Part shown: positions 1 through 64,000 of the stretch, in pieces
Layout: each line of letters begins with the position of its first letter
Numbering within the stretch: the stretch's first letter is position 1
Assembly: GCF_030028105.1 (NCBI RefSeq)
Contig: NC_092394.1
Coordinates: forward strand, 45,548,477-45,612,476
DNA from: Mobula birostris
Lineage: Eukaryota
Direction: 5' to 3'
Length of the DNA stretch: 64,000 nt
Position numbers and translations under genes: made by a program
Notes under the pieces: generated by a model
Seen by the model: only the letters and a program-made list of their open reading frames with translations
Database searches by the model: none
Told to the model about the DNA's origin: nothing

Positions 1-179
1 ATTCAATGATGTCACTCCTCGTTCTTCTGAATTCTAGTGAATACATGCCCAGAGCAATCAAACGTTCTTCATATGACAACACATTTAAACCTAAACTCTC
101 ATTCTTGTTAGCAAGGCAATCATCTGTCCATGCCAATATCTTGCCATCTACACCATGATCTTTTCTTTTTCTACAATAA

Positions 180-1630
180 CCTCTGACTGCTTGCATCATG
201 GTCTGGTATGGCAATTTGAATGCACAGGAACAGAGCACGGCCTGGATGGTGGAGGCTCCCTGATGATGGATGCTGCTTTCCTACAACAATGCACCGTGTA
301 GACATGCTCAGTGGTGGGACGGCTTTACCTGTGATGGACTGGGCCGTACCCACTACTGTTTTTTTGTAACTTTTCCATACACAGACACTGGTGTTTCCAT
401 AACAAGGCCATAAGTCAACTAGTCAATACACTCTCCACCACAAATCTATAGAAGTTTATCAAAACTTTAGATGATATACTGAATCTTTGCAAACTAAGAA
501 AGTAGAGCCGTGCTTTCTTCATAATTGCATTTGCATACTGAACTCAGGACACGTCCTCTGAAATGACAACACCGAGGAATTTAAAGTTGCTGACCATTTT
601 CACCTCTGATCCTCTGAGGACTGGCTCATGGACCTCCAGTTTTCTCTTTGGTCTTGCTGACATTGAGTGAGAGTTGTTTTCAATCTCCTTCGTATGTGAT
701 GCTTCAGCAAACTTGAATACGGCACTGGATTGTGCCGAGCCTCAGTCATAAATATAAAGCGAGTAGAGCAGAAGGCTAAGCATACACTCCTGTAGTGCAG
801 CTGTGCTGATGGAGATTGTGGAGATGTTGCCAATCCAAATTGACAGGGAGTCTGCAAATGAGAAAAATTGAGGATCCAGTTGCACAAGGAGGCACTGAGA
901 CCGCAGACTTGAAGCTTATGGATTAGTTTTCAGGGGGTGATAGTATTGAATGGCAAGCTGTAGTCAAAGAAGAGCATCCTGATGTATGCACCTTTGCTGT
1001 CCAGATACTCCAAAATTCAATAAAAGGATAATGAAATGGCACCTGCTGTTGACCTGTCGTGACAGTAGGCAAATTAGATTGGATCCAAGTGGCTTTTTAG
1101 GTAGGAGTTGGTATGTTTCATCATTAACCTGTCAAAGCATTTCACTGAATACAAGTGCTACTGGATGATAGTCATTGAGGCAAGTTACCACATTCTTTTT
1201 AGGCTCTGGTAAAATTGAAGCCTGCCTGATGCAGGTGGTGACCTCAGACTACCAAAGGGAGAGGTTAGAGATATTGGTGAACACTCCAGCCAATTGATCA
1301 GCACAGGCCTTTAGTACTCGGGCAGGTAACTCCGCTGGGCTGGATCTCATTTGTGGATTCACCCCCCAAAGGATGCTCTCATATCAGCCTCAGGGACTGA
1401 AATCACAGGGTCACTGGGGGCTGTCGGGAGTTTGTAAAGGTGCCTCCATGTTTTGATGGTCAAAATGAGCATAAAAGGTACTGAGCTCAAAGCCTTGTCA
1501 CCTATATCACTTGGTTTCACTTTGTAAGAGGTGACAGCATTCAAGCCCTGCCACTGCTGTCGTGCATCCTTCGGTGATTTAAGTTTGGTCCGTTTCAAAT
1601 TTCACTGAGCTATCTCGGACATCCTCCACA
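180..1630 (-). mobile_element. Degenerate Rex1/Babar-like LINE fragment
   Basis: Broken ORF pieces such as DARQQWQGLNAVTSYK...SVPEADMRASF and CNWILNF, followed by RT and C-terminal remnants. Confidence 0.6.
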
Positions 1631-2828
1631 AATAATCCTTGCTTGATCCCCATCACCCACAAAATCTTTCAGCAAAAACGATCCAAAAACAAAACCAGAC
1701 TGAAGGACAATGACAACAGCCAGCTCTGTCTAACCACAGGTTACCAGACTGTCCACCTAGCATCCTGCTTTGCTATAAATGTTTCCACTGATAATATCTT
1801 TAGAGTTACTCCTTTAGACTGCTCTAAATCTTGAAGAGAGCTTTAGGACTCACTGGTCTCTGTTCCTGCCTCAGCCAGTTGCCAAAACTATCATTCATGA
1901 GTCTTATTACTTCTGGCACAATTACTCCAATACTCTCCTCTTCAGCTTTCTTTTCATCTTCCAGTGTTTCTGGTATTCACTAATCTACGCTGGATCCGTT
2001 AGCAAAGCATCCAATTTAAAATTCTCAGTCAAGTTTAAATGCTTCCACGTGCTGATTGCACATAATTTTAAAATGGCATATATGTATTATACATCTTTTG
2101 CTGCTTGGTTGCAAACTTGAACTACTTCTCTATATCTCTCTGCTATTTGAAATCAGGGTTTAAGAACCTCTCCCTAGCCAAATATTTAATAATAAGTAGT
2201 GCTGGCTTCCTACTGGCAATACCAATGAAGACTAGGTACACAATACCCTGGTGATGGCAATGGGGTAGAGTTAATGTGCTAGATGACTGGTTTGCCACAT
2301 AGGTATGAGTAACAAATATATCCCAGAGGTGGCAACTTCACTTAAGATCCATTAATACTCAAACGCTGGGCTGAAAAACACAGGGAAAAATTACAGCATA
2401 CTACAGCCATCAATGTAGATACAAATTATTGCAACAGTATGTTCTATCAGGTGATTGCAGAAATTCCTCCAATTCATATTTGAAGGACTAGAAGATACAG
2501 AAGTTAAACAGATAGTTAAAAAATGATGGAAACATGTCCCATGACAGATCGCATCTCTGAGGAGAGAACCAGAGCCAAAACCTTTGGTCAGTGGCATTGT
2601 TTTAGAACTGTAAAAACTAAGTGATAAATAACCGTTAAGGCAAAGGGTGAAGGAGAAAAGAAAAACAGTAAAAAGGAGAAATTAAATGACGAAAGTGTAA
2701 AGTACTGCACAAGACAAATTAACCAAAAGCAAAAACAATGAAAGAGGAAATTGAGACATTAACTGAAATTACAGTGAACAATACTGATGCTGGTAATCAG
2801 AGAAAAACAGAAAAGGTAGAAATGCTCA

Positions 2829-3205
2829 TTGCCTCCTCCAAGAGGACAGAACCTTGTCGTGGTTTGGTGGCTTGTGTGCCTCAATGACATGGAGAGCTAT
2901 GTTGGCTGGAGTCAGGGCTTCATGCTTTGGCATTTGGTAGAGTTATCCATGCCAAACAGATCAAAGGGTGGAAGACAGACTAAGAATGGTCCACCAGTCC
3001 TCCAGATTTGAGGCATCAGCTCAGGGCTAACAACCCTGACTGGTAAAACAAAATAGCTATAGAAACAGCAATGAAGAATCCTTCTACACCTGAGTGCAAC
3101 AATACTTAGTGTCTCCACCCAGGAAACGTATGCCTGATAGAGTGAAAACAGAGAGGAAGCTACTCCATTGCTGCCTTAAACGGTAGTGCCATAATGGGCA
3201 GCAAG
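2829..3205 (+). mobile_element. Interspersed repeat resembling an RTE-type 5'UTR / RTE-derived SINE
   Basis: Interrupts a PLE-tail remnant (2780-2828, resuming at about 3210); contains the motif gggctaacaaccctgactggtaaaac. Recognised by eye only. Confidence 0.4.
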
Positions 3206-4929
3206 CTAGCTCATTGTCTGAAATTGTTGATCTTTTGTGTTGAGTCTAGAAGACAATAATATGCCTAGATAGAAAATAGCAGTGCTATTCCTTAATATTA
3301 CATTGACCTTTACAACAACAGTACAAGCAGCCAAAAAAAGATGACCAAAAAGGAAATGGAAGGGGAAAGTGCAGCTCAGAGCCTTGCCTACAGATGGAAC
3401 AGACATTCAGAATGTCTCTGCAGTTCAATCACCCAGTCTGCCTTTGTTCTGCTCAATGCAAACTCAGCAACTTGAACAGTATACTATAGACAGCAAATCA
3501 CATTAAGTACTTAGAGTAGTCAATTTGGTACCTCAAGCCTGATCCTTCATTCAATAAAATGCTCACTGATGTGAATTTTTATCTCAACTTTCCATTCTTG
3601 CTTACACATAGTCATTTCTTTACCCTATGGCCATCAAGTATCTGCCCATCTCTACTGTAAGATCAAAGACTGCCTTCACTGTTTGAGGAAGACTATTCCA
3701 AGGGCTCCAAGAGAAAATATTGAACCTTCTTGGTTGGGAGATTCTTTTTTTGAACAGTGATTCCTGTTTCCAGATTCTCCAAAAAGACAAAGTCTGCTCT
3801 CAACATTGACTTTTAGACTCTCTAGGATCCTGTACATTTCATTCACCCCTTCGCACTCCAAATTCCTGAGGAATTCTATCACAACTGCCTGCCCATTCCA
3901 GTTATCAGTCTAAAGAACCTCTAAATTTCATTGGATTAGGGTCCAAATTATGTTTTTTTTATTGTGTTTTTCCATGTAGTTTTTAAGCTTTCTTTATGCT
4001 GTCTTACATGTTACAATTTAGCTAGAAAGATCTTGGCTTTGGTTTTTATTTCCCCATAAGGTTAGAATTAGTGTAGAGGAGATAATCAGCAGCGGGAGCA
4101 AAACACATTGGTGGGAGCTGATTATAGGTCTTTAAATAGCAGTGGTGATGCAAGGTGCAGAATAAATAAGGAAATTAGATGCACATGCGACAATAATAAT
4201 ATAGTAATCATAGGGGACTTTAATTAGTACTTGCAATGTCTGGAATCTACACAAGATTCCTTCCTTGGTACACTGAGGAGAATCGACCATTTTAGATTTA
4301 CCACTGAATAAATTGTTCATTTGTAATTATTGGAAAGGGGCCCACAGAAAGAATGACCATAAAATAACAGGAAGTTCAAAATTGGGGTACCTCAGTCTGA
4401 AACATAGACTTTCAATGTAAATACCCTTGAAACTATTTGCACTGGTAAATTTATATCAAACAAAATTAAAATTGTCTTGGGATATTAATAGGAATACATT
4501 CAAAAATCTAGAAAATAAGTCAATTGCCAAGGATGCCAGGTTGGAGTTTTATGATGCTTTAAAAAGGGTTCATGAAATAGTACTGCACAAGAACAGGCCC
4601 TTCAGCTTATGATGTTATGGCAAATTAATTAAGGTAATGACATCTCACACATTCTGCCTGTTCATAGTCCATATCCCTTTATACTCACCTAGGTATACAA
4701 GAGCTTTTTAAATGCTTCTATCACACCTGCCTCCACCACCAAGTTCAACCCTTGAACTTTCTCCATACCATGTTAAATGCATGCCTCCTAGTATTAGACA
4801 CTGAGCCTGAGGGGATATTGGCTGTCAATTTAATGATCTTCTGTCAGGAAGATCATTAAATGGTTAAAAAATGGTTTTTTAATAGTTTTTTAAATTTATT
4901 AATGGTTAAAAAAAATATTGACCAGAACA

Positions 4930-5540
4930 AAGGGATTTGCAGGTACATATATATCAAGTCACTGAAAGATAGCATGCAGGTGCAGCAGTCAGGAAAGCAA
5001 ATGCTATAATGGTCTTTACTGCAAAAGGGTTTGAGTTCAGGAGTAAAGACGTCTTGGGATATAGGGCATTAGGTAGGTTACACAGCTGAGTTCCAATTTT
5101 GGTTTTCTTATCAGAAAAAGAATGTACTTGCTGTGGAAGGAATATGGAAATGACTTAATCAGATTGATTCTTGCAATGGTAAATTTATTTATTATTCAAG
5201 AAGAGTTGGGAAAACAAGGCCTTTATCATTAGAGTTTATAAAATTGAGAGTTGTCCCAGCTGAAAAATTCAGATTTTTTTAAGGTTTGACAGAATAAGAG
5301 GAAGGATATTTCCCTTAGCTGAGACATCTAGGTGCGACCAGGGCAATTTAAGATGGAATCTAGGGCAAATTTCTTTACTTTGGTATTCTCTAGCCCAGAA
5401 GTCAGCGGAGTCAAGTCATTTCTTTTATTCATAATTCATGATTGATAGATCTTTGCATTTTAGAATAATCAAGGGACATGGGCAAGAAAGTGCTTTTGAA
5501 GAATGGAAAAGTACGCTAGAATTGAATGGCCTACTTCAGT
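4930..5540 (+). mobile_element. Old CR1 LINE 3' remnant
   Basis: Degenerate counterpart of the CR1 C-terminal region seen at 31300-32100. Confidence 0.55.
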
Positions 5541-5765
5541 ATATTATCATCTTCAGTAGATTTGGCCCCAGAATAGACATTTCCTGCCAACAGTAGTGAC
5601 CTCATTCAGCATATCCTTCAGTTGGCCAATTCTCAGTTCTGATCCCTTAACTATACCATCGGCCGTTAGTAGTTCAGAGCCTTTCCCCAAAACACATCAG
5701 CATTTCTGCTGGCCTCCCCCTCACCTACCCTGAAACATCACTTTGAATTGAATATGACCTCTAAA

Positions 5766-5841
5766 GATTAAAAGGTTAAAGTCTGTCCCGAGCCTTGTGG
5801 CCCATCAGGCCGGAGCTTATGCCGGTTTCTGTGGTGTGAAG
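5766..5841 (-). mobile_element. 76-bp 5'-truncated SINE/LINE 3' end with 8-bp TSD
   Basis: CCTCTAAA at 5758-5765 and 5842-5849; short AAAGGTT-type tail repeat at the left end. Confidence 0.55.
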
Positions 5842-6119
5842 CCTCTAAACTCCAAAGATAATTCAGGTCTTGCTCATTCGCCACTGTCACCGGAGTAACT
5901 GAAAACATTTTTATTTTGTTAAATGGTTCTTAAAAGAATGTGTTGTTTTGTTACAGGATGTGATGAACAGTGAAAGCAATTCTGTGATTCACTTGGCTTT
6001 CTATAATCTCTCTTCCTCCCATAAATTTAGAACTAAAAGGGCAAGATAACAGCTCAGCGTTGTAAACTCTCAGTCCAAGAACAGTGCAGAGCTAGCAGAA
6101 TTTTATATTGGTAGGAAAA

Positions 6120-6500
6120 CAGAAATCAGGACAGAAGAGAAACAATGCCAGACAATGCAGCCTGGAAATTTTGGTGGTAGTTGAGGGTGAGGATAAGGGC
6201 ATTTTGATTGAAGGAGGTAATGGGCAGGTGAAGAAAAGGGAAGCTGTAAGAGGGGAGTCATAATGGAGAATGGAAAGGGGGGGGAAATGACCAGAATTTA
6301 CAGGATCAATGTCATGCTACCCAGACGGATTACGCGGCGCCGGTCTTCCAATTTGAGAGTAGCCTCATTGTGGCAGTGTTGGTGGCCGTGGAGCAACATG
6401 TCAAAATGGGAATGGAAAGTAGAATTAAAATGGGTCGCCAGCAGGAAATCCCGCCTGTTGTAGCAGACACAGCAAAGGTGCTCGATGATGCTCAATCTAA
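6120..6500 (-). mobile_element. Penelope-like GIY-YIG C-terminal remnant
   Basis: ORF 6298-6495: EHL...ATHFNSTFHSHFDMLLHG...KLEDRRRVIRLGS. Confidence 0.7.
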
Positions 6501-6658
6501 GTCAGGTGATGTTAAAAGCCGGCCACTGAGTAAATACAAAAAGCACCAAATTACACTAAAACCACAAATATTATACAAAAGCTGCTACATCCACATTCAT
6601 TTTACTGTCTGTTCTTACCACAGACAAGAACCTTCAACTGAATCATTTGATTTGATTA

Positions 6659-8159
6659 CCATAAATTCTGGTGTATAAGCCAATCCCCATTTTCAAGGTT
6701 AAAAAAGTGACTTTTTCATCTTACCTTTGTATAAGCCGACCCCTTTTGTAAAGGTTTTTGATTAACCAGAAAAGATCACAAGATCTCACATGCTGGTTCT
6801 CAACTTTGCCGGATCCGGAACCTGGAAATTTTGTGAACCAGTACCTGCTAAGAAAACAGGCCTACACATTGTACAGCGAATTTTTAATAAATAAATCAGA
6901 GAGGGAGGTTTTGGATTAGGTTCCCAATAGTAAAGAATCCGCTGAAATGTAACCCCCGTGAAACCATTTAGCACCCATCGTAATCTCATTAAAACATAAG
7001 ATGGGGTGGCGGGATCAGTATGTGTACTCAATACTGAGTTTGCGACCACCATGTACAAAAGATTAAAACGAATGCGATATGATGCTGGCTTCAAGCTGAA
7101 GGTTGTTGATTTTGCTAAAGGAACGAATAAACCTGTGGCTGCTAAGAAGTTTAGTGTAAACGAGAAACAAGTGAGAGAGTGGAGAAAGGCAGAGGACATG
7201 CTGAGGGAAATGCCAGAGACGAAATGTGCAAACCACAGGAAAACGTGCCAGTGGCCAGAACTGAAAGAAAAGGTTTCAGAGTGGGTGAATCACCAGCGAT
7301 CGTCTGGATACATTGTTACCAGAGAAATGATTCGAGTTCAAGCGTTGAAATGGGCCGAAAAACAGAGTAAGGTCAGCAAAAATTTCAAAGCTATGTGAAG
7401 TTGGTGCACCTGATTTATGAATAGACATGATCTTGTGCTGAGACAAAAAAACAAAGATTGCTCAGAAGTTGCCAAGTGACCTTGAGAATAAGATTACGGC
7501 CTTCCAGTCGTTTGTAATCAAGCATCGAAAGGCATATTCCTACCCGCTCTCACTGATTTGGTTACATGGACGAGACACCTATGTTCTTTGATTTTGCTGG
7601 CAACCGCACTGTCAATCAGAAGGGGGAGGAAACAGTCCTTGCCAAAACAACTGGACACGAGAAGCAACATTTTACTGTCGTGTTAACATGTATGGCTGAT
7701 GGGACCAAACTACTAGCCATAGTGATTTTTAAGAGGAAAACATTCCCAAAGAAAGAAACTCCTGCAGGGTGTTGTTGTTTACGTTCAAGAACAAAGCTGA
7801 ATGGACGAAGTAGGTTGCTTGAAGTGGGTTAAAGAGGTGTGGCGTCCACATCCCGAAGGTTTTAGGAAGGAAAAGTCGCTACTTGTCTGGGACATGCTCA
7901 AAGCGCACGTCATGTGAGACAAAAGCAGCATTGAAAGCTGAAAATACAGACATTGCAGTCATTCCCGGTGGTTTGACATCTGTGTGTAAATTTCATAAGC
8001 CCACTTTCTTTTGTATTTGACTCAAAAACAGCTAATAAATACGACCTGTCTTCCGTGTATTCATTTTTCCAAAGTTGGCACCCTCTCATAAGCTGACCCC
8101 CTAACTTTTAGGACCAAGCTTTAGGGCCAAAATCTCGGCTTATACACTGGAATTTACGG
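6659..8159 (+). mobile_element. pogo-superfamily (POGK/Passer-like) DNA transposon, internally deleted, 1501 bp
   Basis: TA TSDs at 6657-58 and 8160-61; TIRs CCATAAATTCTGGTGTATAAGCC / GGCTTATACACTGGAATTTACGG. Transposase remnant about 7051-7985 has a Brinker-type DBD (YDAGFKLKVV...QVREWRK), a CENP-B HTH and DDE_1 (MDETPMFFD), with stops and frameshifts. Confidence 0.9.
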
Positions 8160-10868
8160 TAATTCCAAAACTTCTCCAGGCAGTTGCTAGCACACTGTAG
8201 TCTCTTGCCAAATTCACTGATTCTAAAAATTGGCTGATAAAATAATGCTTTTTCCTCACTCAGTCAAGAATCTTCACATGGGAATATCCAGCTTACAGCT
8301 GCAACACTACTGAGCAACACGGGCAAAGAAATAACTGATAGCAGGACAGGTCTGAAAGCACCTTCTTACCTATTGTGCAGGTAACCAACAAGATCTCATG
8401 TGTGAATGACCAGGTGATGAGGCAAGATGAAGATGTGATTGAAACAAATCTGAAGGCCGATACACCGACCAGGAGAGAATGAGCACAGAAATATATGAAG
8501 AGGTCAGTTTCACCATTCAGTGTGATTAATGTGGAATGAAATGTTTAATGTATTAAAAGCACAAAGTCTCAGCAAGAATGAGCCTAACCTAGCAAGGGAT
8601 AACAATCCACATGTCAGTGCTCACCTCTCACCCTCGTTCTGTGCTAAGACATTCTAAAGAGATTATCTGCAAGCACCCACAGTGGATTGAACGCAGGCTG
8701 ACAGCTCTTCCCTTCCACCCACACCTTTCCTTCTTCCAGCAGTTTGACTCATGTATTCCAGAAATCTAGTCATGAATGAACCCACGCCTGAGAGCAAGTC
8801 AAAAATCTCTTCAATGCCTGCCTCAGTCAAACTTCAGCTGCAACTCTCATTTACTTGCCAAATTCCAATAATCCTCAAAAGTGTATCAGAAACTTGAATC
8901 CACACCTCTCCTGAATAAATTACAATGATTCATACATTCTTGTTCAGCTCAAAGCGGTTAAAACTCTTACTGAGACACTGAGACTATGCCTCCTAGTTCT
9001 AAACTCACAGTAAAAGAAAAACCTTCACTTTTCCTAGCTAATCAAACCCACTCATTCTTAAATTTTAGAGAGATATTCTAGGCTTCAGAGTATGTAGTAG
9101 GCTAATCAATCTTGCTGTAAAAGATAAGAGTATCTCAGGAATTAATTGAGTATAAAAACTGAAAACACCCAGCAAGTCTGACAGCATTTGTAAAGAAAGA
9201 AATTGACTCTATTTTAAGCCAATAGCCTTTCCTCAGAACTGATGAAAGCTTTAACGCTGATGAAAGGTCACGAGCAAAATTTTACTTGTTTTTCCTCTTG
9301 ACAAATGCTGTCAAGAGTTTTATTTCTGATTTCCAGCACATGCAGTTCTTTTGTGTTAATCTAGTAAATTCTGAAACACTTCAAGATAAGTATACCTTAC
9401 CTCGAATACAGACCACATGCTGCTTTGGCAATAGTTTGCTCAATGGCATCCTAAAACATAGGGGTCTCAAGGACAGACAAACAAGTCAGTAAATCACCAT
9501 TTATGGCCTATTAATGCACTGAAGTTTTAGAACAGAATCATCAGCTAATTATTCCCCAAATAGCTAATGAAATGATTTTGATTGCATTTGATTAAATTAA
9601 TCCAAAACCCCCTGTATACAGTACCATGCAATAGTCTTAGGCACGTTAAAAATCTGTAAAGTGAAGATGTTTTCAAAAATAATGAAATGAAGCATTTCTA
9701 AATATCAAAAAATTAATACATAGACCAGTTAAAAAAGCCGAATCAATATTTGGTATGACCATCCTTTGCCTTTAAAACTGCATCAATTCTGTTAGGTACA
9801 CTGTATTATAGGAAACCTAGCTGGAGCATCTTGGAGAACTTGCCAAAGTACTTCCGAAGACTTTGACTGTCTCACTTCTCTCTTTCCAGGTAATCCCAGA
9901 CAGCCTCCATGTTGATATGAGGGTTCTGTGGAGGCAATACCATCTGTTGTTGAAATCCTTGTTCTTCAAATCCTTGTTCTTCTTTTCACTGACGGTAGTT
10001 ATTTATGACCTTGGCTGTGTGTTTGGGGTCATTGCCCTGCTGCAGAATGAAGCTAGGACCAATCCCTGCTCGTGTTCTGTGATGGATAAGAATCTGCTTG
10101 TACTTCTCAGCACTGAGGATTCCGTTACTTCTGAACAGATCACCAACTCCATTTGCAGAAATGCAGCTCCCAAACCTGCAGGGAACTACCACCATGCCTC
10201 ATGGTTGGCCATAGCACTCTCCAGTTCTTCTATGGACAAACTTCCTGTTTGAGCCAAAATTTCATATTTTGATTCATCAGTCCAGAGGGGAGTCTCTTGG
10301 CTTTGTTTCCACTTCAGAGGTATGGCTTTTTGGCTGCCACTTCTGACAAGATTTCACTGGAATGCACAGGGGGTGTATTTGTGCTGCAGTGGTTTCTGTG
10401 CAAGTTCAGAGCTGACAGGAGTGCTGGAAGGGACATCAGTCTGCTACATTCAGTCTCCTTGGCCAACGACTGCATTCTTCTTGCACATTTCATTGTGCTT
10501 CTTCAGAAGAGCTTGGACAGCACATCTTGAAACTCCTGTCTGCCACAAAATTATTGCTTGGGAGAGATCTTGCTGATGCAGAATGATCACCTTGTGTCTT
10601 GTTGCTATGCTCATTTTTGGCGTGGTGTAAGAATTGATGATTTGAAGGATAAACTGTCACATCTGCCACACCCTCACCTTTTAGACTGAATGTCCTTTGC
10701 CCAACTTGATTCCTTCCACACCCATTTCTGTTTCAGTTAATCAGTTTATCATTCAACTCATGTCATTGATCATTAGCACCTGCTTGTTATTTGTTTAATC
10801 ATACACTGGGCTATATCTCTACAAAGTAATCAGGTTTTTATTTTGAAAAGTGGTCTATTATTTAATGT

Positions 10869-11145
10869 CCCATGATCCTCTCATATCTCCTTTGCCAATC
10901 ACCTGTCCAGCTCTTGGTTCTATCCCTCCCCCTCCTGTCTTCTCCTATCATTTTGGATCTCCCCCTCCCCCTTTCAAATCTCTTACTAACTCTTCCTTCA
11001 GTTAGTCCTGACGAAGGGTCTCGGCCTGAAATGTCGACTGTACCTCTTCCTAGAGATGCTGCCTGGCCTGCTGCGTTCACCAGCAACTTTGATGTGTGTT
11101 GCTTGAATTTCCAGCATCTGCAGAATTCCTGTTGTTGTTTGTTGT
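10869..11145 (+). mobile_element. 277-bp PLE 3'-end insert (hammerhead-bearing) inside the Tc1
   Basis: 13-bp TSD TATTATTTAATGT at 10856-10868 and 11146-11158; (TTG)n-like end; homologous to the PLE 3' regions at 38160-38480 and 44300-44637. Confidence 0.85.
11004..11039 (+). ncRNA. Minimal type I hammerhead ribozyme motif in a PLE-derived insert
   Basis: AGTC / CTGACGA / AGGGTCTCGGCCT / GAAA / TG / TC / GACT. Stem I is AGUC:GACU, the core CUGANGA and GAAA are intact, stem II is AGG:CCU, and the GUC cleavage triplet is at 11033-11035. Confidence 0.75.
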
Positions 11146-11429
11146 TATTATTTAATGTTTCTTTCTTTGACAAAACAATCCCTAACATTTAAGATATTGA
11201 AAAATGAATGTTTGGAAATCTAAAATTTCTTTTCTACTGACACACTAATGCAAAAGATTAAAAAGAATGAACATTTTAAACAAACTGTATATACAAAAAT
11301 CCAGGGTGTCCAATACTTTTGCACAGTACTGTATAACAATGAGGAACATGTTGATTTATCAAATGTACAAGTTTTTCTAATCTCTTCAATAGTGACACTC
11401 CAGGCGTAATTATTGCTAAGAGCCTAAAC

Positions 11430-11510
11430 AACGGTTTCCCAAACTGGGGTCCATGGATGCCCCAGCTAAAGGTATGGCTCTAAAGCATAAAAAAAGATTG
11501 GGAACCCCTG
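11430..11510. mobile_element. Tiny hAT (Charlie-like) MITE
   Basis: Ends ...GGTTTCCCAAACT / AGATTGGGAACCCCTG; degenerate 8-bp TSD GCCTAAAC / GTATAAAC. Confidence 0.6.
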
Positions 11511-12809
11511 GTATAAACAAACAAACTCACTCAAAAAAACAAGACCACTTTATTCCAGAACACAACAGCATAAAACTACCCCAGCTCCAGTACCTAGTAT
11601 TCTTTCACTAGGGCAGAACAGCAAGTTCTGTCACATTGGCTCTGGTAGGTCACAGGATTATGTTGTGAAATCGATCATGTTGCTCAGAACACAGTGTATG
11701 AACTGTGACATCTGATTTTCCCAGTGACTTCAACCATTTGGCAGCAAATGGGTTTCTACCTACCAATTAACCAACCACCCTGAATAACTTAAAATCATTT
11801 AGTAATTAACCATAAATATGTTAGTTTCCAGCTTTAAACTACCTGCATAAAATGGTCAGCAGATAGTTGTTTAGAACCAAGTTTAACACAAGTATTGTCA
11901 TCAATATGTTTCTGGAAAATTAGTCAAATCCAAATAAGTCTCTGACTGGAATTTGGATTCCCTGGGCCTCAGTGTGTCATAAATTGTTATAATCAGTTCT
12001 TATCAGTAACGTTATCAAATGTGAAAAATGAACTGTTAACACTGAATATTCATGCTCTCACCAATGCCTCCCAGACAAAACATACTCAGATGTTATCTTT
12101 CACAACTTGGGAGTTATTCCATGAACCTCACAGTCAAGGATATATTTATATTTAGGAACAATGTGTGTTCAATGAGATCCCCGACAATACAAAGATATAG
12201 TATCCAGAGGCTAGGATTATTCATCTGAATACATGAATTTGAATCCCATCACAATGGTTGGGCAATTTAATTATAATGAACTAAATATGAAATTTAAAAT
12301 CCAAGTTTGTGTCATAAAACCACATCTTTTTCACTCATAATTTCAGGCTAGGAATCAGCCATCCTTATTCCCTCTATTATCTCGATCTAGACCAAAGTGG
12401 CTGGTTTCTGTTCTCTTAATTTTGGGTAATTAGAGATGTCAATAAATGGCAACACTAACATCATAGGAATTAATAAATGCAACATAAAATATACCAGTTC
12501 AAGTTTAAATGTTTGCAAGATTCCAGAAGAAATGTTTTGCTCATCTTTGAAAAGTCTTCATGCAATCATTAATTCAGGACCCCTTTTCTCCTGGGTACAA
12601 GTAAACTTTTCTAGAGAAGATCTCTGAAGCATCAGTGTTAAAAAGAGAATATCCTAACTAATTCACCCCAAACTCCATGTGCAGCAGTCTATTCTGGTTC
12701 CACACCTGAAAATATTTGACTGTGAAAAAGTGTTCCTCTCTCTAATCAATATTCTGCTTCCCCCTATACCCTCTCCTTTCCTCCAATTATGCCTTGGCTC
12801 ACACATCTT

Positions 12810-12981
12810 TAGTTTTCACTGATCTACTATTGGCAACTAGACTTCTTTTTAGCTGCCAGAGCCTTAGCTCTAAACTTCCAATTTTTTTTTAATATATACA
12901 TATTAAAAATTAGGGAAGTTTAGAGCCAAGGCTCTGGCAGCTAAAAAGACCTAGTTACCAATAGTGAATCAGTGAAAACTA
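12810..12981. repeat. Long palindrome (arms about 82-86 bp, about 4-nt centre)
   Basis: The left arm tagttttcactgatctactattggcaactag...taaacttcc...ttaatat is the near reverse complement of atattaaaaattagggaagtttagag...atcagtgaaaacta. Confidence 0.92.
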
Positions 12982-13397
12982 TATACGAGATACACACATA
13001 TAATAACTTCCCTTGAGATACTCCATAAAATCTTCCTCTTTGACCAATATCTGATATAGCTACTCTGAACTTTTGAAAGGCATTACAAGAATGCAAGATG
13101 TTGCAAGCACATTTAAGGCAGATGTGTCACAAAGATGGAGCATTTTAGTTTGAACACACTACATATCCATAGCAAAAATCAGGCTGCTATAGAACACAAC
13201 CATATAGTTTGCTACCAAACTGAGCAGACACAAGATGTGTTAAAACATTGATTTGTATCCCCTGAACCCAGAGTGCATCACCAACTTATTCTCAATATTT
13301 CCACATGAAGCTTAAAGTAAGGTTCATGCCAACTATGTTCTGCTATATCATGTGGAACTGCAAATTAATATAGTGCATTCAAGCTTTAATACGATAC

Positions 13398-13962
13398 CTT
13401 GAACCATTAGTGACATGTGAAATGGACGCTGTAGGTAACCCTGTTGTAGCTATTGCTGAGCAAGGCCCATGTAGATTTCCCGTGGGAACTGGACCCACAG
13501 ATACTGTTCTCTTACTGTAAGGAAAGTATCCGTGGTTAGGAGACATGATCTGAGAGGACCTGCTGGAAGTCTGTTGAGAAGGTCCTGCCAAGTTGTAGGG
13601 AGTATGTCGACTACGATTTAAAATAGGTCCTGAGGCTACATAAGGTAGGCACTGATGACAAGAACAGTTTTGACCTCTGTGCAGTGGTGGATATGGTGCA
13701 TCAGAACATCTTTGAATTCGTCTCCGGAATCCAGTACTTCTATTTATCTGACATAGACTGGCCAAATCCACCATATAGTTGTATCCGAAGTTCCCTAAAT
13801 CAGCTACTTGTTGTCTTCCAGTGAAGCAATCCTCTAAGAAAATAGAAATGGCTGTTTCATAGGCTGTCCATCCACCTTCATCGTTTTCCCATTGCCATAC
13901 CAATCCTTGTCCTGGTGCAGTTGACTGAGCATATAGTTGCCTCCTGACTCTTCGCATTCTTC
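13398..13962 (-). CDS. DTX2: Deltex-2 second coding exon (WWE domain 2 + Pro/Ser-rich linker)
   Basis: Acceptor ttttacag|GA joins in phase to give [39 protein letters not shown]...GYNYMVDL. Probable donor AG|GTATCG at 13397. RING and C-terminal exons were not found in the window. Confidence 0.88.
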
Positions 13963-14095
13963 CTGTAAAAATTAAAATAAATTTAAATTCAGAGAGAACA
14001 CGGAAGGAATAGAGAAGATTAAATAATCAATATTTTTCTTTGGGATATGCCGCTTGGTAGCCAAATGATATCACATTTATTTTTCCTCAACTGTA

Positions 14096-14579
14096 CAGGT
14101 GTGCACCGCTTCACATCCATTCAGACAACGCCCGATCGTATATATATCCATAGTCCCAATCAGAGAACATGACGTAGCGGACGTAACCAATCTTGTGGAT
14201 CGCGCGTCTTTCGAAAATATTACCGTAAAGTACATCATGGCTTCCAAATGCAGCAAAACCACTCCTAGTGATAGCAGCAGCAAGAGGCAAAGGACAAGTA
14301 TTGATTTGGAGGTGAAACAAAAGGTTGTTAAACAATATGAAGGTGGAAAACCAGTGAATGTTATTGCTTGGGATCTAGGCATGTCACACTCGACAAACAC
14401 AACGATCCTGAAAAACAAAGAAAAAATTCTCGAAGCTGTTAAAGGATCGGCTTCACTGAATTTAGTCAATACAGGTACGTTAGCTAAGTATATAATATGG
14501 TGTTTGCACAACGTCCAAATCACATAACGTCCGATTTCACAGAACGTATCGTGGATGTTAGTTAAGCAACGCATGCCTG
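14096..14579 (+). mobile_element. Tigger-like non-autonomous DNA transposon, 484 bp
   Basis: TA TSDs; TIRs CAGGTGTGCACCGCTTCAC / GTTAAGCAACGCATGCCTG; retains the N-terminal HTH KRQRTSIDLEVKQKVVKQYEGG...STNTTILKNKEKI. Confidence 0.85.
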
Positions 14580-15970
14580 TAAGTTGTTCCACCCCAAGTT
14601 TTTGTAACGGAGGTAGTTAATTAAAATCTTACAATATTTAATTTACATTGCCTATCTTTTCTACTTTCTTAAAACTATTTAGATTATACTGGGGAACATT
14701 AAAATGCTATATCCCAACCTTTAATTTAGCTGTCAGATATAGAATGACTTAATGGTTTTATTTGCTGTTTATCACCTTTTGCCTGCTTGTGTCCTCCACA
14801 CAGCCTGCTTTCCCATTTTTTTTGGGAGATCAGGACGTTTTGGCCACAATCTGTGACTAATATAGACTAGGAGTAACGTTGATCCCACCTGTCTAGCTTA
14901 CTAACCTGAAAATGACTCATTTTATTCTGGGAAAATGAATAAAGAACTGTTTTTCTTTAACAATTGCTCTGTGACTCTTCCAGGAGCAGCTGAATCACTT
15001 GCCATCCTCTTATCTGGGAAGTAACCACAAGAATTCTGATTTTTTTTTCACTATTACATCACTTACTGTGTGCGAGTTAGTCTTGAATGATCCACTGACT
15101 TTCATTGCAACATCCGGAGCTTCCACAGTGAAATCTATCTACTTAAAAGGCCAACTTTTCTTCAAAGGTTTAGTTGGACCCATGTTAGAGCATCAGTACA
15201 TTGTTGTACTCTAATACATGTAATGATTTGGAGTTTGCATTCTTATACAGTACTCTATTTCCTGTCTATTACTCTCATTTAGATCAGTGCCTCTACAAAA
15301 GCTAGTTAAAAGTTAAAACATTTGCTTCATCTTTGTTAGAAAATGATTACTTTCAATTTCAGAACAGATTTGGCTGACATGGAATCTACAGTCCTATTTT
15401 ACAACACTCAGTTCAGCTGTACAATCCCTCCTAACACTAACATACTCCCAATAAACATGCAATTTCACTTTACAATTGTCCATTACAGAAACAACCATGA
15501 AATGCATTTAACAATCACTTCTGCACATAGAGTTTCCTGTTATTCTTTCCAACTTCCTGTGCAGGCTGCAACTTTTAAAACTAGCACATATCTTCCTGCT
15601 TACATGTCAGTCAGAATTCTTTTTATCTATTTTTCTGAACTGTCCCATCCTGTTGATATCACAATTCAGTCCTTTCTCACATTTCAATTAGAATGAATTA
15701 AAACCTGTACCAATAATTTTAAGTTTGGAAATAATCAGGACCAAACGAAGGTACTGAATCCCTGCCAGTTTGCAAAACTACATAATACAAAGGCTACTCA
15801 AATCAGTCCCTGAAAGGGAGGACAAATGAAAAAGAAAGTCCACTTCAAAACAAAGTAGTCTTTTATCAGCCATTTCATGAAAAAGGTTACCAGGATGGCT
15901 GCCACAAGTGACAGCAAAGTGCATTTAGTATGCCTAATCCTAAAATTTAATACCACAGATGAAAACTGTG

Positions 15971-16511
15971 AAACATAGAAACACAGAAAATAGGTGCAGG
16001 AGTAGGCCATTCGGCCCTTCGAGCCTGCACCGCCATTCAGTATGATCATGGCTGAACCGTGTACCTGCCTTCTCTCCATACCCCCTGATCCCTTTAGCCA
16101 CAAGGGCCATATCTAACTCCCTCTTAAATATAGCCAATGAACTGGCCTCAACTGTTTCCTGTGGCAGAGAATTCCACAGATTCACCACTCTGCGTGAAGA
16201 AGTTTTTCCTCATCTCGGCCCTAAAAGGCTTCCCCTTTATCCTTAAACTGTGACCCCTCGTTCTGGACTTACCCAACATCAGGAACAATCTTCCTGCATC
16301 TAGCCTGTCCAACCCCTTTAGAATTGTATACGTTTCAATAAGATCCCCCCTCAATCTTCTAAATTCCAACGAGTATAAGCCTAGTTGATCCAGTCTTTCA
16401 TCATATGAAAGTCCTGCCATCCCACAAATCAATCTGGTGAACCTTCTTTGTACTCCCTCTATGGCAAGAATGTCTTTCCTCGGATTAGGGGACCAAAACT
16501 GCACACAATCC
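15971..16511 (-). mobile_element. Young 5'-truncated CR1 LINE
   Basis: CVQFWSP...IEGVQRRFTRLI...LYSLEFRRLRGDLIE; (TTTCTATG)-type tail at the left end. Confidence 0.9.
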
Positions 16512-19500
16512 CTTACTACTGGCATCTCCGCACTACAAAATTAATCCAAAAAAGAACTAATTTTGTTTGGAAACTCTTAATGTTCCTGTGATCCACAATT
16601 GAACATTCTTTGCCTTCAAACAAAAACACTGCACAGACCTACAAAAGTCCATATGTTAGCTGCAGCTACACAGTACTACAAGCTCCCTCAACATGAATGA
16701 AACAAGCAGAAATAAATCAAGTTGCTTTTCCTCAGAACTGGGAACTGGGACTTGGGAAAGAGAAAAACAATTGATACTCAAGCCAATCTTGCTCTTCACT
16801 TGGCCTCATGCTACACAGACTGGCAACTTTGTGGATGCTACTCTCCACTTGAGTCAATATTACCAAGAGGCAGGACAGGCTGTGGAGACTGAATCATCTT
16901 ATTGCTCTCGGATCAAGCAATAAGCACTTAGATACATATTCAAAATTTCTTGATTTTTCAGAGATCAACCAAAGCTATGATCAAACTTGTTGCCCTGGAT
17001 GCCTACTTTAATAATACTTTCTGCGCACAATATGAGTTTGAAATCCCAAGTACTTCAAAACAAAAATGTGAGGACAACTCATAACCTCACCTGCTTATAA
17101 AAATACTATGACCGGAACCATCTTATACCATTGAGTTCATAGTGGCTGTAGTTTCATTCAGCAGTGCCCAGTAAATGAAAAACATTTGTTTCAAATTTCA
17201 TAGCACATTACCTTTTTTAGCCTAATATTGACTTTTACAGCATTACCAAAGTCTGCGACCTATATTTATCTATATAAACGTGCCTACAGGTGAATTCTAG
17301 CAATAATCTCTCTAAACCAAAGTGTGGCTTTAACTAGCATTTCATCTTTTGCTGCTTTCTGGAAATAGGCCTATCCGTTTTTTTTCCTCAGTTCCAAACT
17401 GTCCCAGGTACATTAACACTATATTGCTAAAATCAAAATGGGATTACATACAAATTTGTGCAGTATACAAGAACAAAGTAATTGTCTGTCAACCTTCAAA
17501 ATTATATTTTGCTATGCCTGCATGTAAAATTAGTTTCAATAATCCTTATCTTTGATCTTTATTATGTTGACCTGCTTCTCACGTACAAAGAAAAGGGCTG
17601 TCATATTCCACATTGACAATAAGTTGTCAGCACAACGTTCTGAAGTGCAACATTACGAATCACGTTGAACTAGGAGCCATGAACTGGTTGAAAACATGCT
17701 TCTCCAGATGCTTTTCTCATCCCCAGCACCCATGTACTTCAATGACCTTTTCTTCCTTGCACAATTGTCAGCACCTCAAAAAATTCACTACAGTATAGAT
17801 ACTAATCTGTGCTATCCTTTCTCTGCTCAGCTTTCCCTTTCCCCCATTGTAATTACTGTCTCCCATTCTTCCTCTAATCCCCTTCCCCCCCAACTTTTGC
17901 ATTAGTTCCAGGTTTGAACCTTTCAGCTTTCCTGAGCCTCAAATTTAAATCTGACTTGGCTAATTATAGATCAGAAGACTAACCAACTCCTTGCAAATTT
18001 TGACAACTTGCATTTATGTAGCACAAAATCACCTCTCAGTCACAACCCAAACCACACTGCACATAACTTGCTTTGAAATACTAGAGTAGATGGATGCTTG
18101 AAGTGTATTTGGTGACTGGTTTGCACACAACAGAAGCCACAACAAAAATGCAATGACTACACAGCGATAACATTTTTGACGGTTTGTGAGGGAAGAATGC
18201 AGGGCACCATTCTCTGCCAAAGATTTAATGACCATCTTGGTTTTGTGTCTCCCATGTACAGTAACACCTCTGATATACAGTTGCTTGGTTCTACATTGAA
18301 GTGTGACAGCTTCCATTTAATGTCTGCATCCTGATGCCAGGCATAAATCTACGAAGTTCTTACTGCTGCCAACTTATATTAGTGTTATACACTTTTTTCA
18401 GTATACATTGATTTCATGAGATATTTGTAATTTCATGTCCAAAATATGTAACTGCAGCACCACATCAAATTTAACTTAATTCAGTGTCTGAATTGTTGTA
18501 CAGCTGTACTGAATTATTAGCACATATGTGTGACGATAGTTTACCCAACCATTTTAGACTTGCATACAGAGGCATGTGAACAATGGTACCAATTATTTTG
18601 TCAATGCTGTATTTGGCCAAACTCATGAAGACATGCAGCTGCCAGCAACAACAGCCCCTCAGTTGCCTTACAATACTGTTTCAGCCCAAGTATTTCAAAC
18701 TTCAAGTATCCTGAAGGGGCTATGTCTGTCACACTGAGTTTATTATCACTTTACTAACACCATCTGCTGTTCCTGAGATTCTTTGTTGCTCGCATTTCAG
18801 ATTTCCAGCATATTGTTTGAAATTTAATGCAGAGAAATACTATGCTCCAGGAAGCACATTTAAGTGACAGACTTAAAAAAAAAACCTGAGCGTTCAAATG
18901 CACGGATGTTTGCTGCAAGAGACGAAAAGGTGCAACATAAATACAAGCCAAAACATTTTACATATAAAGAAATAGGTGCCAAGTCAAAGTGAGGCAAAAT
19001 GTGAGACTTGGTTGGAGTGATATTTCAGAATGATTTAAAGATGGGGAAGGAGAAAGGTCTGGAAGCAAATTCTATGGTATAGAACCAAGGTTGCAGACCA
19101 ATGAAGAAACTGAAGGAAATTTTCAGAATGTTTCACTGATGGTGGAGATCTCAGGAGGAAGCAGAGATAGATCATTCACCTAGCACTTCTGGCTATTATC
19201 TCTCCATTATAATAAGGTGGTTTCGTCAACAGTAAAGATATACCTGTGACCGACAGAGTGGTGGGGATAATGTCAAATCAGCTCATTGCTCAAGGGCAAT
19301 TACTCATGACCCGGCTGAGACCCAATCTGACAGATGGGGACTTCAGATCTGGGCCAGTGATAGTGTCACCAAGCCACTCTTGGATGTCAACTTCAAAACT
19401 CCAGAGGAGCTTAATCAAGCCTCGAATTAGGAGAAATTTCTCCACGCAGTGTGATTTATTGCAATTCTCTACTCAGAGGGCTGTGGAGGCTGTCATTGAT

Positions 19501-20533
19501 GAAAAACTCAAGATCAACAAGTTTGGATACTAGAAAATCAAAGAATGATGTAGGAAAATACTGATCATCGCCCATGAATTTGCTGAATGGCAGGGCAGAT
19601 TCAAGAGACCAAATGACCAATCCTATTCTCATTTATGTTTTTAAATCAAATACAATGAAGCCCCCCTCCCCAACACTCGGAAAACACACGTTCTCTTATT
19701 TTCAAACGTAGTGGAAATAAGATAGCCTAGTGTAACCAGGGAAAGATTCCTCGCTCATGTTTGACCTTGAGATTTCACAGAGCCTGGAGTAAACTTTGAA
19801 GACTCCCTGGATGACTGCCTAATGTCTGCAAACACTGTGCCCTGCAGGACAGGGTGTACCCAAGGATTGCAATGGAAGAGTCCAGCGCAATGACTGCAAG
19901 TTATGTGGGTACGGCCATGTCAGGACACTGAATGACAAACCTGTGGGAAAGCTCTTTGAATTTAGACCTCTGTTTGCCAGATGTTCACAAGGAAGAACCA
20001 GAGTTGGGCTGGGAGGAAAGGTACCCAAGTCAATGATGGTGGTCCGTCTAGCTTTGTTCTGTGGTAATTACTTTAATGTGGCAGTTATAGAAGACCTGAA
20101 TGCCCCGCTAGGACATTTGCAAGTGTTTAAGAGTCGACAACAATGTTATGTATGAAAACTATCAGAGGCAAGACAGGACAGATACTAGCGGACCACGTGG
20201 GTTATTTTTCGACCATAAGACCATAAGATATAGGAGCAGAATTAGGCCATTTGGCCCATCAAGTCTGCTTCACCATTTAAAGACCATCCAGATGCTCTGT
20301 GGTCATCAATAATACGACCAGTACTAATATCTATCCATAGTATCCTTTTGCCTTAAGTCACATATTTACAGATACTGACTGCAAAGTTGCAACGGTAAAC
20401 CAACCATCTTCCTCAGGCACAAGTTAGTCGAGTGACAAGTTCCCCCTAAAGGCACCTTGTCATTTGATTAACTTGAGCCCGAGGAAGGCAGTCAGGTTTA
20501 CCGTTGAAACACTGCAATCAGTATCTGTAAGTA

Positions 20534-20695
20534 CAAACCCCATTTCCAGAAAAGTTGGGATATTTTCCAAAATGCAATAAAAACAAAAATCTGTGATATG
20601 TTAATTCACGTGAACCTTTATTTAACTGACAAAAGTACAAAGAAAAGATTTTCAATAGTTTTACTGACCAACTTAATTTCTGGAAATGGAGTTTG
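20534..20695. mobile_element. 162-bp Tc1 deletion derivative / MITE
   Basis: TA-flanked TIRs CAAACCCCATTTCCAGAAA / TTTCTGGAAATGGAGTTTG. Confidence 0.82.
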
Positions 20696-22299
20696 TATGT
20701 ATCTGTTAAAGCCAAAGGATACTATCGATAGATTTGATAACCTGTCACAAAGCTTCCACAGTCATCGGTATTAATAATTGGGAATTATAAACACCATTTC
20801 TAAATTCAAATCCCACTGTGGGAGATGAACTCATTATTCAATCCTCTTGTAACTTGACCTCTGTGCTACCACCAAGCTCTTTGTAAGAGTTTACTGGTCT
20901 TACAGCTAATCAACTTTACTTTATATTCTTACAGGAACTATTTTCAGCATTCTCTATAGAACCAACAACTCAGCCATAGCAGCAATCTGAAATAAAATCC
21001 TTAAAAGCCTCAACAAGTCTAGTAGTATCAAATCAGGATGATCTTTCAGTAGTATCAAACTAGACAGTTATCAAATCAGGATGATCTTTCTTCCAAACTG
21101 AACAGAGGTGGTTGGATTGCTCTTTGTGGAAAACAGTCAGCCTCTGGCATAGCAGTCATTCACCAATTTCTGCATCAAGTAGAGGTATTGTACACTGCTT
21201 CTGAATGCATCATGGAGACTAAAACTTTACAATGTAGCTGAAGGTGAGGAGAAGAAAATTACTCTGATAAACTCCCCATGATGTCCTGTGTTGAGGAATG
21301 TGCATGATGAAGCCAACAGTTTTAGGTTTAACACAAGCCTGTACAGAATTGTTTCCCCTATGCCTTTCAATTTTACTCAGATTTCTCAGTCAAAAACTCC
21401 TTCATGTTAAGGACAGTCACTTATCTCATCTCTAGATCTGAGCTTTATTTACTCATATTTAGAAAGCAGTTGCAATGAGCCCGAAAGACAAGAGATCACA
21501 GTTAGGTGCAGCCTCTGGGCCATGTGGATAAACTGATTAATTTGACTTCAGGTGATCCCATTGGTGACACTTTTGAAGGTGTTAAAAAAAGAGCTAATCT
21601 AAGTGTCAAAACACCATTAATCTGGAACCACTGTGCCTGTTTGTTACTGGGAGTAGCTTTTGATGTCCGATTTTAAGCACAGCACACCATCAATTGTTTA
21701 CTTTGACATTGCGGTGTTCGCACCGAGCTTAGCAATTAGCTTGCTGACATTTTATTGCCAGTCGAGGTGACGTCCTCAGTGCGTAGCAATTGCCAAGCTC
21801 AGCAAACGCTGCAACATCAAACACCTTGACCCATGCTACCAATATCCAACATCATACTAGACAAGATTTTTCAAGGCAATTGGACAGAGCTATTGGGGGA
21901 GAAGGTAATGTGTAAAATCTTGATTGCAAAGATTTGAGTACAAAAAAACTATGCTGATATATTGGTGCTCTCTGTGGACATTCTCCACTGAACTTGTTAA
22001 AGCTGGGAAAATATAAAGTCCCCAAGATCCTAATTCAAATAACAGAGGAATTAACTCCAGCATGCCAACTAATATTTAAACTGATTAACACCACAGAAAT
22101 AGCATTGCACTTAGAGCATACACAAACTGCCTTACTTCCTACTTCAACAACAATACTTCAAAAACACTTCATTAACTGTAGAACACATGGGATGATAAAA
22201 CTACTAAATTATCTCAATTCTAGCAAGGTCAGAGGGTTGTAAAATTACCACCACTATTCAGGGCCAAAGATAAAAAGCCATATAACCATATAGATTGAT

Positions 22300-23460
22300 C
22301 ATTGCAATAATGCCCTGAGGTAATAGCAGAACAATTTAGAAAAATAATCACAAGATAATTGAGCAGAATTTATATAGTTTTATAAAGGGGAAATGTTTGA
22401 CCAATCTGCTAGCGTTCTGAGGCTGTAACAAAAAGGGCAGATAAAAGGGAACTGGCAGATGGAATATATTTAGATTTCTAAAGTGTTGGTAATGTGCCCA
22501 GTTGCTGCAGACACTATGGCTTGGGAGAGGAGTAAGGGTGGGTCATTTTCATACCAGCAATCAAGGATCAGCGTCAGGGCCTCAGTTATTAAGAGTCCAT
22601 ATTAATAACGGGTGACAGGACCGAGTCATTAGTGTAGATGGCTGCAGTCATTTACTGATGATACAGAGATAGATGACCTAGTAAATTGTCAGACAGGTCT
22701 AAAGGAATTAAACGCATGACCAAAAAGTAGAATGTTGGAAAATGTGAAGATATGCACTCTGGAATGAAAAAGTAACTTAATATTTAAAAGGGAAGATACC
22801 ATCAACACAAAGGGATGTTGGAGTCATTGTGCTAAAAACCGTGTAGTCAAGTGCTGTAATTCGAAAAACTAGTGAAGTGCTGCCAATTATTGCCAGTGGT
22901 ACAAAATAAAGATGCTTTGCTACAACTGCATAGTTGTATCAAAATATCTCTATGGTACATCTTTACTGGTGAAACCATGGAGTATTGAATACAGTTCAGT
23001 TTCCTTTTTAAGCAATTATATCATTTAATTGAAGGCAGTGCAGAGGTCACCCACGATTCCTGGGATGAAAGGAATAATACGCAGAAAGATATAATTTACA
23101 CTTAGGAGTAACAGAATCTTATTAAATTGATCTTATTAAAATTCAAGTGTCTGAGGTGGCTTGATAGGTCTTCGCTGAGAGAATGTCTCCTATGGGAATA
23201 TTTAAAATAGAGGGCATTGTTACAGAATAAGGGGTGAACTATTTCAAACAGAGACCAGTAGCAATTCTTCTCTCAAGAGTTATATATTCTCTACTACTGA
23301 GAGAATTGACAAAGTCTAAATATATTTAAAGAAATGAACAGAGACAGACTCCAAAGGCATGAAGCTATGGAGAGACCACAATGAAAGTAGCTGGTTAACC
23401 ATCTTAATGAATGGTAAAGCAGCTTAAGGAGCTGACTGCCTTGCTCCTGCTGTTTACTAC
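22300..23460 (+). mobile_element. Old degenerate CR1 LINE
   Basis: Colinear decayed similarity to the CR1 RT and 3' region at 30700-32100. Confidence 0.6.
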
Positions 23461-24019
23461 TTTTTTTCCTTACATAAAATCCAAAAACATCAACTGCAAT
23501 TATCAAGTCTGAACCTCCTAAGGAGATATGCATTTGTTAATTTCTTTACTTATGTAATTCCTAACTTTAAGACTGTAAAAATTACATTTATTTTGGAAAC
23601 AAGTATAAGTACTTCCAATGAAAAGATTCTCTACCTCAAAAACTAGACGTCATAAATATACTAAGAAATATGTAGTCCGCTGGAAACAATTAAAAACAGA
23701 AACAACGAAGTAACTGGAACACATCTGTTTAGCGATGTCGTTAATCTCTTACAAACCTTCTAAATATCAAGGTTAAAAAAAATAGTGGATTACCGCAAAG
23801 GAGATATGAGAAAATATCTACAGATACGTGATTTATAAAGTTGAAGACAAGACTCAAGTGCAGTTACCTCAGGTACACTAAAAACAGCACATTGTAACTA
23901 AATACTATATTTTAAGTAAACAAAAGGCCATTCTGACGTGAAGTTATGAATATTGAGCAATAACTAGACAACAGCAATAGAGAGCCGGACATGCAGAACA
24001 GCATTAAATGCTAATACGA

Positions 24020-24650
24020 ATCGACGTTAGCAGTAGGTGGCTGAGTGGCCGTACCGGTGTCCTGGCGGAACTGGTGGAGTGTAGGGATATCGATTATGTA
24101 GGGGGCTAGCCAGGGGTCGGCCTGACCCAGCGCGATGCTCTGGGTTCCTTTGCCGGTGGCCGCCGCCGCCGCCGCTCCGTGTAGCTGCTGCAGGCTGCGC
24201 TCGACGTGCTCGCTCACTCGGCTGCTGTAGGGCCTCCAGTGGCCCGCCTCGTCCTCCCACTCCCATACCACTACCTGCGGCCCCTGGGCCACCGCCACCG
24301 CCACCGCCCCCACCCCGGCTGCAGGGAAGCTTGAGGCGCCACCGCCTCCCGCAGCCGCCCCTCCGCTTCCGTACGCCGAGGCCGCCATGTCGTGCTCCCT
24401 TCCCGGAGTAAACCGCGAGCGACAACCACGGACAACTTTCGGATCTAAGCTCCTCCCTCTGCTGTCTCCAGGAAAAAGGGGGAAGGCGTCACCGCGCTGC
24501 ACCTTGGGCAATGTAGTTTATTGTGTCAGGATTCCGAGGATCTCACATCCAGTTTGCCCACTGACGGACTACAACTCCCATGAGCACAGTGACTCGCAGT
24601 CAGCTGACGGTTATGGGCAGGTGCGAGTGTAACAGCGGAGCTGCGAAACT
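24020..24650. promoter_or_regulatory. DTX2 CpG island and promoter with two ZNF143/THAP11-type ACTACAnnTCCCA motifs
   Basis: CpG-dense. ACTACAACTCCCATGAGCAC at 24568-24587 (+) and the variant ACTACATTGCCCAAGGTGCA at 24498-24517 (-). Confidence 0.72.
24055..24388 (-). CDS. DTX2: Deltex-2 E3 ligase, first coding exon (WWE domain 1)
   Basis: ATG at 24388 gives MAASAYGSGG...VVVWEWEDEAGHWRPYSSRVSEHVE...IALGQADPWLAPYIIDIPTLHQFRQDTG, the Deltex WWE1 signature. Donor G|GTACGG at 24054; 334 nt, phase 1; lies in a CpG island. Confidence 0.9.
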
Positions 24651-24944
24651 TGTGGAGAACTTTTCATCATTCTGTTGTTGTAGTTGTTGGGCACCAGGAG
24701 AGAACTGCATTGGGAATGCGAGCTCAGCAATCACAGAAATTGTGGATTGAAAACAAAAACAAAGCGAATGTTGGAAATGTAAAATTGTAATGGAAAAACC
24801 CTGCAGAAAAATATTTCAGCTCAAAGATCGTTGCCACAAAGTGAAACTTCGTAGCTTTTATAGTCCTCTATCTATTTTTAAACGCGTATTCAATTCATCC
24901 CGGAAGTTTACACCCCACATTTAATCATTGCTGGGCCTCTTCAT

Positions 24945-25150
24945 TTGGGGTAGCGGTTAGCGCGACACCATTACAACTCGGGGCAACAGGGTTCGGAGTT
25001 CAGTTCTGGTGTCCCCTAAAAGTCTCCTTTGTTCGTCCACCCCAAGAACGCCAGGGTGTCCTCCTACAGTCCAATAACCTTCCCGGTAGGTTAATTAATC
25101 ATTATAAACTGTCCTAAACTAGGCTTAAAAGCTCGTTGGGGCGGAAGTAT
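24945..25150 (+). mobile_element. tRNA-derived SINE remnant
   Basis: gtagcggttagcgcgac...ggagttcagttc A/B-box-like head; related to the copies at 26020-26265 and 56650-56930. Confidence 0.6.
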
Positions 25151-26019
25151 ATAATTGATGATCCAACTGTTCAATGGCTTGTATTAGAAGAGATTGTGGA
25201 TAAATAACATTGCAAAACTGAAAGAAAAGGAAATCTACAAAAGGACATTTATGATGTAAATAGGAGTGACAGAAGGGGTCATTACTCGGTGCTGCTCCCA
25301 TTTCCAGCAATATGGGCTAGGTCTGCACATTCTCCCTGTGACCACGTACCTTCCCCTCGAGGATCAGGTTTCCTCCCTAGTGCAGATAAATCAATTGGTT
25401 ACTGTGAAAGGGCAAAATAATCACAAAGTTTCGCTTTTAGGCTCCTGAGGAAAAACGCTGCAGAGGTACAGGGATAGAATTGATAGGAGCACTGCTGAGA
25501 TTTTGTATGGTCACAATGGGATGAGTAACCTCCTGAGTCATACGGTAAGCAAGTAAAAACAACTTGGTGATGGGAGTTAACATTATCTGCCTTAAATCTT
25601 CCTCTAGCAAAAACACTCTTTCAGAGAAGTATACGGAAATTCAGGATTGATTGTAAGTATATTTACCCCTGTCAATCTCCTCATTTGGCTGACCTGCCTT
25701 CCCAGAGAATCTACAGTATATTCCATTGATAGCAAGTAAGTTCTTCTTTAGGTAGAAACCAAAATTGTGCGCAAAACCACAGGTGTGGTTTCAACAAGGT
25801 CCTGTATAATTGTGGTAAAACATTATTCTTAAACATTATTTATTCTTGTACTCAAATTCTCTTGCAGAGAAGACCCATATACAATTTCCCTTTCTAATTG
25901 CCTGAGGCTCTTGCACATTAGCTGGCAGTTACTTGTGGACAAGGGTGCTTGGATCCTTTGAACATCGACATGCCTAAGTCTGTCATCATTGAAAATGACT
26001 TTATTATTTATTTATTGAG

Positions 26020-26265
26020 AATGAGCACGGAATAGTTCCTTACGGCCTTTCATGCCATGCCACTCTGTAACCTCTGATTTAACCCTAACCTAATCATGGG
26101 TCAGTTTACAATTAACCGACCAACCGGTCTGCTTTGGACTGTGGGAGGAAGCCCATGCGGTCACGGGGAGAACGTACGAACTCCTTACAGACAGCGGCGG
26201 GAATTGAACCCAGGTTATTGGTACTGTAAAGCGTTGTGCTAGCCACTATACTACCATGCCGCCCC
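26020..26265 (-). mobile_element. tRNA-derived SINE
   Basis: Minus-strand head ggcggcatggtagtatagtggctagc...gggttcaattcccgccgc, with body ctccccgtgaccgcatggg...cccacagtccaaag. Confidence 0.75.
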
Positions 26266-26703
26266 AAAATTACACTGCCATTTTTTTTTACTGAACTGGA
26301 TAATCGTGCAATTTTCTATATTATATACTGCCCTGGAATTCGAAGAACTGTCCTGCTTATAAATTGCAGGGGTCCTTTCAGTTTACCTGAGAGGATGGGC
26401 TGTACATGGTTATGTAATGATAATATTACTACCTTTGAAGGGGAAGAAACAATCCTCAATACTGTATTAGCTCAGATTCTAAACTCATATTCTCAGGAGG
26501 GGTTTGGGCATGCATCATTCTGATATCAAGACAAGACTGCTAACACTAAGCTCCAGTGAGCACATGACAAGGCTATGTCATTCCTAAGAAGTAAATTTAG
26601 AAAACAAAATTGCCATTATTCAGAGGAAATCTCTCATGGTACCCTGATCTCGTTGAGACCCTCTCTCATGGTGTTCTGTTTTAAATTTTGTAATCTGCAT
26701 CAT

Positions 26704-27620
26704 CAAGTCAAGTCAAATCACTTTTTATTGTCATTTCGACCATAACTGCCGGTACAGTACACAGTAAAAACAAGACAACGTTTTTCAGGACCATGCTACA
26801 TGAACAATACAAAAACTACACTGAACTACGTAAAACAACACAAAACTACACTAGACTACAGACCTACCCAGGACTGCATAAAGTGCACAAACACTGCAGG
26901 CATTACAATAAATAATAAACAAGACAATAAGCACGGTAGAGGGCAGTAGGTTGGTGTCAGTCCAGGCTCTGGGTATTGAGGAGTTTGATGACTTGGGGGA
27001 AGAAACTGTTACATAGTCTGGTTGTGAGAGCCTGAATACTTCGGTGCCTTTTGCCAGATGGCAGGAGGGAGAAGAGTTTGTATGAGGGGTGCGTGGGGTC
27101 CTTCATAATGCTGTTTGCTTTACGGATGCAGCGTGTGGTGTAAATGTCTGTAATGGCAGGAAGAGAGACCCCGATGACCTCAGCTGACCTCACTATCCGC
27201 TGCAGGGTCCTGAGATCCGAGATGGTGCAATTTCCGAACCAGGCAGTGATGCAGCTGCTCAGGATGCTCTCAATACAACCTCTGTAGAATGTGGTGAGGA
27301 TGGAGGGTGGGAGATGAACTTCTCTCAGCCTTCGCAGAAAGTAGAGACTCTGCTGGGCTTTCTTTACTATGGAGCTGGTGTTGAGGCACCAGGTGAGATT
27401 CTCCACCAGGTGAACACCAAGAAATTTGGTCCTCTTAACAATCTCTACGGAGGAGTCGTTGATGTTCAGCGGAGAGTGGTCGTTCCGTGTCCACCTGAAG
27501 TCAACAACCATCTCTTTTGTTCACATTCAGAGACAGGTTGTTGGCTCTGCACCAGTCCATTAGCCGCTGCATTTCCTCTCTGTATGCTGACTCATCATTC
27601 TTGCTGATAAGACCCACCAA
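26704..27620 (-). mobile_element. 5'-truncated Rex1/Babar-like LINE 3' end
   Basis: ORF 26957-27511: VVDFR...KFLGVHL...KKAQQSLYFLRRLR...FYRGCIESIL; (GACTT)n tail at the left end. Confidence 0.8.
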
Positions 27621-29609
27621 ATCATCAATATAGATTAGGATATTGTTTGCAATATCTCTGCCACATTTACTGCTGTTGATGGGCTCATACCATTAAGCAA
27701 GGTATCTGTGGAACCCCCTGTAAAAAATATATAAAAGTATATGCAAGGTGACCTGACATACTCTATTTAGGAAAATAACTACAACTACATACAAAACCTT
27801 TGTGTTGGGAAAACTATTTTAAATTAGGTTTACATGTCAATTTTCTAACAATCTATTTTATGTTCTTCCCTTCATTCCATGAAATAAAACTCATTTTACC
27901 ACTCAATTTGAAAATAAAAGGATTGATTTTGTAATTTTAATAGTAAGCAACGATATGCATGTTTTAATGAATGCAATGCTCAAAGCTGCAGAATATTCAA
28001 CTAGAAAGACACTAGTTGACTTATCAGAGCAGATAATATGACTTAAAAGTACAGGATCTCAAAGACCTGAGAGATTCTGCAAGAGGACAGACAATGTTCA
28101 AAGTTCAAAATAAATTTATTATTGAAGTACACGCATGTCACCATACACAAACCTGAGATTAATTTTCTTGTGGGCATACTCAACAAACCTATAGAATAAT
28201 AACTGTAACAGAATCAATGAAGGACTGCCGAATTAGGGTGTTCAACCAGAATGTAGAAGACAACAAATTGTGCAAATACAAAATGAAGAAATAACAATGA
28301 ATAAATAAATAAACAATATAGATAGACAACATGAGATAAAGAGTCCTTGAAAGTAATTCCATTGGTCGTGGCAACATTTCAATGATGGGGTAAGTGAAGT
28401 TGAGAGAGGTTATCTTTAGTGCTGAAATAGGGGAAAGATGAACTAGAGAACTGTCGTAGACGGGAAACGTCGACTGGGATAAATAAAGATAACGTTCGAT
28501 AAATAAAAGATTGAAATATTAGATATCTATTATCTTGCATTACACCAATAGTTCAACACGGAGCTTTAAAAAGGCAGCCCTGCAGAGGCACCTTGCGGTC
28601 CGAGTCCGCAACTGCAGGTAGATAGCGTTTTTAATCTACGGGAAGAGAAAATGTGAATATTAAAATTGAAGATGAAATTGAAAATAACGTGAAATCTCCT
28701 TTGCATTTAGCTGCTCACTTCTCGAACTTCTAGAATTAAGATACTTAATACTTCCTATGTTTGTAGAAAGACAGAAGCTAAAGTGAAATCCCAAACTCAC
28801 TAATAAGTATTATTAAACTATAAAAGAAGGTTAAATTCAGGAACGTAAACACGAGGAATTCTGCAGATGGAAGGCTGGTGATATAACATGCTTCACTCAA
28901 TATTGGAAGTTCCATTTCTAATCAAAAATCAATCACAATCAAATGCACATACTGCTGAATCTGGAAATGGGTTGGATAGTGTTTGTGGGGAAACACTATT
29001 TTTAAGACAATGAACTTGATCGAAAATGTGGGTAAAAGCTATTATGGAGATAATGTACCAGGAATAGAGTTGGGAAATATTTTGGTCCCTGTTTGGGTGG
29101 AAGAAAGTGGGTAATGTGGATGAATGAGGTGCTTGTTTGTCATGGAGTCAACGATCAGTTGCAAAGGGAGGTGTTGAGTTCCAGGTCTAGGAGTGTATCT
29201 CATAACGATTTGGGACACTTGTATCATGAGTTCTTTGGGCCTATCATTGCCGAGACCCAAACCACAACACCACGTTTTCCTTAACCTGCAAGACAGCCTT
29301 TTATATTGCCATACCTGTGGAAAGCATATCTGATTAACAAGCAAGGTATCCACTCTGAACTACAAATAGTTACAGCAGAGGGGCAGATAGAGAAAATCTA
29401 GCTCGAATGACCCAAGTAATGTCGGTCTAAGATCCGATGGCTGAAGATTGTGTCATGGCCCATAAACTGGGTGGGAACATCTCTCAAGCCCGACACCAAA
29501 CCTTGTTGATTTCCCAATTGTCCCTTTGCACTCCAATCTCTATATACTTTGACAAATTTAATCTGAGAATGTTTAATATCCCTAAAAATTTGCTCATAGA
29601 GGAGCTGCA

Positions 29610-29845
29610 GCTTACTTCAATCCTGTGCGGTTGCCTCCACTGTCCCCTGCCCCCCCATACCAGACAGTGATGCAGCCAGTTAGAATGCTCTCCATTGCAC
29701 ATCTGTAGAAATTTGAAAGTGTTTTTGGTGATATACCAAATCTCCTCAAACTCCTATTGAGATATAGCCATTGCTTTGCCCTCTTTATAGCTGAATCAAT
29801 ATGTTGGGTCCAGGTTGGGCCCTCAGAGATATTGACACCCTGCAA
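29610..29845 (-). mobile_element. Rex1/Babar-like LINE fragment
   Basis: KRAKQWLYLNRSLRRFGISPKTLSNFYRCAMESILTGCITVWYG. Confidence 0.7.
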
Positions 29846-32105
29846 TTTGAGAGGGAGAAGCTAAAGTCAGATGTATCAGTATTACAGCAGAGTAAAGGGA
29901 ATTCCAGAGGCATGAGAGAGGAGCTGGCCAAAGTTGATTGGAAGGGGACACTTGCAGGGATAATGGCAGAGCAGCAATGGCCAGAATTTTTGGATCAATT
30001 CAGAAGGTGCAGGATAGATACATCCCAAAGAAGAAGTAATATTCTAAAGGCAGGATGACTCAACCATTGCTGACAAAGGAAGTCCAACCCAACATAAAAC
30101 CCAAAGGGAGGAAAAATTAGTAGGAAGTTAAGGATTGGGAAGCTTTTAAAAACTATCAGAAGGCAACTAAAAAAGTCATAAAGAGGAAAAAGATGGAATA
30201 CAAAGGTAAGCTAGCCAATAATATTGAGGAGGACACTAAAAGTTTCTTCAGATATATAAAGAATAAAAGAGAGGTAGGAGTAGATAACGGACCACTGAAG
30301 AATGATGCTGGAGGGGCAGTAATAGGGGAAATGGTAGATGAACTAAATAAGTATTTTGCCTCCATCTGTACTGTGGAAGACACTAGCAATATGCTGGAAT
30401 TTCGTGTGTTGGGGGCAGAAGTGAGTTAAATTGCTATACTAGAGTAAGGGTGCTTGGGAAGCCAGAAGGTCTGAAAGTAGGTAAGTCAGCTGGACTAAAC
30501 TGTTTACACCCTGGGGTTCTGAAAGAGGTGGCTGAAGAGACTGTGGAGGCATTAGTAACGATCTTTCAAGGATTAGTAGATTCTGGCATGGTTCCTGGAA
30601 AATTGCAATGCCAATCCACTCTTCAAGGGAGAGACAGAAAAAATGAAATTACAGACCATTTAGTCTGACCTCAGTGGTTGGGAAGATGTTGGAGTCAATT
30701 GCTAAGGATGTGGTTTCAGGATACTTGGAAATTCGATAAAATCAGCCGAAGACAGCATAGTTTCCTTGAGTTTCCTGACAAATCCATTGGAACTCTTTGA
30801 AGAAATAACAAGCAGGATAGACATAGGGGAAATCTGTTGTTTTTATATACTTGGAGTTTCAGAAGGCCTTTGACAAAGTGCAATACATGAAGCTGCTTAA
30901 TAGTTTAAGAACACATGGTATTATGGGAAGGGTACCAGCATGGACAGAGCATTGGCTGATTCGCAAGAGGCAATGAGTGGGCATAAAGGGGGCCTTTTCT
31001 GGTTGGCTGCTGGTAACTAATGGTGTTCCACAGGGGTCAATATTGGGGCTGCTTCTTTTCATGTTATATGGCAATGATTGGGATGATAGAATTGATGGCT
31101 AGCAAAGTTTGTGAATGATACAAAGATAGGTGGAGGAGTGGGTAGTATTGAGGAAGCAGAGAGACTGCTGAAGGATTTAGGTTAGGAGAATGGGCAAAAA
31201 AAAATTGGCAGATGGAATATAGTGTTCAGAAGTGTATGGTCATGCACTTTGGTAGAAGAAACAAAAGCATGGACTATTTTCTCAATAGAGAGAAAATTCA
31301 AAAATCTGTCAAGCAAAGGGAGTCCTCGTGCTTAAAGGTTAATTTGCAGGTTGAGTCGGTGGTGTGGAAAGTAAATGTAATCTTTCCATTCATATTGAGA
31401 GGACTAGAATACAAAAGTAAGATTATCATGTTGATGTGCTAAAAAGGCACTGGTGAGGTCACACGGAGCATTGTGAGCAGTTTTGGGCCCCTTATCTAAG
31501 AAAGGATGTGCTGACATTGAGTCCTGCCGAAGGGTTTTGGCCCAAAACATCAACTGTACTCTTTTTCATAGATGCTGCTTGGCCTGCTGTGTTCCTCTAA
31601 CATTTTATGTGAGTTGCTCAGATTTCCAGCATCTGAAGATTTTCTCTTGTATGTGCTGACATTGGAGAGGCTTCAAAGGAGGAAATGATTTCAGGATTGA
31701 AAGGCTTATCATATGAGGAGCCTTATGTTCTTATTAAAAGCTATCATATGTTGAAAGGCCTCAAAAGAGTGAATGTGGAGAGGATGTTTCCAATGATGGG
31801 AGATTCTAGGATGAGCAGTCACAGCCTCAGAAACAAGGGACATCCGTTTCAGAGACAAGGAGGAATTTATTTAGCCAGACTGGTGAATCTGTGGAATTCA
31901 TTGCCACAGGCAGCTGTGGAGGCCAAGTCATTTGGTATATTAAAGGCTGAGGTTGATAGATTCTTGATTAGTCAGGGCATAAAGGATTATGGGGAGAAGG
32001 CAGGAGATTGACACCCAAGAGGGAAATGGATTAGCCAGGATGTAATTGTTGAGCTGACTCAATGGGCCAAATAGCCTAATTCTGCTCCTATATCTTATGG
32101 TCTAA
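29846..32105 (+). mobile_element. CR1 LINE (ORF2 remnant with 3' tail)
   Basis: KLANNIEEDTKSFFRYIK..., FQKAFDKV and GVPQGSILG regions, NLWNSLPQ; tail tcttatggtct. Confidence 0.9.
31520..31650 (+). mobile_element. 131-bp PLE-tail insert inside the CR1
   Basis: 14-bp TSD ATGTGCTGACATTG at 31506-31519 and 31651-31664; begins AGTC-CTGCCGA-AGGG (decayed hammerhead). Confidence 0.88.
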
Positions 32106-32449
32106 CTGTGTCTAATCCTGCAAAGATATATATAGAAATCATGATATTGATGTTGCTTCCACCCTTGATATGCAAAAACCCTACCCGCATGTTTTTTTCC
32201 AACAGGAACTACTTGTTACATTGCCTGTCAACTGCTGGAAGAAAGTCAGACCTAAAGGACGCTTTTCAAAAGCCAAACAAGTATGGCAATAGAAAAAGCT
32301 GCCTTGCCTTGTTGTTCTCCTACATGTATGAATGCTTCAACTTCCTAAGAGCAAACATCACAAATAGCCTGTCTGGCATGTCCCTCGACCTACATTTTTT
32401 ATATATATATACACACACACACACCCACCCTCCCACCCACCATAGAAAG

Positions 32450-32940
32450 CATCCCATCTGAATAACATCACGGCTTGGTATGACCAGTGCTCTGCCCAGG
32501 ATTTCTAGAAACTGCAGTGATGTGGACACAGCCTAGCACATCATGGAAGTCAGCCTCCTCTCTGTGGTCTTTATCTACACTTCTTGCTGCCTCAGCCAGC
32601 ATAACCAAAGAACCCATCCACCCTGGACATTTTCTCTCTCTCCTTCTTCCTCCCATTGGGCAGAAGATACAAAAGCCAGTATCAAGAGGCTCAAAGAAAG
32701 CTTCTATTCTGTTGCTAAGACTATTGAACAGTTCCCTAGTACGACAATAGACTCCCGATTTCACAATCTTCCTTGTCATGAACTTACATCTTATCGTCTG
32801 CCTGCACAGTAATTTCTCTGTAAATGCAACACTTTATTCTGCATGGTTTTTGTTTTCCCTTGTACTACAATATATTGATCTGATAAAATAGATAGTATGC
32901 TAAACAAAGGTTTCCACTGCACCTCAGTACAAGTAACAGT
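32450..32940 (+). mobile_element. Rex1/Babar-like LINE 3' remnant
   Basis: AASASITKEPIHPGHFLSLLLPPIG...; same C-terminal type as 26957-27511. Confidence 0.6.
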
Positions 32941-34714
32941 AACACTGGACAACGAAAGTGTTGCTTCTTCAGAAATTCTGTCGTTATGATAAGACCACTT
33001 GAAGATGAACACAAATATAATTTCAAACTATTTGTATCATCGAGGAATTTGGAGAAACAAACAAAAAAAGAACTTTTATTGAATATAATGCATTTAATTG
33101 CATAACAGTGCTGGTGCTTTGCAATAGTTCAACTAAGCCAAAAATATTTTGGTGTAAAATGTAAAAATGATTTGTCTGACGGCTTCTCACTTGTGTCTAA
33201 CAATAATCAGCCAGCATTGATGGATTCCAGTTTCTCCACGAATGCAAGGACCTTTCACCAGGCTCGTCACTGACTGCGCCAAGATTTGCAGGAAATAAGT
33301 CTCAATTGGAATACACCAAATGTGAGAAGGCTTTGTCTTGGTCACCAATTTCATACCCAAAGTGGAGCTCATGGACTTTCTTGATAAGAGGATTCCTGCT
33401 CAGTCTTTGAGATTTAAGCATGGCGAGTCATTTTGCTATCACAAATACTCCCGAAAGTGCATCATTGTATTATTAGTACACACAAAACGCTGTGCATAGA
33501 ACATGCACATCGACGAGATTGCAAACCAATATACATGTAAAGGTAATCCATAGAACAGTGTGCATGTGATGTCACGCCACGCAGCATCCGTCCTACCTAA
33601 GCATACTCAGGCATACCTGGACAAGACAGAAAATGTTTTGGCTTACATTGTGGGCAACATTTTAATTGACTTGAATTATGAATTGAAAGAACAAATATAG
33701 GCAATTACAAAAAAAGTGTATGATTTGGGAAATTTCATTGTGATTTTCATGATCATAAGCACAACATCCGTATGATATACTCACAAGTATTCTGAAGCCA
33801 AATCTTTGTTGTCTAGAGTAATTGAAAAGAAATCAGTCTTTCAAGGAACAAAAATACCATCTAGAAAAGGAACATGCAACTTTACAGAGTGCAATATTAA
33901 AACCAGACTTGCACTCATTGTCCTTATTCTATGATACCAAGATGAAATACAGAACAAAGAAAATTGAAATCAATTTAAACTAAAATTTATTTGGCAAAAG
34001 AATTTCCAAAACTTCCATTGCTTAACTGGTTTCTCAGTATGGAGGCCCAAATTACCCCCAGGTTGGCTACACTAGGCAGGCCACAACATTCACAGGGCCA
34101 ACATTAGAGTCTTAAACAGACATTGAGTTCAAAGTTGTCATGCAAGAGATTCCAGATGGGAAGAAAATTTTCAAGTATGTTCTCAAAGCTCCATGACAAC
34201 CCTTAAAATGGAGGAGACGCATTTGGGGCAGCATTGAGAATCTCGCGTCCTTGCATTCAGAATAACACAAAGAAACAGCATAGTAGGACGGCTTTCAAAC
34301 TACTTATTTGTACATCCGGTCCCACACTGACTTCAACAGCCACTTCAGAACCTACCAAAATGGAATGAAAATAAATCATCCCCGATCTTGACAGACCGCC
34401 TGAGAGTAAATATCAGGGCAAGATTTTAACACCATAATGTCTTCCAGGTGTCCTCAGTAATAGTGTGATTAACAATACATAACTCTGCATAGAGAAAGCA
34501 GTTTCCCCCAATGGGGCAGTTGAGGAAACAAAATCAAAATTCATGATTCTTGTACTCACTCTTTTAATCTGTAAAAATATAGAGCAGTTATTTAAAACCA
34601 GGCTGCATGGTAGGGAGAGGGAATAAAATAACTTAAGCCAAGTTTTTAAATGTACATATCCCAGAGTGAGTTCTATAATCACAATCATTCCTTTTTGATG
34701 TTTCAGCAATAATA

Positions 34715-35353
34715 TTATCCGGGAACACCCTTAAAGCTGAATGCAATATCCAAGAGCACCTTCCCAAGTGCCTCTTGTTTCCCTCCCTTGACAAATTCTT
34801 CTGATAGCTCCCTAAAAGTACTGCAAATTCGCCTTGACTTGATGTCTTGTCTGTAAATTCCATGTTTCCATTTATATCGTGCATTTCCATACAAAACAAT
34901 TAAAGATCTCCTTGGTAAATGAATTGCCACCTCTACATCATTGGAAGGTACAGATCTTCGATTTTTGCAGGGACCTGGAATATCAACATTGAAATCAAAA
35001 ATGCTTTCTGAATTACCATTTATGGGATCATATTGCTGTGTGTTTTGTCCCATTTCAGTCAAGTGTAGCTGGAGGAAATCATCTGAATCACAGGTCATTG
35101 ATAACGCAGTTTCAGACAACAAATTAATGCTGACCAAACGTCTGCCCCACAGCCACCAGTCATCGAAGTGTGGATCAATGCCAGAGCCTTGCTCTGGTCT
35201 GTAATCTAGGTTACACTGTTCCACAGGAAGGAAGTTTTCCAGGACACTGTACTGCGCCATTCGGTTCACAAGCAAGAGGCTGAAGCATGGTAGACCACTG
35301 AAACATCCCACCTTCAACTTGTGCTTTTTAAAGTTCACCTTTGGGCCATAGTC
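34715..35353 (-). CDS. ALKBH4: ALKBH4 exon 3 (2OG-Fe(II) dioxygenase core, stop codon)
   Basis: Acceptor ctttcag|GAC; DYGPKVNFKK...IDPHFDDWWLWG (HxD)...WKHGI (distal His)...RRICSTFR; TAA at 34715. Total protein 37+66+212 = 315 aa. Confidence 0.95.
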   Translation of the reverse strand, partial: DYGPKVNFKKHKLKVGCFSGLPCFSLLLVNRMAQYSVLENFLPVEQCNLDYRPEQGSGIDPHFDDWWLWGRRLVSINLLSETALSMTCDSDDFLQLHLTEMGQNTQQYDPINGNSESIFDFNVDIPGPCKNRRSVPSNDVEVAIHLPRRSLIVLYGNARYKWKHGIYRQDIKSRRICSTFRELSEEFVKGGKQEALGKVLLDIAFSFKGVPG

Positions 35354-35994
35354 CTGAAAGTTGACAAGGAAACAAATGAGTAACAATGGATTGAAACAAG
35401 AATTCTAATTTATTTCTTCACTTGTAATCACTGGCAAGCCCTGCAATTATTGTCCATTAATATTTGCTCTTGGAAAGATAACGATGATAGCTTATTGGCT
35501 AGGTAAACCACTTCAGAGGGCAGATAAGGTTAATAATATTTCTACTGGCCTGAGCCACTTAGGGAAGACAAGACACACATTTCCTAAAAGCAAATAGAAA
35601 ACCAAACTGATATCTGTAACTACTTTTTAAAGGTTTATGTTAATTGTTACTGATAGCACAATACTTTTTTCCTCCCAAATTCTAGATTTACTGAATTCAA
35701 ATTCCCAAACTGTTGGGTTGGGGAGAAAGAACAGATTTCCAGATATGTTCTTGGAGCACAAACCCAGCACACATTTATTCTCCCGTTGGACTTTTTCTCC
35801 AGTATTTTTCTTACTATTTAAGTGTTGGGAATTGAGTTGGCTGAAGTCAAGTCTAAGTGAGTATGGGGCCCTCAAGAAGAAGCTGGGATTAATCATCTAC
35901 TCAGCACAATTGGCTAAAGTTGTTTGCTTCAGCCTTCAATTTGGCACTCAGATGTTGGTCTTTTTTATGTTCTTGGGAGTTGTTGCTCCAGCCC

Positions 35995-36350
35995 CCAGAG
36001 CATGCCCTTTTCTCCCTGTTACATCAGGTAGGAGATACAGAAGCCTGAAGGCACACACTCAGCGATTCAGGAACAGCTTCTTCCCTTCTGCCATCCAATT
36101 CCTAAATGGACATTGAATCTTTGGATACTACCTCACTTTTTAAAAAAAATCTAATAAGTATTTCTGTTTTTGCACATTTTTAAAGATCTATTCAATATAC
36201 GTAATTCATTTACTTGTTAATTTACTATTATATTTTATTTTATTTATTATTATTTTTTCTCTTTCTGCTAGTTTATGTATTGCACTGAACTGCTGCTGGG
36301 AAGTTAATAAATTTCACGTCACTTGCCAGTGATGATAAACCTGATTCTGA
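35995..36350 (+). mobile_element. Rex1/Babar-like LINE 3' tail
   Basis: SGRRYRSLKAHTQRFRNSFFPSAI, AT-rich UTR and a ctgattctga tail. Confidence 0.7.
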
Positions 36351-36939
36351 TGCTCGACTCACAGCAACGGTTTAATTATTCTGAACTATTCATGAACAAA
36401 TAGGGTGGGTCGACCAAGCTTTGACTTGATCCATCGGTTTAACTCTATCCAAGTTTAACCATACTGAATTGGCCTATGGATCGAAGGTATTGTGTAAATA
36501 CAGTACAGATGTATGAAACCGGAGGAAATTAGGTATAAATGCCTGCTTTCTCTTTCAGAATATGGCAAGCATCACAATATAACAGATTCTTCAATTTGGC
36601 ATCAATCACCACAAATCTCCTCACTTCTTTCACATTCCAGTTAGTTTTATTCATATGTTTTTAAACAATATGGTTCATAAATTTCCTGTTAAATATTCAA
36701 TTTCCCACAAAAGTTTATATTAAATTATTCTCTTCTAAAAATCTGACCCAAGAATGAAAATGTACTGATACCCAAGTAATTTCAGTCAACAGATGAAAAG
36801 AATTTAAAACAGCATTCAAAATAAATGGAGTGTTCAAACTCATCTGGTGAATGCAAATGGAAAAAAATACAGAACTAAAAGCAGAAAATGTTGAAAATAC
36901 TCAATCAGGTCCAGCAACAACTATTGAAAAGAGAAGCAG

Positions 36940-36976
36940 AAATAACGTTTCAGATCAGTGATCATTCATCAGAATT
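36940..36976 (-). ncRNA. Hammerhead motif of a second, older PLE-tail subfamily
   Basis: Minus strand AATT-CTGATGA-ATGATCACTGATCT-GAAA-CG-TT-ATTT: different stem sequences around the same core. Confidence 0.55.
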
Positions 36977-37644
36977 AGGAAATGATTTTTCCTTGCTCTG
37001 ATAACTGTTTCTCTCTGTACAGATACTGTTGGGCCTGTTGATTAATTTCAGCAATTTCTGCTTGGTTAATAATTTGCATCACTCTAATCTCTGCTTGTAG
37101 ATAGAACCTCAATATTATATAACAATGTTACGAATGTTTTTAATAGCAAAAGAAACAATTCAATTATGTACTTCCAGATCCTTGGAATGTCAAGGGACAC
37201 AGTGTACATCCAAAACAGGAAACTTGAAATGACTGATTTTAATAAGAGTGGACTTTAATTAAAATTGTACTTAAAAGAAAAAAATCTGTTGAGTTACTTT
37301 AAAATCTATTGCATCGACATTTTAAAAAAGCTCAGCACATAGCTTTGCATGCATTTTGAAAAACTATTTACAAATGCCTTAAGATATTTGGGAAGTGTGA
37401 TATATTTGCACCAGAATGATTAATGTCTATAATGGGAAGTTGTCTTCTATAATCCAATCAAAACAAACTGTTAAACACAAAAAGAAGAATGGAATTAAAT
37501 AATAATTGGCTATCACATCTGATCACTTGAAACAGAAATTTCTCATTCTATCACTTTATGGAGGTATACTGCAAAACTGTATTGTATCGGTGTCCCAGCA
37601 AGTGATCCATAAATAATATGTTCATCATGACAGGGAAACCTAAC

Positions 37645-37842
37645 CTGCTTCCTTCGTCCAGATTGGGAAGGTTTCCACTCATTGTTATCCATCAGGTTTA
37701 CCAACTCTGTTTCTTCCTCTTCATTCACAAAATTTTCTGCTAAAAATACGCCAGGAAATGGAAAAGCCCAGCCACTCAGACATGTGGAGTCATCCCCAAC
37801 TGCCAAGCCTGACTTGGGATGATAAGTGAAGTGGTACGTTCT
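37645..37842 (-). CDS. ALKBH4: ALKBH4 exon 2
   Basis: Acceptor ttctacag|AGA; RTYHFTYHPKSGLAVG...GWAFPFPGVFLAENFVNEEEETELVNLMDNNEWKPSQSGRRKQ; donor CAG|GTTAGG; 198 nt, phase 0. Confidence 0.93.
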
Positions 37843-38157
37843 CTGTAGAAAGAGTTTTTAATGACAATGTTCACATAATTAGAAAGAGCATTTTGACACA
37901 AAAAAAATACTGGCATCAGTATCACTCCATCCCAAACTACTTTTTGATAAAAAAAAAACAATGAAATTCATTGACCAAATCAAATACCATATAAATAATA
38001 CATGTGTTTGTTTTTGGACCAGGAACAAAACTTCAGTGTTTTCTTAACATTCCCAACATATATGGAGAAGTTTTTAATCCAATTGGAAAAGGAGTGCAAG
38101 GTGCACATACAAATATAAAATGCAACACAAGTCATATCCAAACATTGCGTTGTTTTA

Positions 38158-39700
38158 TAAACATGAGGAAATCTGCAGATGCTGGAAATCCTAAGCAACA
38201 CACACTAAATGCTGGAGGAACCCAGCAGGTCAGGCAGCATCTATGGAAAAGAGTAACCAGTCATCATTTCAGACCGAGACCCTTCTCAAGGACTGAGAGT
38301 AAAGGAGGAAGGTGCCAGAATAAAAAAGGTGGGGGGGGGGGGGAGGTGGGAAGGAGGCTAGCTGGAAGGTGATAGGGAATGCCAAGTAGGTGGGAAAGGT
38401 CAAGGGCTGGAGAACGAATCTGGTAGGAGAAGAGTGGACCATTGGAGAAAGGGAAGGAGGAGGGGACCCAGGAAGGAGTGATAGGCAGGAGAGAAGAAAA
38501 TTGTTTTATCAGAAGGAGAAGTTGATATTCATGCCATCAGGCCAGAAGCTACCCAAACAGAATATAAAGTGTTGCTCCTCCACCCTGAGGGTGGCCCCAT
38601 ATTGGCACAAGAGGCAGCCACGGACTGAAATGTCAGAACGGGATTGAGAACCGGAATTAAATTGTTTGGCCACCAGGAAGTCCCGCTTGTGGCAGATGGT
38701 GCAGAGGTGCTCAACAAAGCAGTCCCCCAATTTACAATGGGGCTCACCTTTGTCACATCGGGAGGACTGGACACAATAGACAACCCCAACAGATTCACAG
38801 TTGAAGTGTTGCCTCACCTAGGTGGACTGTTTGGGGCCCTGAATGGAGGGGACAGAGGAGCTAAATGGGCAGGTGTAGCATGTTGGCCACTTTCAGGGAT
38901 ATATGCCAGGAGGGAGATTAGTGGAGAGGGACAAATACACAAGGGAATCATGAAGGGAGTGATTCCTGCAAAAAGCTGGAGGAGGGGGAGGCAGGTAAAG
39001 ATTTGTTTAGTGCATCCCTTTGGAGACGACATAAGTTGCAGAGGGTGATGTACTGGATGCGGAGGCTGATGGGGTGGGAGGTTAGGACAAGAGGAAGTCA
39101 ATCACTGTTAAGGCGGAGGGAAGGTGGGGTGAATGCAGATGTTTGGGAAATGGAGGTGCGGGTGAGGGCAGCATCAATAGTGGAGGGAGGGAAACCCCGT
39201 TCTTTGAGGAGGGCATCATGGAATGAAAAGTTGCCTCCTGGGAACAGATGCAGTGGAGGCAAAGGAATCGAAAAAAGGAATAGCATTTTTACAGGAGGTA
39301 GGATGGGAAGTGGTATAGTCAATCAAGATACCCATTGGAATCGTAAGATTTCTATAAGATGTCAGCTGGCTGTGTCTCCAGAGATGGAGTCAGAGATTGA
39401 GAAAGGGGAGGGATGCGCCTAAAATAGACTGAGTGAATTTATGGACAGGATGGAAGTCAGAGGCGTAGTTAATTAAAGTGATGAGCTCATGGGTGCATGA
39501 AGCAGTTAGCAGAGGAAGAGTTGGGGAACATTACCAGGGAAGGCTTTGACCATGGACTGTTCTAAACAGCCAATGAAGAGGCAAGTATAGCTGGGGCCCA
39601 TGGCTACCCCTTGAGTTTGGAGAAAGTAGGAGGAGCAAAAGGAAAATTTGTTGAGGGCGAGGACCAGTTCTGCCAGACAGAGAAGTAAGTGTGTGGTGTA
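38158..39700 (-). mobile_element. Penelope-like retroelement, 5'-truncated (RT C-terminus, GIY-YIG, 3' tail)
   Basis: FLQTQGVAMGPSYTCLF (RT); GVVYCVQSSRC...GE...LGDCFVEHL...EEQHFIFCLGSFWPDGMNINF (GIY-YIG); decayed hammerhead at 38258-38295. Confidence 0.88.
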
Positions 39701-40224
39701 GGGGACTGGTGGTGAATGGCAGAACATGCTTGTTGGGTCAAATGGTCAAACTCTACTTTGAGATCTTATGGTCTTATGATATCATTCATCTCACAATCAA
39801 AGACAGTCAGGTTGCAGGTGTTATGAAAAATCAAAAATAATGGAGATACTGAAAATCTGAACTAAAAACAGAAAATGCTGGAAATATCCTGCAGGTTAGG
39901 TACAAGCAGTGGAAAAGGAAACCAGAAAAATATTTCTGGTGGAAAATTTATTATCAAATAATCCATAGATCTTTCATCTGAATCATTAGCTGCTTCCAGT
40001 TCCACAGAGGTTGCCTGATCTGTTGAGCTTTTCCAGCACTTTCTGTAGTCATTATGAATGCTGGTTGATGAAGTAACCACTGCAAGTTGAACTCGCTGTT
40101 GCTGTCAAACTGAGAATCTTCCCTCCTTCACCTAAACTGAAAATAAATGCCCTTGAAATTCACTAACTTCCAATGACCTGATGTCTTTCTAGTTATCTAT
40201 TGGTCAGCACCTTTTGCATCACAG

Positions 40225-40790
40225 TCTGGGGCGGTGGGTGGCTGTGGGAATAAGGTCCCACTATCTATTAATGCTCCCAATGGCGTGCGTCTCAAATAAC
40301 TTCCGACAACCAAGTCTAACTCCTGGCCATCATGTGCTCCTTAGCTACTAGACTCAGTAGAACAGTTTCCATTGACAGAGGGGGCAAAGGTTGGTTAATG
40401 GCACCTTAAAACCAGTCTCTTCTTGCAGAAGGGGCCCGGTCAGCCTTGGCTGTCAGTTCATTGAGAAGGAAACCTCCACAACCTTGAGGCTATACCCACT
40501 AGTGGGGAAGGCTTCAAGAGTAAACTCCAAGGAAAAATCCAGAGCTGGAATCCCTAAGGCAGTCCTAAGTTGAGTTCAATGCTGACTGGCAACTTCTGCG
40601 ACGCCACTGGTGCCAAACTATCAGTCTCTGCCATTCCTTTGAATTCATCAACCGCGTGGAGAGTGGGAGCCTGCTGCATGGGCAACAGGCTGCTCTCCAA
40701 ATCGTACCGCCCTGACTTGCACATGACAGCTAGGACGCGACACCCATGGTCGACCTCGATCAACGGAGGGCCTTACCATCCTTTCCTCTG
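40225..40790. mobile_element. Unclassified interspersed repeat, possibly RTE-related SINE
   Basis: Block richer in GC than its flanks with no credible ORF; recognised by eye only. Confidence 0.3.
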
Positions 40791-41094
40791 AACAAAATGG
40801 GAGCATAAATAGAACATTCAGTCTCTGTACCTGCTCTACCATTTAACAAGATTATGGCTCTAACTTTTAATGCTATTTTACAGCATGTGATGGTAATCCT
40901 TAAACCTCTAGCTTAACAAGAATTTATCAATTTCTGCCTTCACAATATTTAAAGATTCTCCTTCTACCATTTTTTAAGGAAATTTCCAAAACTCATGACC
41001 TTGAGTGTCTTGAACAGCTAGCCCCTTATTTTTAAAGAGCCCTAAGTCTTCCCATAATAGGAAATAGTATATGTGACAAGAATAAACTAATACC

Positions 41095-42607
41095 AATAAC
41101 CATATAACAATTACAGCACGGAAACAGGCCATCTCGGCCCTTCTCGTCTGTGCCGAGCTCTTACTCTCACCTAGTACCACCGCCTGCACTCAGCCCATAA
41201 CCCTCCATTCCTTTCCTGTCCATATATCTATCCAATTTAACTTTAAACGATAACATTGAACCTGCCTCAACCACTTCTGGTGGAAGCTCGTTCCATACAG
41301 CTACCACTCTGAGTAAAGAAGTTCCCCCTCATGTTACCCCTAAACTTTTGCCCTTTAACTCTCAATTCATGTCCTCTTGTTTGAATCTCTCCCATTCTCA
41401 ATGGAAAAAGCCTATCCACGTCAACTCTATCGATCCCCCTCATAATTTTAAACACCTCTATCAAGTCCCCCCTTAACCTTCTACACTCCAAAGAATAAAG
41501 ACCTAACTTGTTCAACCTTTCTCTGTAACCTAGATGAAACCCAGGCAACATTTTAGTAAATCTCCTCTGTACCCTCTCAATTTTATTGACATCTTTCCTA
41601 TAATTCGGTGACCAGAACTGTACACAATACTCCAAATTTGGTCTTACCAATGCCTCATACAATTTCAACATTACATCCCAACCCCTATACTCAATGCTCT
41701 GATTAATAAAGGCCAGCATACCAAAGGTTTTCTTCACCACTCTATCCACATGAGATTCCACCGTCAGGGAACTATGCACCATTATTCCTAGATCCTTCTG
41801 TTCTACAGCATTCTTCAATGCCCTACCATTTACCATGTATGTCCTATTTTGATTAGTCCTGCCAAAATGTAGCACCTCACATTTTTCAGCATTAAGCTCC
41901 ACCTGCCGTCTTTCAGCCCACTCTTCTAACTGGCCTAAATCTCTCTGCAAGTTTTGAAAACCTACTTCATTATCCACAACGCCACCTATCTTGGTATCAT
42001 CTGCATACTTACTAATCCAATTTACCACCCCATCATCCAAATCATTAATAATATGACAAACAACACTGGACCCAGTACAGATCCCTGAGGCACACCGCTA
42101 CACACCGTCCTCCAATCTGACACAGTTATCCACCACTACTCTCTGGCGTTTCCCATCCAGCCACTGCTGAATACATTTTACTACTTCGATATTAAAGCCT
42201 AACGATTGAACCTTTCTAACTAACCTTCTGTGTAGAACCTTGTCAAAGGCCTTACTGAAGTCCATATAGACAACATCCACCACTTTACCCTCGTCAACTT
42301 TCCTAGTAACCTCATCAAAAAATTCTATAAGATTTGTCAAACATGACCTTCCACGCACAAATCCATGTTGACTGTTCCTAATCAGACCCTGTCTTTCCAG
42401 ATAATTATATATACCATCTCTAAGAATACCTTCCATCAATTTACCCACCACTGACGTCAAACTCACAGGCCGATAATTGCTAGGTTTACTCTTAGAACCC
42501 TTTTTAAACAATGGAGCCACATGAGCAATACGCCAATCCTCCGGCACCATCCCCATTTCTAATGACATTTGAAATATTTCTGTCAGAGCCCCTGCTATTT
42601 CCACACT
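41095..42607 (-). mobile_element. Young CR1 LINE, 5'-truncated
   Basis: ORFs 42098-42667 and 41267-42040: NYRPVSLTSVVGKLME...YMDFSKAFDKV...KYADDTKIG; (TTATATGG)-type tail. Confidence 0.92.
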
Positions 42608-42619
42608 ATTTAAATATTT

Positions 42620-43185
42620 AAACAATACACACAAAATGTTAGAGCAACTCAGCAGGCCAGGCAACATCTATGGAAAAAAGCACAGTCAATGTTTCAGGCC
42701 ATAACCCCTCGAAAGGACTGGAGAAAAAACACTGAGGAATAGATTTGGAAGAGAGAAACACCACGTGATAGGTGAAACTTGCAGGTGGAGAGATGAAACA
42801 GAGTTAGGAAGTTGATTGGTGAAAGAGACAGAAGGCCATGGAAAAAAGAAGAAAGAGGGGAGAAATGCACCAGAGGGAGCCCATGGGCTGGCAAGGAGAT
42901 AACATGAGAAAGGGACCAGGGGATGGGAAATGGTGAAGGGGGCAGTGGAGGCATTACTGGAATCAATGTTCATACCATCTGGTTGGAGGCTACCCAAACA
43001 GAATACAAGGTGTTCCTCCGGCCTAAGCGTGGCTTTATCCCGACAGTAGAGGAGGACGTGGATGAACATATCAGAATGGGAAGTGGAATTAAAATGGGTG
43101 GCCACTGGGGAATCCTGTTTGTTCTGGCAGATGGAGCATAGCTGCTTGGTGAAGCAGTCTCCCAATCTATGTCGGGTCTCACTTC
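42620..43185 (-). mobile_element. Penelope-like 3' fragment (inverted partner of 43186-44637)
   Basis: ETRHRLGDCF...PVATHFNSTSHSDM...LGSLQPDGMNID plus tail with a decayed hammerhead at 42683-42720. Confidence 0.85.
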
Positions 43186-44637
43186 CTTCAAACAAAAGTG
43201 GTAACCATGGGCACTCGCATGGGTCCCAGCTATGCCTGCCTGTTTTTCGGCTACGTGGAACAGCAAGCCTTCACTGGTGACCGTCCCGCACTTTTCCTAT
43301 GCTACATCGACAACTGCATTGGTGCTGCTTCCATGCTGAACTCGTCAATTTCATCCACTCTGCCTGCAACTTCCACCCAGTCCTCAAATTTGCCCGGTCC
43401 ATTTCCAACACTTCCCTTCCCTTTCTCACTCTCACTGTCTCTATCTCCAGAGACAGCTTATCCACTGATGTCTATTATAAACCAACGGACTCTCACAGCT
43501 ACCTGAACTATACCTTGTTCCACACTGCTACTTGTAAAAATGCCATCCCCTTCTCTCAATTCTTCCACCTCTGCTGCCTCTGCTCTCAGGATGAGGCTTT
43601 TCATTCTAGAACAAAGGGGGCATCCTCCTTTTTCAAAGAAAGGGGCTTCCCTTCCTCCACCATCAACACTGCCCTCACCCGCATCTCTTCCATTTCACGC
43701 ACATCTGCTCTTACCCAATCTTCTGCAACGCTACCAGGGCTAGGGTTCCTCTTGTTCTCACCTACCACCCCACCAGCCTCCCACTAAACACATCTTTCCC
43801 TCCCCCAACTTTCTGCAGGGATCGCTCCCTACACAACTCGCTCATTCATTCATTCATCCCTTCCCACTGATCTCCCTCCTGGCACTTATCCTTGCAAGCA
43901 GAACAAGTGCTACACCTACCCCTACACTTCCTCCCTCACTACCATCCAGGGCCCTAACCAGTCCTTCCAGGTGAGGCGACACTTTACCTGTGGGTCTTTT
44001 GGAGTCATTTACTGCGGTCTGTGCTCCTGGTGTGACCTCCTGTATATCAGTGAGACCCGACGTTGACTGGGAAACCGCCTCGCTGAGTATCTACGCTCCT
44101 TCCACCAGAACAAGTGGGATCTCCCTGTGGCCACCCATTTTAATTCCATTTCCCATTCTGATATGTCCATCCATGGAGTCCTCCACTGTTGTGATGAGAC
44201 CACACTTAGGACAGAGGAACAACACCTTATATTCCATTTGGGTACCCACCAACCTGATAGCATGAATATCAATTTCTCAAACTTCTGGTAATGCCCCCCC
44301 TTTTCCCTCTCACCTCATCACCTTGCCTGCCCATCGCCTCCCTCTGGTGCTCCTTCCCCCCTTTTTCTTTCTTCCACAGCCTTCTGTCTCTTTCACCAAT
44401 CAATCCCAGCTCTTTACTTCATCCCTCCCCTCCAAGTTTCACCCATCACCAGCTGGTTCTCTCTCCCCTCCATAAATCTGCTCCGCAGCTTTGTTTGTTC
44501 AGTCCTGCCGAAGGGTTTCAGCCCAAAACATCAACTGTCCTTTTTTTTACTCCATAGACGTGCCTGGCCTGCTGAGTTCCTCCAGCATCTTGCACATGTT
44601 GCTCAGATTTCCAACATCTGCAGATTTTCTTGTTTCT
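43186..44637 (+). mobile_element. Penelope-like retroelement, 5'-truncated
   Basis: MGTRMGPSYACLF...CYIDNCIG (YIDD site), TDVYYKPTDSHSYL, a GIY-YIG region, and a tail with a decayed hammerhead at 44501-44536. Confidence 0.9.
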
Positions 44638-44993
44638 ATATTTTGCCATAATAGGAAACTTCCCATCTCTTCACGTGCCCTCTCTCAAGCCTCTCATCTG
44701 TTTCAGTCACATCCTCACTGACTCTTCCAATTTCCAGTGGATACCAGTCCAGTCTGTCCAAATGTTCCCTCATAGCCAGCTATACCAGAATGGTATATTG
44801 GGCTATATATTCCACAGGAGTGAAAGTGAAGAATCACACTTCCATTATTGACTAGCCTGCCTGGTGTTAACTTCATCTCAGGTTTCCAACGGGACAGGGT
44901 TTGAACATGAAACACAGGATGGTACAGCACTGGTAGAGGCCCTTCAGCCCATAATGTCTGTGTTAAGCACAAAACCAAATTACACCAAATCTC

Positions 44994-45133
44994 AAACACC
45001 AGGAAATCTGCAAACGCTGGAATTTCAAGCAACACACATAAAAATTGCTGGTGAACGCAGCAGGCCAGGCAGCATCTATAGGAAGAGGTACAGTCGACGT
45101 TTCAGACCAAGACCCTTCGTCAGACCTAACTGA
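44994..45133 (-). mobile_element. Short PLE-tail insert (hammerhead-bearing)
   Basis: Near-identical to 10998-11135 in reverse orientation; interrupts a CR1 tail remnant. Confidence 0.82.
45092..45127 (-). ncRNA. Hammerhead motif, core intact, stem I altered
   Basis: Minus strand AGGT-CTGACGA-AGGGTCTTGGTCT-GAAA-CG-TC-GACT. Confidence 0.6.
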
Positions 45134-45562
45134 AAGCGATAGTACTAAATCTCTTCTGCCTATACATGAACCATTTATCTACACTTCCCGACTAGACTTT
45201 TCACTGCACCCTGGTACATGTGACAATAAACTAATACCAATATTCAAATACTCTTGAACACCACTGTAACATCGGTTTCCATCACAACTTCTTGCAGCCC
45301 TAGTCTTGGTGATCAGTGAGGCTTCTTTGAGAAGGGCCCCATTCATTCACGTGCAATCACCATTCTGGTAGAGGCAATTACACTAATTAGCTGGTCGAGC
45401 AGCATTTGTGGGGGCAAAGTAATTCCTCCTCTCACAGATGCTGCTCGACTCTCGAGCTCACTCAGCAGATTGCTTGTTGCTCCAGACTGAAGTATTGCAA
45501 TCTCCCGTGCCACCATAGATTATTTCCAATACAGAAGCCACATCTAACGGAGAGACACTAAC

Positions 45563-45673
45563 CCGCTGACACTTGGGCACCACAGCAACCGGGCCCTTGG
45601 CCTGCTCACAACTCAGACACGAACGGATCCCTCGGCAGCCGCAGCTTGTCTGCGCGGCGGCCTTGGTAGCCAT
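45563..45673 (-). CDS. ALKBH4: ALKBH4 exon 1
   Basis: MATKAAAQTSCGCRGIRSCLSCEQ... contains the ALKBH4 N-terminal CGCxGIRxCLxCE cluster. Donor CGG|GTTAGT; 111 nt, phase 0. Confidence 0.9.
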
Positions 45674-45929
45674 TGTCAGGACGTCCCCACCCCGCCCCCC
45701 TACTTGGGGGCCTCCGAGCGTCCGTCTCCAGCCGCCGCCAACACCGGCCAACCGCACAACTCCAGCCCGGTGCGGCCACCGCGGCGCGCGTGCGCACTGA
45801 AAGACTCGCGCGCGCCGGGTATGAACGCGGCCAAGCCCAGCGCGCATGCGCGCCAAAAGCTGCCGGCCGACCCCCGCGTCGCGCGCGCGCCGGCTGTGAA
45901 CGTTTCCGAGCGCGGCGGCGGCGCGCGGA

Positions 45930-45985
45930 CCCGCTGAAATTTGACGAGCTTCCGGGAACGAACCGGCGCAGCAGGGGTGCAGAAG
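45930..45985 (+). other. LRWD1: Probable non-coding 5'UTR exon of LRWD1 (start approximate)
   Basis: Strong donor AAG|GTGAGC at 45985/45986 on the right flank of the CpG island; the ATG-bearing exon at 54726 begins with a splice acceptor. Confidence 0.55.
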
Positions 45986-46587
45986 GTGAGCGGTGTCGGT
46001 GCTGGGAAAGTTAATGCAAATGTTTCCTGGTTTATTCGGTGTCATGGCAGCCCCCGCGGCGGTGTCCACGTGTGGCTCCTTGCACCCAGTGCTGAGGGTG
46101 ATTACAGAGGGACAGTGGCAAGTTACTACTGTTTCCAGGCTTTTCCCGTTAATAGACGGTAAAAGCAAACCGTTCACTTTTCATAGACGCTACAGGACCT
46201 GCAGAATGTGTGCAACTTTCTTCCTTTTAATTTAGATTTCGAGCTTAATGTCTACATACACTTCTTATCCTATTAATTTGTTCTGGATAAATAATTTGTT
46301 CTTTGAGTTCACAACTGTTTCAAAAACTGGATATTTTTAAAAGCTGTATATATGGCAAATAAAAGCGAGGAAAAATTGCTTCATTTGGCAGGTCAAGCAG
46401 CATCTGCGGAAAGGGATCAGACACTTATCTGAAATTGGGTAAGGAGAAAAAGATGCTTTGGCTAGAGCGCGAGAGGGATTAACATAACGGGAATATTGTT
46501 GACTAGCTGACTAGGGTTCCCATGAATGTAAATTGTTCATGACCTAATGTGGTTGATTAATGAGGACAATTGAGCGAGAAAATACAC

Positions 46588-47068
46588 TAAGGCCAGTGAT
46601 GTGGGGATGGAACTGGACTCTCTGACGGTGGTGTCTGAAAAGAGGATGCTGTCCAAGTTGCATGCCATCTTGGACAATGTCTATTATCCACTACATAATG
46701 TACTGGTTGGGCACAGGAGTAGATTCAGCCAGGGACTCATTCCACCGAGATGCAACACAGAGCGTCATAGGAAGTCATTCCTGCCTGTGGCCATCAAACT
46801 TTACAACTCCTCCCTTGGAGGGTCAGACACCCTGAGCCAATAGGCTGGTCCTGGACTTATTTCATAATTTACTGGCATAATTTACATATTACTATTTAAC
46901 TATTTGTTACTATTTTCTATTACTATTCTATTACTATTTATTTCCATGACTATTACTATTTACTAATAGTAATATTACTATTACTATTTCTATTACTATT
47001 TATTATTTATGATGCAACTGTAACGAAAACCAATTTCCCCCGGGATCAATAAAGTATGACTATGACTA
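46588..47068 (+). mobile_element. Young 5'-truncated Rex1/Babar-like LINE
   Basis: GMELDSLTVVSEKRMLSKLHAILDNV...GGSDTLSQ; (TATGAC)n tail; almost identical to the 3' end of 50996-52360. Confidence 0.88.
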
Positions 47069-48254
47069 AACGTAGAGCTAGCTGTAATGGCATGCTTAGT
47101 AGATCAGGCCATGCTAGGTAAGAATGAAAATCTGAACTAATATTCCGAATGGATGGATGCAAATGAGGGTGTACCACTAAAAAATACCTTTCTCTCCGCT
47201 TTCAGCGTTCCAAAGAGTCTATTCTAATTGTGATTTCTGGTCCACTCTTCTGATTCCACTGTCTATTCCCCTTGGGTCATCTCTTTAAAACCACAAGAGA
47301 TGCAACACCCGTCTTTACTTCATTTGCGTGTTTTCCCCCATTTTGGCATACTGCATTTGGTGTTTACAACATAGTCTCCCACACACTGGAGAAACCAAGT
47401 GCAGACTGTGTGACTGCTTTACAACAATAGTCAGTCTGGAAGGCCAACCCTGACTTCCCAGTTAAGTCTCCATCCCATTCACACTGACCTGTGTGATTGT
47501 AGTTTCCTCCACTGTTATAATGAGGCCCAAAGCAAACTTCAGGAACTACACTTTGTCTTTTGTCAGGGTACATTGCAGCCTTACACAATCAATAACTTTC
47601 TTCATGCTATAACTGACCAGTTGTGCTGTTGTCATTCATTTATATTATTTGCTCCTTTTCTTTGTTCCTCACAAATACGGCCTGACCTGTTAGGTATTCC
47701 CTACAACTGTGCACTTTGCACCTTTCACATCCTTTATTCATGCTCTCTTTTTAACTGTCCTATTAAAATACTAACCAGATTACATCATCTACAGTCTATC
47801 CCCCATGGTAATTGGCCCCACCATATCATAAGAATACCCTTTATCCCATCCATTCAATCTGCCCTCCCACATTCTGTCTGCTGCAACTTAAAACCAACTT
47901 GATCACTCTCTTTCCTAGGTTTGATGAAGGAGCTTTGACCTGGAATATTAACTGTTCCTCTTTCCACAGATTCTGTTTGACATGCTGAGTTTTCCAGCAA
48001 TTGTTTCAGACTTCAAATGACTGGAGATCTTTGTTTTTATTTCCTTTTAACATGGAATTCTCAATTATGGAGTGCTGCGGAGATTCCATCATTGACTTTG
48101 ATCAAAAAAGTAATCAGTAGATTTCTGGACAGTAGGGGAATTGAGATATAGGGATAATGCAGGAAAGTGGCACTGAGGTGAAAGACCAGCCATGAAGTTG
48201 ATGATTGGCAGAGAAGAATCAAGAGGACTAAAGTAGCCTTTATCCACGTAAGAG

Positions 48255-49620
48255 ATTCTGCCAAGTCTGGAAATTGTGAGCAATACGCATAAAATGCTGG
48301 AGGAACTCAACAAATCTGACAGCAGCCATGGAGGGGAATAAAATGTTGACATTTTGGGCCAAGACTTTTCATCGGAACTGGAAAAGAAGGGGCTGAAATC
48401 AGAATAAGAAGGTGGAAGGAGAGGAAGGAGTACGTGCTGGCAGGTTTTAGGTGAGACCAGTTTAAGGGGAGGGCGGGTGAGGAGTGGGCTGGAAAGGGAT
48501 AGGTGAAAAAGATAAAGGTCTGAAGAAGAAGGAATCCGATGGGAGAGGAGAGTGGATCATGGAAGAAAGGGAAGAAGGAGGGGAACCAGAGGGAGGTGAT
48601 AGGCAGGTGTGGAAAGTAAAGGAGTGAGAGGGTAATCAGAATGAGGAATGGAGAGGGGGCGAGGGGTGAGAAATTACCATAAATTGGAGAAATCAATGTT
48701 CATGCCATCAGGTTGAAGACTGCTGAGACAGAATATGAAGTGTTGCTCCTCCAACCTGAGTTTAGCTTCATTGTGGCAGCAGAGAAGGCCACAGACATGT
48801 CAGAATAAGGATGCAATGTTGAATTAAAATGGGTAGCCGCTGTCAAGTCTTGCCTCTTGCAGCTGAGGCGGTGAAGTTGTGCAACAAAGTTAGTGACAAC
48901 TGTAGCATATTCATTCAGACTCAAAGATGAACCCCTGAATATTGTGCAGTCCACAACCTCAAAGTAGTCCTGTAAGTGCTCCTTTGCTTCGCTTGACCAT
49001 ACCTTGGTCCTCACCACTGGTGCTGCTGTCTTTAGCCTCGGCCTACACGCTGGGAGTGGAAGTACAACTAGATGATCAAACTTTCCAAAGTGTGGGTGTG
49101 GGATGGGCTGATGAGAGTTTTTGATGGTGGTATGACAGTGCTGAAATGTGTTGGCTCCTCTGGTGATATGTTGGTGGTAGTTGTTCAGGGACTTTTTCAA
49201 GCTGGCTTGGTTGAAACCTCCCACAATGATAAGGAAACTTCAGGGTGCACAGTTTCATGCCTGCTGGTTATGCTGCTCAGTTCCTCCAGAACCTGCCTGA
49301 CGTTGGCCTGATGTGGAATGTGAACCGCTACCAGGATGATGGAGGAAAGGTCCTTTGCCAGACTGCATCTGACCACGTTCGGGTGACTTGGACTGAAACA
49401 GGACCACACAGGCATAGCTAGGGCCTACACCAGTGTCCATGGCTTCCCCTTTAGTTCAGAAAAAGTTGGAGGAGCCAAAAGAGTTGTTGAGGGTGAGGCT
49501 CAGATCTGCCCGCCTTTGGAAGATGGTGGTAGAGGGTAAGTGGTCAGATCTGTTAACAAGAAAGAAGCAGGGATCTTTAAAGCCTTCCTGATGAGGGATG
49601 TAAGTGTCTAGGGACTGGTC
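48255..49620 (-). mobile_element. Penelope-like fragments surrounding a Rex1-like endonuclease fragment (about 48860-49385)
   Basis: PLE tail and GIY-YIG at 48255-48860; GVGPSYAC RT piece at 49390-49620; between them GFNQASLKK...HITRGANT..HC...FGKFDHLVVL (APE endonuclease). Confidence 0.75.
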
Positions 49621-49699
49621 CTGATACTAAACACTGTTTTCCTACTCTTGTGCTTTTAACTTACAATGCTTGGTTTGTGCCAGGATTGGGGTGGTTGAA

Positions 49700-52600
49700 T
49701 GAGTCTTTAAGTACCATGAACAAAGCGGATGAGCTCAGAGTGTGGATCAGTACTTGGAGCTATGATGTTGTGGCCAGTACAGAGACTTGGATGGCTCGGG
49801 CAGGAAAGGCCGAGTGCCAGGCTTTAGATGTTTCAGAAAGGACAGAGAGGGAGGCAAAAGAGCTGTCACAGCGGCAGAAAATGAGGAATTCATGGAGGGA
49901 TTGTCTACTGGGTATGTGTGGATGGAAGTTAGGAACAGCAAGGGGTCAATAACTCAACTAAGTGTTTTTTATTGAGCACCCAATAGTAACAGGGACATCG
50001 AGGAGCAGATAGAGAGACAGATTTTGGAAAGATGCAATAATAGCAGGGTTGTCGGGGTGGGAGATTTTAATTTCCCAAATATTGATTGGCATCTCCCTAG
50101 AACAAGGGGTTTAGATAGGGTGGAGTTTGTTAGGTGTGTTCAGGAGGGTTTCCTGACGCAATATGTAGATAAGCCTACAAGAGGAGAGGCTGTACTTGAT
50201 CTGGTATTGGGAAATGAAACCTGGTTAGGTGTCAGGTCTGTCAGTGGGAGAGCATTTTAGAGATAGTGATCACAATTCTATCTCCTTTACCAAAGCATTG
50301 GAGAGAGATAGGAACAGAGAAGTTAGGAAAGCATTTAATTGGAGTAAGGGGAAATACGAAGCTATCAGTCAGCAACTTGGAAGCATAAATTGGGAACAAA
50401 TATTCTCAGGGAGATATATGGCAGAAATGTGGCAAATGTTCAGGGGATATTTGCATGGTGTTCTGCATAGGTACGTTCCAATGAGGCAGGTGGTAGGGTA
50501 CCGGAACTATGGTTGTACAAAGGCTGTTGTAAATCTAGTCAAGAAGAAAAGAAAGGCTTACAAAAGGTTCAAAAAACTAGGTAATGATAGAGATCTAGGA
50601 AATTTTAAGGCTAGCAGGAAGGAGTTTAAGAATGAAATTAGGAGAGCCAAAAGGGGCCATGAAAAGGCCTTGGTGAGCAGGATTATGGAAAACCCCAAAG
50701 CATTCTCCAAGTATGTGAAGAGCAAGAGGATAAGATATGTGCGAGAATAGGACCAATCAAGTGTGACAATGGAAAGGTGTGTATGGAACCGGAGGATATA
50801 GCGGAGGTATTTAATGAATACTTAGCTTCAGTATTCACTACGGAAAAGGACCTTGGCAATTGTATGGATGGCTTACAGTGAACTGAAAACCTTGAGCTTA
50901 TAGACATTAAGAAAGAGGATGTGCTGGAGTTTTGGAAAGCATTTAGTTGGATAAGTCACCGGGACTGGATGAGATATACCCCAGGCTCCTGTGGGAGTCA
51001 TAGTCATACCTTATTGATCCCGGGGGAAGTTGGTTTTCGTTACAGTTGCACCATAAATAATAAATAGTAATAAAACCATAAATAGTTAAGTAGTAATATG
51101 TAAATTATGCCAGGAAATAAGTCCAGGACCAGCCTATTGGCTCAGGGTGTCTGACCCTCCAAGGGAGGAGTTGTAAAGTTTGATGGCCACAGGCAGGGAT
51201 GACTTCCTATGAAGCTCTGTATTGCATCTCGGTGGAATGAGTGTCTGGCTGAATGTACTCCTGTGCCCAACCAGTACATTATGTAGTGGATGGTAGACAT
51301 TGTCCAAGATGGCATGCAACTTGGACAGCATCCTCTTTTCAGACACCACAGTCAGAGAGTCCAGTTCCATCCCCACAACATCACTGGCCTTACGAATGAG
51401 TTTGTTGATTCTGTTGGTGTCTGCTACCCTCAGCCTGCTGCCCCAGCACACAACAGCAAACATGATAGCACTGGCCACCACAGACTCGTAGAACATCCTC
51501 AGCATCGTCCGGCAGATGTTAAAGGACCTCAGTCTCCTCAGGAAATAGAGACGGCTCTGACCCTTCTTGTAGACAGCCTCAGTGTTCTTTGACCAGTCCA
51601 ATTTATTGTCAGTTCGTATCCCCAGGTATTTGTAATCCTCTATCATGTCCACACTGACCCCCTGGATGGAAACAGGGGTCACTGGTACCTTAGTTCCCCT
51701 CAGGTCTACCACCAGCTCCTTAGTCCTTTTCACATTAAGCTGCAGATAATTCTGCTCACACCATGTGACAAAGTTTCCTACCGTAGCCCTGTACTCAGCC
51801 TCATCTCCCTTGCTGATGCATCCAACTATGGCAGAGTCATCAGAAAACTTCTGAAGATGACAAGACTCTGTGCAGTAGTTGAAGTCGGAGGTGTAAATGG
51901 TGAAGAGAAAGGGAGACAAGACAGTCTCCTGTGGAGCCCCAGTGCTGCTGATCACTCTGTCGGACACACAGTGTTGCAAGCACACGTACTGTGGTCTGCC
52001 AGTCAGGTAATCAAGAATCCATGATACCAGGAAAGCATCCACCTGCATCGCTGTCAGCTTCTCCCCCAGCAGAGTGGGGCGGATGGTGTTGAACGCCCTG
52101 GAGAAGTCAAAAAACGTGACCCTCACAGTGCTCGCTGGCTTGTCCAGGTGGGCGTAGACACGGTTCAGCAGGTAGACGATGGCATCCTCAATTCCTAGCC
52201 GGGGCTGGTAGGCGAACTGGAGGGGATTGCCGGAGCAGCTCCAGAACAAGTCTCTCCAGGGTCTTCACGATGTGGGAGGTCAATGCCACAGGTCTGTAGT
52301 CATTGAGGCCGCTGGGGCGCGGCGTCTTCAACACAGGGACGAGGCAGGACGTCTTCCACAAGGGAGGAAATTGCTGAGCCTCTGTCAATGATCTTTACAT
52401 CATCAATGGGGATGGGAGAGGTTCCAGAGGATTGGAGAGTTTCAAATGTTGATCCTTTATTCAAGAAAGGGAGTAGAGATAGTCCAGGAAATTGTAGACC
52501 AGTGAGTCTTGCTTCAGTAGGTGGTAAGCTGACGGAGACAATTCTGAGAGGCAGGATTTATGAACATTTGGAGAGGCAAAATATGATTAGGAATAGTCAG

Positions 52601-53287
52601 CATGGCTTTGTCAAAGGCAGGTCGTGCCTTACTAGCCTGATTGAATTTTTTGAGGATGTGACTAAACACATTGATGGAGGTAGAGAAGTAGATGTAGTAT
52701 ATATGGATTTCAGCACGGCATTTGATAAGGTACCCCATGCAAGGCATTAGCCTTCATCAACCGTGGGATTGAGTTCATGAGCCGAGAGGTAATGTTACCG
52801 TTATATAGGACCCTGGTCAGACCCCACTTGGAGTACTGTGCTCAGTTCTGGTCACCTCACTACAGGAAGGATGTGGAAACTATAGAAAGGGTACAGAGGA
52901 GATTTACAAAGATGTTGCCTGGATTGGAGGAAGCATGCCTTAAGAGAATAGGTTGAGTGAACTTGGCCTTTTCTCCTTTGAGCGATGGAGGATGAAAGGT
53001 GACCTGATAGAGGTGTATAAGATGATGAGAGGCTTTGATTGTGTGGATAGTCAGGGGCAAGTTTTTTATGCAGAGATTGGTGAGTACGTGGAATGGGCTG
53101 CCAGCGACTGTGGTGGAGATGGATGAAATAGGGTCTCTTACGAGGCTCCATGATAGGTACATGGAGCTTCCAAAAATGGAGGGCTATGGGTAACCCTAGG
53201 TAATTTCTAAAGTAAGTACATATTCGGCACAGCATTGTGGGCTGAAGGACTTGTATTGTGCTGCAGGTTTTCTATGTTTCTTTGTTT
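49700..53287 (+). mobile_element. CR1 LINE ORF2 remnant (endonuclease to 3' tail), interrupted and internally deleted
   Basis: YDVVASTETW, VGDFNFPNIDW, SDHNSI, YMDFSTAFDKV. A Rex1-like element is inserted at about 50996, and there is a deletion at about 52745. Confidence 0.9.
50996..52360 (-). mobile_element. Young Rex1/Babar-like LINE with a long open RT frame, nested in the CR1
   Basis: ORF 51134-52249: PLQFAYQP...FFDFSRAFNTI...GAPQETVLSPFLF...KFSDDSAIVG...KKGQSRLYFLRRLR; (TATGAC)n tail. Confidence 0.92.
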
Positions 53288-53586
53288 TTTTTTTGGCGTG
53301 TGCCTGCGTGCATGTGAGTCTGTGCGTCTGCGTGCGTCCGTGATGATGTCTTTTTCATGGCTTTTACAAGGTACAGAGCGAGAGAGAGACTGTATGGCAC
53401 GCCACTTCCTCTCACAGACATTTTCGCAGTATTTTTCCCTTTTATGTTATGAGGTCGAGTTGCGATCTTGACACTCAACCCGGCACGGATGGAAATCATG
53501 CTCGGGAGCGGACCCAACTGGTTTTGAACCTGGGAACCTCTGCTCCCGGGTCCGGTGCCGATGTCGTTGTGCCACCAGCCGGCCCC
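53288..53586 (-). mobile_element. Full-length tRNA-head SINE with poly(A) tail, 299 bp
   Basis: 13-bp TSD TGTTTCTTTGTTT at 53275-53287 and 53587-53599; head GGGGCCGGCTGGTGGCACAACG..., B box GGTTCAAAACC. Confidence 0.8.
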
Positions 53587-54748
53587 TGTTTCTTTGTTTC
53601 TAAGTCTTACTTAAATGGAGCTACAACCAATCCCCTCACTCACGTTACTACAGTCCTCCACTGGCTGAACTTGATCTGGCATTGAACAACTTTTCAGTCA
53701 ACTCCAGACTCTTTCTCCAAGTGTGACTCTATCCTTTCCAGACTTGTACACCAGAAGGGAATAGACTTGTGAACAACATCCATTACAAGCCACGGACCCC
53801 TTTTGTTGCCTTTGAGGATTACTTAATTCCTCTCCAATTTTGTTGATTCTGAGGGGCATTGATGGGACTACAAAGTGTTTCCAACAGCCTCCTTTACCTG
53901 ATCTGTGTGGGGTGATGGCTAGAGAAGGTAGACTTGATTATAAACCATGAGATATTAGAGTAGTGAGATTCAGGAAAAAAGGCATTGACAGAAGACGTGA
54001 GACCAAGGGTATAAACATATTACACCAATGAGCAAGAAGGTGGCAGGTGGGACATAGGTGAGAATATAAGGTTATATAGAATCAGTCATACAGCTGGAAA
54101 CTGGCTTTTCAGTCCAGCATGTCCAGCCTGATCCTCAAGTACCAATCTATACTGTTGATGTTAACGAGTAATAGGTCTGTAGTCTATGAACCTTGGTAAT
54201 TGGGGTTCTTCTCTGAACATTTTTTAAATGCTATGATAATTATTGCCATCGGCGCTAATCCAGGTGATGCATTGCAAATTTGAGAGTCGGAGGCTATTTA
54301 CATGATTGTTAAAGACCCTGAATTTACATGGACCACTGTTGCAGATGGTGTCTTTTCTCTTTGAAATTGCTTTTAGCCACCAACTATGCCCTTTCTGCTG
54401 CCACTTCTCAAGCCTACCTCCATAGCTTCCTACCTTGCATACTTTATTTAAGTGGTTATACACTACCCATCTGCAAACTTCTCTTCGTCTTTCATGATCT
54501 CCTCCCCAGCACTTCATTTGAAATTCTTCCTCTTTCAGTTTGAAGGAGTTTGGGGAGGAAATTCTACCATGCACGAGACCTGTGGTAAAGTAACTGAGGT
54601 GAGCCTCAGGTTATCAAAGGTCAATTGTCCATAGTTTGGGCCTTTTGATTATTGAATTTTGTTACATAGGATTCAGTGAATGAAGGAACAGAATGTGAAT
54701 TGTGCCTTTGTTGATTTTCACACAGAGTGAGGAACAGCAGCTCCAAAT

Positions 54749-54828
54749 ATGACAAAGATCACAAAAGAACTATTACTTGAAAAAGGAATCCCAAAGGACT
54801 CGAAATTGGAACATGTCAAGAAAATCGA
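54749..54828 (+). CDS. LRWD1: LRWD1 (ORCA) first coding exon
   Basis: Acceptor cacag| at 54725; ATG at 54749, MTKITKELLLEKGIPKDSKLEHVKKID; donor GA|GTAAGA; 80 coding nt, phase 2. Too short for the ORF track. Confidence 0.8.
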
Positions 54829-54999
54829 GTAAGAAGTATTAATCTTTTATTACTTTTCTCATTAAAGCCCCCAGAGTGTGGGCTTCACAAGATTTTGGAA
54901 GTAAATTTTTATTGAACTGTAGTTAAAAATTATTTGAACATAACCTCAGAGATACTTCTGGATATATGTTTTATTTGTTCAGAATTGCAGTTGTTGAGA

Positions 55000-55270
55000 A
55001 AATTGAAAGGCCTTGATAGAATGGACGTGGAGAGGATGTTTTCAATAGTGGGAGAGTCTAGGAACAAAAGATGGACGTCCCTTTAGAACAGATAAGGAGG
55101 AATTTCTTTATCCAGAGGCTGGTGAATCTGTGAAATTCATTGCCGTAGACCACTGTGGAGGTCAAGTCATTCAGTATGTTTAAGTGGGAGTTGATGGATT
55201 TTTGATTAGTAAGGGTGTCAAGGGTTACAGAGAGAAGGCAGGGAAATGGGGCTGAATGAGGGAAAATAAA
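55000..55270 (+). mobile_element. CR1 3' remnant
   Basis: gacgtggagaggatgttt...gtgaatctgtgaaattcattgcc, similar to 31750-32030. Confidence 0.75.
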
Positions 55271-55439
55271 TTAGCCCTATATATTACTGTACAAAACATC
55301 TTCAGCTATTTTTCTGGTGATTCTAAACAGTATGGTATTTGGCTCATTTGGATTTGCCTGCTTTGTATATAGAATATCCTCAGAAAATTTTGGCAATGGT
55401 AGCTTGGGATGTGTTCCCAGGAAATGCAAATAGAATCAA

Positions 55440-55755
55440 GGAAAGATTAGCTTTATTTGTCACATGTACATCAAAGCATACAGTGAAATGCGTCATTTGT
55501 GTTAACGACCAACATAGTCCGAATATGTGCTGGAGACAGCCTGCGAGTGTCTCCATGCTTCCGGCACCAGCGTACCATGTCAACAACTTACCACCCTTAA
55601 CCTGTGTGTTTTCGGAAATGGGAGGAAATTGGATTACCTGGGTGAAACCCTGGTCCTCGTCACGGGGAGAACATACAACCTCCTTACACACAGAGGTGGG
55701 AATCGAACCCTGGTCACTGGCACTGTAGTAGTGTTATGCTGCAGTGCTGCCCCTA
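55440..55755 (-). mobile_element. tRNA-derived SINE
   Basis: B-box-like gggttcgattccc on the minus strand; body ctccccgtgac. Confidence 0.65.
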
Positions 55756-56239
55756 ACTGCTAAAATAATGGTGATCATTATAACCTCTTAAGTGTAGAGA
55801 ACCATGAATGATAACACTGCTCTGCAGGAGCTTGGACCGAAGGCCTGTACTTCCTGAAGTTGTTGGTTGTTCTGCCAGGAATTTCATCACTTGCAGCTTA
55901 GCATGATGAGCCTGTTTGATATGTTGGGATGTGTTTTATCACTCAGTACTTGCTTAGTGTGTGGATAGAACACCAATTCTATGGTGGGTCTCTCCCCCCC
56001 TCCCTCCCTCTCTCCCCCTTTTTTTGCTGGATGTGTAATGAATTATTTTGAAAGGAATAGATTACTATTTGATTCTTGGTGAATGGTAAAATTACAAAAA
56101 TGGTGTACCGGACTAATGCAAAGCAATATTCAAATTAGCAACTGCTTGTCCATCACTTGGGAAAATTGTAATAGTAATACTGCAATTTGTACATTTCTTT
56201 TGAAATTTAATCTTACTTAATTTTCCCTTTTTTATTCAG

Positions 56240-56474
56240 TCTTTCTAACTTAAGTTTGAAAACAAGCGATTTGGATCCAGTATTATTTTCCCAGTTACTG
56301 GAGTTGGAAGAACTGGACGTGTCTGGAAATATGCTAACAGAAATTCCAAACAATTTGGGACTTGCCAACCTGAAATGTCTAAACTGTGCCAATAATGATT
56401 TGGAGCAGATTACGTCACTTGGACAGTTTGTGAATCTTGAAGATCTCAATTGTGACGATAACTTGCATTTGACG
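56240..56474 (+). CDS. LRWD1: LRWD1 second coding exon (leucine-rich repeats)
   Basis: Acceptor tttattcag|T; LSNLSLKTSDLDPVLFSQLLELEELDVSGNMLTEIPNNLGLANLKCLNCANNDL...NLHLT; donor ACG|GTAAGT; 235 nt, phase-compatible on both sides. Confidence 0.88.
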
Positions 56475-56649
56475 GTAAGTGACTGAGTAGGAGTAAAACT
56501 GATGTCATCAAAGCAGGCATGATTAACCTTGTTTAGGTTTATTTAATGAAACATTTTCTTTTTGACCCTCTGGAAACAGTGTATGGTTTTGCTTATTACC
56601 AATTTACTAGCCTTTCAAGCCCACTTCCATTCCGTGGTTATTTACTTAT

Positions 56650-56930
56650 TTAGCGATACAGTGTGCAGTAGGCCCTTCTGCCCTTCTAGCAATGCCACCC
56701 CAACAAACCTGATTAACCCTATCCTAATTATGGGGCAGTTTACAATGGCCAGTTAATCTATTTGTACGTCTTTGGACTGTGGGAGGAAACCAGAAGACCT
56801 GGACAAAAACCACGCAGTCCACGGGGAGGACGTACAAAGACTGCTCACAGAATGGCACCGGAATTGAACTCTGAGCTCCAGAAAACTGCGAGCGTAATAG
56901 CATCGCGCTAGCCACTGTGCAGATGTGGTG
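56650..56930 (-). mobile_element. tRNA-derived SINE
   Basis: gtggctagcgcgatgctatt...gagttcaattccggtgcc; same body as 26020-26265. Confidence 0.72.
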
Positions 56931-58009
56931 TACTCTGCCAAATGAATCAAGAGTCAGCAAATATTAGGATGTCGTTGTCACTGGAGCCTGATTTTGTTTG
57001 TAAGTGGAAGAAAATAGTTTAGTTTAATTGACTAGAGTTAATGTCTGAAGGCATAGCCTGGATTAGACAAAAATTTTTTTTCTCAGATGTACCTTGCATT
57101 AGGTCATGACTGCATTGATAATGCTCTCGTACTTACTTTTGCACTTGAAGCTTGGATATTAAGTGACTTTTGCTGTTGCCTGATTTACTTTTACGTGGTC
57201 TGGGTCTGACTCTGTCCTTCCTTTCTTGGATCTCTCCATCTCCATCTTGAGTAATAGGTTAGCAATAAACCTTTCGAAAGGACTAGAATATAAAAGGAAG
57301 TAATGCTGAGGGTTTATAAGGCATCGGTAAGGCAATATTTGTGATAATTTTTGTACCCCTTATCTAAGGAAGGATATGTTGGCGTTAGAAGGGTTTAGAG
57401 GCAGATGAGAGAAATGATCTCAAAGATGAAACAACTCCCAATTTATACTCACTGGCATTGGGAAGGATGAGGACGGGGGAATCACATTGAAATGTGCTGA
57501 ATATTGAAAGGCCTGTGTACAACTGTAGGTTCTCCTGCACAGCTCTTCACTGCATTTAATCTATTTTCTGTATCTCTGTTCTTGTTCTGTCTCCTCCAGA
57601 ACAAAGCTAGGATAAAACTTCTCTGGGTCCTTGACCCCCACACCATCAACTTTTTTGTTCAGTGGACCATCCTTTGCAATTTCTGCCAGCTTGAACAAGG
57701 TTGTAAGCCAAACACACCCATCTCCTCTCAGCAATTCAAAGGGATCATTTCCTTTGTCATTCCCCGGCCTGTGCTGTTCTAAACGCAGGAGCCACTGTTT
57801 CCTATGGCTCTTTAACATCTGCAGTATGCAGGGGTGGCTCAGAACCTCTTGCTGCTTGCCACTTTAATTCTCCATCCCACTTCCACTATTAATGCCCAAT
57901 GTCAGATTGAAGAATAGCACTTCAGGGTATTTTACAACTTCTGGACTCAATACTGAATTCTATATCTTCAGGTAACTTGCTTTTTCTAGTATAAGTGGCC
58001 ATTTCTTTT

Positions 58010-58214
58010 CGCAAACAACAGGAATTCTGCAGATGCTGGAAATTCAAGCAACATGCATAAAAGTTGCTGGTGAACGCAGCAGGCCAGGCAGCATCTCTAG
58101 GAAGAGGTGCAGTCGACGTTTCAGGCCGAGACGAAGGGTCTTGGCCTGAAACGTCGACTGCACCTCTTCCTAGAGATGCTGCCTGGCCTGCTGCGTTCAC
58201 CAGCAACTTTTATG
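58010..58214. repeat. Foldback PLE-tail insert: 77-bp inverted arms, 5-nt spacer, 14-bp TSD
   Basis: Arms 58056-58132 and 58138-58214 are reverse complements with one G:T. TGGCCATTTCTTTT is duplicated at 57996-58009 and 58213-58226. Confidence 0.95.
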
Positions 58215-59994
58215 GCCATTTCTTTTGTAAGGTTTACCAACTATGAGAGTGCAACAGTGTTTTCCTCTCCATTAACACAAACTGACCTGCTGGGCGTGTT
58301 ACTGTGCTTTCCTTATCAAATTTGTCACTCTCTAATTGCCATTATCTCATGGCCTCATTCTATTTTTTCTTTCTCATTACTGCCATAAATCCTTCGACCA
58401 TATGACCTCTGTAGGGTATCCCCTCAGCAATCTCAGCCTTGCCTTTTTAGGAACATACATTGACAATGGAACAAATGGTTACAGCGAGGCTTTCTTATTT
58501 TGTGGAGGGTCATGGAAAATTAGATGTTTCCCAATCTGGATTTTGTAAAGGGGGAATGACCAGAGACTCAGTGTTAAGTTTTGAATCTGAAATTTGTAAA
58601 GCCCCGGTTAATAAAGAATCAGTGGCAGACGTTTTATGTAGAAAAAGCTTATGGTATGTTATGGACACAAGGCTTATTGCTTAAACTTGAAAAGAGGTGG
58701 TTGATAGAATGCTCAACTGGATTCAAGATTTTTTTTTATGTAACAAGAAGATACAAGTTAAGGTGGGAGCATTTTAAGGAATGATACTTCACAGGACTGT
58801 ATGTAGCCGACTCCTTTTTAATACTATGATTAATGTTATTTTCTTAAATTCGTGTCACATTTCTAAATTGTTATATGTTAATGACAGTGTAGTGTGGAAG
58901 AGGGGCCAGGGTACAAGTTATATAGTTGGGAAGTTGCAGGCAGTTATTAATGAAATAGAAGATTGGGGATGTTGATGGAACTTTACGTTTTCTGCTGCAG
59001 AGGCTCAAGCTATTTGTTTTTTGAAAAGGAGCATTACACCCACAATTGACCTCAGTAAATCTCTTAAACAAGATTCAGTGGTAAAGTTTCTTGGTATGTG
59101 GATGGATACAAGGCTAACATGGAAAGTGCATGTGAATAAAATTCCAGAGAAGTGCAAAAATGTCCTCAATGCGCTCAGTTGGCTGTGATTGGGATGAAAG
59201 TAAGAGGTTATTAAAGCCGTACACATTTGATTAACTCAGATCTGTCTTTGATTATGGATGTGTTACTTATGGGTCAGCCTCAGCAGCAGTCTTAGATAAA
59301 GTTCAAGCTCGAGCATTAAGATTATTCTGTGGTTCTATTAAATAATTCCCAGATTTGCCATTAATAGTAGAAATGGGTGAAGTACTTTTCACATCTACAT
59401 AGGTTACAGTCAGCAGTGGTTTTATTAGGTTAGCATAAGTGGACCGTAAAGTTGGTCATCCAGTGTTGACAACATTAGTAGTGTTGGGAGCACTTCATTC
59501 GTAAGGTCTTCAGTTTTGCATGGATGGGAAATGAATGAGCACAAAAATCTTGGGTTGTTTAATGTGGATTACAGTCCCATTGTACCCCTTTCTGCCATTC
59601 CTCCGTTGGTTTTCCCTTGACCTGTGGTTGATTTAGGCCTTGAAAAAAAAAACGATCAAGATGAAGATTGATTGCATATCAGTGGTACAGGTAGTTCAGC
59701 AATATATGCAAGGCAGATATTATGGTTATTTACATATCTATACAGTTGGTTCAAAAAACCCAGTGACAGGTCATTCAGGTGTTTCTGTCTGTGCCAAGTT
59801 TCAGGTGACTATTGCAAAAGCAATGTCAGACAAAGTATCACTATTCACGTCTGAGGTGGTGTAATCATTTTAGCCTAGGAATGGATTGAAGAAGTATGCT
59901 CTGGTTATGTACTTCTGTGCTCCGATTTGTTCTTGGTTTTGACATCTATTAAACCAGATACCTCAAATTGTAGGCCAAACATTTTTCTATAGTG

Positions 59995-60805
59995 AAGTTC
60001 TCAGACAGCTGGCATCAACCTTGGAACAGAGGCGAATCACCACAAATGCTGTCCCACAAACATTGGCAGGAAATATCCACATCACACAATTTGTACCAGC
60101 AGGCCAACCTCCAGTGCACCATATAACATCAAAAGATGTAAGCATTCTGCAGGTTGCTCAGGATTGGAAAATGGACATGGACTTGGGGAAAAAAAGCTTG
60201 TGTTTCCCCCAGACATTGCGGCTACAACACTCCGGCCAGACACGGTCCTGTGGTCCGCAACAGCCAAGCTGGCATATGTTGTGGAATTGACAGTACCTTG
60301 GGAAGATGGTGTCGAAGAAGCTTATGGGAGGAAAAAGACCAACTCTGAACTGGCAACTGAAGCCTCCCAGAATGGCTGAAAGACCAAAATTTTCCCTGTA
60401 GAAGTGGGATGCAGAGGATTCGTTGCTACATCTCCGACCAGTCTATTGAAGAAGATGGGTGTGAGGGGTCACTCCCTCCAACAAGCAATCAAGTCCTTGT
60501 CAAATGCAGTAGAAGAAAGCAGCAATTAGATTTGGATTAAAAGGAAAGACAACAACTGGGCTGCAAGATGAAGACAGGAGGGTATGGAACTGAGGGGGGT
60601 GGGGTGTATCCGGGATGCCAGGTAGCACCGTTGAGCCCTCTGGAGACGTCGTGGGCTTATCAACAAAATGTCAAAGAAGGAGGGTGCCCACCTGTTGACC
60701 CCGATGACGTACCTACCTTCCCTCCTTGTCACCACTCCAAGCCCACTGCCAACATCGAAAGTGCCAACTTACCATAGGGATTGAAACATCAAGTCCTAGT
60801 AGCTC
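59995..60805 (+). mobile_element. HERO/R2-like non-LTR element 3' fragment (restriction-like endonuclease)
   Basis: VLRQLASTLE...LRPDTVLWS...VVELTVPWED...FPVEVGCRGF. Confidence 0.8.
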
Positions 60806-61330
60806 TACTATATTGAACAACATCTGTTGAGGCTGCAAAGTGTAGGCTTATGTATCCATTTCTTCTCAGTCTCTGCCCACGTTGAAAGAAACGAGGTAGC
60901 AGATCTTCTGGTCAAACAATCACTAAAAATTAATGATGTATATATAGTGGTCCCTTTGCATAAAGGAGGAGGGGGTGAAAGCCATAATTTAAAAAGTCTG
61001 TTTTATTACTGTCACAACGAAGTTGGGATAAGGAAAAGAAAGGACACCATTTTTATAAAAGTCAGAGGATGGTGGGAGCTCAATTGGGACGTGGGTATAA
61101 CAGGAGGAAAGAAGTTATACGTACACTTTTATATATTGGACATACTAGGTTGAATAGTTCTTTGTTCAGAACTAATATGCATTATATGGAAGTTTGTAAG
61201 GAGTACACTTGTTAAGAAATGGTGCAGCATACATTGTTTGAATACAGTTCCTATGAAGTGCAAAGGAAGTGTCTAATTGCTAAATAGACATCTTTAGAAC
61301 AGACAGTTCAACATGGAAAGTTTGTTAGGA

Positions 61331-61866
61331 CAGTTGATCCCAACCTTCTTTGCACCACAGACTGGTTTAATATTGATGGTATTCTTGCAGACCGGCCGAC
61401 TGGGGGGGTGGGGGGGGGGTGTTCAAGTAGGGTTGCCAACTTTCTCACTCCCAAATAAGGGACAAAAGTAGCAGTCAAATACGGGACACTTGTGCTCACT
61501 CCGAGAAAGACTACCATGACCACGTGTGCATGCGTGTACGTGCCGATTTTTTTTGTTCTCTACAAATCAGTTTTGGCTTAATCTTCTCAATTCTGTTAAG
61601 TGAAACTACACTGTACATACATTATTTCTACTTTATATAGGTTGTGTATTTATCATATCATTCCTGCTTTTACTATATGTTAGTGTTATTTTAGGATTTG
61701 TGTGTTATTTGGTATGATTTGGTAGGTTATTTGTTCAAGTTCAACAGTGCATGACAGGGAATGAGGAAAGGTGCAGCTGACTCGTATTGTTTCATATCGC
61801 CAAATCATATTGTTTCCTCGCAGCCCGGTGGCACATGCTTTGCAGCCCAGTGATTGGGGACCACTG
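61331..61866. mobile_element. Non-autonomous hAT (Charlie-like) element
   Basis: Perfect 8-bp TSD TGTTAGGA at 61323-61330 and 61867-61874; ends CAGTTGATCCCAAC / ATTGGGGACCACTG. Confidence 0.88.
61428..61731. mobile_element. Second hAT-like element (TAGGGTTGCCA end) nested in the first
   Basis: TGTTCAAG duplicated at 61420-61427 and 61732-61739; the left TIR is clear, the right TIR is not recognisable. Confidence 0.6.
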
Positions 61867-62789
61867 TGTTAGGATATCACTGCCATTGTAATGTATATAA
61901 GTGCATATTTGACTTTCTAGAAAGCAGACTTTTTGTTGGGGGGGGGGGGTGGAGGCAAATTAAAGTGGATGTACTTCCAGACTGTTGCACACTCCAGCTC
62001 AGTAGGTGGCAGTAATGCACTTTGCCTTCCGCCATTAAATAATACCAGAAGAAGGAGAATTCATTTTATCTTATCTAACCCATTCCCACCTTCACTGAAA
62101 CTGAAACATCCCTGCAATTTAGAACTACCTTGCTTTCTCTTTTCTCCTCTCAGTTGTGAGAAAGGATCTTTGCACTAAATTATTAATTCTGTTTCTGTTT
62201 CTACAGGTGATTGGTAACCTAGTGAATGTTTCCGTTATTTTCTGTTTTTATTTCACATTTTCAGCATCTGCTTATTTTAAATATATATATACATACACAT
62301 TGTCCTACTGGTCTACCTCTTAGCTACCAAGAGACCCATGTCCAGTAGCATGGGCAAGATTGCTGATGATGACGGGTTGCACCCTCTCTGATCTCAGTTG
62401 CCTTTCGTCTTTATATTTTCTAGTTGCTTGTAATATACTGGTGGTTTAAAGATGCACATTGTACGTAACCTCTAGTGTCTGCATGTTGGTGCCATTCAAA
62501 TACTCAGATACATGCCCAGTACGCTGTTTGTAAGCAAGAAGAATTTCAATCTGAGATTTGCAGCCAGCAGTCGCAGAAGATAACTTAGAGTGAGAATTGA
62601 CATAATAAGTCACTTAGCATGTCATCAGTAACTCGGGAAATGATTGAGGGTTGAAATTCACTGGATGGGTGTTCTGCTGTAGAGGGTTTGTCAGGTCTTG
62701 TCTGAAGGCCTTCAAGTAACAGCAAGGACTATAGAAGAACATAGGTGCCACCTTGTCATCTGGAACCCCCCTTCTCCCACCCCCCCACC

Positions 62790-63215
62790 ACCACCACGCA
62801 GGTCATGCTCGCTTCTCGCTACTGCCATCAGGAAGGAGGTATAGCAGCCTCAAGGTTCACATCTCCAGGTTCAGGAGCAGTTGTTACTCCTCGACCATCA
62901 AACTTTTGAAGCAAATGGGAGAGCTTCACAATTGAAATGTTTCCACAAAACTATGGGCTCACTTTCAAAGACTCGTCATCTCATGTTCTTGATATTTATT
63001 GCTTATTTATTTATTATTATTTTTCTTCATATTTGAACAGTTTTTTGACCTTTGCACCCTGGTTGAATAGCCAAGTTGGTGCAGTATTTCATTGATTCTA
63101 TTATGGTTATTATTATATTATGGATTTATGAAGTATGCCCACAAAAAATGAATCTCTGCATTATATACGGTGATGTTATGTACCTTGATAATAAATTTAC
63201 TTTGAACTTTCGAAC
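62790..63215 (+). mobile_element. Rex1/Babar-like LINE 3' tail
   Basis: HARFSLLPSGRRYSSLKVHISRFRSS; (gaacttt)n tail. Confidence 0.7.
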
Positions 63216-63838
63216 TTTTGACTTGAATGGCGCTTAGAAGTGTTGGACTGCATCTTTATACTTGTATTTCCTTTTAGAAGCTAATAGATTTTATTCACAG
63301 TATTTTTTTAAAGTGTAGGATTAGGTTGAGGGGACAGAAAGAACAAGTCTTAAAGTGGTGAAAGGAGTTGGAAGCATTCTTGTGTTTCAGTTTGGTGGTG
63401 TAGGGACTGCATTAAGACTGATGTCACCAGCTGCCTGCCCTGCCTACATGTAGACTACTTGAAACTGCACCTGAAATTAATTGATCAAATCTGTTTGACT
63501 TGCTGTCAAAATTCTGACAAACTCAGGATCCATGACACAAGAAAAGATACGGCGTTCCAAGTTCCAGTTTCCTTGGCTAGTTATTAATTAGATTTAATTG
63601 CTTTCTATTTTCTATTATATAACATTTGGCAGAACATTTACAGGTTGTTTTTTTTTAGACCTTCTGATCAACGTTTTATCCATTTTTCCATTGTAACATT
63701 GTAATCTGGGTAATAGGGAATCCCAAAAATAGTTCCGCAAAAAAAGGAATCAATATAATGGTAGTTAATTTCTTTTAACATATTGTGTCAATATTTTTGA
63801 TTACTATCAGGCTCTAATCTTTATTAATCTTTTTCCAG

Positions 63839-63958
63839 ATCTGTGATACATACAAGCTGATATATTTATTGCCTAACCTGCGGCAACTCAATGGCAGTGA
63901 TATAACATCCAATGGATACCAACTGAGGTTTATCAATAGCCGGCAGCTAAAGTGTCAA
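63839..63958 (+). CDS. LRWD1: LRWD1 third coding exon (LRR cap)
   Basis: Acceptor ttttccag|ATC; ICDTYKLIYLLPNLRQLNGSDITSNGYQLRFINSRQLKCQ (LPxLRxLNG cap motif); donor CAA|GTGAGT; 120 nt. The gene continues beyond the window. Confidence 0.85.
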
Positions 63959-64000
63959 GTGAGTCCAGAGAAATAGAGTAGAAAAATATTTGGTTAACAC

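Follow-up and report, generated by a model that had tools for sequence, protein, structure and literature searches.

Introduction

Minimal hammerhead ribozymes (min-HHRs) were described in 2014 in the pLTRs of metazoan Penelope-like elements (PLEs); they carry a bulge after A9 and a palindromic 15.2-16.2 stretch, have no loop III and show weak activity as dimers (PMC4209133). The available sections of that report name no cartilaginous fish among the hosts, and our literature search returned no description in cartilaginous fish of the family analysed here; Lunse et al. 2017 may already list such variants. For the Anolis Poseidon element PAc, two internal reverse transcription start sites and both-strand cleavage and extension have been reported (Frangieh et al. 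2024, PMC11167929), together with a hammerhead that needs protein and is dispensable for insertion. Neptune and Nematis elements among the endonuclease-bearing (EN+) PLEs form inverted copies and often keep the tail at one end only (Craig et al. 2021, PMC8557442). Non-LTR retrozymes, which a recent survey also records in a chondrichthyan, are tandem arrays with a hammerhead in each unit and a circular RNA (Li et al. 2026, bioRxiv 10.64898/2026.07.22.740005).

Here we analyse an insert at 10869-11145 of the window (the whole 64,000-nt stretch of Mobula birostris DNA that was studied), in which a first-pass annotation had recognised a minimal type I hammerhead, of a family with an ACGU palindrome, at an end derived from Penelope. 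That identification holds, and judged by its sequence the family belongs to the min-HHR class of PLE pLTRs on every structural feature examined. The loop-less, ACGU-type stem III has defined that class since 2014 and is not novel (PMC4209133). As in the published min-HHRs, the order is type I, helix I has 4-5 bp, an unpaired base stands between A9 and 10.1, loop III is absent, older subfamilies have G10.1-C11.1, and the motifs are mostly dispersed and single, from truncated PLEs, with some close opposite-strand pairs. Unlike in them, helix II has 4 bp (7-8 bp in Schistosoma), the youngest subfamily has G10.1-U11.1, and copies are one to two orders of magnitude above the 4,000-9,000 given for coelacanth and Xenopus (PMC4209133).

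Results

The focal insert and its hammerhead motif

The insert at 10869-11145 consists of the last 277 bp of a young Penelope-like element, with 94% identity to the young-family reference over 268 nt, and is flanked by 13-bp target-site duplications (TSDs) that read TATTATTTAATGT. Its parts are the following:

10856-10868 (+): left TSD, 13 bp, direct repeat
10869-11003 (+): distal 135 nt of the ~300-nt 3' UTR, with a pyrimidine tract at its end, by alignment to the young reference
11004-11040 (+): minimal type I hammerhead, with stems, core and bulge read from the sequence
11041-11136 (+): leader 3' of the hammerhead, holding the short 3' end site and the ~35-nt 'tail'
about 11098-11107 (+): short 3' end site within the leader, from end mapping of the family
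about 11135-11140 (+), in family coordinates: long 3' end site, the end of the ~35-nt 'tail'
11137-11145 (+): extra GTT-type repeat at the 3' junction, from the sequence
11146-11158 (+): right TSD, 13 bp, direct repeat

The GTT-type repeat at 11137-11145 likely arose by reiterative priming at the long start site.

Motif positions are counted from T11006 as position 0, and the hammerhead extends from -2 (A11004) to +34. Every segment of the type I order that the first-pass annotation had read at 11004-11039 was found in place. Stem I pairs AGTC (11004-11007) with GACT (11036-11039), the core is made of CTGACGA (11008-11014) and GAAA (11028-11031), and in TGTC (11032-11035) U16.1-C17 fall on 11034-11035, which puts the predicted cut at 11035|11036, 3' of C11035 as had been anticipated. 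Stem II had to be redrawn within this order: it is better read as a bulged A at 11015, directly after CTGACGA, plus 4 bp between GGGT (11016-11019) and GCCT (11024-11027) with a CTCG loop. The ACGU palindrome attributed to the family is present in five of six subfamily consensuses, but the focal copy reads GAAATGTC, where a CpG transition has changed ACGU to AUGU (the C of position 15.2 has decayed to T at 11032), and this copy is itself likely inert. A relaxed hammerhead descriptor matched the focal site, once in the window, and nothing in 100 Markov controls. A scan of the window against Rfam gave no hammerhead match at E<=10, as expected for a loop-less variant. A11004 may be the RNA 5' end of the element; its context is initiator-like (YYANWYY) and likewise acceptor-like (YAG). 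A coding role for the region was rejected, since the open frame across it ends upstream of the ORF and lies in a different reading frame.

The parent element and its abundance

Long copies run through a 300-nt 3' UTR into an ORF whose translation, read by eye, holds RT, a C-x4-C-x2-C linker and a GIY-YIG-like domain with CxxC. The element appears to be an endonuclease-bearing PLE of the Neptune type, a clade assignment that rests on the linker motif. It shares with the Neptune and Nematis EN+ PLEs the arrangement of RT, CX2-5CxxC linker and C-terminal GIY-YIG (PMC8557442; PMC3846280), and the layout features of EN+ PLEs, namely pLTRs, inverted copies, a 30-40-nt tail and a TSD, are all present. 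Partial tandems, inverted 5'-truncated copies and solo pLTRs are likewise common to both (PMC8557442; Arkhipova et al. 2013, PMC3846280). In contrast to those EN+ PLEs, TSDs here are about 13-14 bp and lie in mixed sequence, not in microsatellite targets, and 5' ends pile up very strongly at the hammerhead edge (PMC8557442; PMC3846280).

Within a unit the order is hammerhead (-2 to +34), leader, ORF (first ATG at about +165) with RT, zinc-finger linker and GIY-YIG, ~300-nt 3' UTR, and the next hammerhead. The same 135 nt precede the ORF in direct orientation at 5 of 30 loci picked with an N-terminal ORF probe. Because these 135 nt continue into the ORF in full-length copies, what looks like a 3' end is the 5' leader of the following tandem unit, an arrangement shared with PAc (PMC11167929); the first-pass annotation was right about the derivation from a PLE, but not in calling the piece a 3' end.

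Across the 4.0 Gb of genome searched, a 33-mer 3' of the hammerhead has 55,330 exact matches and the 34-mer of the intact hammerhead has 30,596. Unselected DNA (664 kb) contained 120 arms, which corresponds to roughly 7e5 genome-wide; 77 of the 120 span the whole motif, 31 have an intact core and 10 keep the core together with both stems and ACGU. By these counts the family ranks with the most frequent repeats in this genome; the first-pass annotation had called it one of the commonest in the stretch that it read.

Homologues within the window

All eight homologues listed by the first-pass annotation are present, although 36940(-) is old and weak (E 1e-4) and 58130(+) proved to be one arm of a head-to-head pair. 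A profile search revealed further homologues at 9.2, 39.9 and 47.9 kb. The features are:

31520-31650 (+): older-subfamily stub that starts exactly at stem I, core decayed, 14-bp TSD at 31506-31519 and 31651-31664
36882-37064 (no single strand): old head-to-head pair, with a divergent hammerhead at 36940-36976 on the minus arm
38160-39705 (-): 5'-truncated PLE with RT thumb, GIY-YIG, 3' UTR and a decayed hammerhead at 38258-38294
42616-44634 (no single strand): head-to-head PLE fragments with bodies; the minus arm has its short end at 42616, the plus arm its long end at 44634
42683-42719 (-) and 44501-44537 (+): decayed hammerheads of the 42616-44634 pair
44995-45135 (-): young stub from -9 to the long end, with intact core, mismatched stem I and no clear TSD
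47310-48034 (+): old PLE fragment with a GIY-YIG remnant and a divergent hammerhead at about 47917, absent from the first-pass list
48246-48888 (-): old PLE fragment with a decayed hammerhead at 48343-48379
58010-58214 (no single strand): young head-to-head pair joined inside the hammerhead, 14-bp TSD at 57996-58009 and 58213-58226; the minus arm runs from +12 to the long end, the plus arm from +4 to the short end

Most of these homologues have broken cores, and only 11004 and 45127 hold CUGANGA and GAAA in register. Some copies are indeed attached to PLE bodies, as had been noted, with protein remnants behind 38294(-), 42719(-), 44501(+), 47917(+) and 48379(-). The 13-14 bp TSDs ascribed to these inserts were recovered in part: the focal insert has 13 bp, and 31520 and the pair at 58.0-58.2 kb have 14 bp each, whereas no TSD of 12 bp or more was found for 45127(-), 36976(-), 47917(+) or the pair at 42.6-44.6 kb. 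The same PLE end also forms far older head-to-head pairs, at 9166-9350, 36882-37064 and 39841-40046, which shows that the mechanism behind such pairs is long-standing in the lineage.

Where copies begin and end

Ends were mapped in 134 arms anchored downstream of the motif, taken from the first 5.5 Mb of contig C1 and from the window. Their 5' ends fall in -4 to +4 in 35 cases (3.9 per nt), in +5 to +27 in 18, in +28 to +33 (the cut site) in 2, and in -46 to -5 in 7; an indel in the reference accounts for five apparent 5' ends at -47 and for some longer ones, and leaves the -4 to +4 count unaffected. Among 23 young arms in unselected DNA, 4 begin in -4 to +4 and 11 beyond -45. Stub 5' ends are spread from -4 to beyond -1600, co-linear with the autonomous element, and of the five copies in which the leader-ORF junction survives, one starts at -2. 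The 3' ends of the 134 arms are bimodal (about +92 to +101 and +129 to +134, about 35 nt apart), and the two sites, centred at about +97 and +133, are the tail signature of a PLE. Neighbouring head-to-head arms always combine a long with a short end (39/39 pairs, or 36 after removal of three chance neighbours), and 59 solo arms divide into 31 long and 28 short ends.

These patterns resemble what is known of PAc, where the hammerhead also lies at the pLTR-ORF junction and two internal start sites define a 30-40-nt tail; copy ends suggest that here too both target strands are cleaved and extended and that uncut RNA is the main template (PMC11167929). Differences from PAc are the Neptune type of the element, with its first ATG about 165 nt downstream and outside the pLTR, and the use of one site by each of the paired arms, whereas PAc had the same choice of start site on both strands in vitro (PMC11167929).

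In solo inserts the TSD adjoins the element at -2 to +1, often via 1-3 bases of microhomology, with no common upstream exon, and this favours an RNA start at -2 over a splice acceptor. All subfamilies have YYANWYY at -2; the boundary, with a branch-like motif, a pyrimidine tract and YAG, looks equally like a 3' splice site. A cap-derived G before -2, hinted at by 5 of 7 arms, is not supported by its frequency of 29/100, which is that of the background (the pattern left out joints with T at -4). Assembled contigs of related subfamilies match between -2 and +34, flanked by loose ends, and do not bear on starts, ends or strand.

Three head-to-head pairs at unrelated loci of contig C1 (3953980/3954753, 4344611/4345381 and 102108/102852) have a near-identical internal junction (-465/-203), which suggests that the inverted dimer itself was copied as a unit. 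In three seemingly solo short-end stubs (L251, L268 and L270), a few bases separate the element from its TSD and represent an opposite arm that was begun at the long start site and aborted. One copy (L094) starts at -2, extends ~1.5 kb into the ORF and is then joined to a second stub, from -2 to +97, within one TSD; it looks like a template jump from an RNA 5' end.

Conservation and covariation

For six subfamily consensuses, arms were grouped by their downstream sequence alone; 216 of 357 had full cover, and clusters of fewer than 5 members were excluded. Excess conservation of the core over its flanks, on which the first-pass annotation had staked its reading, is evident, with 2 of 11 core positions variable among the consensuses against 11 of 13 in the linker and 4 of 4 upstream. 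Both variable core positions sit in one 8-member cluster, and one of them is CpG decay; a small subfamily of 8 copies has U4 changed to A. The downstream block from +48 to +85 is conserved as well (17 of 38 positions vary), and protein binding or promoter function may account for some of the conservation.

The bulged A is found in 85 of 91 older arms, and the 10.1-11.1 pair is G-C in the older subfamilies and a G-U wobble in the youngest. An older subfamily has GUU as its cleavage triplet. Covariation of stems I and II across subfamilies, which had also been predicted, was seen in stem I, as one compensatory swap, but not in stem II, whose changes are one-sided (G-C to G-U, U-G to U-A). The swap replaces a C-G pair of stem I by U-A in an older subfamily with a 13-nt stem II. 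When both sites were left free, the hand tally for this pair among 100 listed of 394 matches was 61 T..A, 20 T..G, 12 C..G and 7 C..A, and linkage of the pair in 88 non-young arms was not significant (p 0.07). The support from covariation appears real but thin, since the stem I swap is a single evolutionary event.

Direct joints, tandem arrays and folding

Direct joints place a piece of the motif ahead of another copy. They gave 96 matches genome-wide, 82 of them distinct, and amount to less than 0.1% of young arms. By hand tally, the upstream piece ends at C17 in 25 of the 82, at +35/+36 in 19, at +32 in 8 and at +28 in 5. Six of the 25 C17 joints permit microhomology. The blunt C17|A(-2) joints carry no added base (10/10), and their upstream piece never reaches beyond -3, as one would expect of the 5' product when an RNA that starts at -2 is cut. 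A control range, +46 to +76, gave 157 matches; among the 100 listed (about 67 distinct, contigs C1-C20) the maximum was about 7 per position, against about 15 C17 joints on these contigs. Among single joint positions C17 ranks highest, about two-fold above the best controls, which is suggestive only. Control joints prefer ends after CTG/CTGC (+59, +64/+65), and this similar preference weakens dimer geometry as a source of the +35/+36 peak. Few head-to-head arms start at G30, and almost all of those that do show the AGTC microhomology of stem I (100 of 672 listed), so the 3' cleavage product would not be the usual template; as a common template it was rejected, there being no blunt peak at G30.

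Nearest-neighbour energies, which ignore tertiary contacts, are -11.0 kcal/mol for an inactive monomer hairpin, with the core paired to the CGUC segment, and -11.5 kcal/mol for the active dimer of two molecules (-7.2 for the focal copy). With the inactive monomer fold favoured and the active dimer weak, cleavage should be rare without help.

Short tandem arrays of about 59-78-bp units, each with a hammerhead, occur on contig C17 (745423, 804948, 19158312, 27357541), C4 (27795117) and C6 (200493999), and the unit of the contig C17 arrays recurs at four loci. These few short arrays would qualify as non-LTR retrozymes under the operational definition.

Discussion

We consider it probable that 10869-11145 is a 5'-truncated stub of an abundant PLE, with a decayed minimal hammerhead that likely stands at the RNA start and likely cuts rarely, as a protein-assisted dimer. 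What we observe are end patterns and joints in DNA, and from them we infer that the RNA starts at -2 and that a dimer forms and is cleaved. In the mechanism that we propose, the protein of the element, in a dimeric particle, would nick both target strands about 13-14 nt apart, and reverse transcription would be primed internally, at +97 on one strand and at +133 on the other. Copying of an RNA that begins at -2 would leave stubs of 100-135 nt, copying of a read-through RNA from a partial tandem would leave longer ones such as the focal insert, and the joining of two cDNAs would give head-to-head pairs. The templates would be mostly uncut RNA, because a cut at C17 would part the priming sites from the upstream ORF and strip the mRNA of its 5' end. 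The rare C17 joints may mark template jumps that landed on a cleavage product, at its free 3' end. A more specific version, which we put forward as speculation that we rather doubt, is that the hammerhead is the RNA-pairing module of a Penelope particle of two RNAs and two proteins, where each RNA primes one strand at a fixed site, which would give every pair its long and its short arm, and the dimer occasionally self-cleaves. If true, the C17 genomic joints would document for the first time that a minimal hammerhead of a metazoan PLE cuts in vivo, and the family would be a natural readout of the PLE reaction in a hundred thousand copies.

The first-pass annotation had favoured a retrozyme-like mobile family, and the corresponding explanation, that a separate non-autonomous family multiplies by cleavage of dimers, circularisation and reinsertion through the PLE enzyme, now seems to us very improbable. 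The huge number of 100-135-nt inserts with TSDs of their own and the few short tandem arrays with complete hammerheads are what it would lead one to expect, and animal retrozymes have been proposed to derive from pLTRs (bioRxiv 10.64898/2026.07.22.740005). The type I hammerhead, pLTR-derived or pLTR-related, is indeed shared with non-LTR retrozymes (bioRxiv 10.64898/2026.07.22.740005; Cervera 2020, PMC7229834). However, the inserts are stubs co-linear with the autonomous element, their lengths continue without a break into the ORF, and they do not start at the cut site: 2 of 134 arms begin in +28 to +33, and the head-to-head starts at G30 are nearly all explained by AGTC microhomology among those listed. 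Tandem units are rare, with 96 and 157 pattern matches for direct tandems against more than 55,000 arms, and no permuted, circle-derived monomers were seen among the copies. Unlike the arrays of the non-LTR retrozymes (bioRxiv 10.64898/2026.07.22.740005), the family here consists of dispersed stubs and inverted pairs, and the focal copy is single.

The front edge of the hammerhead might instead be a splice acceptor or a hard stop for RT, with stubs made from spliced or stalled templates. A pyrimidine tract and YAG precede the boundary in all subfamilies while the sequence upstream is unrelated, no cap-G signal was found, and the intron of the D. virilis Penelope is reported to end at helix I (PMC4209133; for the intron see PMC2377424). 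We nevertheless regard this as improbable, as the TSD abuts solo inserts at -2 to +1 with no common upstream exon, and an enzyme that travels 3' to 5' would reach the 3' side of stem I first and not the 5' side. Greater weight, though still well short of an even chance, goes to the possibility that the motif is no longer a ribozyme in this lineage, that it is kept as a promoter or a protein-binding sequence, and that the C17 joints reflect a sequence preference of template jumping. This would accord with the favoured inactive monomer fold, with the other jump hot spots after CTG/CTGC, where there is no ribozyme, with the conserved block at +48 to +85, and with PAc, whose hammerhead is dispensable for insertion in vitro and at whose cut site no reads end (PMC11167929). 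It is harder to reconcile with a core that is kept despite a pair swap in stem I and a variable loop, and with C17 as the highest single joint position, mostly blunt. The stub of a PLE with a rarely cutting, dimeric hammerhead at its RNA start is the reading that we prefer.

The tens of thousands of young, near-identical copies with countable ends provide material on in-vivo cutting by PLE minimal hammerheads and on their role, a subject of earlier work (PMC4209133, PMC11167929 and PMC8557442), and the strict long/short pairing and the C17 joints make sharp predictions for a reconstituted reaction. For annotation, the stubs belong under PLE ends, not under SINEs or retrozymes. The motif is of a known kind, and the mechanistic leads are modest.

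Neighbouring features

Two WWE-domain exons at 24011-24517(-) and 13379-14026(-) presumably belong to a Deltex-like gene. The focal insert lies past the second of these and has the opposite orientation, which means that the pre-mRNA would not contain its hammerhead in sense. Exons at 34715-35404(-) and 45458-46180(-), which have no Pfam match, resemble what we take to be ALKBH4, and the 45127(-) stub, with its intact core and mismatched stem I, would be sense within an intron of this ALKBH4-like gene. Remnants of Pogo/Tigger-like DNA transposons (BrkDBD, HTH_Tnp_Tc5, CENP-B_N) are found at 7000-7398(+) and 14069-14527(+). At 12814-12977 there is a long, near-perfect inverted repeat with arms of about 65 bp and an A/T-rich spacer, to which many miRNA models matched below threshold; it is more likely a MITE-like element than a miRNA.

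Follow-up and report, generated by a model that had tools for sequence, protein, structure and literature searches.

The window, a stretch of 64,000 nucleotides of the Mobula birostris genome, contains exons of LRWD1 on the forward strand. The exon at 56241–56483 shares 99% identity with the M. birostris protein named LRWD1 and also matches a solved LRWD1 chain. Searches with the LRWD1 protein (tblastn) recover this exon and place two others at 54749–54829 and 63827–63961, with no LRWD1 exon between 56483 and 63827. Thus, the insertion discussed here lies within an LRWD1 intron of ∼7.4 kb, between exons otherwise delimited at 56241–56475 and 63840–63958 (forward strand). An earlier note on this DNA had placed the hairpin in LRWD1 pre-mRNA. 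On the strand of the gene, a donor-like splice motif (57961–57978), without sign of use, occurs ∼25 nt ahead of the left target-site duplication copy.

The insertion is bounded by a 14-bp target-site duplication (TSD), an exact direct repeat (100%) on the forward strand with copies at 57996–58009 and 58213–58226, and consists of two arms of one element in opposite orientation. Element positions are numbered so that +1 is the base with which the 5′ strand of hammerhead stem I begins; on this map the core spans +5 to +11, stem II spans +13 to +24 and cleavage falls after +32. The left, tail-bearing arm corresponds to +15 to ∼+137 in antisense. Its outer part is a one-sided tail (58010–58055, reverse strand, +92 to ∼+137) that stays unpaired in the hairpin, and its paired part (58056–58132, reverse strand, +15 to +91) ends within stem II. 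The right, short arm (58130–58214, forward strand) is the sense copy of +7 to +91, a truncated minimal hammerhead that begins with GACGA and whose final 2 nt are common to the right TSD. It lacks the catalytic C and U as well as the 5′ strand of stem I, and keeps the predicted cleavage triplet (58153–58155). Both arms include 58130–58132 (arm overlap −3), a 3-nt junction microhomology between +7 to +9 and +15 to +17, and the next 5 nt of the short arm (58133–58137, forward strand, +10 to +14) form the loop.

The hairpin arms (58056–58132 and 58138–58214) are 77 nt each, 5 nt apart and 99% complementary; their sole mismatch, at 58142, is a C-to-T substitution within a CpG. The predicted RNA fold reaches −179.5 kcal/mol (z = −20.9), a value equalled by none of 200 shuffles. 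All parts of the earlier description (77-bp arms, a single G:T, the GAAGG loop and the 14-bp duplication) were found again by coordinates, and the element numbering agrees with a left arm that ends in stem II and a right copy that opens at GACGA without the catalytic CU. An active hammerhead combines a CUGANGA core with stem I, a combination that is absent here, the right arm starting at +7 and the left at +15; both half-ribozymes are predicted to be inactive.

In the LRWD1 pre-mRNA, the predicted 77-bp duplex would have the splice donor ∼1.5 kb away and the acceptor 5.6 kb away. Such a candidate, fold-predicted hairpin might plausibly be edited or diced, or extrude as a cruciform. Nothing marks the LRWD1 locus out among thousands of such palindromes, and the hairpin is likely a neutral by-product.

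In independent short-read contigs from the probable source sample, the left junction (57858–58027) and the right junction (58188–58700) are both crossed with 0 differences, so that the outer junctions show no sign of the assembly artefact that the earlier note had allowed for. An artefact confined to the palindrome centre, which no contig spans among the matches listed, is extremely improbable: the two outer junctions appear in opposite orientation in these contigs, the TSD is exact, the arms differ at one CpG and sister junctions are varied and number in the thousands. Contigs of a second organism, from another study, extend into the tail by 22 nt on the left side and, on the right, into the short arm by 11 nt, with 17 further letters unaligned; their flanks show 18 substitutions over ∼1,025 bases (about 1.8% divergence), and the empty site was not seen in this organism among the matches listed. 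The insertion appears to be present in this related species as well. As its contigs enter the insert from both sides, the insertion probably predates the split between the two organisms. The recent arrival advocated earlier holds loosely at best. The LRWD1 copy is among the least mutated, its zero arm differences over +22 to +86 being shared by 31 of 139 pairs, but the second organism apparently has the insertion.

On sequence grounds, the locus is assigned to an endonuclease-bearing Penelope-like element (PLE), inserted head to head and 5′-truncated; an inverted 5′-truncated copy, a one-sided tail and a TSD, all traits of EN+ PLEs, are found together. The copy itself is dead and one of thousands in the ray genome. 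The PLE origin claimed earlier is borne out by sister arms that extend upstream into GIY-YIG and reverse transcriptase (RT) coding sequence. The GIY-YIG endonuclease (PF01541) scores 23.7 bits (cutoff 22.6) in locus L107, one of four proteins scanned, and 19.6 bits in a second copy; it is C-terminal, just upstream of the pLTR, and a CxxC..H..H pattern is visible in eight natural copies. RT (PF00078) is matched on a fragment with E = 1.8e-4 and 21.7 bits, below the cutoff of 29.6, and a catalytic-type YIDD motif is visible. A three-cysteine Cx4Cx2C linker, a trait ascribed to Neptune elements in the available text of PMC8557442 and also shared with Nematis, is intact in three of eight copies and decayed in the others. 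The longest reference copy measures 1.86 kb, and none of the copies recovered is full-length. In L107 (2967–3725 and 6102–7877, reverse strand), a PLE insertion splits an element that, as judged by eye, is LTR-retrotransposon-like and contains a zinc-knuckle ORF of gag type.

The pLTR contains a minimal hammerhead. Two young sister copies with a complete core lie in the window at 10866–11136 (forward strand) and 44994–45136 (reverse strand), with core motifs at 11008 and 45100, and the intact copy near 11004–11040 folds hammerhead stems I and II. Rfam gave 0 matches in the window at the gathering score, a search that is uninformative for minimal hammerheads. About six older, diverged copies of the PLE end are found between 28.8 and 48.3 kb of the window. 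Two older imperfect palindromes, with self-complementarity of 85% at 12810–12981 and 78% at 20363–20533, have no relation to the PLE end and are possibly MITE-like.

A sister set of 429 arms from 215 loci, together with the window, yielded 166 head-to-head pairs: 32 from an unselected anchor run on contig C1, 133 from loci picked as palindromes and one at the LRWD1 locus. Nearly all come from contig C1 or from the first of the listed matches, and a few loci resemble segmental duplicates, which makes the pairs partly non-independent. One tailed and one short arm are combined in 158 of the 166 pairs, the short arm ending at +87 to +111 in 136, and only 1 tail-to-tail pair was found against the 166 head-to-head. 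TSDs of 12–17 bp (mode 14) flank 140/166 pairs, and duplications of ≥11 bp occur in 0/166 controls; this upholds the earlier proposal that both arms came in one event. The 60 unpaired, unselected arms comprise 16 with their own TSD, 7 touching an inverted piece, 1 cut off and 36 unresolved. Single arms with a TSD end either at the tail (10) or at +87 to +111 (6).

Short-arm 3′ ends (L002–L030 and the window) usually share a few bases with the TSD, 2 nt at the LRWD1 locus, which suggests pairing of the target with the RNA at that start site. Identical arm limits and junctions, 160–380 kb apart on contig C1, are seen in L081/L084 and in L082/L090, which points to segmental duplication or to whole inverted insertions having been copied again. 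In L018 (∼1198–1511), tandem units of ∼62 nt, each restarting at or just before +1, lie beside the same junction. They resemble the outcome of successive template jumps at the 5′ end of the RNA, or the beginnings of a retrozyme-like array; L024, L121, L131, L156 and L251 contain shorter restarts.

Genome-wide, the hammerhead 14-mer has 55,173 exact occurrences, with 885, 1,676, 464 and 241 head-to-head pairs at gaps of 0–30, 31–60, 61–90 and 91–120 nt. When the downstream anchor (+40 to +53) is used as a second pair, the same gap bins hold 281, 2,342, 3,181 and 872 palindromes, corresponding to mean junction positions of ∼+25 to +40, +10 to +24, −5 to +9 and −20 to −6. These counts are exact-match lower bounds, and with at least 6,676 head-to-head palindromes in the genome, the insertion is not the singular event implied earlier. 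The 21-mer across the LRWD1 junction itself occurs 51 times. One junction common to 51 copies could betray a palindromic mini-element of MITE-like or retrozyme-like type that is copied whole. However, the 30 copies fetched, 22 of them with ungapped arms of at least 35 nt, differ in arm lengths, ends, subfamily letters and flanks; the tail sits on either arm (11 versus 13), junctions are very diverse genome-wide, and fixed ends are not inherited together with the junction, as they would be in a MITE. Such a mini-element is largely refuted and has very little chance of being correct; the differing ends and flanks indicate a recurrent microhomology hotspot and no amplified unit.

The arms end at characteristic positions. 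Among 92 unselected anchors, stops number 7 in +15 to +22, 10 in +6 to +14, 15 in +1 to +5, 5 in −4 to 0 and 7 in −14 to −5. The −34 to −15 bin was dropped, 23 of its 26 stops being an artefact of a variant in the reference copy, and 5′ ends of older subfamilies were excluded because their homology to the reference ends near +1 anyway. In +1 to +5, 15 of the 75 arms at risk stop (0.04 per base), and those that pass spread to −1721. The further-reaching arm in 124 short junctions ends at +1 to +4 in 66 cases and at −4 to 0 in 9. Collectively, there is a wall at the 5′ edge of the ribozyme, with one-sided trimming behind it. The earlier note had tied breakpoints to the hammerhead, and their histogram is indeed non-uniform, but the peak lies at the 5′ edge of the ribozyme and not in stem II or at the cleavage site. 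The two middle bins hold 5,523/6,676 palindromes; the cleavage-site bin is the smallest of the four (281/6,676), and this site was rejected as the breakpoint. On this point the 124 parsed junctions are uninformative, as the anchors used to pick most of them extend across the cleavage site. Splicing to an acceptor-like sequence upstream was likewise rejected as the cause of the wall: no shared upstream exon was seen by eye in 60 loci, and the peak is at +1, not at −1 or +3.

RT arrives at +1 only after traversing the entire ribozyme, and the cleavage site is retained in both arms; the template was therefore uncleaved. Position +1 is likely the 5′ end of the RNA, i.e. the transcription start, which is the simplest reading of the wall. 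Its context is pyrimidine-pyrimidine-A, which we take to resemble an initiator motif. No excess of extra G before +1 was found as a cap mark (G 1,354 versus A+C 2,636), so that the assignment draws on position and on the initiator-like context. In the available text of PMC2377424, the Penelope promoter is located in the pLTR.

At the LRWD1 locus, the short arm has +7 to +14, absent from the tail arm, and the tail arm has +92 to +137, absent from the short arm. As each arm holds sequence missing from the other, neither was copied from the other. A folded-back cDNA copies only its own content, and therefore simple fold-back cannot yield this copy. The self-priming of one cDNA envisaged earlier is thus not supported, the tail-less arm extending further 5′ here as in 77 of 159 pairs (tail arm further in 78, tie in 4). 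Most likely, the LRWD1 copy arose from two target-primed cDNAs joined at the 3-nt microhomology. The reading favoured in general, with a probability of about 0.6, is that each strand of the 14-bp staggered cut primed its own cDNA, the two cDNAs then being fused. The two 3′ overhangs would prime reverse transcription at internal start sites near +100 and +134, and both cDNAs would extend along uncleaved RNA as far as, or almost as far as, its 5′ end at +1, the likely transcription start; the cDNA ends would then be trimmed by 0–25 nt and joined via microhomology. The two cDNAs would usually, not always, derive from the same source RNA. In the sister pairs, the subfamily transversion at +50 differs between arms in 15/147 (background of 0.76% for all transversions), microhomology of ≥2 nt occurs in 34 of 67 insert-free junctions (∼16% expected for random joins) and extra bases are found in 57/124 junctions. 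Polarity, mixed arms, microhomology and extra bases, together with the two-strand extension in vitro reported in the available text of PMC11167929, favour double priming. The wider proposal that PLEs use symmetric double priming at two fixed RNA sites, with run-off at the hammerhead's first base and fusion by end-joining, and that >6,600 such events are recorded in this genome, has about an even chance of being right.

The two arms of a pair are nevertheless related. They agree at subfamily sites in 146/155, 132/147 and 122/126 pairs, where 76, 62 and 35 differences would be expected from independent arms, and diverge by 3.0% within pairs versus 4.7% at random. In the 32 unselected pairs, both arms extend beyond −100 in 8 and one arm in 2, compared with ∼13 mixed pairs expected from independence. 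This concordance and the correlated extents imply a template that is mostly shared, and also fit a hairpin intermediate made first, by self-priming on antisense RNA or by fold-back of a long cDNA, whose arms the endonuclease would trim to ∼+100 and ∼+134 at integration. For the palindromes of rotifer PLEs, the available text of PMC3846280 proposes self-priming on an antisense template, and that of PMC8557442 proposes that the tail results from resolution by the endonuclease. Random trimming could yield the 78:77 polarity. A hairpin made first sits badly, however, with pairs whose arms belong to different subfamilies at +50, with single arms that have a TSD and end at either site, and with the frequent extra bases, which are closer to end-joining than to clean fold-back. 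In addition, the two ends match RT start sites measured on sense RNA in Anolis, as given in the available text of PMC11167929. A hairpin intermediate is considered unlikely.

Still less probable is a single cDNA that stalls at the folded hammerhead and then switches template or primes itself there, the mechanism suggested in the earlier note. Junctions do gather within ∼25 nt of the 5′ half of the hammerhead, as the middle bins show, and short inverted motifs of the ribozyme provide microhomologies, such as the one at the LRWD1 locus with its 51 recurrences. Against this, neither arm at the locus contains the other, a polarity found in 77/159 pairs, the further-reaching arm commonly ends at +1 to +4 (66/124), past the whole structure, and the bin covering the cleavage site is the smallest of the four. 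A variant in which a protein-bound or dimeric fold halts RT exactly at +1 is possible.

As a single locus, the LRWD1 insertion is of little weight, and the family is of modest interest as a junction record. Its thousands of junctions, balanced in polarity and now and then with mixed arms, speak against simple fold-back; they also tie the two start sites described in vitro in the available text of PMC11167929 to insertions found in a genome. The many hairpins located in introns could supply a great deal of dsRNA. According to the available text of PMC3215922, inverted Alu pairs that lie close together are depleted in humans. If priming from both target strands is the true mechanism, the ray genome tolerates a load of short-spacer palindromes of the kind depleted among human Alu pairs. 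Given this human depletion (PMC3215922), the survival of ray palindromes is worth measuring.

The combination of inverted repeat, one-sided tail and TSD is already known from PLEs and is found here in a new host family. Adineta Pen2a, as depicted in the available text of PMC3846280 and in the legend to Figure 2 of PMC8557442, has the same head-to-head inverted and 5′-truncated copy, the same overlap or palindrome at the junction and a 30–40-bp tail on one end, the whole unit lying within one TSD. In contrast to what PMC3846280 describes in its available text, ray arms are cut to ∼85–125 nt and have no ORF, ray TSDs centre on 14 bp instead of 8–10, and ray copies occur in thousands. The origin of PLE inverted repeats is called unresolved in the available part of PMC8557442. 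The ray ribozyme shares with metazoan PLE minimal hammerheads, as presented in the available text of PMC4209133, a bulged base before stem II, a palindromic minimal stem III and a short stem I. It differs in that both LRWD1-locus copies are truncated and give no Rfam match at the gathering score; the same text reports Schistosoma hammerheads in opposite-strand pairs 100–700 bp apart.

The closest biochemical parallel is the Anolis Poseidon protein PAc, which, in the available text of PMC11167929, cuts and extends both strands in vitro, is modelled as a dimer and starts at two internal sites bracketing the tail, mostly on uncleaved RNA. The ray insertions likewise have two internal end points around the tail, a hammerhead near the start and an uncleaved template. 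PAc belongs to the Poseidon clade, whereas the ray family has a Neptune-type linker, and the available text of the Anolis study contains no inverted insertions from two-strand priming and no junction map (PMC11167929). A title- and abstract-level literature search of journals outside subscription found no publication applying twin priming to PLEs. In L1 twin priming, too, the second target strand primes a second cDNA, and the inverted product has a microhomology junction within one TSD. L1 inversions mostly join non-overlapping parts of one RNA and include a poly(A) end. In contrast, the arms of the ray insertions overlap almost fully, and both of their starts are fixed internal sites.
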